From a virus (lineage: Duplodnaviria; Caudoviricetes): a stretch of DNA of 64,000 bases. The translations under genes and the position numbers were made by a program. Shown piece by piece: positions 1 through 64,000 of this stretch. The notes under the pieces are model-generated. The model had not been told where the DNA came from, did not search any database, and worked only from the letters and a program-made list of their open reading frames with translations. How positions within the stretch are numbered: position 1 is the first letter of the stretch; the number at the start of each line of letters is the position of its first letter. Location: IMG/VR virus record IMGVR_UViG_3300030330_004772, positions 10,686 to 74,685 of that record. One strand, 5' to 3'.

Positions 1-1
1 T

Positions 2-850
2 AAAACACCATACGCTGGTAATATTAAACAGGATTCAGGTTATAAAGCCAATCGTGGATATGCGAAAAGTAGGGCGTTGAATTTAGTAAATGCAATGGTT
101 AAGAAATTACCTGAAATGGGAGTTAAAGTAGCTGAGGAAGTATTAGAAAATGCCAAAAACAATATAGACGTTAAAGTTATCAACACAGGAGGTAAAAATG
201 ATAGTAGTAGTACTGCAAAAAATCCTGGTCAGATTGTTAAAATTTATATGAAAATTTGTGGTGAAGGTGGTGATCCAGATATTCTAAAGTGTTTTGAGTC
301 TGCAACTATTAGGGTAGATTATGATAGTAATAGTCCTGATCAGACACATGTTTGTAATCATGCAGTTTATGATATTTACGCCAATGGGGTTAAATTAGAA
401 AGAACCGATGGTGTGTCATATGCTAGTTTAAATAATGATTATAGACAATCGACAAATTTTAAACCACAAAAAATATCAAATGATGGAAACAATAAGGGTG
501 GTGCTTATGTTTATAACGAATTTAAATTAACTATGGATGGTGTAAACAAAGAATTTTTTAATGAGGAAAATTTATATAAATATAATGGTGGTTTAGTTGT
601 TAGTGCTAAATGTGTGAGGACAAGTCACGGTTCATGGGCAAATAACAGTGATTGTCACGAATGGGTGGGAGACATTAAATTATCGACTTCAGACGGGGTA
701 GAAACAGTAGAAGTAGGACAAACTGATCTTTCAGGAACTGGATTAAAATTTAGTACACCTAATAATTTTGACGCGATAGTACCACTTGCAGGATTTGAGG
801 CTTGTAAAGATTTGGCAAATAACAATGATAAACCAGTGGGGGATCAATAA
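2..850 (+). CDS. 5'-truncated hypothetical protein; possible OmpA-like motif near the window edge
   Basis: The frame of ORF 77..850 is open back to base 2 (KTPYAGNIKQDSGYKANRGYAKSRALNLVNAMVKKLPEMGV), so the gene starts upstream. N..A..RA..V...L...GV resembles the OmpA-like C-terminal motif. Confidence 0.5.
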   Translation, partial: KTPYAGNIKQDSGYKANRGYAKSRALNLVNAMVKKLPEMGVKVAEEVLENAKNNIDVKVINTGGKNDSSSTAKNPGQIVKIYMKICGEGGDPDILKCFESATIRVDYDSNSPDQTHVCNHAVYDIYANGVKLERTDGVSYASLNNDYRQSTNFKPQKISNDGNNKGGAYVYNEFKLTMDGVNKEFFNEENLYKYNGGLVVSAKCVRTSHGSWANNSDCHEWVGDIKLSTSDGVETVEVGQTDLSGTGLKFSTPNNFDAIVPLAGFEACKDLANNNDKPVGDQ

Positions 851-1512
851 TTATAGTGTATCTTGATTATTGCTTTATCTAATTCACTTAATTCAGATAA
901 ATCGTTATAGTGTTCATAAAATATACTATTTTTATAATCGTATGAATCAGCTATAAGACCAAAACATTGGGTTATCTCCTCATACATCACATGTTTAGTT
1001 CTTTTTTGTGATTCAGTATTTTCTAAATTAATAAACGCTTCGGCTTGATAAATATAACCACTCCAACCAGGAACCCAATTCAAACCGTTACATAAATGAT
1101 AATAATTTTTAATAGTTCTATTACCACTATATTCCATATAACCTTCACCAGAACCGAAATAAACCAATATGTCACAACCTTTTCTTTCGGAAACTAATTT
1201 CACCTCAATAGAATCTAATAATTCATTCATTGTCTTTACGTATTGAGTAATATCATTCATAATACTATCAGAAACATCTCCCACAATAAAAATATCTACA
1301 TCGTGTAACCATTTTTTGGGTCTTACTCTTTTGGTTGGGTATTTAAAAGAACTCCTATAATTTGTAATTTGATAATAATAGTGTAATACTGAATCAGGAT
1401 ATTCGTAATTAGTTTTAACCCTTAAACGTTCTATAATAGAATCTGGATAAGTTTTCTGTGAATACCCATTTAGGGTTACTAATACTAATAATAATGTGAT
1501 TAACTTTTTCAT
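844..1512 (-). CDS. DUF2927-like exported protein
   Basis: Signal-peptide-like start MKKLITLLLVLVTLNGYS at 1512, downstream of a host-type promoter. The C-terminal EEITQCFGL..DS....SIFY.......LSELDKAIIKIHY matches the DUF2927 pattern. Confidence 0.6.
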   Translation of the reverse strand: MKKLITLLLVLVTLNGYSQKTYPDSIIERLRVKTNYEYPDSVLHYYYQITNYRSSFKYPTKRVRPKKWLHDVDIFIVGDVSDSIMNDITQYVKTMNELLDSIEVKLVSERKGCDILVYFGSGEGYMEYSGNRTIKNYYHLCNGLNWVPGWSGYIYQAEAFINLENTESQKRTKHVMYEEITQCFGLIADSYDYKNSIFYEHYNDLSELSELDKAIIKIHYNY

Positions 1513-1527
1513 ATTGTTTGATTTATA

Positions 1528-1559
1528 CAAATATAAGAAAAATATTTTAATCTACCAAA
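1528..1559 (-). promoter_or_regulatory. Bacteroidota-type primary-sigma promoter
   Basis: Minus strand reads TTTG-N20-TATATTTG, matching the -33 TTTG / -7 TAnnTTTG consensus. Confidence 0.65.
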
Positions 1560-1575
1560 TAAAAAGATAAAAAGA

Positions 1576-4044
1576 TTATATAACCTTAACGTCTATCTTT
1601 TCTTTTACCTTACTATATGACACCATAATAGTTTGTCCTTCTTTAATATTATCTTTTAATATTTCTTCAGATATTGGGTCTTCAATGTATTTTTGTATTG
1701 CCCTATTAAGTGGTCTAGCACCGTATTCTTCATCATAACCTATATCACTTAGGAAGTCTTTGGCGGATTTTAATATTTTCAAACCAAAACCTAATTCTTT
1801 AATACGTTGTGTTATACTAACAACTTCTAAATCTACAATCTTTTTAATTTCATCTGATTTAAGTGAATTAAATATTACCACATCATCTAGTCTATTTAAA
1901 AATTCTGGTGGGAAATGTTTCTTTAATTCTTTATTTAGAAAATTAGACTTCTCTTGATCTTTATTTTTCTCTAAACTTTTTGTACTGAAACCAACACCGC
2001 TACCGAACTCTTGTAGTTTTTTAATTCCTACATTTGATGTCATAATAACCATACAGTTTTTAAAGTTAACTTTTCTACCTAAACTATCTGTTAATTGTCC
2101 ATCATCCAACAATTGTAATAAAACATTGTAGATATCTTTATGTGCTTTCTCAATCTCATCAAATAGAATTATTGAATATGGTTTTCTTCTTACTTTTTCT
2201 GTAAGTTGTCCACCTTCTTCATGACCTACATATCCCGGAGGTGCACCTACCATTCTAGATAATGCGTGTTTCTCTTGATATTCTGACATATCAATTCTTA
2301 TTAGTGAATCCTCATCACCAAACATATATTGTGCAAGTTTTTTGGCTAAGTGTGTTTTACCTGTACCTGTAGGTCCTAAGAACATAAATGTACCAATAGG
2401 TTTTTTAGGGTTTCTGATACCCACTCTATTTCTTCTTAATGATTTAGCAATTTTAACTACCGCATCATTTTGTCCTATAACACTACCTTTCATTTCTTTT
2501 TCCATCCCTAACAATCTCTTACCTTCATCATTGGTAAGTCTTTTTAGTGGTATACCAGTCATAGTAGCAACTACTTCACTTACATCTTCCGGATTAATTA
2601 CAGTTCTCTTTTTATCTAAACTATTTTTCCACTCTTCTTTTTTAGCGTCTAGTTTATCTATAACCTGTCTTTCCTTATCACGTAGTTTTGCTGCCTCTTC
2701 ATATTTTTGACTTCTCACTACTCTATTTTTTTCCTCTTTAATGGATATGATCTCTTGCTCTAAATCACTAATAATTTTAGGTGGTTTTGCATTAACTTGA
2801 GATCTAGCACCAACCTCATCCATAATATCAATCGCTTTATCAGGAAATTCTCTATCTGTAACATAACGATCCGCCAGTTTAACACATTGAATTATAGTAT
2901 CTTCTAAATAAGTAACTTTATGGTACTTTTCATATGAAGATTTTATTTTCTCTAAAATTTCTATGGTTTCATTTATTGAAGGAGGTTCAATTACTACCTG
3001 TTGAAATCTTCTTGTTAATGCACCATCTTTTTCAATATGTTCTCTAAACTCATCTAGTGTAGTTGCACCTATTATCTGTATATCTCCTCTGGATAAAGCA
3101 GGTTTTAAAACATTTGCAGCATCCATTGAACCGGATGCATTACCTGCACCCACTAAAGTATGTAATTCATCGATAAATAAAATAATATTATCTGTATCCA
3201 CTAATTCATCTACCAAACCTTTTATTCGTTCTTCAAACTGACCTCTATATTTAGTACCAGCAACTAATGAAGTTAAATCTAAAGAAATTAATCTTTTATC
3301 TAATAATGTTCTTGGTGCATCACCCTCATTTATTTTTAATGCTAACCCCTCAATAACTGTAGTTTTACCAACTCCTGGATCACCAATTAAAACAGGATTA
3401 TTTTTTTTCTTTCTAGACAATATTTGTGCAACTCTCTGAATTACATCATCCCTACCAATTACAGGATCAATTTTACCTTCTGACGCTTTTTTAGTTACAT
3501 CCACAGAAAAGTTATCTAATATAGGTGTATTAGAATTTTTGTTTTTCTTTTTTGGTGGTCTATTACTAAACATATTTTCTTCTTCATCCATAGAATCAAA
3601 AGAATTATCGATAAGATGTTTTTTAACTGTTTTATTATATTCTTTATAATTTGCTCCCATTTTCTCCAATATTTTACTTATTTTATTTTTTTCTTTAAGT
3701 ATAGATAACATTATATGTGCAGTATTAAGATATAGCTCTTTTAATTTATCACATTCTATTTCCGCTTCTGCAATAATTTTTTTAGTGTACTCAGACATAG
3801 GTAATAACGAAACATTTATAACACTATCATCTTCAGTTGGGGAATATACTATTTTCTCAACTTTACTATGAAATTTATTTATATCTACACCTAACTCTAT
3901 TAGATACTTAATTGCTTCGTTATCATAATCATTAATTAGTGCAATAACTATGTGTTCAATATTTATTTCCATATCACCATATAGTTTAGCTTCCTCAATA
4001 GATTTATTTATGATTTTTTTTACTTTTGGTTGTACTTTTTTCAT
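1576..4044 (-). CDS. clpC: ClpC-type Hsp100/Clp AAA+ ATPase
   Basis: Clp N-domain; Walker A motifs GDPGVGKT and GPTGTGKT; FIDELH and FDEIEK Walker B; UVR-like middle domain QKYEEAAKLRDKE; GVGF ClpP-docking loop; GARPL. Confidence 0.95.
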   Translation of the reverse strand: MKKVQPKVKKIINKSIEEAKLYGDMEINIEHIVIALINDYDNEAIKYLIELGVDINKFHSKVEKIVYSPTEDDSVINVSLLPMSEYTKKIIAEAEIECDKLKELYLNTAHIMLSILKEKNKISKILEKMGANYKEYNKTVKKHLIDNSFDSMDEEENMFSNRPPKKKNKNSNTPILDNFSVDVTKKASEGKIDPVIGRDDVIQRVAQILSRKKKNNPVLIGDPGVGKTTVIEGLALKINEGDAPRTLLDKRLISLDLTSLVAGTKYRGQFEERIKGLVDELVDTDNIILFIDELHTLVGAGNASGSMDAANVLKPALSRGDIQIIGATTLDEFREHIEKDGALTRRFQQVVIEPPSINETIEILEKIKSSYEKYHKVTYLEDTIIQCVKLADRYVTDREFPDKAIDIMDEVGARSQVNAKPPKIISDLEQEIISIKEEKNRVVRSQKYEEAAKLRDKERQVIDKLDAKKEEWKNSLDKKRTVINPEDVSEVVATMTGIPLKRLTNDEGKRLLGMEKEMKGSVIGQNDAVVKIAKSLRRNRVGIRNPKKPIGTFMFLGPTGTGKTHLAKKLAQYMFGDEDSLIRIDMSEYQEKHALSRMVGAPPGYVGHEEGGQLTEKVRRKPYSIILFDEIEKAHKDIYNVLLQLLDDGQLTDSLGRKVNFKNCMVIMTSNVGIKKLQEFGSGVGFSTKSLEKNKDQEKSNFLNKELKKHFPPEFLNRLDDVVIFNSLKSDEIKKIVDLEVVSITQRIKELGFGLKILKSAKDFLSDIGYDEEYGARPLNRAIQKYIEDPISEEILKDNIKEGQTIMVSYSKVKEKIDVKVI

Positions 4045-4050
4045 ACTTGA

Positions 4051-4082
4051 TTTGTTTTTTTATATAAATATCTGTATATTTG
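4051..4082 (+). promoter_or_regulatory. Bacteroidota-type promoter for the methyltransferase, overlapping a minus-strand TATTTAT box (4064-4070) upstream of clpC
   Basis: TTTG(4051)-N20-TATATTTG(4075); ATAAATA at 4064-4070. Confidence 0.6.
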
Positions 4083-4104
4083 TATTAAAGATATAAAATA
4101 AATT

Positions 4105-5028
4105 ATGAAAAGTCAATATAAATTACACCTAGGAGACACAAAAAAAATAATTTCTTCTATGATCGAAGAAAACAAAAAAGTAGATATGATATTTACATCG
4201 CCACCCTATTTTTCTATGAGAAAAAACTATAGTGGTAATGACGATGGTGAAATAGGATCAATACATGTTGATGATTACGCTGACTGGTTTTTGGAATTTA
4301 CAGAATTATTTTTAAAAGTATTAAAACCCAATGGTAGTTTTTTCTTAAATATTAATGATAAAATAGATAATGGAGTAGTACATCCTGTGATTGATGAATT
4401 AAAATATAAAATGAGAAGACAGGGATGGTATATGGTTGCTAAACCGTATATATGGTTTAAGAAAAACGCTATACCAACCAATTGCAAATATAGGGCAATA
4501 GATAGATATGAATATGTGTTTCACTTTTCTAATTCTAATAAACCTAAATTTGTTGCAGATAACTGTAGAACAGAACATTCAGAAGTTACCAAAAAAAGAT
4601 TCAAAAAACCAGTTACTACTATTAATTCTAGAGATGGTGTATATGATTCACAAATGAGAGAGTTAAATAAAAAAGGTTCTTTACCACACAATGTTGTAAT
4701 TGCAGCATCAGAAACAAATTCAGGAATACTTCACCCTGCACCATTTAGTGTTGAATTGGCGGAATGGTTTGTTAAAATAGGTAGTAATGAAAACGATGTG
4801 GTTTTAGATCCATTCGCTGGATCATCAACAACAGGTGTATCCTCATTAAAAAACAATAGAAACTTTATTGGTATAGACTTAGTAGAATTTAATATTAATT
4901 TCGGAAGAAAAAGAATGAATCACTATTTAGAAACTGGTGAAACTTTTATCCCTAAAAATTTATTAGAGGAAAAGGGTATTGATGTAAACTATTATAAAAT
5001 AAAAGGTAAACACATAAACAACCCTTAA
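4105..5028 (+). CDS. Beta-class N4-C/N6-A DNA methyltransferase
   Basis: TSPPY catalytic motif precedes the DPFAGSSTT SAM-binding motif; HPAPF motif present. Confidence 0.9.
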   Translation: MKSQYKLHLGDTKKIISSMIEENKKVDMIFTSPPYFSMRKNYSGNDDGEIGSIHVDDYADWFLEFTELFLKVLKPNGSFFLNINDKIDNGVVHPVIDELKYKMRRQGWYMVAKPYIWFKKNAIPTNCKYRAIDRYEYVFHFSNSNKPKFVADNCRTEHSEVTKKRFKKPVTTINSRDGVYDSQMRELNKKGSLPHNVVIAASETNSGILHPAPFSVELAEWFVKIGSNENDVVLDPFAGSSTTGVSSLKNNRNFIGIDLVEFNINFGRKRMNHYLETGETFIPKNLLEEKGIDVNYYKIKGKHINNP

Positions 5029-5108
5029 TGACAAAATGTCACAAAAATTCTATTGGCATTTATTTTGATTATATAGGTTTATAATAATAATAATTTAAAA
5101 TAAAAAAA

Positions 5109-5567
5109 ATGTATAATAGAAATTTAAACGATTTTATAAAAGAATTTATGAATGATGATTTTTTCGGTAGAAGTTATGAAATAAGTATACCAAGAATCAG
5201 AACTAATAATCTTAAAACAAGAGATTATAGTGATAACACACCATCTACTAACGTATATGAGGATGAATGGTCATATAGATATGAATTATCAACACCAGGA
5301 TTTACCAAAAAGGATTTAACTATTAAAATAGAAGAAAATATTTTAGAAGTTAAAGGTGAGAGAAAAACTGAAAATAAAAAAGACAAAGGTGAATATATTT
5401 CTAAAGAATATCATACCTCTAAATTTTTTAGATCATTTAATCTACCAGAAAATGTTGTATTAGATGAAGTACACGCAAAAGTTGAAAATGGTATTACTAT
5501 TTTGTTTTTACCTAAAGTAACACCAACCAAAAAGAAAAGTGGAAGTAGAACTGTAGATATCGCTTAA
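5109..5567 (+). CDS. hsp20: Small heat-shock protein (Hsp20/alpha-crystallin)
   Basis: PGFTKKDLTIKIEENILEVKGER ... FFRSFNLPENV...VHAKVENGITILFLPK. Confidence 0.93.
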   Translation: MYNRNLNDFIKEFMNDDFFGRSYEISIPRIRTNNLKTRDYSDNTPSTNVYEDEWSYRYELSTPGFTKKDLTIKIEENILEVKGERKTENKKDKGEYISKEYHTSKFFRSFNLPENVVLDEVHAKVENGITILFLPKVTPTKKKSGSRTVDIA

Positions 5568-5590
5568 ACTATTTAATAACTAAAAAAAAT

Positions 5591-5624
5591 AAACCCATAA
5601 CTTTACTTGTTGTGGGTTTTTTTT
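5591..5624 (+). terminator. Rho-independent terminator after hsp20
   Basis: AAACCCATAA ... TTGTGGGTTT stem followed by a T-run. Confidence 0.75.
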
Positions 5625-5635
5625 ATATTTATAAT

Positions 5636-6307
5636 ATGAAAAAAGTAATAAACGTATTGGATATTGAATCCTCTTTAGACGGTGATCCAAATGTTAAAAT
5701 AATTAATGGAAAATTGTCTGTTTTAAATATTAAACAACATGTATATAACACACCGTTGATTCCTAATTTTATAATAAATAATACAGAAAAATTAAAAATA
5801 TTTAATGAGATTAATAAGGTTTATGGGAAAAAAGATAAAAACTTAAAGAAATATTTATTATTGTTTATATTTTTTGGTGTTTTTCTTGTGACTATATCAC
5901 CCAAAAAAACATTTAACTTTTTTTACCTTAAAACTAAAAATAAGTATATTGAAGACTTTCAAGACGCTTTTAATTATAATATTTTTAAAATTAAAAATAA
6001 AATACTAAAAAGAATTTTTTTTATTTTTTATAGTTTTTTTATTATTTTAAGTTTTATTAAATTTTTAATGACTAAAAACCCAACTAATGATGAGTGGGGT
6101 TGGGAGGAATCTTATAATTGGACTGCAATTTATGATTCTTTAGTAAAGTATGGTTACGATAGTAACACCACATACCCAATAAGGGTGGGAAGAAATTTAA
6201 ATGGATCTAACTATTTGTATTATGCAAAAGATGGTAATCATAGAACATTTTTATTAAAACAAATGTACCCTGAAGGAAAAGAAATTGAAGTATTATTTGA
6301 AAATTAA
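5636..6307 (+). CDS. Membrane protein with a C-terminal ParB/Srx-like motif
   Basis: ATG at 5636; two hydrophobic segments; YPIRV...YAKDGNHRTFLLK resembles the ParB-like DGxHR motif. Confidence 0.45.
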   Translation: MKKVINVLDIESSLDGDPNVKIINGKLSVLNIKQHVYNTPLIPNFIINNTEKLKIFNEINKVYGKKDKNLKKYLLLFIFFGVFLVTISPKKTFNFFYLKTKNKYIEDFQDAFNYNIFKIKNKILKRIFFIFYSFFIILSFIKFLMTKNPTNDEWGWEESYNWTAIYDSLVKYGYDSNTTYPIRVGRNLNGSNYLYYAKDGNHRTFLLKQMYPEGKEIEVLFEN

Positions 6308-6327
6308 AAATTAATTTATTATATTTG
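6296..6327 (+). promoter_or_regulatory. Bacteroidota-type promoter
   Basis: TTTG(6296)-N20-TATATTTG(6320), just upstream of the ATG at 6332. Confidence 0.6.
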
Positions 6328-6331
6328 AAAT

Positions 6332-6571
6332 ATGTTAAACACTGCACCAAAATTTAAAAAAATAGTTTTACTAATAAAAAGTAAAATACCATCTAGTGAT
6401 ATTTCCTCTAATATTAGAGTTACACACGAAGATTGTGCTATGGTAATAACTGGAGATTATGTTATTATAACGGAAGATTTTCAAGGGAATAATATAGACG
6501 ATGAACATTCAGTAGTGGGAAAAATTTATGAATTAAAAGAAATAGATAGTTATAAATTATATAAAAATTAA
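6332..6571 (+). CDS. Hypothetical protein (79 aa)
   Basis: ORF track; promoter directly upstream. Confidence 0.6.
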   Translation: MLNTAPKFKKIVLLIKSKIPSSDISSNIRVTHEDCAMVITGDYVIITEDFQGNNIDDEHSVVGKIYELKEIDSYKLYKN

Positions 6572-6574
6572 AAT

Positions 6575-6868
6575 ATGTTATTAAATAAACACATCGATAA
6601 AGAATCAATAGAAAATTTATACGAATCTAGTAATATACTAGCATCTCGTTATAATACAATAAGTCAAAAGTTGGCGATTATATTTAAAGGTGGTAGACAA
6701 TATCTTTATCATGACGTAAAAAGAACAGATTATAATGAGTTTGAGTCTGCAAACAGTCAAGGTAAAATATTAAATAGTAAAATTAAAAACTATAAGACAG
6801 AAAAGATTGAAGGTATTGTAGATACTACACCAATATTAGAACAGATAGAAAACCTTAAAAACCAATGA
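6575..6868 (+). CDS. KTSC-domain protein
   Basis: SSNILASRYN...KLAIIFKGGRQYLYHDV....YNEFESANSQGK.LNSKIK is the typical KTSC pattern. Confidence 0.8.
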   Translation: MLLNKHIDKESIENLYESSNILASRYNTISQKLAIIFKGGRQYLYHDVKRTDYNEFESANSQGKILNSKIKNYKTEKIEGIVDTTPILEQIENLKNQ

Positions 6869-7035
6869 TAGTCGCAGAAGAACAAAAAATTCTAGGTGAA
6901 TTATATAATTTAGAAGAATCATTAAGTGATATTTTAATTAAACACGAAATGTACGAAGAAATTAGAAAACTTCATTTAATAATAGAAAAATTAGAATATA
7001 GAATTATTAATAAGGTAGGCACTCTTGGTATTTAG
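6865..7035 (+). CDS. 56-aa protein with a UVR-like helix (not in ORF track)
   Basis: Manual translation: MIVAEEQKILGELYNLEESLSDILIKHEMYEEIRKLHLIIEKLEYRIINKVGTLGI*. The start overlaps the KTSC stop (ATGA). Confidence 0.6.
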   Translation: MIVAEEQKILGELYNLEESLSDILIKHEMYEEIRKLHLIIEKLEYRIINKVGTLGI

Positions 7036-7077
7036 AATTTATATAAAATACAAGTATTTATATAAAAAAAGATACCA

Positions 7078-7869
7078 ATGAAAATAAATAATTTAGAAGA
7101 ACAAGAAGTTAATGATATTATTGAAAAGGAAAACATTGATTTATCCTCTTTCAGAATCAAAGAAACATTAAACCCAAAAATATTCGATAGAGAACAACAA
7201 ATGTATAAAGAAATAAGAAAGAGACTGTTAATGATTGCAGATGACTTTTTTGAAACTTTGGATATTGGTTATGTAGAAATAAGTGATATAATTTTAACTG
7301 GTAGTTTAGCGAACTTTAATTGGTCTCGTTTTTCTGACGTAGATTTACATATACTTTTAGATTTTGGTGACGTAGATGAAAACGAAGAATTAGTTCGTTC
7401 ATATTTTAACTCAAAGAAAAATTTATGGAATGAAAAACATAATATCACAGTAAAAGGATATGATGTAGAATTATATGTACAAGATCAAGATGAACCACAT
7501 GTCGCTAGTGGAGTATATTCAGTATTATGGGACAAATGGAATGTAAAACCTGAAAGAGAAAATTTCCAAATAGATAATAAGAAAGTAAAAGAAAAAGCTA
7601 ACAGTTTAATTGATACAATAAAACATTTTTTTGAACTTTATAAAGGCGGTGACTATGATAAATTAATTAGATCAATAAAAACCCTTAAAGAAAAAATTAA
7701 AAAAATGAGACAAACGGGATTAGATAGAGAAGGAGAATACTCTTACGAAAATATTACATTTAAGGTATTAAGAAGAATGGAATTTTTAGATAAGTTAAGT
7801 GAGTTAGAAACTTTGGCATATGATAAATCATTAACATTGGATGAATCAATACAATTTATAAGAAACTAA
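7078..7869 (+). CDS. Pol-beta superfamily nucleotidyltransferase
   Basis: IILTGSLANFNWSRFSDVDLHI (GS...DxD) plus a third acidic residue in VELYVQD. Confidence 0.8.
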   Translation: MKINNLEEQEVNDIIEKENIDLSSFRIKETLNPKIFDREQQMYKEIRKRLLMIADDFFETLDIGYVEISDIILTGSLANFNWSRFSDVDLHILLDFGDVDENEELVRSYFNSKKNLWNEKHNITVKGYDVELYVQDQDEPHVASGVYSVLWDKWNVKPERENFQIDNKKVKEKANSLIDTIKHFFELYKGGDYDKLIRSIKTLKEKIKKMRQTGLDREGEYSYENITFKVLRRMEFLDKLSELETLAYDKSLTLDESIQFIRN

Positions 7870-7930
7870 ATATATACTATTTCGAGTTTTTTTATTGAAT
7901 TTGTAATATTTATTAAATAAAAACATAATT

Positions 7931-8224
7931 ATGGGAACATATTTAACAGGTGAGATATCAGTGATACATAATGCAACTACTGCAGACTTTGATAATTTTG
8001 TATATAGTGCAATCTATTTTAATGGTACTGGTCCATTTGAAATAAATGGAAACGCAGGGATAACAGGAGTAGTTGGTGAAACTTTAGAAGTTATAGTAAA
8101 TGGTGATACTACTACATTATCAGGTAACAATTTTCTTCTATTAGGAAATCCAATTGCACCACAAACAAAAGTAGGTATAGGGGAATATGTGAATATTAAA
8201 AACGGTAATCCAATACAAAGCTAA
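7931..8224 (+). CDS. Small hypothetical protein, probably structural
   Basis: ORF track; TATTTAT box at 7907; beta-strand-like G/T/N-rich sequence. Confidence 0.55.
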   Translation: MGTYLTGEISVIHNATTADFDNFVYSAIYFNGTGPFEINGNAGITGVVGETLEVIVNGDTTTLSGNNFLLLGNPIAPQTKVGIGEYVNIKNGNPIQS

Positions 8225-8248
8225 AAAAAAATTAAAAAAAAAAATAAA

Positions 8249-9952
8249 ATGAAAAATTTTGTAAATCCAAAAAAAATAAAAGGTCAAGACAAATTAGATA
8301 GAATTAAAGATCTAATGGGTAAAATGAGTACCCTAAATGAGAGCACTTCACTTTCAGAAATAGAAAATGTGAAAAAAGGTGCGAATGGAGTAATCTATGG
8401 GATAATAAGAGAAAATCATAGTTATTTTATTAAAACTACTGAAAAAACTTCTGGTACATTAGTTGCAGAAGATTTTAATTATATCGGTGGTTTACAAAAC
8501 AAAAATATTGAGAAATATGGTTCTTATGCTGAAGCATTAAAACAATTGAATTTAAAATTTGATATGCTGAATGAATCTTTTGGTATTAAATCTAATACTA
8601 ATTTGTTTGAGTCTGATGCGGTAGAAGTAAAAGAAGCAAATGCTAGTGGAGTTGTAGTTAAAGAAGAACCTGAAGTTATTGAAGATCAAAAAACGGTAAT
8701 TAAAGTAGATGCCCCCAAGTCAGAGCCGGCACCAGTAGAAGATGAAGTAGGTGGTGAAGATCCATTTGCTGACGAAGAAGGTGGTGAAGATCCATTTGCT
8801 GATGAAGAAGGTGGAGAGGAAGAAATATCGATGGATGTAGAAGAAGAAGGTGAAGAAGATGGAGACGGATATACTAAAAAAATTCAAAAACTAACTGGTA
8901 AAATCGGTCAGATGTTAAGAGATAAAGATGAACCAGATGCGGAATTAGATAAATACGTTATTAATTCTATAGTATCTGCAATTGATTGGGAGGAAATTCC
9001 TGATGAAGATGTTGAAGACATTATTGCTAAAATTGAGGGTGAAGATGAAGAAGATGGTGAATTAGAAGGTGGTGATGAAGTAGGTGGTGAAGATCCATTT
9101 GCTGACGAAGAAGGTGGTGAAGATCCATTTGCTGACGAAGAAGGTGGTGAAGAAGAATTAGCAGAATCTGAAGAAATTAAAGAAGAAAAAGAGACAATTA
9201 ATATTTCTAAAAAACAAATGGAAATGTTAAAAAAAGATGGTAAGTGTGATTGTGGTGATGTAACTCTTAAATTAGATGAATCTGATGATGAACTAGAAGA
9301 AGGAAATAAATTTAGTGGTGAATTAGCTAAAGCTAAAAAAGAAGGTAAAGATGAATTCGAAGTAGATGGTAAAACATATAAAGTAAAAGAATCTAGAAAA
9401 TTTTCTAAAAAACAATTAATGGAAAATTTTTTAAAAAAAAACATTAATGAGTCTTTAAACAAAATTCTTAAAGAGAATGAATTAGTTTGTGAAGTATGTG
9501 GTGAAATGCATGAAGGTGATTGTCATGTCGATGAAGATCTAGATATTACAAATCAAACTTCAGAATTAGCGGGTGACGATGTAGGTGTAGTACACGAAGA
9601 AAATATGTCTGTAGTAGATGCAATTGCTACAGGACAAAATTACTTACAAGCGTCTGGAGATTTAGATAGAGATGGTGATCAAATACCAAATAGATTAGAT
9701 ATGGATAGTAATATGGATGGTGACTTAGATCACCCAACTTTTGATGATGAGGAATTTATAGAAATAGATTTTGATTCATTAATGGGTAATTCACCAGCAC
9801 CAACTAAAGAACCAGGAATTGCGCCACCATCAACTAGACCGGGTAAAAAGAAACCAAGATGGAAAAAAATACCTAGACCAGAAGTTAACCCAAAACCAAA
9901 GGCAACAGATAGAAGAAAATTTCATTTAGGTAGAAAAGGTATGTATAGATAA
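8249..9952 (+). CDS. Acidic putative internal head protein with GGEDPFADEE repeats
   Basis: Very acidic; several LNE/INE/LKE motifs; DLDRDGDQIPNRLDMDSNMDGD motif. Confidence 0.6.
   Translation: MKNFVNPKKIKGQDKLDRIKDLMGKMSTLNESTSLSEIENVKKGANGVIYGIIRENHSYFIKTTEKTSGTLVAEDFNYIGGLQNKNIEKYGSYAEALKQLNLKFDMLNESFGIKSNTNLFESDAVEVKEANASGVVVKEEPEVIEDQKTVIKVDAPKSEPAPVEDEVGGEDPFADEEGGEDPFADEEGGEEEISMDVEEEGEEDGDGYTKKIQKLTGKIGQMLRDKDEPDAELDKYVINSIVSAIDWEEIPDEDVEDIIAKIEGEDEEDGELEGGDEVGGEDPFADEEGGEDPFADEEGGEEELAESEEIKEEKETINISKKQMEMLKKDGKCDCGDVTLKLDESDDELEEGNKFSGELAKAKKEGKDEFEVDGKTYKVKESRKFSKKQLMENFLKKNINESLNKILKENELVCEVCGEMHEGDCHVDEDLDITNQTSELAGDDVGVVHEENMSVVDAIATGQNYLQASGDLDRDGDQIPNRLDMDSNMDGDLDHPTFDDEEFIEIDFDSLMGNSPAPTKEPGIAPPSTRPGKKKPRWKKIPRPEVNPKPKATDRRKFHLGRKGMYR
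8741..9157 (+). repeat. Duplicated ~85-bp block made of 30-bp GGEDPFADEE units
   Basis: 8741-8826 is nearly identical to 9074-9157. Confidence 0.85.
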
Positions 9953-9953
9953 A

Positions 9954-10352
9954 ATGAACTTAGTTTATATAAATAAGGTTGGACAAAATTGGAAAGGGAA
10001 CTTCATATATGAATTTCTCTTTTCTGATATTATAACCGATATAGACGGTGAGGGATGGGATGCGTATCCCGCATCGGGAAATCCTGAATCACCAGAAGAA
10101 AAATTTATAAAAAAAACAGGTTCATTAACGAGTGAATTAAAATTAGATGTTATACAAGAATCTGATTCATTTGCTATGTGGGATGCCGTAGATGGTATTA
10201 TAGCAATGGCTTGGGAAAACTTAGAGGGATATGATGAATATCCTGAAAAAAGATTATTCTTTGAGTTTGGTGAAGAAATAGACTCAGTAGAATCTAAATT
10301 ATATGAAAAAGATATGGTACTATCTTATAACAATGAATTAATAAATGGATAA
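9954..10352 (+). CDS. Hypothetical phage protein
   Basis: ORF track; closely packed in the late operon. Confidence 0.65.
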   Translation: MNLVYINKVGQNWKGNFIYEFLFSDIITDIDGEGWDAYPASGNPESPEEKFIKKTGSLTSELKLDVIQESDSFAMWDAVDGIIAMAWENLEGYDEYPEKRLFFEFGEEIDSVESKLYEKDMVLSYNNELING

Positions 10353-10836
10353 AATGAAAAAAGTAAGAATTTACGAATCAGAAATTAAAAGGGCAGTTAG
10401 AAGAAAATTGATGGAAAATATTTTAGATGAAGAAGAACAAATGACTGTATATGAAAAAGGTTCTAATCCTGATCTAGAACAAATGGAAAAAGGGGAACAG
10501 TTTGGTGTTAAAGATAACGAAGGTACTATACGTACTTTTACTGCAAATGAATCTGAAGAGATGACTGAAGAGTTTGAAATGAAAGATACATATAGTAGAA
10601 AAAATTATAGACAATCTCCTAGAGAAAGAGATATTGAGGGGGTATTCGGACAATATGGTGAAGAAATCCCACCATCAGTATTAAGATATATGAGAAAAAA
10701 TCCAGAGAAGATAGTTAAAAGATTATATGATATATATGGACAACAAATGTTTGATTATATATCACCTAACTTACCTGATAACCCACAATACGAAGTTAGT
10801 ATTGAGGATATCGTTAGAGAGAACCTAAGAAAATAA
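10345..10836 (+). CDS. Hypothetical, putative head protein
   Basis: N-terminus MKKVRIYESEIKRAVRRKLME resembles the shared leader motif. Confidence 0.6.
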   Translation: MDKMKKVRIYESEIKRAVRRKLMENILDEEEQMTVYEKGSNPDLEQMEKGEQFGVKDNEGTIRTFTANESEEMTEEFEMKDTYSRKNYRQSPRERDIEGVFGQYGEEIPPSVLRYMRKNPEKIVKRLYDIYGQQMFDYISPNLPDNPQYEVSIEDIVRENLRK

Positions 10837-10854
10837 TTTTTATACTTTATTCAG

Positions 10855-11448
10855 ATGAAAACAGTAGATAAATATACCAAACCAAAAATGAAGAAAAAGG
10901 ATTTAATAGAATACATTAAATTCAAAAAAGATGGTGGGTATAAAAAATACAAAAAATCTGATTTACTAGGTGAAGCACGAAGAGATCAATATGATTTTCC
11001 TAGATTTACCAATGAATTAAGTGGTCCAGAAGTTAAAATGTTAATTAAGTATTTAGAGAAAATTAAAGATAGTGGATTAACTAATATGTTTGGTGCACAT
11101 CCTATCTTAAATTGGGCTAAAGATGATTTACATAGATGGTTATATGGTATGAGAAAAGATTTAGATTCTTTAGAACAACAAAAAGAAGATTTAGAGTACG
11201 ATATAGAAAATGAAGGTGAAGATAGGGGTATATATGAATCAGAATTAGATTCATTAGAAGAACAAATAGAGATTATAAAATATTTATTAGATAATAAAAG
11301 AGAAGTAAGAGACATATTAATAAGGGGAGCATTAAAAAGGATTGATAATACTGATGGAAATCATGAAACTAGAAATGTACAAAAAGTGTTTGAGAGAATG
11401 GCGAAAGATGCTTGGGTTATGTGGACTTCATTATATAGTATAGGTTAA
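10855..11448 (+). CDS. Hypothetical, putative head protein
   Basis: ORF track; basic N-terminus ending in LLGE. Confidence 0.6.
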   Translation: MKTVDKYTKPKMKKKDLIEYIKFKKDGGYKKYKKSDLLGEARRDQYDFPRFTNELSGPEVKMLIKYLEKIKDSGLTNMFGAHPILNWAKDDLHRWLYGMRKDLDSLEQQKEDLEYDIENEGEDRGIYESELDSLEEQIEIIKYLLDNKREVRDILIRGALKRIDNTDGNHETRNVQKVFERMAKDAWVMWTSLYSIG

Positions 11449-11458
11449 AACAAAATAA

Positions 11459-12886
11459 ATGAAAAAGGTAAAAATTAAAATAGACTTAGATAAAATTACT
11501 AAAAAAGTAATTAAAGAACACCAAATGTTAAAAGGTGAGTTAAAAAGAATTGAAAAACTTAATGAAGGTATAGAATATGACCCTAATCACCCAGAAAGAA
11601 TGAATCCTAATTTAGAAGATAAATTAAGAAGTGGTGAACATACCTTTGGTAGAAATAAGGGTTTACCTGCGACAGGTACTAATCAAAACTTTTCAGAAAA
11701 ATTAGCAAGTTCTCGTTTTAAAGATATTATTAATAAAGTCAAAAGGTATCACGGTATTCAACAAATCGATCCTCAAATGATGATGCAGATGATGATGATT
11801 ATGCAACAAGTTGCACAAATAGAGTCACAACACAAAGATGCATTAGAAAGATTAGCAGTAGAAATTGTAAGTGAGGAATTTGATATTCCAGATGATATGT
11901 TAGATGCGGAATTATTACCTCCGGGTTCACCATTAGATTTAGATCAAGATGAAGGTGGGGAAGAAGAAGAACAGGAAGAGTTTCAGTCTAAGAGTGCTGA
12001 ACGAATGGAGGAATTAGAAATTGAGGTAGATAAAAGAAATGTAATTAATGCATTAATGCAGGGAGCAGCCAAAAAAGGACACTATATCTTCCATATGGTT
12101 GCAGATGAGTTAGACAGTATTGATCCTAGATTAATGAGTTTATATGGTAAACTAATGTCTTTAGCTGATTTCCAATATTGGGTAATACCTGATCAAGCAA
12201 TGGGTGGACAAATAGGTGGAACAGAAAAAATTAAATGGGAAAAACCTAAAGATGAAGAAGGTAATGAACAAGAGGATGAAGAAGAAGAACCAGTGGTAGA
12301 AGCTAAAGCTTGGATATTCCCATTATTAGTACATGAACTTATTAAAGGTGCTATGGAATTAGCCGCATCCAATTGGGGGGAAGGTCATTTAGATTTTGAA
12401 GAACAGAAACATGTTATTGATAGAGCGGACACAATAGAGAATGAAATATGGGGAATGAGATTAGGTCCAGGTATGTGGGAAAAATTTGTAGCTTGTATAG
12501 ATGATGATGATTACAAATTAAAACAATGGTTCTTTCATGAACTTACTAAGTTACCGGCACAACAATTTCATACCTTTATGAAAGAGATATTGTCTAATAG
12601 TGCAAAATGTAAAGAAGTGATTGCACACTTAAAAGAACTACACTTAGCAGACGAAGATGAAGAATTAGATGATTTAATTATTGGTGATGAAGGTAACTTT
12701 GAGGATGGTTTAGATGACTTAATGGTTGACGCAGGTGTTGCACCACCACAAGATGAACCAAGTGAAGAAGTAGATGTAGAAGTTGATTATAGTGAAATGT
12801 CACCTAGAGAAATACAAGATCTTATAGATGATGCATTAGATGCGGGTGATTTTGATACCGTAGGTATGTTATCTAAGTATTTATAA
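11459..12886 (+). CDS. Hypothetical, putative head protein (475 aa)
   Basis: Basic leader ending KLNE; Met-rich patch; acidic C-terminus. Confidence 0.6.
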   Translation: MKKVKIKIDLDKITKKVIKEHQMLKGELKRIEKLNEGIEYDPNHPERMNPNLEDKLRSGEHTFGRNKGLPATGTNQNFSEKLASSRFKDIINKVKRYHGIQQIDPQMMMQMMMIMQQVAQIESQHKDALERLAVEIVSEEFDIPDDMLDAELLPPGSPLDLDQDEGGEEEEQEEFQSKSAERMEELEIEVDKRNVINALMQGAAKKGHYIFHMVADELDSIDPRLMSLYGKLMSLADFQYWVIPDQAMGGQIGGTEKIKWEKPKDEEGNEQEDEEEEPVVEAKAWIFPLLVHELIKGAMELAASNWGEGHLDFEEQKHVIDRADTIENEIWGMRLGPGMWEKFVACIDDDDYKLKQWFFHELTKLPAQQFHTFMKEILSNSAKCKEVIAHLKELHLADEDEELDDLIIGDEGNFEDGLDDLMVDAGVAPPQDEPSEEVDVEVDYSEMSPREIQDLIDDALDAGDFDTVGMLSKYL

Positions 12887-12905
12887 AATTATAAAAAAAT
12901 AATAT

Positions 12906-12930
12906 ATCCCACTTAGGTGGGATTTTTTTT
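12906..12930 (+). terminator. Rho-independent terminator
   Basis: ATCCCAC-TTAG-GTGGGAT followed by a T-run. Confidence 0.85.
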
Positions 12931-12964
12931 GCTCTTTCGTAATATTTATTAATAAAACATTGCG

Positions 12965-14293
12965 ATGAAAATTAAATTAACAGAATCACAACTGAAAAGA
13001 GTTTTAAATGAAATGCGTTTTGATGGTAAATCTACCGGTTTATTTTCAGAAGAAGAACATATAGACGAAGGTAGAAAGAAAAGAAGAAAAAAACGTAAAT
13101 CAAGAAAACGTAAATCTACAAGAAGTAAATCTAAGAAAAAGAAAAATACATTATGCGCTAGAGGTAAGAGTGCTGCTAAGGCTAAGTTTGATGTTTACCC
13201 ATCTGCTTATGCTAACGGGTATGCAGTTCAAGTGTGTAAAGGTAAAATAAAAGGTTTAGATGGTACTAAAAAATGTAGTGGAAGTTACTGTAGAGGAAAA
13301 AAAAATGAATCTTACGAAATAGGTGAGGTAGAAGTTGTAGAAAGGTTAGACGAAGATTTAGCCGTATGGTTCGGTACAAAAAAAAAGAAAAAAGGGGGTA
13401 AACAACCACAAGGACCATGGGTAAACATATGTAGAAAAAAGAAAGGTGGTGGACACCCTACATGTGGGAGAAGTGATTCAGATAAAGGAGGTTATCCCGT
13501 ATGTAGAGCAAAAAGTGTTGCGGCTAATATGTCACAATCTGCAAAAGATTCAGCATGTAGACGTAAAAGAGAAAAAGAAAAGAATGATGGTAAATCGGGT
13601 AAAGGACAATCCCCTAGCCCAATTAAAGTAAAAAATTACAAACCAAGAAAAAGAAAAACTTCTAAGAGAAAATCTAAAAAGAATGAATCAGTAAACATCA
13701 ACAGAATGATGATTACTGAAAACAGAACAATTGTTAGTGAAGGATTAAGATATCATTTAGATAATCAAATACCTTTATCAGAAAACATTTATAGATACGG
13801 TAGTGAATCTTTTTTTAATTTAATTAATGAAGTAAGAAAATTACATAGTAGTAATAAAGTTAATTTATCTTATTTAGATGAAGAATTACTTAAAACAGAT
13901 ATTGGTAGGAAAGCAGTATTTGAGGGTAAAGAAGTTTGGTTAGATATCCCAATGGAAGACAATGAAATTTTAACTGAAGCAAAATTTAGAGGTAAGACAG
14001 TAAAGACTAATTCTCCACAAAGAAGTTCTTCTGGTGGTAAAGCATATAGAGTATATGTAAGTGGATGTGTTAATAAAACCAAATCCAACCCATCTGGAGT
14101 AAAACAAATTAGATTTGGTTCTGGTGGATTAAAGGCTAAGTTAAGTAATAAAGATGCTAAGAAATCTTACAACGCTAGACACGGTTGTTCTAAAGGTAGA
14201 CATAACGATAAATGTAAGGCAGGATATTGGTCTTGTAGGTTACCAAGATACGCCAAGAAATTAGGTTTATCTGGTGGTGGAACATGGTGGTAA
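12965..14293 (+). CDS. Highly basic, Cys/Lys-rich multidomain protein, putative virion DNA-binding protein
   Basis: MKIKLTESQLKRVLNE leader; K/R runs; YPSAYANG and FG...K......SYNARH.C...GYWSCR motifs. Confidence 0.6.
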   Translation: MKIKLTESQLKRVLNEMRFDGKSTGLFSEEEHIDEGRKKRRKKRKSRKRKSTRSKSKKKKNTLCARGKSAAKAKFDVYPSAYANGYAVQVCKGKIKGLDGTKKCSGSYCRGKKNESYEIGEVEVVERLDEDLAVWFGTKKKKKGGKQPQGPWVNICRKKKGGGHPTCGRSDSDKGGYPVCRAKSVAANMSQSAKDSACRRKREKEKNDGKSGKGQSPSPIKVKNYKPRKRKTSKRKSKKNESVNINRMMITENRTIVSEGLRYHLDNQIPLSENIYRYGSESFFNLINEVRKLHSSNKVNLSYLDEELLKTDIGRKAVFEGKEVWLDIPMEDNEILTEAKFRGKTVKTNSPQRSSSGGKAYRVYVSGCVNKTKSNPSGVKQIRFGSGGLKAKLSNKDAKKSYNARHGCSKGRHNDKCKAGYWSCRLPRYAKKLGLSGGGTWW

Positions 14294-14303
14294 AAAAAAA
14301 GAT

Positions 14304-14570
14304 ATGAAAAAGATAAAATTAACAGAAAAAGATTTATTGAGGATAGTTAAGGAAACTATCAAAGAAGATAGGAAAACTGAAAATTATATGTTTTTTAGTA
14401 ATCTTAAACAAATGAGAAGACAGATTGATATGATGTTGGAAAATTTAAATCCTCATTGGGTAGATTCAACATTGGCAGATGGGCACGACTGGGCAGATGA
14501 TAAGATAAGTGAATCTAAAACAAATATTGATAGTGTATTCGATTTCTTCATGAATAAAAAAGAAGAGTAA
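14304..14570 (+). CDS. Hypothetical, putative head protein
   Basis: In-frame ATG at 14304 gives the MKKIKLTEKDLLRIVKETIKE leader. Confidence 0.6.
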   Translation: MKKIKLTEKDLLRIVKETIKEDRKTENYMFFSNLKQMRRQIDMMLENLNPHWVDSTLADGHDWADDKISESKTNIDSVFDFFMNKKEE

Positions 14571-14830
14571 TGAGTTTACCATTTAAAGAAAAGTTAGAAA
14601 ATGGATATCACATTAGAACATTCTCTAATGAAACTGATAGTGGTGAATTAGTGTGGCATAGAGACAAAGAAGATAGAATTGTAGAATCTATAGGTGACAC
14701 TAACTGGATGATTCAATTAGACAACGAAATACCTAAACCTTTAACTGAAAGAACATTTATACCTAAAGAGGTATATCATAGAGTAATAAAAGGGGATGGA
14801 GATTTAAAAGTAAGAATTAAAAAACTATGA
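14570..14830 (+). CDS. Small cupin-like protein
   Basis: WHRDKEDR ... FIPKEVYHRVIKG resembles the two cupin metal-binding motifs. Confidence 0.55.
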   Translation: MSLPFKEKLENGYHIRTFSNETDSGELVWHRDKEDRIVESIGDTNWMIQLDNEIPKPLTERTFIPKEVYHRVIKGDGDLKVRIKKL

Positions 14831-16080
14831 ATTTAAACTTCCAACATATAATTAACGAAAGTACTGAGGATAATCCTAAAATAGAAAACATGATGTTTCG
14901 TCTGTTTAATAGGGAGTTTTTTCCTATGTGGAGAGATAATGATAGTAACCCACATAGAACCGGTTTTAGATATGATAATCTTGGACAGGTATTAAATGTT
15001 TTTGTAGAAATGGTGTCATTAGACTATGAAGTTATTTTATATTTTTTCATAAAATGGACATTAGACCCTAATTCTAAATGGAATGAGGAAGATGGTGGTA
15101 ACTTATTTAGTGAGTTTCAGGTAGATGAGGTAAGTGGTTGGTATGGAGCAAAAAGTACAAACATATATAGTATATTAAAAAAGTTAGATTTTTTTAATAA
15201 AAGTTTTAAGACAGGAAAAACTGATGAGGATGGCAATCCAATAAAACTTAATTATTATGATACTATGTCATTTAACGACACCGAAGGATTATACCCTAAT
15301 ATGGTATTATCTGTTGATGGATGGGATGAGTTCGCAGAATTATTTAAGGATAGGGATTTGGCGGAAGAGGCATTTAGTGAAGATCATAGTGATTTCTTTT
15401 CTTATTACGATACCCCAATGGATGAGATAGTCTCAGATATGACAGGAAAGGCAATGGATAGTGTAATAGAATCTATACCTGCATATACAGACAAAATTAT
15501 GATGGGTGGTGCAGGATTAGAAGAGTTATATGAATTGGGTATCCCTGAAGAGGTTTTAGGTGATGATGGGGATTTCTTAGATATTAACCCAACTTTTATA
15601 AATACATTAAGAACACAGATAAAAAATAATGAAGTAGATGGGGAAGTTGTTTTAGATTTTTTATTAGATCATAGAGAATTATATGAATTAGTGAGAGATA
15701 TTAGAAGTGCATATGAAAGAACAATGAATGATGTGGTAGAATCGGATGTAAGAAATCGAGGAATAGAAGAAATTACTGAGTTATTTGGTGGTAAACCAGA
15801 TTGGGTACAAAATACTAAGAGTGAAAATACTAATAGGTATGATTTAAAAGTACCAATTCCTACTGAATTAATAGATAGGGTAATTGAACATTATATTGAT
15901 GTTGAAACCGCTTTTGTTGAGGAACAAGAATCATACTTTTTAGATGCGGTTGCAAGGATGTTAGATGAGGAATATGAAAAATTATCCTTACCTAATTTAG
16001 ATTACTACTATCCTGATACTACAAAGGCGAAAGAGTGGTTTGAAGAAAGTTTATATAATTATTTAGAAATGAGTGCGTAA
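14827..16080 (+). CDS. Hypothetical acidic protein, putative head protein
   Basis: MNLNFQHIINE leader; ATGA overlap with the upstream gene. Confidence 0.6.
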   Translation: MNLNFQHIINESTEDNPKIENMMFRLFNREFFPMWRDNDSNPHRTGFRYDNLGQVLNVFVEMVSLDYEVILYFFIKWTLDPNSKWNEEDGGNLFSEFQVDEVSGWYGAKSTNIYSILKKLDFFNKSFKTGKTDEDGNPIKLNYYDTMSFNDTEGLYPNMVLSVDGWDEFAELFKDRDLAEEAFSEDHSDFFSYYDTPMDEIVSDMTGKAMDSVIESIPAYTDKIMMGGAGLEELYELGIPEEVLGDDGDFLDINPTFINTLRTQIKNNEVDGEVVLDFLLDHRELYELVRDIRSAYERTMNDVVESDVRNRGIEEITELFGGKPDWVQNTKSENTNRYDLKVPIPTELIDRVIEHYIDVETAFVEEQESYFLDAVARMLDEEYEKLSLPNLDYYYPDTTKAKEWFEESLYNYLEMSA

Positions 16081-16084
16081 TACT

Positions 16085-16927
16085 ATGAAAATTAAATTAA
16101 CAGAGGAACAATATCGTAAGTTTGTATCGGAAGATACTAACCGCACTAACTTTATGAATAAAGTCTATAAAGAAATTGAAGGTCATGATTTTGAACATGT
16201 TTGGGATTTAATAGTAAATGTATATGGGTTTACTGTAGATGAAATTATAGAAGATGAGATGTTATATCACTTATTAGGTTATAAAATGTTAGATAGAGTA
16301 CGAAATTCGGGTTACTTAGGTTTTAATCCTAGACCTTATAGAAGGTATATGAATGCGATTGCAGAAAAACTTAGTGATGAAGTATTTGAATCCAATATCC
16401 CATCCCCACAGATGGCAATAGAACTGAAGCAAATACTTTATCTATTTGATGATACAGTTGCAAGAGATGAAACTGTAGAAAGAATATTAAATACTGTAGA
16501 TTCAGCATTAGAGTATTTTTTTGAACATAACTCACCTAAAAAAGCAATACAATTAGCATCACTTTTATATAAAAAAATAAGAGGTGGAGGTATTGTTTTT
16601 GATAGAGATGTTATAAATAAAATTAGAAATTTTGCAGAAAGACAAGGACTAATACTATTCCCTAAAACTGCGGGACTAACTTTTGAGAAAAAGGATGGTA
16701 TGATACAGTCACTAATAAATTACATTCAAGATAAACCTAAGAAAACTAAAGAAGGATTTTTAAAATATATAAATTCTAGAGGTAGATCATCAGGACAACA
16801 CTCAACATTTTTTAGAGCGGCAGTACATGCGGGTATTATTAAAAAAGTTAGGGATGGTAGAACAATCACTTACGAATTAGGTCCCAATTACGAAGCGTGG
16901 AAAAACGGTAATTTAGTTGCGTTTTAA
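16085..16927 (+). CDS. Hypothetical, putative head protein with a possible C-terminal winged helix
   Basis: MKIKLTEEQYRKFVSE leader at 16085; C-terminal FFRAAVHAGIIKKVRDGRTITYELG. Confidence 0.55.
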   Translation: MKIKLTEEQYRKFVSEDTNRTNFMNKVYKEIEGHDFEHVWDLIVNVYGFTVDEIIEDEMLYHLLGYKMLDRVRNSGYLGFNPRPYRRYMNAIAEKLSDEVFESNIPSPQMAIELKQILYLFDDTVARDETVERILNTVDSALEYFFEHNSPKKAIQLASLLYKKIRGGGIVFDRDVINKIRNFAERQGLILFPKTAGLTFEKKDGMIQSLINYIQDKPKKTKEGFLKYINSRGRSSGQHSTFFRAAVHAGIIKKVRDGRTITYELGPNYEAWKNGNLVAF

Positions 16928-16968
16928 CGATTTATTTACATTTTGATATTTATTAATAAACTTATCTT

Positions 16969-18762
16969 ATGGATAGAGGTGAAAAATTAAAATTATATGC
17001 GAAGTGTTTAGGTGATCCGATATATGCAATAGAAACATTTCTTAAAACTTATGACTTAACTCAAAAAGGGTTCGTTCCTTTTAAACTATTTCATAAACAA
17101 AAAGAAATAATTAGTTCATACGAAAAATACAATCGTAATATTGTAACTAAACCTAGACAGGCTGGTGTATCAACTACCACTGCAGCATATATTGCGGCAA
17201 AGATTGCATTTGGTGATCCTAATAATCCATGGAAAGTACTAGTATTAGCAAATAAACAAACATTAGCACAAGAGTTCCTTAAAAAAATAAAAGATTTTCT
17301 AGATCAAATACCATCATGGGTATGGGGAATAGATGAAGATGAATCTTATTTATCTATTGAATCTAAGGGACATATTAAAACTAAAGACACTCAATGTGAA
17401 GTAAAAGCGTTAGCAACCTCTAAAGATGCATTAAGGGGGTATACACCAACATTTTTAGTTATGGATGAAGCGGCATTTATCGATAAAGGAGCAGAAGTAT
17501 TTGGTGCCGCACTAACTTCGTTAGGTACAGGTGGTAAAGTAACTTTAATTTCAACACCTAACGGACAAGATGCATTATACTATAAAACTTATGATGGTGC
17601 TAAACAAGGCGATAATAACTTCAATATAATCGAAATGAGGTGGCATGAAGATATTAGATATAATAGGGGTTTAAAATGGTTAAGAGGTGAAGACGAAGTT
17701 ATTGAATGTGAAACGGTAGGTAGAGAAACATTGAGATGGGAATACAGTGGTAAAACATATGAAACTAATAGTATTGATATAAGCGACTATAATGTAATGG
17801 TAAAAGATGGGTGGAAAGGTTCTTCTCCGTGGTATGAAGAAATGTGTAGAGATATGAATGGGGACAAAAAACAAATAGCACAGGAATTAGACGTATCCTT
17901 TGTTTCTTCAGGAGGTAATGTAATAGATGAAGAATACATAGAGTTTCAAGAAAAAAATAATGTACAAGAACCAAAATATAAGGCAGAGATGGAAAAATCT
18001 ATGTGGATATGGAAAGAACCTGAAGAAGGACATAAATATATTATGGGTGTAGATGTTTCTAGAGGAGATGGGAAAGATAGTTCTACTATTGTAATATTAG
18101 ATTTTGAAAACTTAGAACAAGTTGCAGAATTTAAGTATAAATTACCTCCAGATCTATTGGCAGAAATAGTTTATAAGTATGGTAATTTATATAATGCATA
18201 TACTGTTGTAGATATTACAGGTGGTATGGGAGTTTCTACTGTAATGAAATTATTAGAGATGGGGTATGAACATTTACATTATGATGATCCTAAAAGTAGA
18301 AAATTAAGTGAAAAATATGTTAAAACATTATATAAACAAGGTGATAAAGTACCTGGTTTTAATGTTGGTAGTAGTAGATTACAAATGGTTAGTGATTTAG
18401 AAGAACACATAAGAGAAAATAAAACAATAATTCGTTCTGTTAGGTTAATATCGGAATTAAAAACTTTTGTTTATAGAAATGGTAGACCTGATCATATGGA
18501 TGGATATCATGATGATATCATTATGGCATTGGCAATGCCATTATTCGTAGTTCAAACAACTTTTAAAAAACTAAAACAGGCAGAAAATCAAACAAGGGCA
18601 ATGTTAGATAGTTGGACAACTGTTAGTAATAGTAGTAATAAAATTACCCCTAAACCTATTCATACTAACCCATTTTATAGTAATACGCCCACTTATCATC
18701 CTAAACAAAACCATAATAATACAGATAGTGGTGATTATAATTGGTTATTTGGTATAAAGTAA
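16969..18762 (+). CDS. gp17: Terminase large subunit (T4 gp17-like)
   Basis: KPRQAGVSTT Walker A; LVMDEAAF Walker B; ISTPNG; nuclease motifs GVDVSRGDGKD and HDDIIMA. Confidence 0.95.
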   Translation: MDRGEKLKLYAKCLGDPIYAIETFLKTYDLTQKGFVPFKLFHKQKEIISSYEKYNRNIVTKPRQAGVSTTTAAYIAAKIAFGDPNNPWKVLVLANKQTLAQEFLKKIKDFLDQIPSWVWGIDEDESYLSIESKGHIKTKDTQCEVKALATSKDALRGYTPTFLVMDEAAFIDKGAEVFGAALTSLGTGGKVTLISTPNGQDALYYKTYDGAKQGDNNFNIIEMRWHEDIRYNRGLKWLRGEDEVIECETVGRETLRWEYSGKTYETNSIDISDYNVMVKDGWKGSSPWYEEMCRDMNGDKKQIAQELDVSFVSSGGNVIDEEYIEFQEKNNVQEPKYKAEMEKSMWIWKEPEEGHKYIMGVDVSRGDGKDSSTIVILDFENLEQVAEFKYKLPPDLLAEIVYKYGNLYNAYTVVDITGGMGVSTVMKLLEMGYEHLHYDDPKSRKLSEKYVKTLYKQGDKVPGFNVGSSRLQMVSDLEEHIRENKTIIRSVRLISELKTFVYRNGRPDHMDGYHDDIIMALAMPLFVVQTTFKKLKQAENQTRAMLDSWTTVSNSSNKITPKPIHTNPFYSNTPTYHPKQNHNNTDSGDYNWLFGIK

Positions 18763-18814
18763 CATTTAGTTTTTACCAGATATTTATTATAATAGTAAAA
18801 GATAATATATAAAA

Positions 18815-20794
18815 ATGGCAAAAAAAACAATATTTCAACAATTAGGTGACTTATTTGGTCCGGAAAGAAAACAGACTACTAATAAATCTAGATATTCTTT
18901 AAATGATAAAGAATTATTAAAAACTAAATCACAAGAAGAATATAACTATGAGTTATTACAAAAACAACAAGACGCTTATTTATCTAATCAATGGAAGAAG
19001 GTTGATAACGAAATATATCAACATTCTATTTATTACGAAACTACGAGATTAGCTTCTTATGCTGATTTTGAAGGTATGGAATTTTTTCCTGAAATTGCGG
19101 CAGCATTAGATATTTTTATGGAAGAATCTACTACACCTAATGGTGAAGGGAGAATATTAAATATATTCTCTGAAAGTAAAAGAGTAAGAAGAATATTACA
19201 AGATTTATTTTTTAACAGATTAGATATACACACTAATTTACCTATGTGGGTAAGAAATACATGTAAATATGGTGATAATTTTTTATATATGTCGATAGAT
19301 AGTGAAAATGGAGTACAAAGTGTAAAACAATTACCTAATATTGAAATTACGAGAAAAGAAAATGATGGTTTTGGTGAAAATGCAAATACTAGTAGTGATG
19401 ATAAGTTTAACCCTGTTAAGTTTGTTTGGGGACAAAAAGATATGGAATTTAATGCGTGGCAAGTTGCCCATTTTAGGTTATTGGGAGATGATAGAAGATT
19501 ACCTTATGGAACATCAATTTTAGAAAAGGCAAGAAGAATATGGAAACAATTACTTCTTTCTGAGGATGCAATGTTAATATATAGAGTTACTAGAGCACCT
19601 GAAAGAAGAATATTTAAAATATTTGTTGGTAATATAGATGAGAAAGATGTTCCTGCATATGTTAATAAAATTGCAGATAACTTCAAAAGAAGCCCGGTAA
19701 TTGATCAACAAACCGGTCAAATAGATACACGTTACAATCAAATGGCACAAGATCAAGATTACTTTGTACCAGTTAGAGATCCCAACGCCCCTAGTCCAAT
19801 AGATACTCTTCCAGGCGCAACTAACCTTTCAGAAATTGCGGATATACAGTTTTTACAAAAGAAATTATTTACTGCCCTTAGAGTACCTAAACCATTTTTA
19901 GGTTTTGAGGAGGTTGCAGGTGAAGGTAAAAACTTAGCTTTACAGGATATTAGATTCGCTAGAACAATCAATAGAGTTCAACAAGCAATTATACAAGAAT
20001 TAAATAAAATTGCAATTATACATTTATATATCTTAGGATTAGAAGACGATTTAGAAAATTTCACTTTAACACTTAATAATCCTTCTACACAGGCTGAGAT
20101 GTTGAAGATAGAACAGAATCAGCTCAAAGTAACTCTTTATAAAGATGCAGTATCTGATGCAGGTAATGGTTTTGGTGCGTATTCTATGACTAGAGCTAAA
20201 AGAGATATTTTAGGGATGTCTGAAGAAGAAATTAGAGTCGATTTAGAACAACAAAGAATGGAAAAAGCTGCAAGTGCAGAAATGGAACAAACCTCAACAA
20301 TAATTAAGAAAACTGGTTTATTCGATAGAGTAGATACCTTATATGGTGATCCTTTAGGTATGAGCAATGGTGATGCAGGTGGAGACGCAGGTGGAGACGC
20401 AGGTGGTGATGCAGGTGGAGACGCAGGTGGAGACGCAGGTGGATTTGGTGATATTGGAGGTGGATTTGGTGATATTGGAGGTGCAGCAGATAGTGCAGCA
20501 GATAGTGCAGCAGATAGTGCAGCAGGTGGTGAGGCAACTGAAGCGGAAGCAGGTGCGGCAACAGAGTCCACAGAAAAAAAGGAAAATTTACTTTTAGAAC
20601 AAGAAAAAAATAAATTAAATGAAAAAACTAAAAAATATCAAAATCTATATTTAAAAAGATTAATAGAAAGTATAGATTCAGATGATAGAGTTTTTAAAGT
20701 GGAGGGTATAGATGAAGAGGTAGATACTATAAACTCTAAAATAAGTAAAATGTCTGCAGATATAGATAATATTTTAAAGGAAGAAGAAAAATAA
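18815..20794 (+). CDS. gp20: Portal protein (T4 gp20-like)
   Basis: LLLSEDAMLIYRVTRAPERRIFKIFVGN, DYFVPVR, IDTLPG, KKLFTALRVP. Confidence 0.95.
   Translation: MAKKTIFQQLGDLFGPERKQTTNKSRYSLNDKELLKTKSQEEYNYELLQKQQDAYLSNQWKKVDNEIYQHSIYYETTRLASYADFEGMEFFPEIAAALDIFMEESTTPNGEGRILNIFSESKRVRRILQDLFFNRLDIHTNLPMWVRNTCKYGDNFLYMSIDSENGVQSVKQLPNIEITRKENDGFGENANTSSDDKFNPVKFVWGQKDMEFNAWQVAHFRLLGDDRRLPYGTSILEKARRIWKQLLLSEDAMLIYRVTRAPERRIFKIFVGNIDEKDVPAYVNKIADNFKRSPVIDQQTGQIDTRYNQMAQDQDYFVPVRDPNAPSPIDTLPGATNLSEIADIQFLQKKLFTALRVPKPFLGFEEVAGEGKNLALQDIRFARTINRVQQAIIQELNKIAIIHLYILGLEDDLENFTLTLNNPSTQAEMLKIEQNQLKVTLYKDAVSDAGNGFGAYSMTRAKRDILGMSEEEIRVDLEQQRMEKAASAEMEQTSTIIKKTGLFDRVDTLYGDPLGMSNGDAGGDAGGDAGGDAGGDAGGDAGGFGDIGGGFGDIGGAADSAADSAADSAAGGEATEAEAGAATESTEKKENLLLEQEKNKLNEKTKKYQNLYLKRLIESIDSDDRVFKVEGIDEEVDTINSKISKMSADIDNILKEEEK
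20369..20525 (+). repeat. Low-complexity tandem repeats in the portal C-terminus (GDAG, GGFGDI, AADS)
   Basis: 12-bp and 18-bp tandem units visible in the DNA. Confidence 0.85.
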
Positions 20795-20834
20795 ACTTTT
20801 TATCTTATTCTAATATTTATTAATAAACAATACT

Positions 20835-21602
20835 ATGAATAACTTTGGAAACATAAAAGATACTTTTAATGATATTTTAACAGAATCATTATTAAATAAA
20901 GATAAAAAAGGTAAAAAACTTTTTTCCCAATATCTTAACATATTAAAAGAAGATAATAATTTAAGAAACGAATATCTTATATTTAAAAATTTGACATCTG
21001 TTAAATTTAAAAACGAAACAGATGCGATACATTTTATCAATGAGAATATTGAATTATTAAAAAATAATGATTCATCACAAGGGCTTAAAAAGTTAAAGTC
21101 GTTGTTAAAAGGTAAAAATATAAATGTAAGTAATTCTGAGTTATATGAACACATAAATACCTTAAGAAATACTGAAAAAACACCTGAAACTTTAATTAAA
21201 TTACAAAAATCATTAAATTATTTAAGTGAGAATATGTTAAAAGAAGTTGTTGTAGAAAAAAATGAGTTTGACACAGTAGATGTACCACCAAGTGTACTAA
21301 CGAAAATGGCGACAAATAGATTTAATTTAAAATATCAAGATATTACTGAGGGAGAAAAAGAAATCATTAAAACTATATTAAATGGGAATGATGAAGATAA
21401 AAAAGAAGTTTATAATAACTTAAAAACTGAATGTATCGATATCATAGATAAAAAACTAAATGAAAATGTTGATCTGGACATCAAAGATAAGTTACTCAAA
21501 GTCAAAGATAAATTATTAAGGATGACTTATAGTTCAGATGAATATGTTAAGGACATAAATAATGTTTATGAACTTAAAAATTCAGTGGCCACTGAGGAAT
21601 AA
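20835..21602 (+). CDS. Hypothetical protein between portal and protease
   Basis: ORF track; TATTTAT at 20814; MNNFGNIKDTFNDILTE leader. Confidence 0.65.
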   Translation: MNNFGNIKDTFNDILTESLLNKDKKGKKLFSQYLNILKEDNNLRNEYLIFKNLTSVKFKNETDAIHFINENIELLKNNDSSQGLKKLKSLLKGKNINVSNSELYEHINTLRNTEKTPETLIKLQKSLNYLSENMLKEVVVEKNEFDTVDVPPSVLTKMATNRFNLKYQDITEGEKEIIKTILNGNDEDKKEVYNNLKTECIDIIDKKLNENVDLDIKDKLLKVKDKLLRMTYSSDEYVKDINNVYELKNSVATEE

Positions 21603-21621
21603 CAAAAAATAAATTTATATT

Positions 21622-21846
21622 ATGGAAGAAATTTTTAATAAAGTAAAAGGTTTTTTCGCGGGTATTACTGACCTATTAATGACATTTTTAAGTGTCGGTA
21701 TCTTAGTACAAGTACTTTTTGGAGGTGCGGTATTTGGGATGGATGTAGTAGGTAACGTTACTAATCTAATTGAATCTTTAGGTAATTCTGGTTTTGTTGG
21801 ACTATTAGCAGTTGTAGTATTAGTGAATATCTTAAATAAAAAATAA
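21622..21846 (+). CDS. Small hydrophobic membrane protein (74 aa)
   Basis: Two hydrophobic helices and a basic C-terminus. Confidence 0.7.
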   Translation: MEEIFNKVKGFFAGITDLLMTFLSVGILVQVLFGGAVFGMDVVGNVTNLIESLGNSGFVGLLAVVVLVNILNKK

Positions 21847-21870
21847 CAACATAATTAATAACTAAATATT

Positions 21871-21898
21871 AACCCACACTTAAGTTGTGGGTTTTTTT
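21871..21898 (+). terminator. Rho-independent terminator
   Basis: AACCCACA-CTTAAGT-TGTGGGTT followed by a T-run. Confidence 0.8.
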
Positions 21899-21914
21899 AT
21901 GCGGTTATCTGCGA

Positions 21915-21946
21915 TTTGACATATAGACATAAAATGATTATCTTTA
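21915..21946 (+). promoter_or_regulatory. Bacteroidota-type promoter
   Basis: TTTG(21915)-N20-TATCTTTA(21939), one mismatch to consensus. Confidence 0.5.
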
Positions 21947-21979
21947 TATAAAAATAATATATAAATAAAGTAATTATGA

Positions 21980-22414
21980 ATGAAACGAGGAAAAGAATTA
22001 AAATTAAATTTAAACCCAAATTACAAAATAAAATTGGGTACGGTAGATAATAAAAATCCAAAAACAATATATATAAATTTAACCGCTTGGGGTCAATTAA
22101 AAAAATATGATATAGATTTAAATTACGATAATGTCATTAATAAGTTAAGAACAAAAATTAAACATAAAATTAATAGTTATAATGTAGATGCATTTCATAA
22201 TGGTAAATATATAGTAGATTTAGATATGAGATCTTCAGGTATTAAACCTACTAAAAGAAGTTTTATGTCTTGTGAAATCACACTATTCCAAAGAAATATA
22301 ACACCAGTTAATAATCCCACTTTAGTACATACAACTTCAGAATTAATAAATGATGTAATTAAAAATTGTTTAGATAAGAGTGAACATTTCACTTTTTATA
22401 AAACTAAAAATTAA
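21980..22414 (+). CDS. Hypothetical protein
   Basis: ORF track. Confidence 0.65.
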   Translation: MKRGKELKLNLNPNYKIKLGTVDNKNPKTIYINLTAWGQLKKYDIDLNYDNVINKLRTKIKHKINSYNVDAFHNGKYIVDLDMRSSGIKPTKRSFMSCEITLFQRNITPVNNPTLVHTTSELINDVIKNCLDKSEHFTFYKTKN

Positions 22415-22461
22415 AGTTTTTTATAATAAAGATATATTTATTACTAAAGAATATCGTTATT

Positions 22462-23148
22462 ATGGAAATATTAAAAAACAATGACTTAAATAAAAAAGGT
22501 ATACTAGTAGAATATGATGCTGGTTATATATCACCTAAAGATAACAGACACTTTATTAACGAAATAAATAAACTAACTAAAGGAGAGCAGATTATTGAAG
22601 ATCCTTTAGTTGTTTATGCAGTTATGCAAAAATATGGTGTTGAGAATAGAAACGGTAGAGTATATCCTGAAGATATTCTAAAAAGAGAGGGTGAAAATTA
22701 TACAAAACTAATAAAAGAAAAAAGAGCAATGGGTGAAGCGGATCATCCAGAATCTTCTATAGTAGCAATAAGTAGGATATCCCACAATGTCATAGATTTA
22801 TGGTGGGAAGGAAATGTAATGATGGGGAAATTAGAAATAATTATGTCACCAGGATTTATAACACAAGGAATTATTTCATGCGAAGGAGACCAAGTGGCGA
22901 ATTTATTACGTAAAGGTTTAAAGATTGGTGTATCATCTAGAGGTGTAGGTTCACTAAAAAAAGAAAGCGGCAAAAACGTAGTACAAGATGACTTCGAATT
23001 AATTTGTTGGGACGTTGTTACGTCCCCGTCAACTCCCGGTTCTTGGATATATAATGAAGAGCCTAGTAGAGAACAACAAATGTCAGAATCTAAAAAATCT
23101 GATAAGACTTTATTAGTAGACGGATTAAATAATTTTTTGTCTGATTAA
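22462..23148 (+). CDS. gp21: Prohead core protease (T4 gp21-like)
   Basis: NRNGRVYP, GEADHPE, GVSSRGVGS, DVVTSPST. Confidence 0.93.
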   Translation: MEILKNNDLNKKGILVEYDAGYISPKDNRHFINEINKLTKGEQIIEDPLVVYAVMQKYGVENRNGRVYPEDILKREGENYTKLIKEKRAMGEADHPESSIVAISRISHNVIDLWWEGNVMMGKLEIIMSPGFITQGIISCEGDQVANLLRKGLKIGVSSRGVGSLKKESGKNVVQDDFELICWDVVTSPSTPGSWIYNEEPSREQQMSESKKSDKTLLVDGLNNFLSD

Positions 23149-23262
23149 TTTCATAATAAAGTAACACTTTTATCATTTTTTGCATATTTATAAAAAAAAC
23201 AGCGCACTTAGTGCCTGCATTTTTTATTATAATAACAAAATGTAAAAAAAATAAAATTTACA

Positions 23263-24606
23263 ATGGCGACAAAAAGAAAATCAATCATCGAAGAGGCTTT
23301 GTTAGAAGCAAAGTCTTTAGAGGATGCCTTAAAAGCCAACACGAAAGAAATGCTTGCCGCTCATATGAAGCAAGAAATTGAGAACATCGTAGAGTCATCT
23401 TTAAAAGAACAAGATGAAGAAGAAATTGAAATCGATGTGGAAGGATCCGATGAAGAAATGGAAGAAATGCCAGCGTTAGAAGCTGGAGACGATTCAGAAG
23501 GGGATGCTGATGAAGCAGACTCAGAAGAGTCAGAATTAATGGATTTAGATGTCGATCTTGACGCTTTAGCGGGAGACGATGATGAAGATGTTGAATTAGA
23601 TGTTGTTGAATTACCCTCAGATCTAGATATGGGTGATGAAGAAGAATTAGATTTAACTGGTGCATCAGACGAAGAAGTAATCGCAGTATTTAAGAAAATG
23701 AGCGATGAAGACGAAGTTGAGGTTGTTAAAGACACAGAAGGAATCCACTTAACAGATAACGAAACCGGTGCAGAATACTACATTAAAGAAGGTGACGAAC
23801 ATTATGAAGAATCTTACGACAAAATGGATGAAGAGAAAGATTGTATGAAAGAGGAAGCAGGATGTGGAAAACGTTACGAAGAAGGACATGATCATATGGA
23901 CGAAGAAGTAATGTATGAGATCGAACTAGATGAAATGGATGACATGGAAGAAGGTTATGACATGGAAGAAGGTTATGATATGGAAGAAGGTTATGATATG
24001 GAAGAAGGTCACGATATGGAAGAAGGTCACGATATGGAAGAAGGTCACGATATGGAAGAAACTTTAGATTTAGATGAAGAAGAAACTATCGAAGAAGATA
24101 AACTTAAAAGACACCAATCTAATGGATATAATAAATATCATGGTGCCAAAGCAGGATCAGATCAAGTATCAGAATCTAAAAGAAGAACACCTAAAAATGT
24201 AAAAAAAGTAACGGAATCAAAAATTATGAAAGAATACAAAGAGTTAAAATCCAAAAACGAAGAGTATAAAGGAGCACTTAAAGTATTCAAGAATAAATTA
24301 AACGAAGTTGCTTTATTCAATACAAATTTAGCATACGTTAATAGATTATTTACTGAACATTCTACTACTAAATCAGAAAAGATGGAAATCTTAAAAAGAT
24401 TTGATAGTGCGGAATCGATTAAAGAATCTAAAACTATCTATAAATCAGTAAAAAGTGAATTAGATTCTAAATCACCAATTACTGAATCTGTTGAGAATAA
24501 GGTTAACAAGACTGTTAAGTCTTCTAAATCGGATTTGAATGAATCTACGGCATACGTAGATCCACAAATAACTGCGATTAAAGATTTGATGAAAAGAATA
24601 TCATAA
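23263..24606 (+). CDS. gp22: Prohead core scaffold protein (gp22-like)
   Basis: Lies between protease and capsid genes; acidic N-terminal half and coiled-coil C-terminal half. Confidence 0.75.
   Translation: MATKRKSIIEEALLEAKSLEDALKANTKEMLAAHMKQEIENIVESSLKEQDEEEIEIDVEGSDEEMEEMPALEAGDDSEGDADEADSEESELMDLDVDLDALAGDDDEDVELDVVELPSDLDMGDEEELDLTGASDEEVIAVFKKMSDEDEVEVVKDTEGIHLTDNETGAEYYIKEGDEHYEESYDKMDEEKDCMKEEAGCGKRYEEGHDHMDEEVMYEIELDEMDDMEEGYDMEEGYDMEEGYDMEEGHDMEEGHDMEEGHDMEETLDLDEEETIEEDKLKRHQSNGYNKYHGAKAGSDQVSESKRRTPKNVKKVTESKIMKEYKELKSKNEEYKGALKVFKNKLNEVALFNTNLAYVNRLFTEHSTTKSEKMEILKRFDSAESIKESKTIYKSVKSELDSKSPITESVENKVNKTVKSSKSDLNESTAYVDPQITAIKDLMKRIS
23941..24060 (+). repeat. 18-bp tandem repeat encoding DMEEG(Y/H), 6 full units plus a partial one
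   Basis: GAYATGGAAGAAGGTYAY units counted directly. Confidence 0.95.
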
Positions 24607-24642
24607 AAATAACAAATAACAAAAAAATAAAAAACTCAAAAC

Positions 24643-26391
24643 ATGGGACATTTATTAAATTCAGGTGAAGTTGGAAATATCGGACTTGAACACTTGAAAC
24701 AAATCAGATCTAAAACTATCGGAAAATGGGATTCATTAGGATTCTTAGATGGTTTAAAAGGTCACGTAAAAGAGAACATCGCTCAGTTATACGAAAACCA
24801 AGCTTCTTCATTATTAAATGAGGCTACTGATGCAAATTCATCAGGTTCTTTCGAAACTGTAGTTTTCCCTATCGTAAGAAGGGTATTCTCAAAATTATTG
24901 GCTAACGATATCGTATCGGTACAAGCGATGAACATGCCAATTGGAAAATTATTTTATTTCGTACCAAAAACTTCTGGAAGAAATCATGCTCCACTTAACG
25001 GACCAGCACTTCCAGGTCAAGAATGTGTGTTCAGTGCATGTGCAGGAACACAACAATCAGAGTTCTTAGAAAAATCATTATATGATGTATTCTATAACGA
25101 TGGTATGTTTGATGCATCTAAAGGTACTGCTACACAAGTTCCTTATTCAACTACTAACCCAGTTATTGTAAGTGCTAACGGACAAACTGTTGCTACTGCA
25201 TACGCAGATCAACCAGTTGCTGCTGATGGTTCAATCAGAAGCCTTACAATGTGTGTTACTGGATTTACTTCAACAGGTGCTGGAAGATTAACAGGTCCTG
25301 ATGGAAACGAAATGGATACGGAATCTTTCTTATCTTCATTAACAGTTATTGCTGATGATAATGTTGAAAACCCAGCAGGTGATATAGTTATTGCAGCGGG
25401 TGAGTCAATTCCATTTACCTTAACTGCACAAAAATACGGTAGAGGTATCGTTGATTACGGTGACATTTGTACTCCTGATGGATGTTTAATGATTACTGTT
25501 GATTTAACATCTCCTAACTGTGTTGACTGTAATGGAAGTTCTTTTGATGGTTACATCGGTGCTAAAAACGGTACTGAAACCACAGATTTAAATTTCTCTG
25601 CAGCATGGATGAGATACGAATCTTTAGAATTCGCAACTGAAATGGGAGAAGTTTCTTTCGAACTTGACGAAGTAGTTGTTTCTGTAACGGAAAGAAAATT
25701 AAGAGCAACTTGGTCTCCTGAACTAGCACAAGATGTTAGTGCATTCCATAACATTGATGCTGAAGCTGAATTAACGGCTTTATTATCTGAGCAAGTAGCA
25801 GCTGAAATCGATAGGGAAATTCTTAGAGATTTAAGAACTGGTTCAGCTTGGTCATTAAGATGGGATTATAACGGATGGAAAAGAGCTGCTGCAGGTGGTG
25901 GATTCAACGCTTATACACAAAAAGAGTGGAATCAAACGTTAATTACTAAAATTAACCAATTATCTGCACAAATCCATAAATCAACTCTAAGAGGTGGTGC
26001 TAACTTTATCGTAGTTTCTTCTGAAGCTTCAGCGATATTTGATGATTTAGAATACTTCCACGTATCTAACGCAGCACCTGAGCAAGATCAATACAATATG
26101 GGTATTGAGAAAGTAGGTTCATTAGGAGGAAGATACACTGTATATAGAGATCCTTACGCACCAGCTAACTCAATCATTGTTGGACATAAAGGGAAGTCAT
26201 TATTGGATACTGGGTACATTTACGCACCTTACGTACCATTACAATTGACTCCAACGTTACAAAACCCATTCAACTTTGCACCAACTAAGGGTATCATGAC
26301 TAGATACGCTAAGAAAATGGTTAATAACCGTTTCTATGGTACAGTAACAATTGATGGAGTTGTAACATTTGATACTAACTTATTAAGATAA
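24643..26391 (+). CDS. gp23: Major capsid protein (T4 gp23-like)
   Basis: PIVRRVF, VSVQAMNMPIGKLFY, RKLRATWSPELAQD, HNIDAEAEL, GYIYAPYVPL, GIMTRY. Confidence 0.97.
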   Translation: MGHLLNSGEVGNIGLEHLKQIRSKTIGKWDSLGFLDGLKGHVKENIAQLYENQASSLLNEATDANSSGSFETVVFPIVRRVFSKLLANDIVSVQAMNMPIGKLFYFVPKTSGRNHAPLNGPALPGQECVFSACAGTQQSEFLEKSLYDVFYNDGMFDASKGTATQVPYSTTNPVIVSANGQTVATAYADQPVAADGSIRSLTMCVTGFTSTGAGRLTGPDGNEMDTESFLSSLTVIADDNVENPAGDIVIAAGESIPFTLTAQKYGRGIVDYGDICTPDGCLMITVDLTSPNCVDCNGSSFDGYIGAKNGTETTDLNFSAAWMRYESLEFATEMGEVSFELDEVVVSVTERKLRATWSPELAQDVSAFHNIDAEAELTALLSEQVAAEIDREILRDLRTGSAWSLRWDYNGWKRAAAGGGFNAYTQKEWNQTLITKINQLSAQIHKSTLRGGANFIVVSSEASAIFDDLEYFHVSNAAPEQDQYNMGIEKVGSLGGRYTVYRDPYAPANSIIVGHKGKSLLDTGYIYAPYVPLQLTPTLQNPFNFAPTKGIMTRYAKKMVNNRFYGTVTIDGVVTFDTNLLR

Positions 26392-26416
26392 TAATTAGTT
26401 ATACAATTCAATTATT

Positions 26417-26449
26417 AAAAGGGTGGAATTATTTCTACCCTTTTTTTTT
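26417..26449 (+). terminator. Rho-independent terminator after the capsid gene
   Basis: AAAAGGGTGGAA-TTAT-TTCTACCCTTTT followed by a T-run. Confidence 0.85.
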
Positions 26450-26484
26450 GTTTTAAAAGATATTTATTAGTATATTAGCACACT

Positions 26485-27375
26485 ATGAGAATTAAAAAGA
26501 AAAATATATTATTAGAATCCCTTTTAATTGATATAATTGGTGAATTTACACCACAAGAAAAGAAAATATTATCAGTATTACACAATAAATTTGGTATGGG
26601 ATCTGGTAAAATAGAAAAATCTTGGAATTTTGATAAGTGGGCAGCAGCTGCATTTTTAATTGAGGAGTTTGAGTTACCGTATGATATAGCACATGATTTA
26701 GCATCTACGTACTTTTGGAATGGTGAAAAATTGTTTAATGAGTTTGAACCACTTAGGAAAAAAAATAATAGAAGTGACTTATTTATGAATCACGCATTTA
26801 GAGATATACTAGATGACTACATTGAGTCAAACAAAACTGAAGATAATAATTTTTATCTAACAAATCCCGTAGAATATAACGTTAAAACTCAAAATGAAAG
26901 TGAGGTACTTCCCGGCATTATATATCAAAGTTTTCCACCAAGAAGTTATAAAGAATTGGAGGAGTCTAGAAAAGAAGCAAATGAAGTAAAATTATCTGTA
27001 AGACCTATGGTTTGGTCTACCTATAACGGTGTTATGTTATATATCCAACCTAGTCAAGAAGATATTATAGAACCAAAGGATATAGAGACTACTAGTTGGG
27101 ATACGATGCGTAATATGGGTCTAACTGCTGCAATACGATTAGATTATTATAAAGATGAAGATGAAAAATCTCAAAATTATCTTCAAGGTAAATGTGAATA
27201 TAAATTTGGGCATGAGTATAAAGATGAGGGTATAATATGGAATGAGGACATAAAATTACCTGAAGTTTTATCTAAGGAAAAGGTTCATGAATTTATAGAT
27301 ATGTTACTAGAAAGATTACGTTCTACACTTAATGGAATGACGTTTATTTATGGTAAAGGTGTAAAAGACGACTAA
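26485..27375 (+). CDS. Hypothetical, putative head protein
   Basis: TATTTAT at 26461; MRIKKKNILLE leader. Confidence 0.6.
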   Translation: MRIKKKNILLESLLIDIIGEFTPQEKKILSVLHNKFGMGSGKIEKSWNFDKWAAAAFLIEEFELPYDIAHDLASTYFWNGEKLFNEFEPLRKKNNRSDLFMNHAFRDILDDYIESNKTEDNNFYLTNPVEYNVKTQNESEVLPGIIYQSFPPRSYKELEESRKEANEVKLSVRPMVWSTYNGVMLYIQPSQEDIIEPKDIETTSWDTMRNMGLTAAIRLDYYKDEDEKSQNYLQGKCEYKFGHEYKDEGIIWNEDIKLPEVLSKEKVHEFIDMLLERLRSTLNGMTFIYGKGVKDD

Positions 27376-27444
27376 ATGACGTAAATTCTGTCTTATATGT
27401 ATATACATATAAGACTGTTAAAAACCCCCTAAAATAGACTAAAA

Positions 27445-28851
27445 TCAGTGTAAATCGTCAACTTGATTGACAATATTGAACTCCATTTGATTGGTGTACG
27501 TCTTAACTTCTTGATTTGATGTTAATTTTATATCGATATAGTATCTATTTGGTATCATCCATGAAGTATCTAATAAAAAGTAATTTTTAAGATATGCCAT
27601 ATTTACATCTTGCCAATCTATAACATTCACTTGTGTATTACCTTCTCTTACCCATAATCTATATTGTAAATTATCTATCACTTCACTTTCATTGATAGTG
27701 TAAGGTATTCTAGCGGATACCATAACTTTTCTTATATCACCCCTTTTAATTTTTTCATCTCTTCTAATACCACTGATTGACATCACATATTCTACAGGTA
27801 ATGATTCACTAGTACCTATTTGGTAATACTCAGTATCGGATTTAATTTCAAAATCTAATTCTATATCATTTAATTGTACCCCATCTATTTTAATATCCCC
27901 CCAATTGTCAAAATATAATACACCATCTTCTGCAGTAGGTGGTACAAATACATTTGCGTAATACACACCCTCCGTTGCTTGTATAGTTTGTCCTGTCGTA
28001 ATTGCAGAATATACAACACCATTATTATCTAAAATAGTAACACTAGGATTATTATCTAAATTTTTAGGTTCACCATTAACATTACTATAAAGATATAATC
28101 TATTAGTTCTATTTTTATAGAAATTTTTTCTATTGTCTTTGATTGGATTATTGTATACAGTTTCTAAAAATGGTTCATAATATGTTTGTGTGTGTCTAGT
28201 GAAAAACCCAACATATTGTGCGGGTACAGTAACTAAATTTTCTAATTCATAATCAAATGATAACCCATAACCATTATTAGGTGTCCCACCAGTTATTAAA
28301 TCATTTACCTCATCAGTAATATCCATTTCAATATTCTCATTACCTTTATCAAAATGTTGTGTTACTACAGTGTTTCCTGTTACACCCGTATATACACCAT
28401 CTTCGTCCCATTCTGTAAGTGTAGTGGCATTATACCAATTACTAGCACTTTCAACAAAAGTAACATTATTATCACTTCCTTGTTGTATTTCAAATTTTTG
28501 ATAGTCTAATCCAGTACCTTCATCCCAAAATTGGTTTATACGAAATAAATTTAAATCAAAAGAAGAAGTTCTTTGTTTACCATCTAATAATTTTTGTGCC
28601 TGTAGATTTTGATCAAAATAAGAACTATTACACATTTTCAAGGTGTGTTTAACTTTAGAAAGATTACCTAATTTTCCTGCTTGATATCTTTCCTGTAAAT
28701 CTAAAATATCAAAATACAATAAATGTCTCGTAAAATCTGCCATATTATTTTTACCTCCGTAAAATAATTCTGCGATTCTACTTCGTCCCGTGTTAACTTC
28801 ACTATTATATATAATTGTGTTATTTTTTTCTATGTACGTTCTTATTACCAT
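27445..28851 (-). CDS. Putative structural/baseplate-region protein (DNRLRE-like N-terminal region, Ig-like C-terminus)
   Basis: RHLLYFDI ... SFDLNLFRINQFWDEGTG pattern; adjacent to the spike gene; TATTTAT at 28864-28870. Confidence 0.5.
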   Translation of the reverse strand: MVIRTYIEKNNTIIYNSEVNTGRSRIAELFYGGKNNMADFTRHLLYFDILDLQERYQAGKLGNLSKVKHTLKMCNSSYFDQNLQAQKLLDGKQRTSSFDLNLFRINQFWDEGTGLDYQKFEIQQGSDNNVTFVESASNWYNATTLTEWDEDGVYTGVTGNTVVTQHFDKGNENIEMDITDEVNDLITGGTPNNGYGLSFDYELENLVTVPAQYVGFFTRHTQTYYEPFLETVYNNPIKDNRKNFYKNRTNRLYLYSNVNGEPKNLDNNPSVTILDNNGVVYSAITTGQTIQATEGVYYANVFVPPTAEDGVLYFDNWGDIKIDGVQLNDIELDFEIKSDTEYYQIGTSESLPVEYVMSISGIRRDEKIKRGDIRKVMVSARIPYTINESEVIDNLQYRLWVREGNTQVNVIDWQDVNMAYLKNYFLLDTSWMIPNRYYIDIKLTSNQEVKTYTNQMEFNIVNQVDDLH

Positions 28852-28872
28852 TTCTTTTTATTAATAAATATC

Positions 28873-30180
28873 TTAATTACTGTTAATGTTTTTATTTAAT
28901 ATACTATCTAAGTCAAATCTTAGGACATCTAGTTTAACTTCAGACGGATCTGCAGGTAAACCATTGTAATTATGAACATGTAAATTTACATAATTCCTCA
29001 TTAATTCTAAAAATTCTACTAATTTATCCCCATAAACTAAAGGGTGTGCTTGACTATTTATTTCTTTCTGTTCATCATCTGTAATTAAACCTTTGGGGTT
29101 AGTTAAATCAAAAGTATGTTCACCGTTATGACTTATTAAATTTATTTTATTGGCGACTACATTTACCACACTAGTTTTACTATCATTATTTGCAATAAAT
29201 TTATTTTGTGTTACAATTTTAGTAGATTTAACGGGATTAATTGAAAATATTGCAACATTGTTTGACGCATTAGGAAATTTATTTAATAAATCTGAAGCAT
29301 TACTTCTAATAATCCATTTACTACCTCTATTAAGTTTAATATAATTTTCTGCCGATAATATTGCAAGTTCTCTAGAATTCTGTCCTAAAAATTCTTGACT
29401 AATATTACTTACTTCTTTACCTGTTTTAATATTTCTAATTTTTATACCCAATACTGTTTTAGTAATATATGGACTTTTAAAAGATTCAGGAGGTAAGTCA
29501 TTAGATAATGGTCCATTTGCATTATATGTAATCATTTCTACAATAATAGATGTTTCTGGTTTTGGATCTACATAATTTACTACTTCTTTTGTTTCGGTAG
29601 TCCTTTTTAGTTTTTCACCACCATATTTTAATTGTATATAACCAATATCTTCAGTGTTAAATTTATTATTAGCACCCTCAATAAATTTACCCGCTCTTAA
29701 CCATATTTGTCTATCTTTTTGAATTATATCAGTATTATATCTTCCCTGTAATACAATATCGTTTTCTCCTCCTCCATATGCACCAATTTCTAAATTTGGG
29801 TCTCTTAATTTAGTATAACCATCAGGTAAAATTGCATTTGCTTCATCGGCAGGTTCTCCAGATAATTTAGTAGGTTGACTAATTAAGGGACCAATCCAAA
29901 ACCTTTTAGTGTTAAAGGATGCATCTGGTGATGAATCTTTATGTTCTGATTGAAAAACAAATACTAATTCACCTACTTTAGGTATTACATTAAGAAATTT
30001 AGGTAATAGTGGGACACAATCTATAAGATTTTTAGTGGATTCTTTAGAATCTACACCAGTAATCCTTACTTTTAATAACCCAGCTTTATTGGAATCACTA
30101 TTATCAACTACTTTTGCAATTTTTAATATGGGGATTACACCTTGATTTACACTATCATTATAATAATTATTTTTTGACAT
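28873..30180 (-). CDS. Baseplate hub/central spike protein (gp5/VgrG-like OB-fold)
   Basis: AKVVDNSDSNKAGLLKVRI...PLLPKFLNVIPKVGELVFV; C-terminal HxH motif (LHVHNY). Confidence 0.7.
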   Translation of the reverse strand: MSKNNYYNDSVNQGVIPILKIAKVVDNSDSNKAGLLKVRITGVDSKESTKNLIDCVPLLPKFLNVIPKVGELVFVFQSEHKDSSPDASFNTKRFWIGPLISQPTKLSGEPADEANAILPDGYTKLRDPNLEIGAYGGGENDIVLQGRYNTDIIQKDRQIWLRAGKFIEGANNKFNTEDIGYIQLKYGGEKLKRTTETKEVVNYVDPKPETSIIVEMITYNANGPLSNDLPPESFKSPYITKTVLGIKIRNIKTGKEVSNISQEFLGQNSRELAILSAENYIKLNRGSKWIIRSNASDLLNKFPNASNNVAIFSINPVKSTKIVTQNKFIANNDSKTSVVNVVANKINLISHNGEHTFDLTNPKGLITDDEQKEINSQAHPLVYGDKLVEFLELMRNYVNLHVHNYNGLPADPSEVKLDVLRFDLDSILNKNINSN

Positions 30181-30181
30181 C

Positions 30182-30373
30182 TTATAACCCTTTATATCTT
30201 TTTATTATTTCTACATTACCGTCATGATATTCTTTTTCAATATCTGAAAGTTTAGTTAGTAATTTATCTATTTGTTTTTTTAGAGATTTATGTTCATTAC
30301 TAAGAACAATTAATTCTTCTTTAATTTTACTTGTTGGTAAATTACCCCATTTTATGTCTTTTACTTTTTCCAT
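30182..30373 (-). CDS. Small coiled-coil hypothetical protein
   Basis: ORF track; closely packed. Confidence 0.55.
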   Translation of the reverse strand: MEKVKDIKWGNLPTSKIKEELIVLSNEHKSLKKQIDKLLTKLSDIEKEYHDGNVEIIKRYKGL

Positions 30374-30374
30374 A

Positions 30375-30773
30375 TTAACTTATTACTCCAAATCCTGACG
30401 CTGGTGTTGTTGTTGCCCCATTTGAGAATACGGGACCACCAGCATTTGCACCTGCTGCAGTAATGTTAGTACCTGGTGGTATGGCTATTTGTACTCTAGC
30501 ATCTCTAATTAATGCTTCAACTATAACCTCTACCCTAATAGTTTCCATCATTAAATCTAAGTTATCTGCACCACTAGGTAAAGGACCAATAGGAATACCA
30601 ATATCCTTCTTTCTTTTTATTATTTCACTTGCAATATCAATTGCGCTAAGTCCAGGTTTTGTTCTCGCAGCTAATACTGCAGGTACCGGTAAAGGTTTAT
30701 TGGGAAGTGGGGGTGTAATAAACCCCTTTAAAATTCCCATAACTGTTTTTATTGCTCCCATTTCTGCCGCCAT
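30375..30773 (-). CDS. Small Pro/Gly-rich baseplate-region protein
   Basis: ORF track; position next to the spike gene. Confidence 0.55.
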   Translation of the reverse strand: MAAEMGAIKTVMGILKGFITPPLPNKPLPVPAVLAARTKPGLSAIDIASEIIKRKKDIGIPIGPLPSGADNLDLMMETIRVEVIVEALIRDARVQIAIPPGTNITAAGANAGGPVFSNGATTTPASGFGVIS

Positions 30774-30789
30774 AATTCATATTTTTTTT

Positions 30790-32430
30790 TTAATCACAAA
30801 AACGTCCTCTCTTACCTCTTTGTAAATTTACGTTATTTAATGAGTTAAGATTTAACCTATCAGTAAATCCTTGTGCGTCCCCAACAATATCACCGGCTTT
30901 GCCCAATAATTGGTTAACCTCATCTAAAGCGTCTACTAACCCACCTGGTAATAAACTTTCTAAAGATAATCTATAATTAATACCCTTTTCTTTTAATTTT
31001 TTTGCAATATAACATAAAACTATTTGTTTTAATGCATTAATTGCCATAGGTAGAAGATACTCATATATTATTTTTCTTATTATTTCTTTTAATATTTCTC
31101 CCAAAATACATTGTAAATTCTTTAAAAAACCTTTTATTCCTTCTTCATTAGGTAATGATTTTTTATTAACTAAATAAAACATTGTATTGAATAACATTAA
31201 ATTTTTAGGGGATAAAACTAATTTAGTAAGTGCTATCTGAAGTGATTTAACAAAGTTATACCAAAACTCTCCATCTGCTGCAGTTTTTTCTATATCACTT
31301 ACTTGTTCAGACGCTTCTTTTTGTAAATCTTCCATTGCAGTTGTCAATAAATCTATTTTTTCATTTATAACTCCACCCGCATTAACTAAATCGTCATTTA
31401 ATGTTTTTAGTGTATTAATTGAGACATCACTAGTTTGTTTTTTACAACACGTTTGGAATTGTATTCCACCATTTTTAATTCCATTTACCTTAGATTTAAT
31501 ATTAGTTATTTGTTCTGGTGTAAACTCATAAAAACTATCTTCTATAATAACTTCAGGATCATTTAAACCCACATTTATATAATCAGATATAGCCTCCTCA
31601 AATTCCACTTGTTTTATAAGACATTGATCAGATAAATCTACTTCTTTTGTTAATGTACCAAAAATCAAATTTATAACGTTAGGTATTACTTTGTCTGCAT
31701 CAAATAACGGGGTTAAACTATTAATATAATCATTAATAAAAGTTATAATCGATGTATTTTGGAAGGATGGATGTATTTGCATTTTAATGACTTCAGGTTT
31801 CGCGTTAGTAGTCTGTGGTACACCACCCTCAGTAAATGCAGTACTATCGTCTTCTAAGTAAGTAAAATACGCAATTTCTTGTCCTGTCACAGGATCTTTC
31901 CATATATCTGGTACTCCATTTAATTGTATTACATCCCATAAAAATACATTTAGATCATTAGATGAATTTCCATCATATCTTAATTTACCAACATCACTGT
32001 TGGGGTTCACTCCAAATAAACATTCTAAATCTATCTTAGAAACTTCTATATTAATACCAGGACCACTACCATATAATAACCAATCAGGCATTAAAGGGGA
32101 AATTTTACATGCATAACATTCTTTTAACCCTAACTTAATATTTAATGTGAGATTTTTTTCTAAGGGTCGAGTCTGTTCTACTAACCAATCTATAAGTTGC
32201 ATTCTCATTTGATCAAAGTTTATACTATTTAATAAACTTATAACATCCATTAACAACTCTACTACTGCCTGTTTTGGGTTTATGGATGGGATAGAGGGTA
32301 AGGATAAATCAATAGTAGGTAAATTATTACAAGTGATTTTTTTTAATTGAATGAGCTCCAATATTTGTTGTTTTAATTGATCTATTGCATCATCTGGTTT
32401 ACATACGGTATTTTTTAAATTTAAACTCAT
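30790..32430 (-). CDS. Hypothetical structural-region protein (546 aa)
   Basis: ORF track; same operon. Confidence 0.6.
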   Translation of the reverse strand: MSLNLKNTVCKPDDAIDQLKQQILELIQLKKITCNNLPTIDLSLPSIPSINPKQAVVELLMDVISLLNSINFDQMRMQLIDWLVEQTRPLEKNLTLNIKLGLKECYACKISPLMPDWLLYGSGPGINIEVSKIDLECLFGVNPNSDVGKLRYDGNSSNDLNVFLWDVIQLNGVPDIWKDPVTGQEIAYFTYLEDDSTAFTEGGVPQTTNAKPEVIKMQIHPSFQNTSIITFINDYINSLTPLFDADKVIPNVINLIFGTLTKEVDLSDQCLIKQVEFEEAISDYINVGLNDPEVIIEDSFYEFTPEQITNIKSKVNGIKNGGIQFQTCCKKQTSDVSINTLKTLNDDLVNAGGVINEKIDLLTTAMEDLQKEASEQVSDIEKTAADGEFWYNFVKSLQIALTKLVLSPKNLMLFNTMFYLVNKKSLPNEEGIKGFLKNLQCILGEILKEIIRKIIYEYLLPMAINALKQIVLCYIAKKLKEKGINYRLSLESLLPGGLVDALDEVNQLLGKAGDIVGDAQGFTDRLNLNSLNNVNLQRGKRGRFCD

Positions 32431-32431
32431 A

Positions 32432-32821
32432 TTAATCTAAAGTATAGTCAGTATTAGATTTAGATTTTTTTTCGTTAAATAATTCTCTTAATAAACTTTT
32501 ATCTGAATCAGTGAAGTTATTATTACTATCGTTACCAGATTTTTGTTCTGACTTATCGTCATTACCCACTATTTGTGTTTGTAATTTTGCTAACGCCAAT
32601 TTCCTATCAATAGTTGCCTCAATAATTTTTAATGTATCATTGTTGACTTTACCAATTAATGATTCATCATTTACATCTTCTATCTCTGCCCTATTTTTAC
32701 GTTCATTTAATTCTTTACGAGCACTATTCATTACGTTTACACAATCATTATATATTTCTTGCATAAATTCTTGTAAACTATCTTTATCTAAATTTATTTT
32801 AGTTTTCTTAGGTCTACCCAT
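32432..32821 (-). CDS. Hypothetical protein
   Basis: ORF track; TATTTAT at 32843-32849 on the minus strand. Confidence 0.6.
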   Translation of the reverse strand: MGRPKKTKINLDKDSLQEFMQEIYNDCVNVMNSARKELNERKNRAEIEDVNDESLIGKVNNDTLKIIEATIDRKLALAKLQTQIVGNDDKSEQKSGNDSNNNFTDSDKSLLRELFNEKKSKSNTDYTLD

Positions 32822-32866
32822 ATTAATAATGTTTTATACTATATAAATACTATTAAAGGTATTTTT

Positions 32867-33604
32867 TTAAAGTAAACCTTTATCTATTTTAAAGTTCTTA
32901 ATAGCAATATATATTTTTTTATATCTCCTCATAGATACTCGAATATCTTTTGTAGTCAATCCAGAAATTTCTCTAATATAAGAAAGTATTAAATTTTTAT
33001 TATATTTATTACCACTTTCTACTTGTTCAAAAATAGTTTCCCAATTATCTAAAACCATAATTAATGCATTACCGACTAATTTTTCATTTTCAGATATCTT
33101 ACCGTGTTCTATTTCTGCTTTTATATTTGATGATACTTCTTTGATAAATTCTTCTAATGGTGTTTTATCAACGTCTTCTAAATCGTATTGATAGTCATCC
33201 ATTTCCTCCACTGTTTTATAAACATCGTCATAACACAAATCGGATTTCATTCTTTTATCTGCTTTTAATAATTGACCTAACAAATAATTTTTACAAATCG
33301 TACCAAAATAAGAATAAGCTTTTTTACCTTCTTCCGGTCTGAACTTCTCCATTTTAGTAGCTAAAAAGGATAGTGTATCCGTATGAATATCCTCAAAAGT
33401 ATCAGACTTACGATATAATTTATAACGTCTAATGATAGACTCAATCATTTTATTTAGAGGGGCTCTAAGAAATTTATTATAAATTCTATTACGTTCATGA
33501 TAGTCATCAGAATTTAAAAAAGCAACTACGGCTTTTTCCTCTTCTGGCCCAAAATACAAATTAGTTGTTCTTTTACGACCTCTTTTTTTAGGTTCTTCAG
33601 ACAT
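32867..33604 (-). CDS. Phage sigma factor (gp55-like late sigma)
   Basis: Sigma region-2-like LNKMIESIIRRY...FEDI...TLSFL...EKFRPEEGKKAYSYFGTICKNYL. Confidence 0.7.
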   Translation of the reverse strand: MSEEPKKRGRKRTTNLYFGPEEEKAVVAFLNSDDYHERNRIYNKFLRAPLNKMIESIIRRYKLYRKSDTFEDIHTDTLSFLATKMEKFRPEEGKKAYSYFGTICKNYLLGQLLKADKRMKSDLCYDDVYKTVEEMDDYQYDLEDVDKTPLEEFIKEVSSNIKAEIEHGKISENEKLVGNALIMVLDNWETIFEQVESGNKYNKNLILSYIREISGLTTKDIRVSMRRYKKIYIAIKNFKIDKGLL

Positions 33605-34402
33605 TTATACTGTTTCTAACTCATATGTTATTTCTCTATCTTCAGTGAAAAAATATTCTTTTTTTGCTTTATTAACCCAAAATTTACTTTCTAAAACGTC
33701 AATAGTATTCTTATATTCAACAAATAAAGAACCTTCTCTATTATTTAAATGTTTATAGCCTAATTTAGGTATAACCATAACTGGTATATCTTGATATGTT
33801 AACCTTAATAAAAACTCATATGTAAAAGTCAATTTCATGTTGGTTTTTAACCCACCGCATTCTTGATATGCAGTTTTTTTAATAACCATACCATCAAAAT
33901 TAAAATTTTGCATTTTAACCAAAGTTTCATTATCTAAAAATCCCATTTCAGAAGAAACACCTTTAACCCAAACATTTTCATTAGTAAATGATAAGAAATT
34001 ACCTTTTTCATCACTTTCAAAAATTATTGGTAAGAACGCACCTACTTCAGGAAATGAGTTGATATATGTGTTGGCGGAATTTAACCATATTTTAGATAAT
34101 TCATCATCATATTCTAAAAAAGTAAAGTATTCTGATTCTACGTTATTTGCACCAAAATTTAACTGGTTTTGAAATGAGGTGTCTTTACTTTTATTCTCAA
34201 TAACTCTTATTTTATCTTTCACACCACCAAAATCAAAATCATCTAAAAAAGTTTTTAATTTTTTATCTTTTGACCTCACAATTAATATTTCAGAGGGTTC
34301 TAATGTTTGTTGTTCTACACTCAGTAATGCATTTTTTAAATATTTATCTAAATTTTTTTGTACCTTATGAATTGGTATAATTACAGTGATATTATTTGTC
34401 AT
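33605..34402 (-). CDS. Glycosyltransferase family 2 (GT-A fold)
   Basis: ITVIIPIH ... SEILIV ... NFGANNVESEYFTFLEYDDEL. Confidence 0.85.
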   Translation of the reverse strand: MTNNITVIIPIHKVQKNLDKYLKNALLSVEQQTLEPSEILIVRSKDKKLKTFLDDFDFGGVKDKIRVIENKSKDTSFQNQLNFGANNVESEYFTFLEYDDELSKIWLNSANTYINSFPEVGAFLPIIFESDEKGNFLSFTNENVWVKGVSSEMGFLDNETLVKMQNFNFDGMVIKKTAYQECGGLKTNMKLTFTYEFLLRLTYQDIPVMVIPKLGYKHLNNREGSLFVEYKNTIDVLESKFWVNKAKKEYFFTEDREITYELETV

Positions 34403-34424
34403 TTTTAATTATTTTTTTTATATA

Positions 34425-35549
34425 TTATTGGGTTACTTCTTCAGTAACTTTATTTTCTTCTCTTTTAATGATTGTTTCTAGTTCTTCAGTTCTTCTTGTA
34501 AATATTCCATTATAAACCTCTTTTAAAATACCTTTAGATTCATCTTCACTAAATTGTAATTTCATTTCTTCCATTTTTTCTATAAGATTTTGTGGGATGG
34601 AGTCCTCAATATATAAACCAACCATAGTTGCAATTAAATCAGGTATAGAATTTAAATTTGCAGTCCATACACCGTTATCATTTAAATTAAGATTACCATT
34701 TTTATCTAAATTACCCATCCACTCAGGAACCATTCTAGGAATTTTACCTATAACAGGAGTATCGCTTTTCATACACTCAATTGGAAATGTACCAAAACTA
34801 GATAATTCATCTACCCACACACCTAAAAATGACTTACTTAATTCTTTTGCAAATTCTTTTCTAGACATACCAGACATATCCCTAAACGTTACAAACCTAT
34901 ATTGTGGATATTTTTGGAAGAATACTTTAACTATTTTTAAAAGTTCTCTATTATCCCTTACACTAATACTAACTGTTGGTATTTTAGGTTTGTCACTGTT
35001 TTTAAAATATGATGGTATACCTACTGGTATAATTTCAGTATTTAAATTATTAAACACACTATTTATATATTCTTTTAATGTGTTAGAAGTGGTTATAACC
35101 TCATTTATCCCAAAATTTCCCCAACTTTCACCTATTTCTAACATCTCAAAGACATATTCATAAGACTGTAAAAATACTACTCTTTTACAAGGAAAATTAA
35201 CAGTTTGTTTCATTATACTAGCAAATGCTTCAGGTATAATTACAAAATCTTGAGGTCCTACTTGTAATTGTTGTGATTCAATAGAAACATGTGGAATTTC
35301 ACCATATTCTTCACCTAACCAATCAGTAACACCCATACCTTCTTCATTACCTTTAAGTCTATAATCATTTTTATCATGTAAAATATGTGCATTATACCCT
35401 AAATCTAGTAATGTTTTTGCGTGTTCATAAATATTAGCAACTCCTGCAGTAGGATTACCTTTAGTATCAATAGTGAAAAAGTAGATACCAAAATTTTTAT
35501 TGTTAATCTTCTCAATAGAGTCTTTTAAATTTTTAATTTTTTCTTCCAT
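34425..35549 (-). CDS. GT-B fold glycosyltransferase
   Basis: GVANIYEHAKTL; ELSSFGTFPIECMKSDTPVIG (GT4-like E-x-E region). Confidence 0.7.
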   Translation of the reverse strand: MEEKIKNLKDSIEKINNKNFGIYFFTIDTKGNPTAGVANIYEHAKTLLDLGYNAHILHDKNDYRLKGNEEGMGVTDWLGEEYGEIPHVSIESQQLQVGPQDFVIIPEAFASIMKQTVNFPCKRVVFLQSYEYVFEMLEIGESWGNFGINEVITTSNTLKEYINSVFNNLNTEIIPVGIPSYFKNSDKPKIPTVSISVRDNRELLKIVKVFFQKYPQYRFVTFRDMSGMSRKEFAKELSKSFLGVWVDELSSFGTFPIECMKSDTPVIGKIPRMVPEWMGNLDKNGNLNLNDNGVWTANLNSIPDLIATMVGLYIEDSIPQNLIEKMEEMKLQFSEDESKGILKEVYNGIFTRRTEELETIIKREENKVTEEVTQ

Positions 35550-35560
35550 TTTGTTTTTTT

Positions 35561-35875
35561 TTAAAGTTCTTTTATAATTCCTTTCATTAAAAGGGTGTTA
35601 AATGATAATTTAAATGGTATTGGTAATTCATTTAATGCCATCATTCCCATTTTATTATCTATTATCATTTCGTTAGGGGTTAACATCGTACCTATTAAAT
35701 CTCTATACATTTCATATTTAGTAACATCAATTTTTAATGCAGATAAATCATCTTTATCATCACATTCTTTTTCAACTTTTGTTTTAGTATCAACATCATA
35801 TTGAACTTCTTTCGCTAGTTTATCAATATCGAAATAAAATTCTTTTCCACCAACTTCTAATAATATATTATCCAT
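35561..35875 (-). CDS. Hypothetical protein
   Basis: ORF track. Confidence 0.6.
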   Translation of the reverse strand: MDNILLEVGGKEFYFDIDKLAKEVQYDVDTKTKVEKECDDKDDLSALKIDVTKYEMYRDLIGTMLTPNEMIIDNKMGMMALNELPIPFKLSFNTLLMKGIIKEL

Positions 35876-35924
35876 ATTTTTTTTTATTAATTTAAACTAT
35901 TATTATTATAAGTAAATATTATTT

Positions 35925-36548
35925 TTATACATCTTCAAATTCTATAGTTTCTGTATTTAATATTTTACTTAATGTGTTTTTATCTTCTAGTAATTCTTTT
36001 AAATCTACAATCGTATAATCTGATTTACAATCTTTATTATAGGTATTTATAACTTTAATAGAAACTTTATCTAAAGGTTTAGATAATAATGTTTCAGGTG
36101 AGGCAGTAATTAATACGTCTACATGTTCCCATTTATGAGAATAATCCCTAACAAATTTTATATTACTAACTTTACAAGATAGTTTGGATAAGAAAAATAA
36201 TGTTGCGGGTTTACTATTATTTAATTCTTTACTTATTATCATTGGAGTGTGTCCCATATCCTCAATTAGGTTATGTAATTGATTTAAGTGTTCTACAGAA
36301 TTTAATTTAACTTCACCAGCGTGTCCGAATATTTCTAACGATGCATCCACATACATAAAATTATTTAAGTCTTTTGTTCCACCAGTAAATTCAAAATGAT
36401 TTAATAATTCTAAATTTTTTATATCTCTTTCTATTGTTATATTTTCACCTGTTTCTTCATCAATAATAGGATAGTATTTATCATACACCGATTCAAATTT
36501 TGTTATAAAATCCCTTACAACACCGTCTATTGTTATACCTATTTTCAT
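35925..36548 (-). CDS. HAD-superfamily 5'(3')-nucleotidase-like protein with a degenerate motif I
   Basis: MKIGITIDGVVRDF versus canonical IxIDxDGV; C-terminal KVINTYN region. Confidence 0.65.
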   Translation of the reverse strand: MKIGITIDGVVRDFITKFESVYDKYYPIIDEETGENITIERDIKNLELLNHFEFTGGTKDLNNFMYVDASLEIFGHAGEVKLNSVEHLNQLHNLIEDMGHTPMIISKELNNSKPATLFFLSKLSCKVSNIKFVRDYSHKWEHVDVLITASPETLLSKPLDKVSIKVINTYNKDCKSDYTIVDLKELLEDKNTLSKILNTETIEFEDV

Positions 36549-37294
36549 TTTTCTAAATTTTCAAATACATCTTCTATTTTTTTTATTATTGGGTTTCTAA
36601 CCACATCATTAGGATTTCTAAGTTCTACACAACCAAAACCTTCTACATTTTTAAATTTTTCCAATACTATTTCTAAAGAAGAATCTTTTTTATTTCTTAT
36701 ATCTTTTTGTCTAACATCTCCCATAATAACCATTTTGGAGTTATCTCCTATTCTTGTCATTAAAGTTCTTATATTATCCATAGATATGTTTTGTGCCTCA
36801 TCAATTAGTATAATTGAATTATCGATACTTCTACCTCTAGCAAACGCTATTGGTACAATTTCTATGACACCTAACTCAATTAATTTTTCCATCCTACTTC
36901 TACCTATTAGTTTCCTAATATTATCAGTAAACGACTCCATAATTGGTGCCATTTTATCTTTTAACTCACCAGGTAAATGTCCAATTTCCTCACCTTTTAA
37001 TGCAGTAATAGATTTTACTAATACAATTCTTTTGTATTTAGGTCTAGATTTTATTAATTTAAGTGCTTCTGCACATGATAAAAATGTTTTACCGGATCCT
37101 GGTAAACCACTACAAATAGTGATTTCATTTTGTTTGATTGAATTAACTAATTTTTTTTGGTTTTCTGTTTTACATTTAATATGTACAGATATTGTCTGAA
37201 ATACTTTTTCTTCTTCTACGTTATTCCTATTAAGGAAAAACTCCATTTCTTCAATTTCTTCTTGTGAAAGTTGTTTGTTTTTTCTTCTACCCAT
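36545..37294 (-). CDS. phoH: PhoH-like ATPase
   Basis: GLPGSGKT, FARGRSIDNSIILIDEAQN, MGDVRQKD, DVVRNPII. Confidence 0.93.
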   Translation of the reverse strand: MGRRKNKQLSQEEIEEMEFFLNRNNVEEEKVFQTISVHIKCKTENQKKLVNSIKQNEITICSGLPGSGKTFLSCAEALKLIKSRPKYKRIVLVKSITALKGEEIGHLPGELKDKMAPIMESFTDNIRKLIGRSRMEKLIELGVIEIVPIAFARGRSIDNSIILIDEAQNISMDNIRTLMTRIGDNSKMVIMGDVRQKDIRNKKDSSLEIVLEKFKNVEGFGCVELRNPNDVVRNPIIKKIEDVFENLEK

Positions 37295-37404
37295 ATATCT
37301 TTTTTATGTTATTAATATATGAACAAAATTAAATAAAGTATATGGTTATTTAAAATAGTTTTATAAAATTGATCCTAGTACCAACTATATGAAAAAACTT
37401 TAAT

Positions 37405-38421
37405 TTATCTTTTGTCATATATTTTATTAATTATCTCAACAACTTTAAGTCCTTCTAATGCATTTGTTGTAATAGTTCCATTACCCCTTAAAGTATCTAC
37501 AACATTTTCAATTATATAGTGATGATTTGCAGCACTACCTTTATATTGTCCGTAATCATTGGGTGGGTTCGATGGTGGTAATGTAGGCATTTTATAATCT
37601 TTAATGTTACAATATTCAATCTCATTCATGTATTGTCCACCTACTTTAACACTACCATTACTTCCTATAATGGTTATACTACTTTCTAAGTTAGATCCCC
37701 AAACCGCAGTAGAATAATTAATACACCCCATACCACCTTCTGAAAAATCAAAAGAAACAAATCCAGAATCTTCGAAATCAGTACTTTCTTTATGTGTGAA
37801 ATCATTGAATTTTCCTTGAATATTTTCTATATCACCAAAAAGCCAATACATAATATCTATAAAATGAGAAAACTGAGTAAACAATGTGCCCCCATCTAAA
37901 TCTTGTGTTCCTTTCCAACCACCTTTTTTATAATACCTATCATCACGATTCCAATAACAATTTACTTGTACCATAAAAATATCCCCAATAATTTTATTCT
38001 CTACAATTTCTTTTAACCATACACTTGGAGGAGAATACCTATTTTGCATTACCGCAAAAATTTGTTTATGCTTTCTAAGTGCAGTATATAAGACTTTTTC
38101 TGAATCAATTTTTTTTAACCCTATTGGTTTTTCTATTACAACATGTTTATTATTTTCTAATACTTTAATTGAATGTTCTGAATGTAATCCATTAGGTGTA
38201 CATACACACACTATTTCAATCTCTGGATGATGAGATAACATTTCATCTAAATTATTATAAAAAGGTATATCTTTAAACTCATCTAAATTTAAATCTTTTT
38301 TATCTTTTATATCACAAAATGATATTAATTCACAATTTTCATTGTTTAATATCATATTACTGTGTCGTTTACCAATGTGTCCAACACCTACGACACCAAA
38401 ACTAATTTTTTTTGTTTTCAT
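37405..38421 (-). CDS. Gfo/Idh/MocA oxidoreductase, WbpB/WlbA-like NDP-sugar dehydrogenase
   Basis: GVVGVGHIGKRH, CTPNGLH, IEKP, QNRYS, WNRDDRYY, GGTLFTQFSHFID. Confidence 0.85.
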   Translation of the reverse strand: MKTKKISFGVVGVGHIGKRHSNMILNNENCELISFCDIKDKKDLNLDEFKDIPFYNNLDEMLSHHPEIEIVCVCTPNGLHSEHSIKVLENNKHVVIEKPIGLKKIDSEKVLYTALRKHKQIFAVMQNRYSPPSVWLKEIVENKIIGDIFMVQVNCYWNRDDRYYKKGGWKGTQDLDGGTLFTQFSHFIDIMYWLFGDIENIQGKFNDFTHKESTDFEDSGFVSFDFSEGGMGCINYSTAVWGSNLESSITIIGSNGSVKVGGQYMNEIEYCNIKDYKMPTLPPSNPPNDYGQYKGSAANHHYIIENVVDTLRGNGTITTNALEGLKVVEIINKIYDKR

Positions 38422-39578
38422 TTTTTTCCTCTATTTGATCTTATATTTATAAACTTTTTTGTGGTTTGTCTTTTAACTGATTTAATTTCTTGTTTTTTAA
38501 CTGGTTTAACTTCTTGTTTTTTAACTGGTTTAACTTTTGGTTTTTTAACTGATTTAACTTCTTGTTTTGGTTCTTGCTTTGAGTTAGTAATGGTTAAATC
38601 TTTTATATTTGTTACTTCATTTTTTTTTATTTTTTTTACTGATTCACTTTGTTTTTGAGGTAAAACTTTTGTAATTTTAGGTTTGATACTTTCTAAAACA
38701 TTTAAATCTTCTTTACTTTTTATTTTTTTAATTGGTGTATTAATAAAAAATTGTTTTTTTAATTTATCTATTATATGAGATTCTAAAATATCTTCTACCT
38801 TTTGAGTTGGGTTTTTAAAATATCTTTTATAATTTCCTTTTTCTTTATATAAATTTCTTCTGGTTTTTGATATTTTATTAGCTCCGTCAGTAAAAAGACA
38901 TTTTAATAATCCATTAAACCTATATCTTTTAATTTTACCTATTTTAGTGAACAACCAATTATCTACAAATTTTTTAGGCCATGGTGAACTCATATTTTTT
39001 ACTAAATTTGTTTTAGTCGCAATTAGAACACCTGTTTTAGGTATTTCATTTGTGTATGATGCAGTTACAAAAGTATTTAAATTAAAAAATAATGCCTCCC
39101 CTATTTCAAACCAATTATAACCACTTTCTAAGATAGTATGAGTTATTTCTATTCTGTTAGGTGGTGAGTAATCATCTGATGCAGTAAGTAGAAAACTACT
39201 ACCTAATGATGCGTGAGCAATTATCCACCATTTTTTAGATAAAGGTGTACGAAATTCTATTACTTTTTCAGTCTCTGAACAAATCTCTTTTTTAATTGGG
39301 ATGGGTATATAAGAAATTCTAGCACATCCCGCTTCTTTTAATCTATCACTATACGATAATATCATTTCTTTTCCTGCCATATTTGGTGTTACGTCTTCAC
39401 ATACAACTAATTCCCATATATACTGGGTTTCTTGTCTACATAAACTTTCTAATTGTAACCATATTATATCTTTGTTTTCCCATGTTGGTAGGGCAACTGT
39501 TACTTTAATATTAGAGACATATTTTTCATTCAACCACACTGTCCCTCCCCATGACCGAAGATTTTTTATATTTTTCAT
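38418..39578 (-). CDS. GT-A-like glycosyltransferase with a Lys-rich C-terminal tail
   Basis: VALPTWENK..LESLCRQET...ELVVCED, SDDY; tail with KPVKKQEV repeats. Confidence 0.65.
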   Translation of the reverse strand: MKNIKNLRSWGGTVWLNEKYVSNIKVTVALPTWENKDIIWLQLESLCRQETQYIWELVVCEDVTPNMAGKEMILSYSDRLKEAGCARISYIPIPIKKEICSETEKVIEFRTPLSKKWWIIAHASLGSSFLLTASDDYSPPNRIEITHTILESGYNWFEIGEALFFNLNTFVTASYTNEIPKTGVLIATKTNLVKNMSSPWPKKFVDNWLFTKIGKIKRYRFNGLLKCLFTDGANKISKTRRNLYKEKGNYKRYFKNPTQKVEDILESHIIDKLKKQFFINTPIKKIKSKEDLNVLESIKPKITKVLPQKQSESVKKIKKNEVTNIKDLTITNSKQEPKQEVKSVKKPKVKPVKKQEVKPVKKQEIKSVKRQTTKKFINIRSNRGKK

Positions 39579-39617
39579 ATACCCTATAAATATTTAATAT
39601 GATCATTAAAAAAAAAA

Positions 39618-40376
39618 TTATATTGTAATTTGTTTGTAAAATTTATTCTTTAATTTATCAATTAAATTTGGGGGTAAAATATCCTCTAAATTTTGTTTAG
39701 GTTCACTAAAATATGTATTTATTTTTTTTAAATATCCATTTTTTCTACCTAAAGAAATTTTATTTTGTCCGTCTGTATGTAAACCTAAAAATGGTTGCGT
39801 ATGTCTATATCTTGGATATATATTGTACTTATTTCTAATCCAAGAATCTACACCTTTTTCTGGCCAAGGACCAACTAATCTTTTCATATACGAAGTTTTA
39901 GTACCCATATATAAACCTGTATCATTGGGTTGATTATTAAATGTCGCGGAAACAAATGTATTTAAATCTAAAAATAAACCACAACTTACGTCTACCCAAT
40001 TAAAACCATCTTTTATTTTATTATGTGTAAACTCTATTCTATTAGGTGGTGAGTAATCATCAGATGAGGCAAGTAAAAAAGTACTCCCTACAGAATTATC
40101 TGCAATTATTTTCCATTTTTTAGATAGGGGAATGTGGTTTTCTAAAGATAAATAACTAATTTGTTGACATCCCGCTTCTTTTAATCTATCACTATACGAT
40201 AATATCATTTCTTCTCCTGCCATATTATTAGTTTGTTCTTCACAGACAACTAATTCCCACTTATACTGTGTTTCTTGTCTACATAAACTTTCTAATTGTA
40301 ACCATATTATATCTTTATTTTCCCATGTCGGTAAACCTACAGTTACCTCTATATTATTTTTTACCATGATAAACAA
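39618..40376 (-). CDS. GT-A-like glycosyltransferase, paralog of 38418..39578
   Basis: Long near-identical protein and DNA stretches shared with the neighbouring gene. Confidence 0.65.
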   Translation of the reverse strand: MFIMVKNNIEVTVGLPTWENKDIIWLQLESLCRQETQYKWELVVCEEQTNNMAGEEMILSYSDRLKEAGCQQISYLSLENHIPLSKKWKIIADNSVGSTFLLASSDDYSPPNRIEFTHNKIKDGFNWVDVSCGLFLDLNTFVSATFNNQPNDTGLYMGTKTSYMKRLVGPWPEKGVDSWIRNKYNIYPRYRHTQPFLGLHTDGQNKISLGRKNGYLKKINTYFSEPKQNLEDILPPNLIDKLKNKFYKQITI

Positions 40377-41112
40377 TATTACTGACTTCTTGTAATTTTT
40401 TCACAAATGGAGAATATTTACTGTTTCTTACATCATTTAATTTAGTTTTATCCCAAACCCAATTATTTCTTTCACCCTCTAAGTAATGTGTGCCGTGCCC
40501 TCTAGGTTCTCCATTATCCCAAGCTTTTCTTCTTCTTTTTAACGTTTCTGCCCTTTCTTCTTTAGTCTTAGTATTACCATAATTAATCATTATACCATTA
40601 ATGTTACCTGTTCTTTGACCAGGAAATGAAACATCGTCAGCCAAATATCTCATCTGTGGATTATATTTATGTATCATTTTAAATCTATTAACAGTCCCAT
40701 AATAAAAATAAGTGTTAAAAGGGTCAAAATTATCTCTTATTTCTCCAGTATTGAAGAAATTTACACATTCTATCCATGCTAAGTTAAAACCCTGTCTATC
40801 TAACTTTTCTAACTCATCATGTAAAGGATTTAAGGTGACAGGAAATAAATCACATCCATTATATATTGCCCAATCAGGTTTTAATCTATGTAAAGTTTTA
40901 ACTATATCGTCTTGAAGTGCTCTTAAATCAAAAGAATTGTCAGTATCAATTCTATGAGAAGGTATATTATTTTCTTGTAACCATTCCCATGTACCATCAT
41001 CCGACATATTATCAATAAAATAGGGTTCTAATTTATTTTGTCTACAATATTCTACCTTTAATGGTAAATATTCAATCTCATTCCATACTGTTAATATACA
41101 TACTACTCTCAT
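40354..41112 (-). CDS. GT2-like glycosyltransferase
   Basis: VWNEIEYLP...FIDNMSDDGTWEWL. Confidence 0.75.
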   Translation of the reverse strand: MRVVCILTVWNEIEYLPLKVEYCRQNKLEPYFIDNMSDDGTWEWLQENNIPSHRIDTDNSFDLRALQDDIVKTLHRLKPDWAIYNGCDLFPVTLNPLHDELEKLDRQGFNLAWIECVNFFNTGEIRDNFDPFNTYFYYGTVNRFKMIHKYNPQMRYLADDVSFPGQRTGNINGIMINYGNTKTKEERAETLKRRRKAWDNGEPRGHGTHYLEGERNNWVWDKTKLNDVRNSKYSPFVKKLQEVSNIVYHGKK

Positions 41113-42644
41113 TGTATTATTTTTATATGTTGTTGTAATTTGTTTACATTAGAAGACACAAAAGGAAATAATCTCTCTCTATAATCATTTTGTAACCGAT
41201 CAATTTTTTTATCATCTTTATCTCTAGATTTACTTTCATAATGATACGCCACTGCAGAATGACATAAAATATTAGTTTTATTTAATTTTAATACTTCTAA
41301 ATTTAATTCTACATCTTCAAAACATTCAGTATATGTTGGGTTAAATCCATTAACTTTACTAAATAAATTTTTATTTATTAATAAAAGTGCGCCAGTATTA
41401 CCAATGACACTAGAATAACCTGTTTTTTCATACTTGTAATATTGTTTTAATTTATCATGTGTAATCTCAAAACGAGTTAATTTATTATCTTGTACCCATT
41501 CTCTTTTGATAAACATTAACATACCATAATGTTGTAAACTATTGTCTTCGAAATGTAGTCTTGCCCCCACAGTACCTACTGTATTTTTATTCCTATTATA
41601 AACATTTACCATTTCACTAATTGCATCATTTATTAATTCAATATCATTATTACAAAATAATAATAATTCACTATCTTGATCAATATAATGATTAGCCATT
41701 TCATTATTGATTTGGGCGAAATTATAATAATCAAACTCAACTAATTCTAAAATATCTTCATTTTTAACTCTTTCCCTTATTAAATCTATGTTTTCACTAT
41801 TACTTCCTGTGTCTGCAATATAAATTTTATAATTAGTATATTGTGTTTTATTTAAAATAGAATTAATACAACCAAATAATAACTCAATATTATCTTTAGT
41901 TGGGATTATTATTGATAATTTTGGTTGTTTATTGATTTTTTTAGTGTTGTTTTCATACAATACTTTAGTTGGTAATGTTTTAGGTAAAAATTCATCGTAA
42001 ATATCAACAAATTGTTTTCTATTATTTTCCCAATCTTCGTTAGTGGGACCCGGAGACTTATGAGTAATCTTTAAATCATAAACAACCCCTACTTTAACGC
42101 CTGATAAATGATTATTGAAGGTGAAATCTAAATCATAAAAATGAAATCCTTTAATCTCTTCATTAAAATTTTTCTTTATCCTATTTTTTTCCACTACAAA
42201 AAATAACCCATCTAAATTTAATGTTTCTAAAATATCATTACTATAATTACCCGAATATTTAGACACCCATGTTTTACCATTAACTGAATGAGTAACAACA
42301 CCAACCACTTTATTTAAATGATTCCCTTCTTTATCTTGCCACCATATACCATTTTGTGGTATTTCTGTTGTACCTGCAACACCTAAAATACCAAAATCAC
42401 TATTAGTAAAATGTGTTTGTATCTTTTTACCCCATTTAGGTTTGTTAAACCATATATCATCATGACAAAAAACCACTATATCATTAGTAGAATCTTTTAA
42501 CCCTTTATTATAAATTTCAGTAAGAGAATATTCTCCATTATTAATATATTCTAATATTTCTATATTTTTTATTCCACAACTTTTTTTTAAATGTTCTTTA
42601 AAATTATGTTGCTCCTCTCTCGTAGAATATACTATACTAATCAT
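41109..42644 (-). CDS. Tandem two-domain GT-A glycosyltransferase
   Basis: Domain 1: YNKGLKDSTNDIVVFCHDDI ... FHFYDLD. Domain 2: LSIIIPTKD...IADTGS...LLFCNNDIE...FEDVELNL. Confidence 0.85.
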   Translation of the reverse strand: MISIVYSTREEQHNFKEHLKKSCGIKNIEILEYINNGEYSLTEIYNKGLKDSTNDIVVFCHDDIWFNKPKWGKKIQTHFTNSDFGILGVAGTTEIPQNGIWWQDKEGNHLNKVVGVVTHSVNGKTWVSKYSGNYSNDILETLNLDGLFFVVEKNRIKKNFNEEIKGFHFYDLDFTFNNHLSGVKVGVVYDLKITHKSPGPTNEDWENNRKQFVDIYDEFLPKTLPTKVLYENNTKKINKQPKLSIIIPTKDNIELLFGCINSILNKTQYTNYKIYIADTGSNSENIDLIRERVKNEDILELVEFDYYNFAQINNEMANHYIDQDSELLLFCNNDIELINDAISEMVNVYNRNKNTVGTVGARLHFEDNSLQHYGMLMFIKREWVQDNKLTRFEITHDKLKQYYKYEKTGYSSVIGNTGALLLINKNLFSKVNGFNPTYTECFEDVELNLEVLKLNKTNILCHSAVAYHYESKSRDKDDKKIDRLQNDYRERLFPFVSSNVNKLQQHIKIIQ

Positions 42645-42792
42645 TTTTTATCTCTTCTAGTTCCTTCTCTAAAACTTTTAACTTTTTTTTATAGTCTTCA
42701 GTCATCATATGTCCGTTATAGTCCCCCATAACAATTTCTAATTTTACTCTTTGAATTTCTTTTAATAATTCATCTAATAATCTTTTTTTCAT
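42637..42792 (-). CDS. 51-aa coiled-coil hypothetical protein (not in ORF track)
   Basis: Manual translation: MKKRLLDELLKEIQRVKLEIVMGDYNGHMMTEDYKKKLKVLEKELEEIKND*. It fills the gap between dut and the GT gene. Confidence 0.55.
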   Translation of the reverse strand: MKKRLLDELLKEIQRVKLEIVMGDYNGHMMTEDYKKKLKVLEKELEEIKND

Positions 42793-42797
42793 TTCAT

Positions 42798-43385
42798 TTA
42801 TATTTTACCAGTACTACCAAATCCAGACACCCCTCTTTCTGTGTTACTTAAATTATCTTTATTAATTAATTTTGAAAAATTAGAGTTTATTACATTAGCA
42901 ATAACACCCTGAGCAATTCTGTCTCCTGCATTAATAATATAGGGTTCGTTACTTAAATTTACTAAAATAATACCCACTTCTCCTCTATAATTAGAATCTA
43001 CAGTACCTGGTGTATTTAAAACAGTAATACCGTGTTTTAATGCCATACCCGATCTAGGTCTAACTTGTAACTCAATATTTTTAGGTAATTCAAAATACAA
43101 ACCAGTTGGGATTAATTTTCTTTCTAATGGATTAAGTGTTATTGAAGAATCTATATCTGCTCTAAAATCAAAACCACTATCGTCTACGTGCTGATATACG
43201 GGATTATCGTTTTGGGATGTGTTTTTATAATATATTTTTATAAGATTATCACCTTTTTCACTTATCTTTTCTAATTCTTTTATGGTTTCACTATAATCTA
43301 TATCTTCATTAACACCCATTTTATTTAAACCACTAATAATATCAGTCATTTTTTTTAAGTCTTCTAGTTCTTCTTTAATGTTCAT
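42798..43385 (-). CDS. dut: Trimeric dUTPase
   Basis: SGFDFRA, RPRSG, GTVDSNYRGEV, GDRIAQ, RGVSGFGSTG. Confidence 0.95.
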   Translation of the reverse strand: MNIKEELEDLKKMTDIISGLNKMGVNEDIDYSETIKELEKISEKGDNLIKIYYKNTSQNDNPVYQHVDDSGFDFRADIDSSITLNPLERKLIPTGLYFELPKNIELQVRPRSGMALKHGITVLNTPGTVDSNYRGEVGIILVNLSNEPYIINAGDRIAQGVIANVINSNFSKLINKDNLSNTERGVSGFGSTGKI

Positions 43386-43387
43386 AT

Positions 43388-43951
43388 TTATAAAGTTTTT
43401 TCTTCTATTATTGCTAATTCATTAGCTTGTTTAAGAATAGTTGATAGTGTACTACTATACCATTTAGATTGTTTATCATCTTCTGGTTTATCGTAATTTA
43501 CTATGGCCTGATATTCTTCTTCAGTTAAAGAAATCCCATATTTCATTGCATAATAAACCGATCTTTCCCCAACTCTCATTGATGTTAGTTCTTCATTAAA
43601 ATCATACATTTTTCCTTGATTATTACGATGCCATTCTGATTCACACCATTTGTAGAGAAATGTTTTACCTATTTGATGAAGAAAGCATACTTTTACTATT
43701 GATTGTGCATCTACCTCTATAGATTTAGGTAATAATTTATTAATCCCTATTGCATATTTGGTTGTTTTTAATACATGATCTATTAACCCACCAGGAAATG
43801 CATTATGTAAAGATTTCATAGTAGATGCAGGTGCAGTCAGTAAATCTTCACCTAAATACTCTAATAATTCTTTATTTAAAATTCCATATAATTCATTCTT
43901 TTCTAAAAAAGTTTGATTATTCTTATTGATTTTTTCTTTTAGTTCTATCAT
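43388..43951 (-). CDS. HD-domain-like protein (YhaM-like) with HQ in place of HD
   Basis: HNAFPGGLIDHVL ... VCFLHQIGK. Confidence 0.65.
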   Translation of the reverse strand: MIELKEKINKNNQTFLEKNELYGILNKELLEYLGEDLLTAPASTMKSLHNAFPGGLIDHVLKTTKYAIGINKLLPKSIEVDAQSIVKVCFLHQIGKTFLYKWCESEWHRNNQGKMYDFNEELTSMRVGERSVYYAMKYGISLTEEEYQAIVNYDKPEDDKQSKWYSSTLSTILKQANELAIIEEKTL

Positions 43952-43981
43952 ATTATAATATTTTTAATAAAGATAGGTATT

Positions 43982-45241
43982 TTAATTTACAACGTCAAAT
44001 ACCTCTTCTTCTTTTTTTATTATAATTTGTTTATATAATTTAGCTCTTTCTGTACAAACACTTTTCATGTCGTATTTACCATTAACTGTATTATATAAAT
44101 TTTCACCTAAAGTTTTTATCAATGAAGGATTTTCAATTAACATTTTTATATGTTTAAACCAAAACTTATGATTTTTATTTTCAGGTATAAGAATAGCGTT
44201 TCCATTTTCTAAATCCATTTCCCCACCTCTTTGATATGCATTAATAATATCAATTTGATATGGTCCTATGTCTTGTGCAATCAAAGCTTTTTTATGAAAT
44301 CCTGCCTCAATTACCTTAAGTTGTGATTTTACTTTATTAAAAGTACTATCTTTAAGTGGTGCTAATGATACATCAAATAAGTTATAATTACTAGCGTAAG
44401 AAGTTATTGGTTTAGTCCACACTCTTCTATATGGTTCATTGTTAACATTATCGTATTCTTTATTTTCAAAACGTAATAAAAAATCTTTATATTCATCACT
44501 AACAATTTTATAATTATCTGTAAATATCTTTTCATATTTATACCATACACTCTCCTCTGGTTTTATATCTCTTTGTGTTTGTTTACCAGTTTTCCTATCT
44601 ATAGTTGTCATAGTCCCTCTTAAATCATAACCACATAAAACAAATTGCACCTTATCTATAAGTCCTGCAGATTTAATATTATTAACTACGTTATTAAGGA
44701 TTTCTAAATCTTTTAAATGTGAAGAACCCCCTAACCACCCAATTCTTACTCTATCACTTTTTTCTGTATTATTTTGATATTGTTTTTCTTTTGGATTTAT
44801 TGCGTTAGGTAATACAAAAACGTTTTTATTTAATCTTGATATTTCATCAGCAAAAATCTGAGTGGTAGTAGTGATATTTCTTGCCACTTTTAAATTATGT
44901 ACAATTTTTTTATCTAAACCATTTTTTTTAATTATTTCCCATGCAGGATGGTTAGGTCCGGGAGACCAATGATCATCTAAATCCATAATAGTTTTAACAC
45001 CTAATTTATCACACCTATCTAATACTTCTTCCATTTTTTCATACGAACCTAAAGTTCTATGATAATGTATTAAATCATATTTTTTTAAAAAATTTTCATT
45101 TTCTAATTCAGGTTCATAATCTATATCTACATAAAAATCATTAGGAAAATATTCTTCTAATTTAATATGTGGAATTGTAGAACGGTAATATGATACACCA
45201 GTTCTATCACTAGGTACTACTAATACTTTAATTTTTGACAT
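43982..45241 (-). CDS. GT4-like (GT-B) glycosyltransferase
   Basis: GVSYYR, DLDDHW, VLPNAI, IGWLGGSSHLKDL, DVSLAPL...FNKVKSQLKVIEAG. Confidence 0.8.
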   Translation of the reverse strand: MSKIKVLVVPSDRTGVSYYRSTIPHIKLEEYFPNDFYVDIDYEPELENENFLKKYDLIHYHRTLGSYEKMEEVLDRCDKLGVKTIMDLDDHWSPGPNHPAWEIIKKNGLDKKIVHNLKVARNITTTTQIFADEISRLNKNVFVLPNAINPKEKQYQNNTEKSDRVRIGWLGGSSHLKDLEILNNVVNNIKSAGLIDKVQFVLCGYDLRGTMTTIDRKTGKQTQRDIKPEESVWYKYEKIFTDNYKIVSDEYKDFLLRFENKEYDNVNNEPYRRVWTKPITSYASNYNLFDVSLAPLKDSTFNKVKSQLKVIEAGFHKKALIAQDIGPYQIDIINAYQRGGEMDLENGNAILIPENKNHKFWFKHIKMLIENPSLIKTLGENLYNTVNGKYDMKSVCTERAKLYKQIIIKKEEEVFDVVN

Positions 45242-45304
45242 ACTTTTAAATTTTATTAAAATATAAGTTATTTTATTAACAAATTAAAGTTTTTAATGGT
45301 ATTA

Positions 45305-45336
45305 TTTGGTAGTTTAAAATATTTTTTGTAATTTAG
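45305..45336 (+). promoter_or_regulatory. Bacteroidota-type promoter
   Basis: TTTGGTAG(45305)...N20...TAATTTAG(45329); nearly duplicated at 45659. Confidence 0.55.
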
Positions 45337-45357
45337 TATTATAAAAATTAAATAACT

Positions 45358-45642
45358 ATGAAATATTTTAATAGACATGAATGTATGAGTAAAGAAACTC
45401 TAAGGATAATTGGTGAGGCAACAACGGAACTATTTGGTGTAGATGGTGTTAGCCCTTTTGGTGGTGTAGGTAATATGTTATACGGTTTGTATGACGGTTT
45501 TGACTACTCAGATAAAATTCGTTCACACGAAGATATGGAAACCATTAAAAATCAAAAAATGGATTTGTATGAAAAGATTTTAAATATCTGTAAGGATATA
45601 GATACATACCCTAAACACGAACATGATGTAACAGTACATTAA
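45358..45642 (+). CDS. Hypothetical early protein
   Basis: ORF track; own promoter. Confidence 0.6.
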   Translation: MKYFNRHECMSKETLRIIGEATTELFGVDGVSPFGGVGNMLYGLYDGFDYSDKIRSHEDMETIKNQKMDLYEKILNICKDIDTYPKHEHDVTVH

Positions 45643-45658
45643 AAAAACTTCTAAAAAG

Positions 45659-45689
45659 TTTGGTAGTTTAAAAATTTTTTGTATCTTTA
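45659..45689 (+). promoter_or_regulatory. Bacteroidota-type promoter
   Basis: TTTG(45659)-N19-TATCTTTA(45682). Confidence 0.6.
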
Positions 45690-45709
45690 CAATATCAAAT
45701 CAAATAACT

Positions 45710-46276
45710 ATGGGAAATTCAGAAATAACAATCAGAGTACAAAACTACAACGGTAATAACGGATTTATTAATTCATTACAGAATGGGTTAAAAAAATATG
45801 GTAAATTAACCGAAAGACAACTTTTGTCGGCAGGTAAATTTTTTACTAAACTTAATAATCCAACTCAAACACAACAACCTAAAGAGGTTAATGTGGATAT
45901 CAAAATTACTAAATTCATTGCTAAGAGAGTTGCGGAAGAGAATGAATTAGAGTTTAGACCTTTTTTAATGACTATTAGTAAGGTTTTGAAAGAGACTGAA
46001 AGAGCGTATCAAGTAGTTGGTAAACTAACTGTCTCAGATGTTTCATCTTGTAGAGTATGTGGTAGAGATTTAACGGATTGGAGATCACAGGCTACTGGTG
46101 TAGGACCAGTTTGTTCTAAAACATTAGGCATACCATATGTAAAGAATGAATTAGATGTTGCAGTTTATAAGAAACTACTTAAAATGAAAATTGATAAAAT
46201 TGGAGATTTAACTTTTTGGTTGGCAAAATCACAAATTGTGGAAGGAAGGGAAGATTTAGAAAATAGTCTAAAATAA
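45710..46276 (+). CDS. DUF6011-like zinc-finger protein
   Basis: CRVCGRDLTDWRSQATGVGPVC. Confidence 0.7.
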   Translation: MGNSEITIRVQNYNGNNGFINSLQNGLKKYGKLTERQLLSAGKFFTKLNNPTQTQQPKEVNVDIKITKFIAKRVAEENELEFRPFLMTISKVLKETERAYQVVGKLTVSDVSSCRVCGRDLTDWRSQATGVGPVCSKTLGIPYVKNELDVAVYKKLLKMKIDKIGDLTFWLAKSQIVEGREDLENSLK

Positions 46277-46305
46277 AAAAACCCTCTTCGGAGGGTTTCT
46301 TTTTA
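46275..46305. terminator. Bidirectional terminator between convergent genes
   Basis: A-run, AAACCCTC-TTCG-GAGGGTTT, T-run (UUCG tetraloop). Confidence 0.9.
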
Positions 46306-46857
46306 TACTCTTTTTTTCTTTTTTGTTGGTAGTGGTTTTAATTTACCACCGAATATTGTATCACCTATTTTGATTTTAATATCTTCAGTTACTAAAGATT
46401 TATCTAAATACTCTTCTACAACCTCTCTAACTACATCCCCTATCTCTTCTCTAACTATTTGTCTAATATCATTAGTTTCATAATTAGGTGTAGGTGTTGG
46501 TAATGGTTGTTGTGTGGGTACACTTTCATTTACTAAATCTTGTACATCCGCCAATTCAAAAGTATGATTAGGAGACTCAGGAATCTCTATTGGGTTGTTT
46601 ACCATTGCGTCTAATACTTCTTTAGGCATTTTAGATGTTTTTAAGTTTCTATATTGTCCCCCTTGTGGTGCAACTGATCTTGTTACCCCTTTACTATGTT
46701 TATTAATAAAATTTTCTGTTAGATTAGGAACTTCTTTCTCAATGTTTGTAGATGTCGGTGTATTACCATTGGAAGTAGTTCCGTGATTTTCTTCTGCCTT
46801 TTGCATCACTGCCCTAGATCTACTTAATATGTCTGCTAATTTATTTGCGTTACTCAT
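46303..46857 (-). CDS. Hypothetical late protein
   Basis: ORF track; contains LTE and VNE motifs. Confidence 0.6.
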   Translation of the reverse strand: MSNANKLADILSRSRAVMQKAEENHGTTSNGNTPTSTNIEKEVPNLTENFINKHSKGVTRSVAPQGGQYRNLKTSKMPKEVLDAMVNNPIEIPESPNHTFELADVQDLVNESVPTQQPLPTPTPNYETNDIRQIVREEIGDVVREVVEEYLDKSLVTEDIKIKIGDTIFGGKLKPLPTKKKKRV

Positions 46858-46859
46858 AA

Positions 46860-47228
46860 TTAATCAAATTGTGTTATATTATATATTTTTATCATATCTT
46901 TATCACCAGTAGGGTTAAATAATGGTTTAGCCTCGTTAAATGTACCACCTAATGTTCTTAAATTTTGCATTCTATCAACCCTAAACAATTTCCATCCTGG
47001 TTGTATAGTTTTAGTATCTCCACCTACTTGGTAAACTCTAACTACATCATTTCCTGCTTTCGAAACACCATAACAATACATTTGTATCCATCTTCTACCT
47101 TTTCCTCCTGGATCTTCTTCATCATCATAATTTAATTCCATGATTCTTCGCTTAAACATACCATTCATTATGTCGCCCCTACTAGCAACTTCTAATATAA
47201 GACTTTCTGCTAAATTGTAAAGTTTCAT
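46860..47228 (-). CDS. Stand-alone WYL-like domain protein
   Basis: ELNY...GRRWIQMYCYG...NDVVRVYQ...GWKLFRVDRMQNL. Confidence 0.65.
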   Translation of the reverse strand: MKLYNLAESLILEVASRGDIMNGMFKRRIMELNYDDEEDPGGKGRRWIQMYCYGVSKAGNDVVRVYQVGGDTKTIQPGWKLFRVDRMQNLRTLGGTFNEAKPLFNPTGDKDMIKIYNITQFD

Positions 47229-47248
47229 AAATTAATAATTATTCTTAA

Positions 47249-47599
47249 TTAATTATTATTTTGGTTTTGTCCACTAATATAATCAGGATAATAAGGTTTG
47301 TTAGGTCCATAACCGTTTGGTCCTGTAGTTGATCCATACTTAGCTTCGTTTTTCGCTATTAATTGATTTCTACCAGTTCCTGGTTCAGATGGGTTACCGT
47401 TTATATCAATATCAGTACCCCCTTCAGTGGTATTAATTAAATCACTATTTCCACCTGTACCTTTACCTTTATCATCTCCGTCACTCATTGCGTTAGGAAC
47501 ACCTTCACCATATTTTTTACCATCTGAGTTTTGGTATTCATTTACTCGTAAATTATCTACTCTAAATTTTTCACCTAATTCTTCTAATTTTGTTGGCAT
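47249..47599 (-). CDS. Hypothetical Gly/Asn-rich late protein
   Basis: ORF track. Confidence 0.55.
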   Translation of the reverse strand: MPTKLEELGEKFRVDNLRVNEYQNSDGKKYGEGVPNAMSDGDDKGKGTGGNSDLINTTEGGTDIDINGNPSEPGTGRNQLIAKNEAKYGSTTGPNGYGPNKPYYPDYISGQNQNNN

Positions 47600-47603
47600 A
47601 ATT

Positions 47604-48140
47604 TTATATTTTTGATTTATATGTTATTAATTCTTTTATTTTTTCTACTTCTTCATAAACTGGTTTACCTCTTTCTATTTGTCCACTTATATCTTTATGT
47701 AGTTTTGGTAGTTTAATTTGTATAGTGTCTCTATTAACTTTATTTACATTTTTATTATGTGTTTTAATAAACTGATTAGATAATCCTGTTTTACTTTTAA
47801 TTTCTTTTGGTTTTTTAATTGCTTCTCTTTCTTTATTGAGTGTAGACTCAACCCAATTATTCATAGTTTTACCACCATTTAATCTATACTCCATGTCTTT
47901 ATAATCACCATCGAAAGAATCAAACCAATTTTTAATTCTCTTCATTTGAGCGTATTCTATTTTTTTAACTTCTAAAATACCTCTTGCCCTTTTATAACCT
48001 TCAGATGGTTTACCATCTTTATTTAAAGATTCATAAGTTTTAACCGCATTAGATAAACAATTAAGTACATAGTCTGGACAATTCCAATACTTACCTCTCA
48101 ATTCACTATTACCACCTTTATTATTCTTTCGATTCGCCAT
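47604..48140 (-). CDS. Hypothetical basic late protein
   Basis: ORF track. Confidence 0.6.
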   Translation of the reverse strand: MANRKNNKGGNSELRGKYWNCPDYVLNCLSNAVKTYESLNKDGKPSEGYKRARGILEVKKIEYAQMKRIKNWFDSFDGDYKDMEYRLNGGKTMNNWVESTLNKEREAIKKPKEIKSKTGLSNQFIKTHNKNVNKVNRDTIQIKLPKLHKDISGQIERGKPVYEEVEKIKELITYKSKI

Positions 48141-48960
48141 ATTTTATTTTATCCCCTAATATTTCTTTATGTTTATCACTTAATTCACTTATCGAAACAT
48201 TTTTTAATAAATGATTTAAAATAATTGCTAATTCTTCTCCGTTAATATCTTCTTTTTCAATTAAATCTAATAATAAATTTAATTTTCTAATAACCATAGG
48301 TTTTTCAAAAGTTCTCTTTAATTCAACTATATCCGCAATCTCCACATCATCACCCACTAAATCTTGTTCGTTAGTTTTTTTAACCATACCTTTATCATCT
48401 TTTTTAGATAAAAACATTTCGTCAACTAAACCTTTCATTTTTTCTTCACTTAAATAGTCAAAATTAAATTCTGTATCATAAGGTAAAGAATAACTTGCCC
48501 AATCTTCCGAAGGATTTAAATCATAATTTGGTGCTTTTGGTTTATAAAAGTGTTTAGTAATATCTTTTTTTGCAAATTTTCTTCCTCTCTCTCTATCATC
48601 TCTACTATATTTTTTCTTAGAAGAATGAAATGCATCTAAATCTTGTAAAGACTCAGGTGATATATCCTCATCCATTAAAGTTGTTTTAGTGTCGCCAGTT
48701 GATTCTTCTTCATTTACCACATAACTATAATTAATACCGTAATAAGGTCCACCATAAATAAAATATGCTTCAGGACCTTGTGTTGCTCCTCTAACAAAAT
48801 CATCAGTAGTTTTTTTAGATTTAATAACTGAAGGAGTTGCCTTGTAATTATCATTTCTATCTATCATAGAACCATCTACATCAATTAATTCATTAATTTC
48901 TTCTTCTTTCATTTCATTAATATATTTATCAATGTCGGACTTTTTATATGTTTTATTCAT
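48121..48960 (-). CDS. Hypothetical late protein
   Basis: ORF track; TATTTAT on the minus strand at 48977-48983. Confidence 0.6.
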   Translation of the reverse strand: MNKTYKKSDIDKYINEMKEEEINELIDVDGSMIDRNDNYKATPSVIKSKKTTDDFVRGATQGPEAYFIYGGPYYGINYSYVVNEEESTGDTKTTLMDEDISPESLQDLDAFHSSKKKYSRDDRERGRKFAKKDITKHFYKPKAPNYDLNPSEDWASYSLPYDTEFNFDYLSEEKMKGLVDEMFLSKKDDKGMVKKTNEQDLVGDDVEIADIVELKRTFEKPMVIRKLNLLLDLIEKEDINGEELAIILNHLLKNVSISELSDKHKEILGDKIKYGESKE

Positions 48961-48976
48961 CTTTAAAGTTTTTTAT

Positions 48977-49005
48977 ATAAATATAACAGAAAACTAAATA
49001 TTTAT
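48977..49005. promoter_or_regulatory. Back-to-back putative late promoters (TATTTAT on each strand)
   Basis: ATAAATA at 48977-48983 and TATTTAT at 48999-49005 between divergent operons. Confidence 0.55.
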
Positions 49006-49021
49006 TATTAAAGTATAAAAT

Positions 49022-51322
49022 ATGGCTCAATGTAAAACTAAATATACAACTTTATTAGATTTATCTAGACAAGCAAAAGTAATAACTGGTGATACTGCTT
49101 GTTTTGATGGTAAAATTCAGGCGGGTATACCGTTTAGTGGTTACCCAACAGGTGTAGATTTAACGACTGTAGTAGAAACTGGTATAATAGATGGGGAAAA
49201 TGCAATTTTATCTGGTAATAGTGTAACTACTTTATTTGATGTTGCTAATCCCATATCACCTAATTACTCCACTATTTTTAGTGGTGCGACATATAGTGGA
49301 AAAACTTGGACTAATCCTGTTTTTTCTGCAAATACAACATTTTTAAGTTTACCAATAACACCTTTAAGTGCAGAAACACAGACGACACCAATATCTTGGA
49401 CATTAACACAAACTGGTATGACTGGTGACTATGTTATTGGTACAGAATATACTGGTTATAGTGTAAGCTATAATTTTACAATAAACAATTTAGGTGATTC
49501 TATAACTGGTTTAACAGGTGCAGTTCAAGTAGCGTATTCTGCACAAAGTTTAGACTATAAAGGTCCTTTAGATTACATTAGTAGTAAAGAAAATATTACG
49601 GTAGAAAATAAATTAATCACTAATAAATTACAAGTTACACATGGAGCTGACGCATCGACTATTGGTTATGTTTTAAAACAATCAGATAGTGAAGGAAATG
49701 TAGAATGGGGTCCAGATACAAGTGGTAGCACATCTAATTTTACTGGAAACACATCAGGTAATTGTATTAATGATTTATGGGTAAATAATATTAGTGGTTG
49801 TACAACTGATGATTTAAATATTGGTAGTTCTTCTGGAAATAGAATTAACCTAACTAGTGATCGAATAGCGTTTTTCAGTGAAGACGTAGTGGTAAGGAAA
49901 GATTATAATGATATAACTGTTTTAGAAGTTAGAAATACAGATACTGGCGCAGAAGCTAGAGCTTCTTTGGGTTTCGCAGCAACTGGATTAGGTGGGGTTA
50001 TAACTAACGGTGTTTTAACATATATAGGTGAAAATTTTAATTCGGTAGGTACATTTCAAGGACAATACTTACCAAACTCACTTAATTTAACTACGGGTGG
50101 TGGTGCACCAGCGGATAGAGCAAATATTAATATTGGTCCTAGATCAACTACTGGAGAAACAAGATTTTTTAGTGGTGGTGATAATTTTGACAACTCAACT
50201 TACTTAGGTAAATTTTCTCCTGATGGTTTATATGTAAAAGGAAATGTTGGTATTGGGACGGATACACCTTTAAGTAAAATACACGTAGACGGTAATATAT
50301 TAGTTGCCAACCAATCTGGGTCAGCTCAACTAACATTAAGTGGTAGTGGGGTGTCAGATGCGGCAATTAATTTTGATAATACCGGTTCTGCCACACCATT
50401 CTCACAAATAGTTGGACAAACCTTTGGGGCGGGATCATCAGGTAATATAGAATTCAATACTAATCCAGGTGCTGGTTTAACAAAACGTATGACAATATCT
50501 ACTGGAGGTAGGGTAGGAATTGGTAATATTAATAATAATGATATTGAACAGAAATTACATGTTGATGAAGGTAATTTATTAGTTGATTTTACAAATGCGA
50601 AGTTTAGTACTGATTTATCGGGTGTATCACCTATAACTAGAATAAGTGCGAAGACTAGTAACAATTTAGTTTCTATGGGTGTATCCACACCTGGTGCTGG
50701 TGGTATGAGTTTGGGTTGTAGAGGTTTAACTGAACCTACTTTTGGTGGGTATGGAAAACAAGGTGACGGTTATATTTATTCTTCTATGGATCAAAATGGG
50801 TTGAACATTATTAGTCAACCAACAAGTCCACAAACAACGGAAGATTATGTTAGGTTTTATGTAGGACAAAATAATGGTGCGGAAGGTACTGCAGATTTAC
50901 ATATACAAGGTAGTGGTGTAACTAGAGGTTATATAGGTATTCAGACAGAAACCCCTACTACTGAATTGGATGTAAATGGTGATGTTAATATTAGTGGGAC
51001 TTTAACTGTAGGTACTCAAATAATAGGTGGCACTACTACTGTAGATTCTTCTACTGATCCTAATGTAAATAATGTAGATGTAGTATTTTACACTGCAACT
51101 GCAGGTGGCGGTACAATAACTTTAAATAGTAATATGAATGTGGCAGGAAAAAAGATTACGTTAATAAGAACCTCAACAGTAAACTCTGCTACTTTATCAG
51201 GAAGTGGAGGTGCACAAATTAACGGATCACTTACTGAATCTTTACCTGTAACAGTTAACTCAGTAGTATCATGTATAAGTGACGGTACGGATTGGTATTG
51301 TTATGAAAATAACGTATTATAA
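49022..51322 (+). CDS. Tail fibre/adhesin-like protein
   Basis: G/T/S-rich; GNVGIGT, GRVGIG and GYIGIQT repeats; C-terminal SCISDGTDWY. Confidence 0.7.
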   Translation: MAQCKTKYTTLLDLSRQAKVITGDTACFDGKIQAGIPFSGYPTGVDLTTVVETGIIDGENAILSGNSVTTLFDVANPISPNYSTIFSGATYSGKTWTNPVFSANTTFLSLPITPLSAETQTTPISWTLTQTGMTGDYVIGTEYTGYSVSYNFTINNLGDSITGLTGAVQVAYSAQSLDYKGPLDYISSKENITVENKLITNKLQVTHGADASTIGYVLKQSDSEGNVEWGPDTSGSTSNFTGNTSGNCINDLWVNNISGCTTDDLNIGSSSGNRINLTSDRIAFFSEDVVVRKDYNDITVLEVRNTDTGAEARASLGFAATGLGGVITNGVLTYIGENFNSVGTFQGQYLPNSLNLTTGGGAPADRANINIGPRSTTGETRFFSGGDNFDNSTYLGKFSPDGLYVKGNVGIGTDTPLSKIHVDGNILVANQSGSAQLTLSGSGVSDAAINFDNTGSATPFSQIVGQTFGAGSSGNIEFNTNPGAGLTKRMTISTGGRVGIGNINNNDIEQKLHVDEGNLLVDFTNAKFSTDLSGVSPITRISAKTSNNLVSMGVSTPGAGGMSLGCRGLTEPTFGGYGKQGDGYIYSSMDQNGLNIISQPTSPQTTEDYVRFYVGQNNGAEGTADLHIQGSGVTRGYIGIQTETPTTELDVNGDVNISGTLTVGTQIIGGTTTVDSSTDPNVNNVDVVFYTATAGGGTITLNSNMNVAGKKITLIRTSTVNSATLSGSGGAQINGSLTESLPVTVNSVVSCISDGTDWYCYENNVL

Positions 51323-51324
51323 TT

Positions 51325-53175
51325 ATGAGTAATATTAACCAAAATAATTTCAATAATTGTATGAATTTACAATTAAGTAATTCTGATTATTGGGATTTGT
51401 TTATATGTAATGATTGTGGATGTGGACTAGATCATGATTTTATTTTAGATGAATGTTTAATTGTAGATATTAATATTGATTCAGATGAATGTGTTACAGA
51501 AAAAACATTATGTAGTTTAGTTGGTTGGACAGGAGATACGTGTTTTGAATCTTTGTCTATACCTAAAAGTGGTGTTACATTAAATGATATTGGATTAACA
51601 GGTATTGATAATGGATTCATTACATATAATTGTAATTCTTCTACCACAGGAAGTACTTTTATTGATACCTATACTGGATCATCGATAACTATATCTTCTG
51701 CAGATACTAAATTTTGTTTTACTAGAGTAAGTGGTTGTACCTATGATTATACATATAATTTTGTATCGTCTGCAAATACTGTAGGTAGGTATGTTGAATT
51801 GTGTGGTGGTTTTTATCAAGGATTCTTTAAATTATCTGATAGAACATTTTTTAAAAATATTTCTGATAATATGTTTGTTTGGCCGATGGAATGGTTTAAT
51901 TGTCCACCATCTTGTGACACTGGTGATACTAAAACAGTAACTGTAGATTGTAGTTGTAATAGTAATAACAATTCTATTTTTATACCGGGAAGTGAAGATG
52001 ATTGTTTAAATAGTAATAACCCACCTTGTAATGGCGAATTAAATCCTAAAAAATCTTATAGGTGTTATAAAGAAGAGAAACCCATTGACTGGAATTATCA
52101 AATATTACCTACTCGTTATGAAAAAGGGTGGACTGCAGAATTTTGGTTAAGAAAAAATACTACCATATGTAGTGGTATAACCGCAACAACATTAAATGAT
52201 ATATACCCTAATAACAAAGGTTTATTTTATTATATGGGTACTAGATCAGAAAATAAGTTTTGGGATGTATTCAGTGGTGAAACTGGACACACAACTACTT
52301 CAGGTTACCCATTATCACCACCTAAAGAGGTAAATGAAGAATTATTAAACAATCCGTTTTTAGTATATCAACCACAAGGTGAATGTTGTTATAGTGGTGT
52401 GACATGTGTTAACAAAGACGAAAGAGATAAAAATTTAGATATTGTAGATAATGCATTAGGATTTAGAATAAAAGATGATGGTTCTATAGGTTATAGATCA
52501 TTAAGTGTAAGTGGTGAATGTGTTACTGTAACTTCTAAAACAAATACTGATTGTTGTGAAGATTGTGATTCTGATTGTTGTAAATGTATTAAAACAGGAA
52601 GTACTACAACAGAAAAATATATAACCGGTGTGACTATTAATGAAGAATATTCAGAACCTAATATTATTCCAGATAATGAATGGTTTATGTTAAGTATTAG
52701 GTTTTGTGCGTACGAAGGATATGAATTAGAAGAAATGAAGAACATACCTAGACGTAAAGGTAGGTTAGACTTTTTTGTTAACGGATATTTAAAATATTCT
52801 ATAAACGACTTTGATGAATTTATATTTAAAGATTTAATTGAATATAGAGAAAAACAAGAAGGTGTACCATTTAATTATAGTTTAGGTGGTGGAACACAAG
52901 GTTTAATAGAATCTAACACAATAGGTGGCCCAGATGAGTTAGACAATAATTTAATAATACAAAATAATTTTGCAGGAACGTTTATCGGTGACATTTCTAG
53001 ATTTAGATTATATGAGTGTTGTTTAGATATAACAACCATTAGATATAGATTCAAAGAACTATGTTTAAACTATGGTATTTGTCCACAAGAACTTATATGT
53101 TATATTCTTTCGGAACAAGATAATATTATTTCTAGTGAAGATGGTGATGATTTCTTAGTGTGGTGTAGTGAATAA
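51325..53175 (+). CDS. Cys-rich structural protein with LamG-like segments
   Basis: Many CxC, CC and CxxC clusters; GWTAEFWL...WF.L.I.F...LDFFVNG...F.GDIS.FRLY. Confidence 0.55.
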   Translation: MSNINQNNFNNCMNLQLSNSDYWDLFICNDCGCGLDHDFILDECLIVDINIDSDECVTEKTLCSLVGWTGDTCFESLSIPKSGVTLNDIGLTGIDNGFITYNCNSSTTGSTFIDTYTGSSITISSADTKFCFTRVSGCTYDYTYNFVSSANTVGRYVELCGGFYQGFFKLSDRTFFKNISDNMFVWPMEWFNCPPSCDTGDTKTVTVDCSCNSNNNSIFIPGSEDDCLNSNNPPCNGELNPKKSYRCYKEEKPIDWNYQILPTRYEKGWTAEFWLRKNTTICSGITATTLNDIYPNNKGLFYYMGTRSENKFWDVFSGETGHTTTSGYPLSPPKEVNEELLNNPFLVYQPQGECCYSGVTCVNKDERDKNLDIVDNALGFRIKDDGSIGYRSLSVSGECVTVTSKTNTDCCEDCDSDCCKCIKTGSTTTEKYITGVTINEEYSEPNIIPDNEWFMLSIRFCAYEGYELEEMKNIPRRKGRLDFFVNGYLKYSINDFDEFIFKDLIEYREKQEGVPFNYSLGGGTQGLIESNTIGGPDELDNNLIIQNNFAGTFIGDISRFRLYECCLDITTIRYRFKELCLNYGICPQELICYILSEQDNIISSEDGDDFLVWCSE

Positions 53176-53215
53176 TAAAAATATTAACATATTTATATAA
53201 AAAAGAAAAAATAAA

Positions 53216-56200
53216 ATGGGATTTCCAAAAAAAATAAGTCAATTTCCAATTAATCCAGATTTAACGGGTCAGGATTTATTAGTAACAGTTAATGAGTTTG
53301 ATGTCACTAGTAGAATCAATTTACAACAATTGAGAGATTTTGTTATAGATGGTAAAGATAATACATTTGTAACTGGTGGTACAGTAACAGAGGAAGCAGA
53401 ATTAATATTATTTAGAAATGATGGGTTATCTTTTACTATTGATTTAAATCCTGCATTATCAAATACAATTACCGGAGCAGAAAATATTCCTGGAGGTGAA
53501 GGACTTATATATTCAGGAAAAACCAACAACGAATTATTACTTAGAAGTATAAGTGGGGGTGAAAATGTAATAGTAGAAACATTAGGTAATACTATACAAA
53601 TTGGTGTTGAGATTCCTCCAGATACCAATACTTTTGTCACAGGTTTTACCTATAATGGAAATATTAATAGGTTCACTATTACAGATAATCAAAATAATAG
53701 TTATGATGCAACAATAAACTTTACACAAAATTTAAATGTTAAACGGAATCTTAATATAAGTGGGACAACGGGAGATGCACCTGAAATTACATTCGAAACA
53801 TCTAGTAGTACACTTTCAAAAATTGAAAGTCAGTCCTTTGGTGGTGCCGCGTCAGGTAATTTAGAATTTTATACTTACCCAAATGCAATAAGCGGTCTTG
53901 TTAAAAGAATGACTATTGGTACACATGGAAGGGTAGGGATTGGAAGAATGGGGAATAATGATATTACTAATACATTACACGTTAGTGGATCAACTAGAAT
54001 TACAGATTCGTTATTTTTAGAAAACGTTGGTCCAAATGCGGAACCAATAATTGCAAATTTGGTTTTGAATTCTGAGGGTAAAGTAGTTAGTGGTACTACA
54101 ACTGATAATAATACTTTTATCACAGGAACATCTTTAAATAGTACCATATATACTATTAACCAAAATGATGGCACATCATTTTCTACTGATTTTGATTCAA
54201 TAGTAAGTGGTAAATTAGACACAGATATTTTTAACAGTTATAGTGCTCTTACTGAAATGTTAATAGAAACTAAATTGGACACTAGTACTTTTGACTCTTA
54301 TACTGCAAATACTTCAGACATTTATGTTAGTGGTGGTACGTTAAGTGGTACTGACTTAATTTTAGAAAGAACAGATGACGATACTGTAAATATTGATTTA
54401 AGTGCACTTAGTGGTGTAACACAAAACAGTTTTGTTACTGGATTTACATACAATAATAAAAATAATCTTACTATAAGTAGAAATGATGGGTTAGGTGATA
54501 TAAGTACCAACTTATCTGAAATGAGTGGATTAACAATTAATGGTGATTTAACTGTAACGGGTGATACACAAATAGATGGTAGATTAACGGTTGAAGATCA
54601 AACATGGTTTAAAGGATCTCCAATCACTTTTGGTAATTCTTTTGCCGATTCTATAGATTTTACTGGTAGAATTAATGGGAATTTTGTACCAGTAAATGAT
54701 AATACATCAGATATGGGTAAACCAACTACCCTTTCTGCACAAAAATATTGGCGTAATTTTTATGTTTATAATATTACGGGAGGAACATTAAATTTATTTA
54801 ATACACCTACACTTAATAATAGTGGTAATGAAATTTTAGTTAGAAATACAACTACAGGACAAATAGACTATAGAGATGTAACTACATTATCTGGAAGTCC
54901 CACAGATAGTTTTGTAACGGGATTAACATATAATTCTACATCTAATACTGTTACATTAACACAAAATGAAAGTGGTCCAACTCAATCAGTAGTTATTGAT
55001 TCTTTCAGTGGTATAACTTTAAATGGTCCTACAAGTATTAATGGTAATACTATTGTTGATGGTGATGTTTTAATAACTAAAAATGTTGTAATCTTAGGTA
55101 CTGCAACCACAATTAATTCATCTACTTTCTCGGTAGATGATAATATTATAACACTTAATGCTAATGCAACTGGAAGTACAGTACCATTACCTATTGATAG
55201 TGGTATTGATATATTAAGGAATTCTGGTGATACTGCGGTATTATTATGGGAAGAACTAAATGGTTATTGGGCGGCAGGTTTATCAGGCGCAACAGAACCA
55301 CTTATAGTAAACGGTAATAATTTAGGTGGTGGTACAAGTGTATTTAAACAAAGAAATGAAAATGTTTTAGATTTTAATACATTATCTGGAGGTACTAATG
55401 TAACTTTAACTTCAGTAGGTAATATAGTTAGGTTCGATGTTCCAGATAATACAAATACTTTTATTACTGGTGCAACATTAAATGGTAATACATTAGAAAT
55501 AGAAAGAAACGATGGGGTAGATGTACCAGTAGATTTAACTTCACTCATAAGTGGTAAATTAGATATTAGTAGTTTTGATTCATATACTGCAAATACCTTA
55601 GATATATATGTTAGTGGTGGTACGTTAAGTGGTACTGATTTAGAATTAAATAGGACTGATGGTGGTGTAGTAACAATTGATTTAAGCGCATTAAGTGGTG
55701 TAACACAAAACACTTTCGTAACTGGTTTTACCTATAATGATAATAATGTTCTTTCTATCAAAGATAATGAAAATAATATTTACTCTACCATTGTAAATGA
55801 AATGAGTGGATTAACTATTAATGGTGAACTAAACGTTACTGATAATAGTTATTTAAATTTTATTACAGGACATACAACTTATTTAATAGGTGAAAATAAT
55901 ACTGGTGGTGGATCACGAACATCATTAACACCTACCCTCACAATATTTGACAATCCTGGAACTGGCGGTGGATCACAAAATTACGCAGGACCAAATTTAA
56001 GATTTAGTGATAATGGAAATATTGGGGATATTTTTTATAGATATAATGGTGGTGGAAACTTATTAAGTAACGCCTTTAATTTTATAAGTGATGGTGGTTT
56101 TAATTTTATTGCTGAAGGTGATAACGGAAGTCCTTCACTGAGTGATGGACCTTATTTTAGAATCACAAAAGGACAATCTTCTTTATTGATATATGATGAC

Positions 56201-56752
56201 ACTACCAGACCTAGAACAGATGTAAAAATTACCAATTCTAATGGAGGTACTGCATATAGTAGATTAGGTGTGGGTGCACAAAATGATTATTGGTATATTG
56301 AGGCAGATGATGTAGATACTCCAATGCATATTGGTTATGATGATAACGGTGTAGATACAAATGTACTTACTTTTGAAAAAAGTGATGGGTTATTAGAAGG
56401 TTCATTAGAAATTACTAGTGGTTTAACCGCAGATACCATATCAATAAGTAACACACCTACACTAGATAATAGTGGTACTCAAATGTTAATTAGAAATATA
56501 TCTACTGGTGAAATAGAATATAGAGAATCTAATACTTTAGGTAGTTTAACAGGTGGGACAAACTTAACAACAACAGGTATATTCGCCCAAACAAATGGAA
56601 AAAATTTAGAATTTAAAGGAATACAATCAAGTGGTGGGACAGTAACTATTACCAGTGACGCAAATACAGTTAATTTAGAAAGTACATCTTCTGGTGGTAA
56701 CACCGTAAATAGTGCAACCAAAGTATTTAATTGGTTTATGACAATAACATAA
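53216..56752 (+). CDS. Long tail-fibre-like protein with internal repeats
   Basis: Repeated NTFVTG(F/A)T and SGGTLSGTDL..RTD modules; an ~100-aa block is duplicated internally. Confidence 0.7.
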   Translation: MGFPKKISQFPINPDLTGQDLLVTVNEFDVTSRINLQQLRDFVIDGKDNTFVTGGTVTEEAELILFRNDGLSFTIDLNPALSNTITGAENIPGGEGLIYSGKTNNELLLRSISGGENVIVETLGNTIQIGVEIPPDTNTFVTGFTYNGNINRFTITDNQNNSYDATINFTQNLNVKRNLNISGTTGDAPEITFETSSSTLSKIESQSFGGAASGNLEFYTYPNAISGLVKRMTIGTHGRVGIGRMGNNDITNTLHVSGSTRITDSLFLENVGPNAEPIIANLVLNSEGKVVSGTTTDNNTFITGTSLNSTIYTINQNDGTSFSTDFDSIVSGKLDTDIFNSYSALTEMLIETKLDTSTFDSYTANTSDIYVSGGTLSGTDLILERTDDDTVNIDLSALSGVTQNSFVTGFTYNNKNNLTISRNDGLGDISTNLSEMSGLTINGDLTVTGDTQIDGRLTVEDQTWFKGSPITFGNSFADSIDFTGRINGNFVPVNDNTSDMGKPTTLSAQKYWRNFYVYNITGGTLNLFNTPTLNNSGNEILVRNTTTGQIDYRDVTTLSGSPTDSFVTGLTYNSTSNTVTLTQNESGPTQSVVIDSFSGITLNGPTSINGNTIVDGDVLITKNVVILGTATTINSSTFSVDDNIITLNANATGSTVPLPIDSGIDILRNSGDTAVLLWEELNGYWAAGLSGATEPLIVNGNNLGGGTSVFKQRNENVLDFNTLSGGTNVTLTSVGNIVRFDVPDNTNTFITGATLNGNTLEIERNDGVDVPVDLTSLISGKLDISSFDSYTANTLDIYVSGGTLSGTDLELNRTDGGVVTIDLSALSGVTQNTFVTGFTYNDNNVLSIKDNENNIYSTIVNEMSGLTINGELNVTDNSYLNFITGHTTYLIGENNTGGGSRTSLTPTLTIFDNPGTGGGSQNYAGPNLRFSDNGNIGDIFYRYNGGGNLLSNAFNFISDGGFNFIAEGDNGSPSLSDGPYFRITKGQSSLLIYDDTTRPRTDVKITNSNGGTAYSRLGVGAQNDYWYIEADDVDTPMHIGYDDNGVDTNVLTFEKSDGLLEGSLEITSGLTADTISISNTPTLDNSGTQMLIRNISTGEIEYRESNTLGSLTGGTNLTTTGIFAQTNGKNLEFKGIQSSGGTVTITSDANTVNLESTSSGGNTVNSATKVFNWFMTIT

Positions 56753-56762
56753 AATCATTATT

Positions 56763-57572
56763 ATGGGATTAAGTACATTAAAAGGTAATTCAGGATATAT
56801 CGGTATAGACAAAAGAAATTCTGTCACAGGTACTACTATAGGAAATTTATCTTTAAAAAAATTTTTTTTAGAGAGGGTTGGTGGTAACTTAGTTCCTATT
56901 ATTCCACCAGGACCTTCTACTACGTTGTTTGAGGATGATTTTTCTACCAATAATTTAAATAAGTGGACTGTTGTTAATGGTGCACAACCTAGTGTGTGGA
57001 TAGTTGGTTCTAATGTACTTGCATCTACTGGTGCTGCCGTTACTGTACCTTCAGGTTCTACATACTCCGCATATATTTCTAGTAACGGATCTTCAAATGT
57101 GTATACAACCAATAGTGATTCTCATATATATTTTGATTTTGATATTCCTGAAAATACAACTAGTTTGACTTTACAATTTGATTGGTTATGTTATGGAGAA
57201 AGAACTTCAGGATTTAACGATTGGGATTTTGGTTATTTAACCTTCGCCGATCCAACTTTATTTACACCAGTTGCTGGTACTTTTTATGGACAAAGTGGTT
57301 CTGGATATGAAAGAGTAGTAGGTTCAAACACTGCAGATAATTTAGATAGTGGTAAATTTACTGGAGACGGTACAAGTGCTAGATCTTCTAATACTGCTAA
57401 GAATTCATTTGTTTATGAAAATATAACTTTAGATAATACAGAAATATCTACAGGAAGTTTATGGTGTGACAATTGTACTAGAAGAATCGTATTTAGTTGG
57501 GTTTCTGACGGTAGTGTGATAGATGATCCTTCTTGGTCAATTGCTAATGTAAAATTAACATATAATTTATAA
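56763..57572 (+). CDS. Adhesin-like beta-sandwich protein
   Basis: FEDDFS...WTVVNG...SAYISS...LQFDWLCYGE; N-terminus shared with 57576. Confidence 0.5.
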   Translation: MGLSTLKGNSGYIGIDKRNSVTGTTIGNLSLKKFFLERVGGNLVPIIPPGPSTTLFEDDFSTNNLNKWTVVNGAQPSVWIVGSNVLASTGAAVTVPSGSTYSAYISSNGSSNVYTTNSDSHIYFDFDIPENTTSLTLQFDWLCYGERTSGFNDWDFGYLTFADPTLFTPVAGTFYGQSGSGYERVVGSNTADNLDSGKFTGDGTSARSSNTAKNSFVYENITLDNTEISTGSLWCDNCTRRIVFSWVSDGSVIDDPSWSIANVKLTYNL

Positions 57573-57575
57573 AAT

Positions 57576-58445
57576 ATGAGTAAAAAAGGAAATAGTGGTT
57601 ATAGTGGTATCGATAAGAGATTTGGTACGGGTGGTGTTAATGTAAAAGGTAATATCGGTGACTACCAGCACTTTTTAGAAAGGTTAGAAGGTAGGTTCGA
57701 ACCCATAGGTGACGTTCCAGACCCTAAAGTGTGGTATGATGCGGATTCAGATAATATTACAACTGTAACATATTTAGGTAGTGAAAGAGTAGTAACTTGG
57801 TCAGATAAAAGTGGTAACGGAATAAATGCAACTAATACGGGTAGTAATGTAGATAAACCATTTTATGATGAATCTGATCCCGATTTTAATGATTTACCTT
57901 CAGTTGCTTTTGGAACTAATGATTTTTTAGAAACTGCAGATGATAGTCAATTAGATGTTAATGGAACTGGTGGTTTTACGGTATATGTAGTTTTTGATTT
58001 TGATTCTACACCAGGTGCATTTAGTATGTTAACAACTAGAACTAATGGTACTTCTTGGACACAAGGTTGGGGAATTTTATTTTATAATAATAATATTAGG
58101 TTTTGGGTAAACGATTGGAGTCCAGATGATATAACAGAAGGTGCATATGTAGAAATACCTGAAGTTACTTCTGTATTTGGACCACATATATATAAGTTTC
58201 ATTATAACCAAACAACTATTACAGGACAAGTCTATGGGTACTCTGCAGATTCGGATACGGAATCTTATAGTGATCCAGTAATTGATGCTTCGAGTGGTAT
58301 TGAGTTAGCAAGAGGAAATAATAGTGCTTATGATATAAATGGTTCAATTGCAGAATATATGTTTTATACTAGACCACTTAATAATAATGAACAAACTGCA
58401 GTAGAAGAGTACTTATCTGCTAAATATAACATAAGTTTAACATAA
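57576..58445 (+). CDS. LamG/concanavalin-like lectin-fold protein
   Basis: VWYDAD...TWSDKSGNG...GSIAEYMFYTRPL...VEEYLSAKY. Confidence 0.65.
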   Translation: MSKKGNSGYSGIDKRFGTGGVNVKGNIGDYQHFLERLEGRFEPIGDVPDPKVWYDADSDNITTVTYLGSERVVTWSDKSGNGINATNTGSNVDKPFYDESDPDFNDLPSVAFGTNDFLETADDSQLDVNGTGGFTVYVVFDFDSTPGAFSMLTTRTNGTSWTQGWGILFYNNNIRFWVNDWSPDDITEGAYVEIPEVTSVFGPHIYKFHYNQTTITGQVYGYSADSDTESYSDPVIDASSGIELARGNNSAYDINGSIAEYMFYTRPLNNNEQTAVEEYLSAKYNISLT

Positions 58446-58499
58446 TAGATAAAAAAGATTACTTTATTTAAAAATAGTATATTTATATAAAAAAGAGAA

Positions 58500-58826
58500 A
58501 TGGAATATTTAAGTACAGGAGAACAATTAGGGACAGGTTATACAACGGTATTAAGTGCAACCACAACTACTAAAAATTTAGTTAAATCTATTCATGTTAC
58601 TAATATTAGTGGTGACACATCACTTTATTTACAATGGTATGATGACTCTAAAGGAAACACTTTATCATTAGCGCATAACGTAACAATTCCAGCTTCCTCT
58701 TCATTTCAAGTATTAGATGGTACTTTTGTTTTAGATAACGATGATTATATTCAAGCAAAATCAACAAACTTAAATAATTTAGATATTAGTATATCCTATC
58801 TTAACATTGATAATAGCGAAGGATAA
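58500..58826 (+). CDS. Small virion structural protein
   Basis: VKSIHVTN...VTIPA...FVLDNDDYIQAK; TATTTAT at 58480. Confidence 0.55.
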   Translation: MEYLSTGEQLGTGYTTVLSATTTTKNLVKSIHVTNISGDTSLYLQWYDDSKGNTLSLAHNVTIPASSSFQVLDGTFVLDNDDYIQAKSTNLNNLDISISYLNIDNSEG

Positions 58827-58893
58827 AAAAAAATTTTTATTATTCTAAATATTCTCATATTATTAGATATTTATAATCAAACAATATTTAACA

Positions 58894-60111
58894 ATGAGAA
58901 TACCTAAACGGATAGTTCAATTACCTAGAAACGCAAATCTCCATAGAGATGATGTTTTAGCGATTGTTGATCAAAATAATAGAACATCTAAAATTTCTTT
59001 ATTACAATTAGCAGAATTTTTAAGTGGTACTAGTCAAACATTGGCGGCAGGAAATGATTATGTTACGCAAGGTGAATACAACGATGAATCAAAAGAAATA
59101 ATTTTATCGAGAAATGATGGTGCACAAATAAAAATTACTGGTTTTACAGGTGGACAAGATTTGTATACTAATGAAACACCAGTTCCAGAAAAAGTTGGTG
59201 GTGTTGAGGAGGGTACTACATTTCTTAATAAAACAATGGAGGAAGTTTTTAATATGTTGTTTTATCCTACATTAGAACCTGAAAGTATCCCACACTCTAC
59301 TAGTTTAAATCTTAACCATACTGGACTTAGGGAAGTTGGTACAATATTAGATTTAGAATTTACTAATACTGCAGGTGGTGGTTCTTGGACACAAGATTGG
59401 CAAGGAACTAATTTACAACCTGATAATTTTGCTGGTGAGGCACTATCAGCAAAAATAGAATATACCGGAGATGGGTCTTTTAGTAATATAAATAGTTTAC
59501 AAATTACAGGTAAATATGGATTAGAAGATGTAGGTTATAATAATTATGAAGTAGTAGAGGGTAACCAAAGTTGGGTATTAAAAACTACTTTTGCACCCGG
59601 AGAAGAACCAATAAATAGTGATGGTGTTGTATCACAAGTAGTTAATAATTTTGGTGGGGGTGATTTAACCTCTACTAAAAGTATTATAGGTACATACCCA
59701 ATATATGTCGGTATATCTTCAAGTAATAATGATTTTGAACATATTATTAATGGTAGTGAAAATTATTTAGGGGGGGTATCTAATCCAGGATTAACTAATT
59801 TTAATGCTACAGATATTAACTTTTCACAATCGTGGGGTGAAACAGGATTAAGTGGGACAGATCCAAATGCGGTTAGACATAGAGTGGCAATACCAACGGT
59901 ATTTGGTTCACCGTCTTTTAAACAAGTTACTGCACAAGGTACTTACTTACCTGATACTGCTTGGGGTAGTGACGGTACAAAAAATAATCTTCATAATACG
60001 GGTATAGAATATACTATTTATATAAAAAATAAACCAGCACTTGCAGAAGGAGATCCAGAATTTCCATCAGGAAGCGGTAATTATAAATCAAAATATAAAA
60101 TATCTTTTTAA
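58894..60111 (+). CDS. Fibre-associated protein: N-terminus like 53216, C-terminus like 60157
   Basis: Direct comparison of the translated sequences. Confidence 0.65.
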   Translation: MRIPKRIVQLPRNANLHRDDVLAIVDQNNRTSKISLLQLAEFLSGTSQTLAAGNDYVTQGEYNDESKEIILSRNDGAQIKITGFTGGQDLYTNETPVPEKVGGVEEGTTFLNKTMEEVFNMLFYPTLEPESIPHSTSLNLNHTGLREVGTILDLEFTNTAGGGSWTQDWQGTNLQPDNFAGEALSAKIEYTGDGSFSNINSLQITGKYGLEDVGYNNYEVVEGNQSWVLKTTFAPGEEPINSDGVVSQVVNNFGGGDLTSTKSIIGTYPIYVGISSSNNDFEHIINGSENYLGGVSNPGLTNFNATDINFSQSWGETGLSGTDPNAVRHRVAIPTVFGSPSFKQVTAQGTYLPDTAWGSDGTKNNLHNTGIEYTIYIKNKPALAEGDPEFPSGSGNYKSKYKISF

Positions 60112-60156
60112 AAAAAAAATAATAAATAATAACCAAATAAAAAAAAACAAACAATT

Positions 60157-61629
60157 ATGAGTAGAACAACAGGTGTATTTAATTTTGGTGCTAACTTCGA
60201 AATTGGATATCAAGGTCCAGTGGATGCAAGACAAGTTTGCCCAACATTAGATGATAGAGCACTTTTAACTTACACATATATCGGAATGATATGTGTTGTA
60301 ACAAACGATGAAGACAGAGAAGATCCTAATAATCCAGGAGTGATTATAGGGGACGCATCCAATAATGGAATTTATCGAATGATAAACCAAATAGGTACTA
60401 ATGTAGTGAACACTGATTCTGATTGGGAAAAAGTTGGTGGTGGCACTGGTGATGGTGACCCAGTAGTCGCATTTGACTATTATGATACACAAAATAAGAT
60501 AGATGATGCAGTGAATGGTGGTGTTATACCATTTGCCGGTGATTTAGAAGTAAATGACTTAGTTATTACATTAGAGTCTGGAGCATATTTTATAGTAAAT
60601 GTTGTAGGTGGAATTGGTGGTAATTATAATCCAGATAAACCAAATGAAACTTGGGCAGTAGATCCAGATACTGAAGTACCATTTGATATAGGTGGAATTC
60701 AACAAGGAACAACTGCAGGTTTCTTAGATGATATGCCATTCTCACAAGTATGGAATTTACTATTATTCCCTTCTCAACCACCTTCAGTTGCACCTCCAAC
60801 TGCAAATATGGCTGATGAAGTATCGTCTTTTTATGAGGTAGGTACAAGTATTGATATGGCATGGAAACCGAGTCTTACTAGTTTAGGTAGTATTACAGTA
60901 AGCCCACAAGGACCCGCAGGTGTACAACCTGCACCATCTACAGGTTTATTGACTGCGAAATTTCAAGGTCCTGGATTTAATGGAGGTGCTGAAGCTGATA
61001 TCTATAATCTAGCTTTAAAATCAACAATAGGTACACATAATACTATTAATATTAATAATTATACTGTAGTTGAGGGGACTCAAGAATGGAAATTTACTTA
61101 TACTTTTGAGGGTGGTCCAATGCCTAAAGATAGTCAAGGTAATGATGCACCAGATAAGCAACTTAGTGATGGTGAAGTTGGTTCATCCGTTGCACACAAT
61201 ACGTTTGGTACGTATCCAATATATGTTGGGTTATCTTCGGGTAACAATGACTTTGAACATGCAGGAAATGCCACAGAAAATTATCCGGCAGGAACATCTA
61301 AACCTAGTTTAGGTGGTTTTAATAGATCAGGATTACATTTTTCACAAAAAGTAGGTGAAGAAGGTTTAAGTGGAACTGATCCTAACGCTATTAGACATAG
61401 AATTGCAATACCAGTGGTATTTGGTTCTCCGTCATTTTTACAAGCAACTGCAGAAGGTAATTACTTATCTGATGGGGATTGGGAAGCTGGTCCAATTAGA
61501 GACGATCTTCATAGTAGTGGAATTGAGTATCAAGTATGGATAAAAAATAAAAATGCGCTGGCTAAAGGTGATCCAGAATTACCTGCAGGAAGTGGTAGTT
61601 ATAAACCGAAATATAAAGTAAGTTATTAA
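60157..61629 (+). CDS. Fibre-associated protein: N-terminus like 61713, C-terminus like 58894
   Basis: Direct comparison of the translated sequences. Confidence 0.65.
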   Translation: MSRTTGVFNFGANFEIGYQGPVDARQVCPTLDDRALLTYTYIGMICVVTNDEDREDPNNPGVIIGDASNNGIYRMINQIGTNVVNTDSDWEKVGGGTGDGDPVVAFDYYDTQNKIDDAVNGGVIPFAGDLEVNDLVITLESGAYFIVNVVGGIGGNYNPDKPNETWAVDPDTEVPFDIGGIQQGTTAGFLDDMPFSQVWNLLLFPSQPPSVAPPTANMADEVSSFYEVGTSIDMAWKPSLTSLGSITVSPQGPAGVQPAPSTGLLTAKFQGPGFNGGAEADIYNLALKSTIGTHNTININNYTVVEGTQEWKFTYTFEGGPMPKDSQGNDAPDKQLSDGEVGSSVAHNTFGTYPIYVGLSSGNNDFEHAGNATENYPAGTSKPSLGGFNRSGLHFSQKVGEEGLSGTDPNAIRHRIAIPVVFGSPSFLQATAEGNYLSDGDWEAGPIRDDLHSSGIEYQVWIKNKNALAKGDPELPAGSGSYKPKYKVSY

Positions 61630-61636
61630 AAATAAT

Positions 61637-61672
61637 AAAGAGGGTGATATTTTTATATATCACTCTCTTTTA
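61637..61672 (+). terminator. Rho-independent terminator-like hairpin
   Basis: AAAGAGGGTGATA ... TATCACTCTCTTT. Confidence 0.7.
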
Positions 61673-61712
61673 TAAAAAATAAAATATTTATTAGAAAAGT
61701 TTTAAATAAGTT

Positions 61713-64000
61713 ATGAGTAGAACAACAGGTGTATTTAATTTTGGTGCTAATTTTGAGTTAGGGTATCAGGGTCCAATGGATGCCAGACAAGTTTGCCCAA
61801 CATTAGATGATAGGTCATTATTAACTTACACATATATCGGGATGATATGTGTCGTAACAAACGATGAGGATAGAGAAGATCCGGCCAATCCAGGCGTAAT
61901 AATAGGAGACGCATCCAATAATGGGTTGTATATTATGAATAAACAAATAGGGACATCAACCCCTAGTACCGATGCTGATTGGGATAAAATAGGTGATAAT
62001 ATAGGAGAAGGTAATCCCGTTACAGGTATTTTATACGATCAAAACACTAATAATTTAACTATAACACTTACACATGATGGGAATGGTGGTACAAATAATC
62101 CTATTGCTTATTTTACTACTATAGAAACACACCACCAACTAAGATTTGCGGCGCCAGGAATGTACTATAAAATAACAGGTGGGGATTTTCATCCTGTAAT
62201 GTATGATGAAAATAATAGTGAAAATACTCAGAATCCTGATATATGGGTACAAAGAGGTATTACATATAAAATAGAAAGAACCGATAGTGATCACGGACTT
62301 AGAATAACTGAAAATAGTGATTATACTGAAAATTTCCCTAGTGGTATAAGTAGTAATATTACACAAAATGATGGACCTATCTACTGGACTATACCATATG
62401 ATGCACCTGACAAATATTACTATATATGTATTTCACACTCATCAATGAAGGGTATTATAAACGTATTAGGTGCGAATGGACAACAAGGTCCACAAGGAGA
62501 ACAAGGATTACAAGGTGAACAAGGATTACAAGGATTACAAGGACAACAAGGAGAACAAGGTCCTGTAGGTAATCAAGGCCCTGTAGGAGAACAAGGTCCG
62601 CAAGGAGAACAAGGATTACAAGGTGAACAAGGAGAACAAGGACCCGATGGTAATCAAGGCCCTGTAGGTAATCAAGGTCCGCAAGGTGAACAAGGTCCTG
62701 TAGGGGAACAAGGATTACAAGGTGAACAAGGACCGATAGGAGAACAAGGTCCGCAAGGAGAACAAGGATTACAAGGATTACAAGGTCCGCAAGGTGAACA
62801 AGGATTACAAGGACAACAAGGTGAACAAGGACCACAAGGTATTCAAGGGATACAAGGAGAAGTAGGTGATAAAGGACCTGATGGAGATAAAGGTGAACAA
62901 GGAAATCAAGGAATACAAGGTGAACAAGGACCGATAGGAGAACAGGGTCCAATTGGCGAACAGGGTCCGATAGGAGAACAAGGAGAACAAGGTGAACAAG
63001 GACCGATAGGAGAGCAAGGTCCAATTGGTGAACAAGGACCTATAGGAGAGCAAGGTCCAATTGGTGAACAAGGAATTCAAGGTTCTGTAGGAGAACAGGG
63101 TCCAATAGGAGAGCAAGGAGAACAAGGTGAACAAGGAATTCAAGGTATACAAGGACCTGTAGGAGAACAAGGACCTGTAGGAGAGCAAGGTCCTGTAGGT
63201 GAACAAGGAGAACAAGGAATTCAAGGTATACAAGGACCTGTAGGAGAGCAAGGTCCAATTGGTGAGCAAGGACCAATAGGAGAACAAGGAGAACAAGGAG
63301 AAATTGGAAATCAGGGTCCTATAGGTAATCAAGGACCAATTGGTGAGCAAGGACCCGATGGTAATCAAGGTCCTGTAGGTAATCAAGGTCCTGTAGGTGA
63401 ACAAGGACCAATAGGTGAACAAGGTCCTGTAGGTAATCAAGGCCCAATTGGTGAGCAAGGACCAATAGGAGAACAAGGACCAATAGGAGAGCAAGGACCT
63501 ATTGGAGAGCAAGGACCTATTGGAGAACAAGGTCCTGTAGGTAATCAAGGCCCAATTGGTGAGCAAGGAGAACAAGGGGAACAAGGTCCGCAAGGAGAAC
63601 AAGGATTACAAGGTGAACAAGGAGAGCAAGGAATACAAGGGGAACAAGGTCCTGTAGGTAATCAAGGAGAACAAGGAATACAAGGGGAACAAGGTCCTGT
63701 AGGTAGTCAAGGTCCTGTAGGGGAACAAGGATTACAAGGTGAACAAGGACCGATAGGAGAACAAGGTTCACAAGGAGAACAAGGTCTACAAGGGGAACAA
63801 GGTCCTGTAGGAAATCAAGGCCCAATTGGCGAACAAGGTCCAATAGGAGAACAAGGACCTATAGGAGAACAAGGATTACAAGGATTACAAGGTGAACAAG
63901 GATTACAAGGTACACAAGGTCCACAAGGTGAGCAAGGATTACAAGGAGAACAAGGACCCGATGGTAATCAAGGTCCTGTAGGTAATCAAGGTCCTGTAGG
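61713..64000 (+). CDS. 3'-truncated collagen-like fibre protein with a cupredoxin-like domain (not in ORF track)
   Basis: Manual translation from ATG 61713: [21 protein letters not shown]...HGLRI...[13 protein letters not shown], then Gly-X-Y from 62469 to the window end. Confidence 0.9.
62469..64000 (+). repeat. Collagen-like Gly-X-Y coding repeat, about 170 triplets or more
   Basis: 9-bp periodic GGN-NNN-CAA units (GEQ, GPQ, GPV, GPI, GLQ, GNQ). The Gly codons at 62469 and 63963 are exactly 166 x 9 bp apart. Confidence 0.95.

Follow-up and report, generated by a model that had tools for sequence, protein, structure and literature searches.

Gene content of the locus

The window analysed here is a stretch of phage DNA of 64,000 nucleotides. 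Its positions 33605 to 45241 carry, on the minus strand, seven glycosyltransferase (GT) genes with eight domains (six GT-A and two GT-B) and, beside them on the same strand, the gene of a WlbA-like Gfo/Idh/MocA dehydrogenase. An earlier note had described this island as a glycosylation module of about 12 kb, with seven GT genes of both folds and an NDP-sugar dehydrogenase. All of these genes were recovered with Pfam, phmmer, PHROGs, Foldseek and Atlas (the dehydrogenase being assigned to the Gfo/Idh/MocA oxidoreductases by Pfam, with a putative substrate), but the locus is not devoted to glycans throughout, as five of its 13 ORFs of at least 100 aa are other genes (PhoH, dUTPase, an HD-like gene and two unknowns), interspersed among the GT genes.

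The island is bordered on one side by a gp55-like sigma gene (32867–33604; here and below, all features lie on the minus strand) and on the other by small unknown genes. The earlier note had placed the island between baseplate and fibre genes; no flanking gene has a PHROGs or Pfam match, the sigma gene scoring 21.1 bits with Sigma70_r2, under the cut-off. Fibre-like genes begin 3.8 kb from the island. Two related contigs, G001 and G002, overlap at both ends and give a closed map of about 290 kb. A search for sugar-pathway genes elsewhere, which the earlier note had proposed, places all GT2 and epimerase matches above cut-off at the island locus, and no sugar-activating nucleotidyltransferase (NTP_transferase) was found in the lineage genomes searched. 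As the phage has no sugar-activating enzyme, the host nucleotide-sugar pool would be used. GT clusters in large aquatic phages have already been described; the present stretch is best explained as the only locus for glycan assembly in a lineage of T4-like marine phages that is abundant and uncultured and has genomes of about 290 kb.

A conserved frame and an exchanged cassette

Gene order is fixed in six related contigs: sigma gene, GT2, Agt-like GT-B, two unknown genes, a variable block and, beyond it, the N-domain of a fusion GT, dUTPase, the HD-like gene and a GT4. Genes A, B, C, D, K, L and M, together with residues 1–235 of J, are 45–92% identical in the six relatives, whereas the block of about 6–7 kb between the conserved halves is unrelated. 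Four GT activities are fixed in the lineage, namely A (GT2), B (Agt-like GT-B), the J N-domain and M (GT4), and F, G, H, I and the J C-domain make up the present cassette.

Among the frame GTs, A (33605–34402) is a GT2 enzyme of GT-A fold (PF00535, 39.5 bits), 62–69% identical in the relatives G001–G005. B (34425–35549) has no Pfam match, but phmmer relates it to AmGGT (PDB 8xsg, E 5.5e-6), which is also the top Foldseek match of its AF2 model (pLDDT 82; E 6.7e-14, TM 0.64/0.69), with 20% identity in what is a broad GT4 fold; GtfA, a protein O-GlcNAc transferase, comes fourth. Agt, of which AmGGT is a homologue, extends glucose chains on adhesins that are glycosylated in the cytoplasm (PMC12159676). 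B is 72–73% identical in relatives and has 1623 homologues. J (41109–42644) is a two-domain enzyme, with a frame N-domain (Glyco_tranf_2_5, 89.8 bits, approximately residues 1–235) and a cassette C-domain (GT2, 52.3 bits), in whose place relatives have either a GT4 domain or one that is unrelated. Upstream of J, the gap 42645–42797 contains a short ORF (about 50 codons), read from the sequence, that runs into the J start. M (43982–45241), the first gene of the unit and part of the lineage core, matches phrog_7162 ('glycosyltransferase', 1.3e-42), and its AF2 model (pLDDT 94.6) is a GT4-type GT-B (best Foldseek E 5e-14). It is 75–81% identical in relatives, with homologues in at least 7986 clusters, the best 120 of which are 73–91% identical. 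M and B behave like core genes.

The other frame genes encode a conserved 104-aa protein (C, 35561–35875; 57–71% identical in relatives, no family match), a conserved 207-aa protein (D, 35925–36548; 77–87% identical, neither Pfam nor PDB match), a dUTPase (K, 42798–43385; Pfam 83 bits, 58–69% identical) and a candidate HD-domain phosphohydrolase (L, 43388–43951; 77–92% identical). The assignment of L is probable and serves as a lead only: it comes from look-alike clusters in the Atlas (0.97–0.98), one of which has PF01966 in 24% of its members. By eye, the N-terminus of D is HAD-like, with the first Asp absent.

A PhoH-like ATPase gene (E, 36545–37294; Pfam PhoH 205 bits) marks where the variable block has its left edge; it is present in G001, G002 and L002 and missing from G003–G005. 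Relative to G001, the left breakpoint falls about 70 nt upstream of this gene, itself 97% identical. Other cassettes among the relatives encode hexapeptide acyltransferases and a PIG-L deacetylase; a GDP-mannose 4,6-dehydratase and a reductase; a pyruvyl transferase, a sulfotransferase, a GT-D-like protein and a GT10 enzyme (fucosyltransferase); or a sulfotransferase, WbqC, a GNAT-methyltransferase fusion and a glucuronyl C5-epimerase. The best explanation would be that relatives swap this block by recombination, the conserved flanks on either side staying in place.

In the present cassette, G (38418–39578) was identified by a family profile search as a GT-A enzyme from a family without its own Pfam model. 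It carries a Lys-rich repeat tail of about 100 aa terminating in KKFINIRSNRGKK. H (39618–40376) is its tail-less paralogue, 58% identical to G, and probably begins three codons further in than the listed TTG, at an ATG. For the G/H family, the profile search gives chondroitin synthase (its GT2 domain) at 6e-5, and PF00535 is present in three homologues. Of the seven GT calls, that of I (40354–41112), a probable GT2-like GT-A, is the weakest: its Pfam Glyco_tranf_2_4 score (19.7 bits) is under the 27.5 cut-off and a PDB sequence search gave no match, while the Atlas feature search points to GT2 clusters (0.97–0.99). The dehydrogenase F (37405–38421), whose start overlaps the G end by 4 nt, has 3q2i (193 bits) and 3q2k (171 bits) as its closest solved relatives. 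It also lies directly behind a G/H-type GT in L001 (83% identical) and L002 (75%).

Transcriptional context

The earlier note had placed a GT and the dehydrogenase behind a late-type box. This box (ATATTTAT, 39586–39593) is real and precedes G–F: 15 of the 35 copies in the window lie 0–35 nt upstream of a same-strand start (about 0.6 expected), the others of these standing before genes such as the terminase, portal and fibre-like genes. The argument for late expression holds less well, as within the island the box stands only before G–F; it lies unusually near the ATG (7 nt, against 12–27 nt for the other 14 start-proximal copies) and was not seen in the relatives' islands. The region upstream of M (45242–45357) has no late-type box; it contains two blocks, AAACTTTARTTT and ACTTATATTTT, conserved in five phages.

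At the other end, the conserved GT genes A and B stand directly upstream of the late sigma gene (82–87% identical in relatives), which abuts the A end with zero gap and no terminator between, and which is followed by a variant box, GTATTTAT. A and B share one unit with PhoH and dUTPase, and the late sigma gene seems to be cotranscribed with the frame. No virion operon surrounds the island. As it sits with PhoH, dUTPase and the HD-like gene and ends in the late sigma gene without a terminator, its transcription looks early or middle.

Acceptor of the glycan

Our leading reading, to which we give a probability of about 0.4, is that the island glycosylates virion proteins. F would tailor one host nucleotide sugar, probably by 3-oxidation of UDP-N-acetylhexosaminuronic acid, and its product would serve the G/H-type transferase. 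A conserved glycan core would come from the frame enzymes and a strain-specific outer part from the cassette enzymes, with assembly in the cytoplasm on a soluble acceptor. The likeliest acceptor would lie among the virion proteins of the phage itself (one or several of the capsid, the fibres and a collagen-like fibre), and the particles would carry a variable coat of glycans, like those of chloroviruses, Megavirinae and some mycobacteriophages.

The cytoplasmic part of this scheme, already advanced in the earlier note along with the lack of a flippase, polymerase or membrane-spanning GT, agrees with our searches. None of the 83 island ORFs from five phages has a hydrophobic (membrane) segment, and the families Bac_transf, WecA-type, Wzx, Wzy_C and ABC2_membrane are absent from G001, G002 and the phage's own contig, the controls for these searches being positive in 9–14 of 14 genomes. 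A protein acceptor is hinted at by gene B, closest to AmGGT in sequence and in modelled fold, with GtfA fourth, although the resemblance to Agt amounts to 20% identity in a broad fold. The Ser/Thr-rich fibres invoked in the earlier note are moderately rich (fraction 0.16–0.26, against a typical 0.11), but no window protein has a mucin-like Ser/Thr tract, the maximum being 0.45 over 40 residues in one fibre-like protein. The promoter-like box before G–F, which elsewhere precedes terminase, portal and fibre-like genes, favours a virion role, whereas its unusual spacing, its absence from the relatives' islands and the lack of a surrounding virion operon speak against one.

Other observations count against a virion acceptor or suit remodelling of the host envelope, which we regard as only a little less probable. 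Soluble GTs would then act at the inner membrane face on host undecaprenyl-linked or lipid A-core intermediates, and the host priming enzyme, flippase and ligase would complete a surface glycan that blocks superinfection or keeps progeny off debris. The WlbA-like dehydrogenase, sulfotransferases, pyruvyl transferase, fucosyltransferase and C5-epimerase of the various cassettes are typical of cell-surface polysaccharides, peripheral GTs with lipid-linked acceptors also lack membrane helices, and the early- or middle-looking context fits a change of the host. The last residues of the Lys-rich tail of G form a short hydrophobic-basic motif, which could target the protein to membranes, and host-surface change is the published reading of the polymorphic GT clusters of jumbo cyanophages (PMC7824862; PMC12801897). 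However, the composite genome (about 290 kb) lacks priming transferase, flippase, polymerase/ligase and ABC permease alike. As the Wzx and Wzy of a host usually discriminate in favour of their own repeat unit, many different phage cassettes would need to fit one host export system. Moreover, the four frame GTs are conserved like core genes over thousands of environmental variants, which is unusual for a host-specific accessory trait.

The solubility of every island enzyme is also consistent with some other soluble acceptor, such as host or phage non-structural proteins (in take-over or anti-defence), a small molecule or a free cytoplasmic oligosaccharide. The early/middle-looking context with nucleotide-metabolism genes nearby points the same way, and the GT4 relatives of M found by Foldseek include the small-molecule GTs MshA, BshA and GlgM. 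We nevertheless consider such an acceptor unlikely, as strain-specific tailoring (sulfate, pyruvate and fucose in relatives) is hard to explain for an intracellular target unseen from outside, and seven GT genes exceed the number used in any small-molecule glycosylation pathway known to us.

DNA hypermodification has precedents in the glucosyl-hmC of T4, the arabinosyl-5hoC of RB69 and MT/TET-dependent clusters. That the island GTs build an oligosaccharide on a modified base, evading restriction, is in our view very improbable. We know of no sulfated or pyruvylated DNA glycans, and M and B match no T4 DNA glucosyltransferase among the Foldseek matches listed. Phage GTs related to LPS/teichoic-acid enzymes do put mono- to trisaccharides on 5hmC (10.1101/2023.12.21.572611), the GT genes have dUTPase, the HD-like gene and PhoH as neighbours, the histone-H1-like tail of G could bind DNA, and variable cassettes would suit an arms race with restriction systems. 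However, all known routes begin with a thymidylate-synthase homologue or a C5-methylase plus TET (PMC13326640; 10.1101/2023.12.21.572611). Five relatives, including the two that give the closed circular map, yield a canonical thymidylate synthase as their sole PF00303 match; it scores 283 bits against bacterial ThyA and retains the Asn of PFNVASY, and together with the dUTPase it points to ordinary thymine. The absence of a base hydroxymethylase, remarked on in the earlier note for the window, extends to the two map-closing relatives, which also lack PF00145 cytosine methylase and TGT, making DNA glycosylation unlikely; Tet_JBP gave no match in relatives, in a search without a positive control.

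Comparison with known systems

Autonomous virion glycosylation is known from chloroviruses (PBCV-1 A064R and others) and Megavirinae (clade-specific fibril glycan clusters). Like the present island, these systems combine soluble virus-encoded GTs, including multi-domain ones, with their own sugar tailoring and no export machinery, and pair a conserved part with a clade-specific one. They belong to eukaryotic viruses and their glycan has been chemically shown on capsid or fibrils, whereas for the island virion glycosylation is a prediction. Among phages, virion O-glycosylation is reported for the mycobacteriophages Che8, Corndog and Myrna (Freeman et al. 2023, as cited in PMC12619734). In that account, soluble phage GTs, one to few of them beside structural genes, decorate capsid and tail proteins, with glycosylated C-termini of capsid and tail-tube subunits. 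Here the same role is only proposed, for seven GT genes in a unit with nucleotide-metabolism and sigma genes and with no obvious acceptor tract. In the Actinobacillus NGT/Agt system (PMC12159676), AmGGT, to which B is closest (20% identity), acts as a soluble GT-B of the retaining type and lengthens a sugar chain; unlike that system, G000, G001 and G002 have no initiating enzyme of the NGT/HMW1C type (GT41).

The jumbo cyanophages P-SSM2, S-SCSM1 and S-SCSM2R are likewise large aquatic T4-like phages, with polymorphic clusters termed 'LPS / capsular polysaccharide' GT clusters (PMC7824862, PMC12801897). Both these clusters and the island contain several paralogous GT families plus NDP-sugar-tailoring enzymes, vary in content among close relatives and have putative acceptors. 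The cyanophage clusters, usually read as host-surface modification, belong to another lineage and presumed host (the closest cultured portal matches here are Microcystis phage Mel-JY01 at 41.5% and Flavobacterium phage immuto at 35%). Ours differs in its fixed four-GT frame with one cassette and one breakpoint inside a GT gene, and in lacking a sugar-activating nucleotidyltransferase gene.

Finally, the 'Moraphages' are large aquatic phages of 200–307 kb with predicted Bacteroidota hosts (PMC12619734). They are mostly freshwater and no cassette architecture is described for them. Compared by description, they share with the present lineage a similar genome size, an aquatic origin, chaperone genes and a sigma factor, and their four core GT orthogroups match in number the four frame GT activities found here.

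Gene content of the island

Every long ORF between 27445 and 45241 lies on the minus strand, as do all island genes discussed here, and the island itself (33605-45241) holds 13 ORFs of at least 100 aa, lettered A to M in coordinate order, plus a small ORF in the gap at 42645-42797. The earlier note had counted seven glycosyltransferase (GT) genes with eight domains of both folds, together with a sugar dehydrogenase. Both claims are borne out, with six GT-A and two GT-B domains, and with F (37405-38421) matching the Gfo/Idh/MocA oxidoreductase family. The non-glycan genes are the conserved unknowns C and D, E or PhoH (36545-37294), K or dUTPase (42798-43385), and L (43388-43951), a probable HD-domain protein for which look-alike clusters gave the lead.

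A (33605-34402) is a GT2 enzyme (Pfam, 39.5 bits), and J (41109-42644) comprises two domains, Glyco_tranf_2_5 (89.8 bits) and GT2 (52.3 bits). The weakest GT call is I (40354-41112), which reaches 19.7 bits for Glyco_tranf_2_4 (cut-off 27.5) and GT2 clusters at 0.97-0.99 in the Atlas feature search. G (38418-39578), a GT-A protein, and H (39618-40376) are paralogues with 58% identity; the pairings G-B and H-I were considered and dropped. The G/H family (39 relatives) has no Pfam model of its own, and its profile matches the GT2 domain of chondroitin synthase at 6e-5, with PF00535 found in three relatives. M (43982-45241) was the sole match when ten island proteins were compared with PHROGs (phrog_7162, 1.3e-42). 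Its family profile matches GT4 enzymes, and its model (pLDDT 94.6) is a GT4-type GT-B fold resembling GlgM, PglA, MshA and BshA. The M family comprises at least 7986 clusters at 90% identity, the best 120 of which are 73-91% identical, and look-alikes of M occur in 175 windows from 133 genomes.

No Pfam match was obtained for B (34425-35549), a GT-B protein related by sequence to PDB 8xsg (E 5.5e-6), namely AmGGT, a homologue of Agt. The same entry is the top Foldseek match of the AF2 model of B (pLDDT 82.3; E 6.7e-14, TM 0.64/0.69, 20% identity), with the second-ranked entry about three orders of magnitude worse and GtfA, a protein O-GlcNAc transferase, in fourth place; a fold search against BFVD returned generic viral GT-B matches only. 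The enzyme to which AmGGT is homologous extends glucose chains on adhesins that are glycosylated in the cytoplasm (PMC12159676). There are 1623 homologues of B, some of them from contigs of up to 297 kb.

The best solved relatives of F are 3q2i (193 bits) and 3q2k (171 bits), both matched over their full length, versus 42 bits for WbpB (3oa2). We take 3q2i and 3q2k to be WlbA UDP-GlcNAcA 3-dehydrogenases. The aminotransferase and acetyltransferase genes that partner WlbA/WbpB are both absent from the window. In the related contig L001, F is followed by a hexapeptide acyltransferase, and DegT fragments are present in two others, L002 and G002.

The C-terminal ~100 residues of G are Lys-rich, with Lys/Pro/Val-rich repeats followed by the end motif KKFINIRxN..K. 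This motif is kept in four environmental G homologues, which differ in repeat number, and is found in no other protein of the contig. The tail could bind DNA, acidic glycans or membrane, and thus favours no acceptor reading over another.

Several M relatives have unusual structures. Seven homologues (P0160-P0163, P0167, P0180 and P0208) are 560-815 aa long, about twice the length of M, with two separated stretches of match; this layout suggests inserted elements, possibly inteins or homing-endonuclease cassettes, inside the GT gene. In the related contig G003 (C1:62857-64123; L101, L102 and L107:16858-18124), M is split into two overlapping frames covering residues 1-359 and 354-418, which may reflect a frameshift, an assembly error or recoding. 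Finally, E. coli Phapecoctavirus ESCO13 (NC_047770.1, 105097-108241; L109) carries four adjoining GT genes, two of them distant M relatives, directly next to its primase/helicase and DNA polymerase genes.

A conserved frame and a swapped cassette

Comparison of the window proteins with six relatives by tblastn separates the island into two parts. The frame, conserved at 45-92% identity, consists of the sigma-like gene (gp55-like, 32867-33604), A, B, C, D, the first ~235 residues of J, K, L and M. The 6-7 kb from D/PhoH to the J N-domain are not conserved and form the cassette, which in the window contains F, G, H, I and the J C-domain. Five distinct cassettes were found among eight frame-sharing contigs (the window and seven relatives).

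The cassette of G001 encodes two hexapeptide acyltransferases, a PIG-L deacetylase and a J with a GT4 second domain. G003-G005 have a J-GT4 fusion of the same kind, a Glyco_trans_1_2 protein, a GDP-mannose 4,6-dehydratase and an epimerase/reductase. In G002, the cassette comprises a GT2/GT7C protein, a polysaccharide pyruvyl transferase, a DegT fragment, a sulfotransferase, and GT-D-like and GT10 fucosyltransferase-like genes. That of L002 holds a sulfotransferase, a DegT fragment, WbqC, a GH32-like protein, a GNAT-methyltransferase fusion, a glucuronyl C5-epimerase domain, two G/H-type GTs and F. The sulfotransferase and the D-glucuronyl C5-epimerase C-terminal domain of L002 (IMGVR_UViG_3300008954_002723) lie within L002:8235-14049, and the sulfotransferase, pyruvyl transferase and GT10-like genes of G002 within L108:6984-9486. 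The tailoring genes of these two contigs are a glycosaminoglycan-like set inside a phage.

As the N-domain of J is conserved and its C-domain swapped, one breakpoint falls within J, between its two domains. The second is ~70 nt upstream of PhoH, which is 97% identical to its counterpart in G001 and is missing from G003-G005. When the loci were searched for with J as a single protein, no match was returned, and an alignment-based search was needed to find them.

In L001, which has a GT island of its own, the G/H-F pair is adjacent as well, and F there is 83% identical. With only 29% identity in PhoH, L001 represents a different phage lineage, and cassette genes thus appear to move between lineages; sequence similarity suggests that this transfer was recent. 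At L001:9941-12906 (IMGVR_UViG_3300027413_000016), the G/H-type GT and F are followed by the hexapeptide acyltransferase and a PIG-L deacetylase.

Polymorphic multi-GT clusters of large aquatic T4-like phages have already been described (PMC7824862). In these hypervariable clusters, several GT families and sugar tailoring are combined at one locus with polymorphic content, and the lineage of the window is similar in this respect. In addition, large phages with predicted Bacteroidota hosts have four core GT orthogroups (PMC12619734). To these descriptions we add the dissection into frame and cassette with a breakpoint inside a fusion GT, the absence tests across a closed composite genome, the assignment of B as Agt-like, and the tailed G-type GT.

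Phage lineage and composite genome

Among the products of the window are a portal of T4 type (255 bits), a capsid protein of gp23 type (244 bits) and a large terminase. The gene for the major capsid protein is at 24643-26391, and those for the fibre-like proteins are at 49022-58826. The closest cultured portals are those of Microcystis phage Mel-JY01 (41.5%) and Flavobacterium phage immuto (35%), which leaves the lineage without a close isolate; with the whole stretch as query, megablast returned nothing from cultured phages. IMG/VR contains 205 contigs with a related portal, the best 80 of which are 73-94% identical, and marine metagenomes contain the lineage very frequently. G001 (198 kb) and G002 (152 kb) overlap both at the island side and at their far ends, thus closing a circular map of ~290 kb. 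Both contigs are labelled 'provirus' in IMG/VR, yet together they close a circle.

Directly downstream of the sigma gene, the region 28873-32430 (minus strand) shows 35-52% identity between relatives, versus 81-87% in its neighbours; such a pattern would be expected of host-recognition or baseplate parts that evolve fast. The label 'baseplate' found no family match among the flanking genes, and PHROGs returned none for ten flanking proteins.

Candidate acceptors of the glycan

Known routes to DNA glycans begin with a ThyA homologue or with a methylase and TET (PMC13326640; 10.1101/2023.12.21.572611). Among G001-G005, a set that leaves out the 74.7-kb contig of the window itself, the only PF00303 match is one canonical thymidylate synthase, at 283 bits to bacterial ThyA and with the dUMP-specifying Asn kept, in agreement with the earlier note, which had seen no base-hydroxymethylase in the window. 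This gene (G002:C1:42275-43201; L103) has an insertion of ~40 residues. The relatives, of which G001 and G002 close the circular map, gave no match for C5-cytosine methylase (PF00145), for TGT, or for Tet_JBP (PF12851; search without positive control). Phage DNA glycosylation, whether by T4 alpha/beta-GT on 5hmC, as arabinosyl-5hoC in RB69/DLP3 or by methyltransferase, TET and GT, requires an enzyme providing a glycosylatable base, whereas none was found here. We thus regard placement of the glycan on phage DNA as very improbable.

No hydrophobic segment (19 residues, mean Kyte-Doolittle of at least 1.6) occurs in 83 island ORFs (sense-strand ORFs of at least 50 aa, window and four relatives). 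Searches of the own contig, G001 and G002 gave no match for Bac_transf (PF02397), WecA-type transferases (PF00953), Wzx (PF01943), Wzy_C/ligase (PF04932) or ABC2_membrane (PF01061), while the export-family searches were positive in 9-14 of 14 control genomes. The earlier view that no flippase, polymerase or membrane-spanning GT is present thus holds over relatives covering the whole map. O-antigen/capsule and Gtr-type systems require membrane priming or export proteins, whereas the profile searches found none of the five families in these contigs, although the island might still draw on the machinery of the host; chloroviruses, Megavirinae and mycobacteriophages that glycosylate their virions use soluble virus-encoded GTs without export genes, as here.

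A search for further sugar-pathway genes, which the earlier note had proposed, found GT2 and epimerase matches above cut-off at the island locus only, and none for NTP_transferase. The island is therefore the phage's single glycan locus, dependent on host nucleotide sugars.

We tentatively favour virion proteins as the acceptor, at somewhat less than even odds. A virion or other soluble protein is supported by the complete absence of export genes, by the frame GTs behaving as core genes, by the relationship of B to a homologue of the adhesin glucose-chain elongating enzyme, and by tailoring that differs between strains, which suggests that the glycan is exposed to recognition from outside. On the other side, the genomic context is non-structural and no Ser/Thr acceptor tract was found, the top content over 40 residues being 0.45 in one fibre-like protein. 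Moreover, the enzymes of the cassette belong to families typical of surface polysaccharides and comparable cyanophage clusters have been published as host-surface modification (PMC7824862; PMC12801897), two points that speak for a glycan altering the host envelope. The lack of a priming transferase, flippase, polymerase/ligase or ABC permease in the phage speaks against such an envelope role, which we consider somewhat less likely than virion proteins. A soluble acceptor other than the virion is less probable still.

In the boldest form of the virion reading, which we put at roughly 0.35, one of the most abundant phage lineages of the ocean would coat its own particles, with four fixed transferases building a conserved core and the swappable cassette adding an outer part specific to the strain. 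A core with a swappable outer part would define phage 'serotypes', following the same logic as chlorovirus capsid glycans, and would make this the first T4-like phage of a Gram-negative host with a virion glycosylation system. If the particle carries the glycan, adsorption, grazing, aggregation, sinking and recognition could be altered for a large share of marine virus particles, and rapid cassette turnover would mark a selective pressure on the virion that is undescribed for tailed phages of Gram-negative hosts. If it is on the host surface instead, the island would be a widespread superinfection-exclusion or decoy device. Either way, the frame offers four well-defined, expressible and testable enzymes, including M (pLDDT 94.6) and the Agt-like B.

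Expression of the island

The late-type box ATATTTAT is promoter-like: 15 of its 35 copies lie 0-35 nt upstream of a same-strand start (~0.6 expected), and start-proximal copies precede terminase, portal and fibre-like genes. The late box claimed for the island is real before G-F (39586-39593, minus strand) and is restricted to these two genes. It is closely spaced, at 7 nt before the G ATG versus 12-27 nt for the other 14 copies, and no copy occurs inside the relatives' islands. Upstream of M, two blocks are conserved in five phages and the late-type box is absent. From M to the late sigma gene, which A abuts with zero gap, the minus strand lacks any terminator-like site, and the rest of the unit holds PhoH, dUTPase and this sigma gene. 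We infer that transcription of the unit precedes the late programme or runs independently of it, and that G-F may receive a late boost in the window's phage; such timing neither proves nor refutes a virion target.

A -7 box of the Bacteroidota type, TAATTTTG, is present 29 nt ahead of PhoH; as neither G001 nor G002 conserves it, it was dropped as evidence of timing or host. A sigma-70 consensus scan found fewer sites than shuffles and is thus uninformative.

Two further genes of the window were noted. An 822-aa ClpB/Hsp100-type chaperone gene (1576-4044, minus strand) starts 19 nt behind a ATATTTAT box at 4064-4071. Directly upstream of the island, on the plus strand, a DUF6011 protein (45710-46276; Pfam, 37.7 bits) is 96-97% identical in G003-G005 and is followed at its 3' side by a strong terminator-like hairpin (46279-46298).
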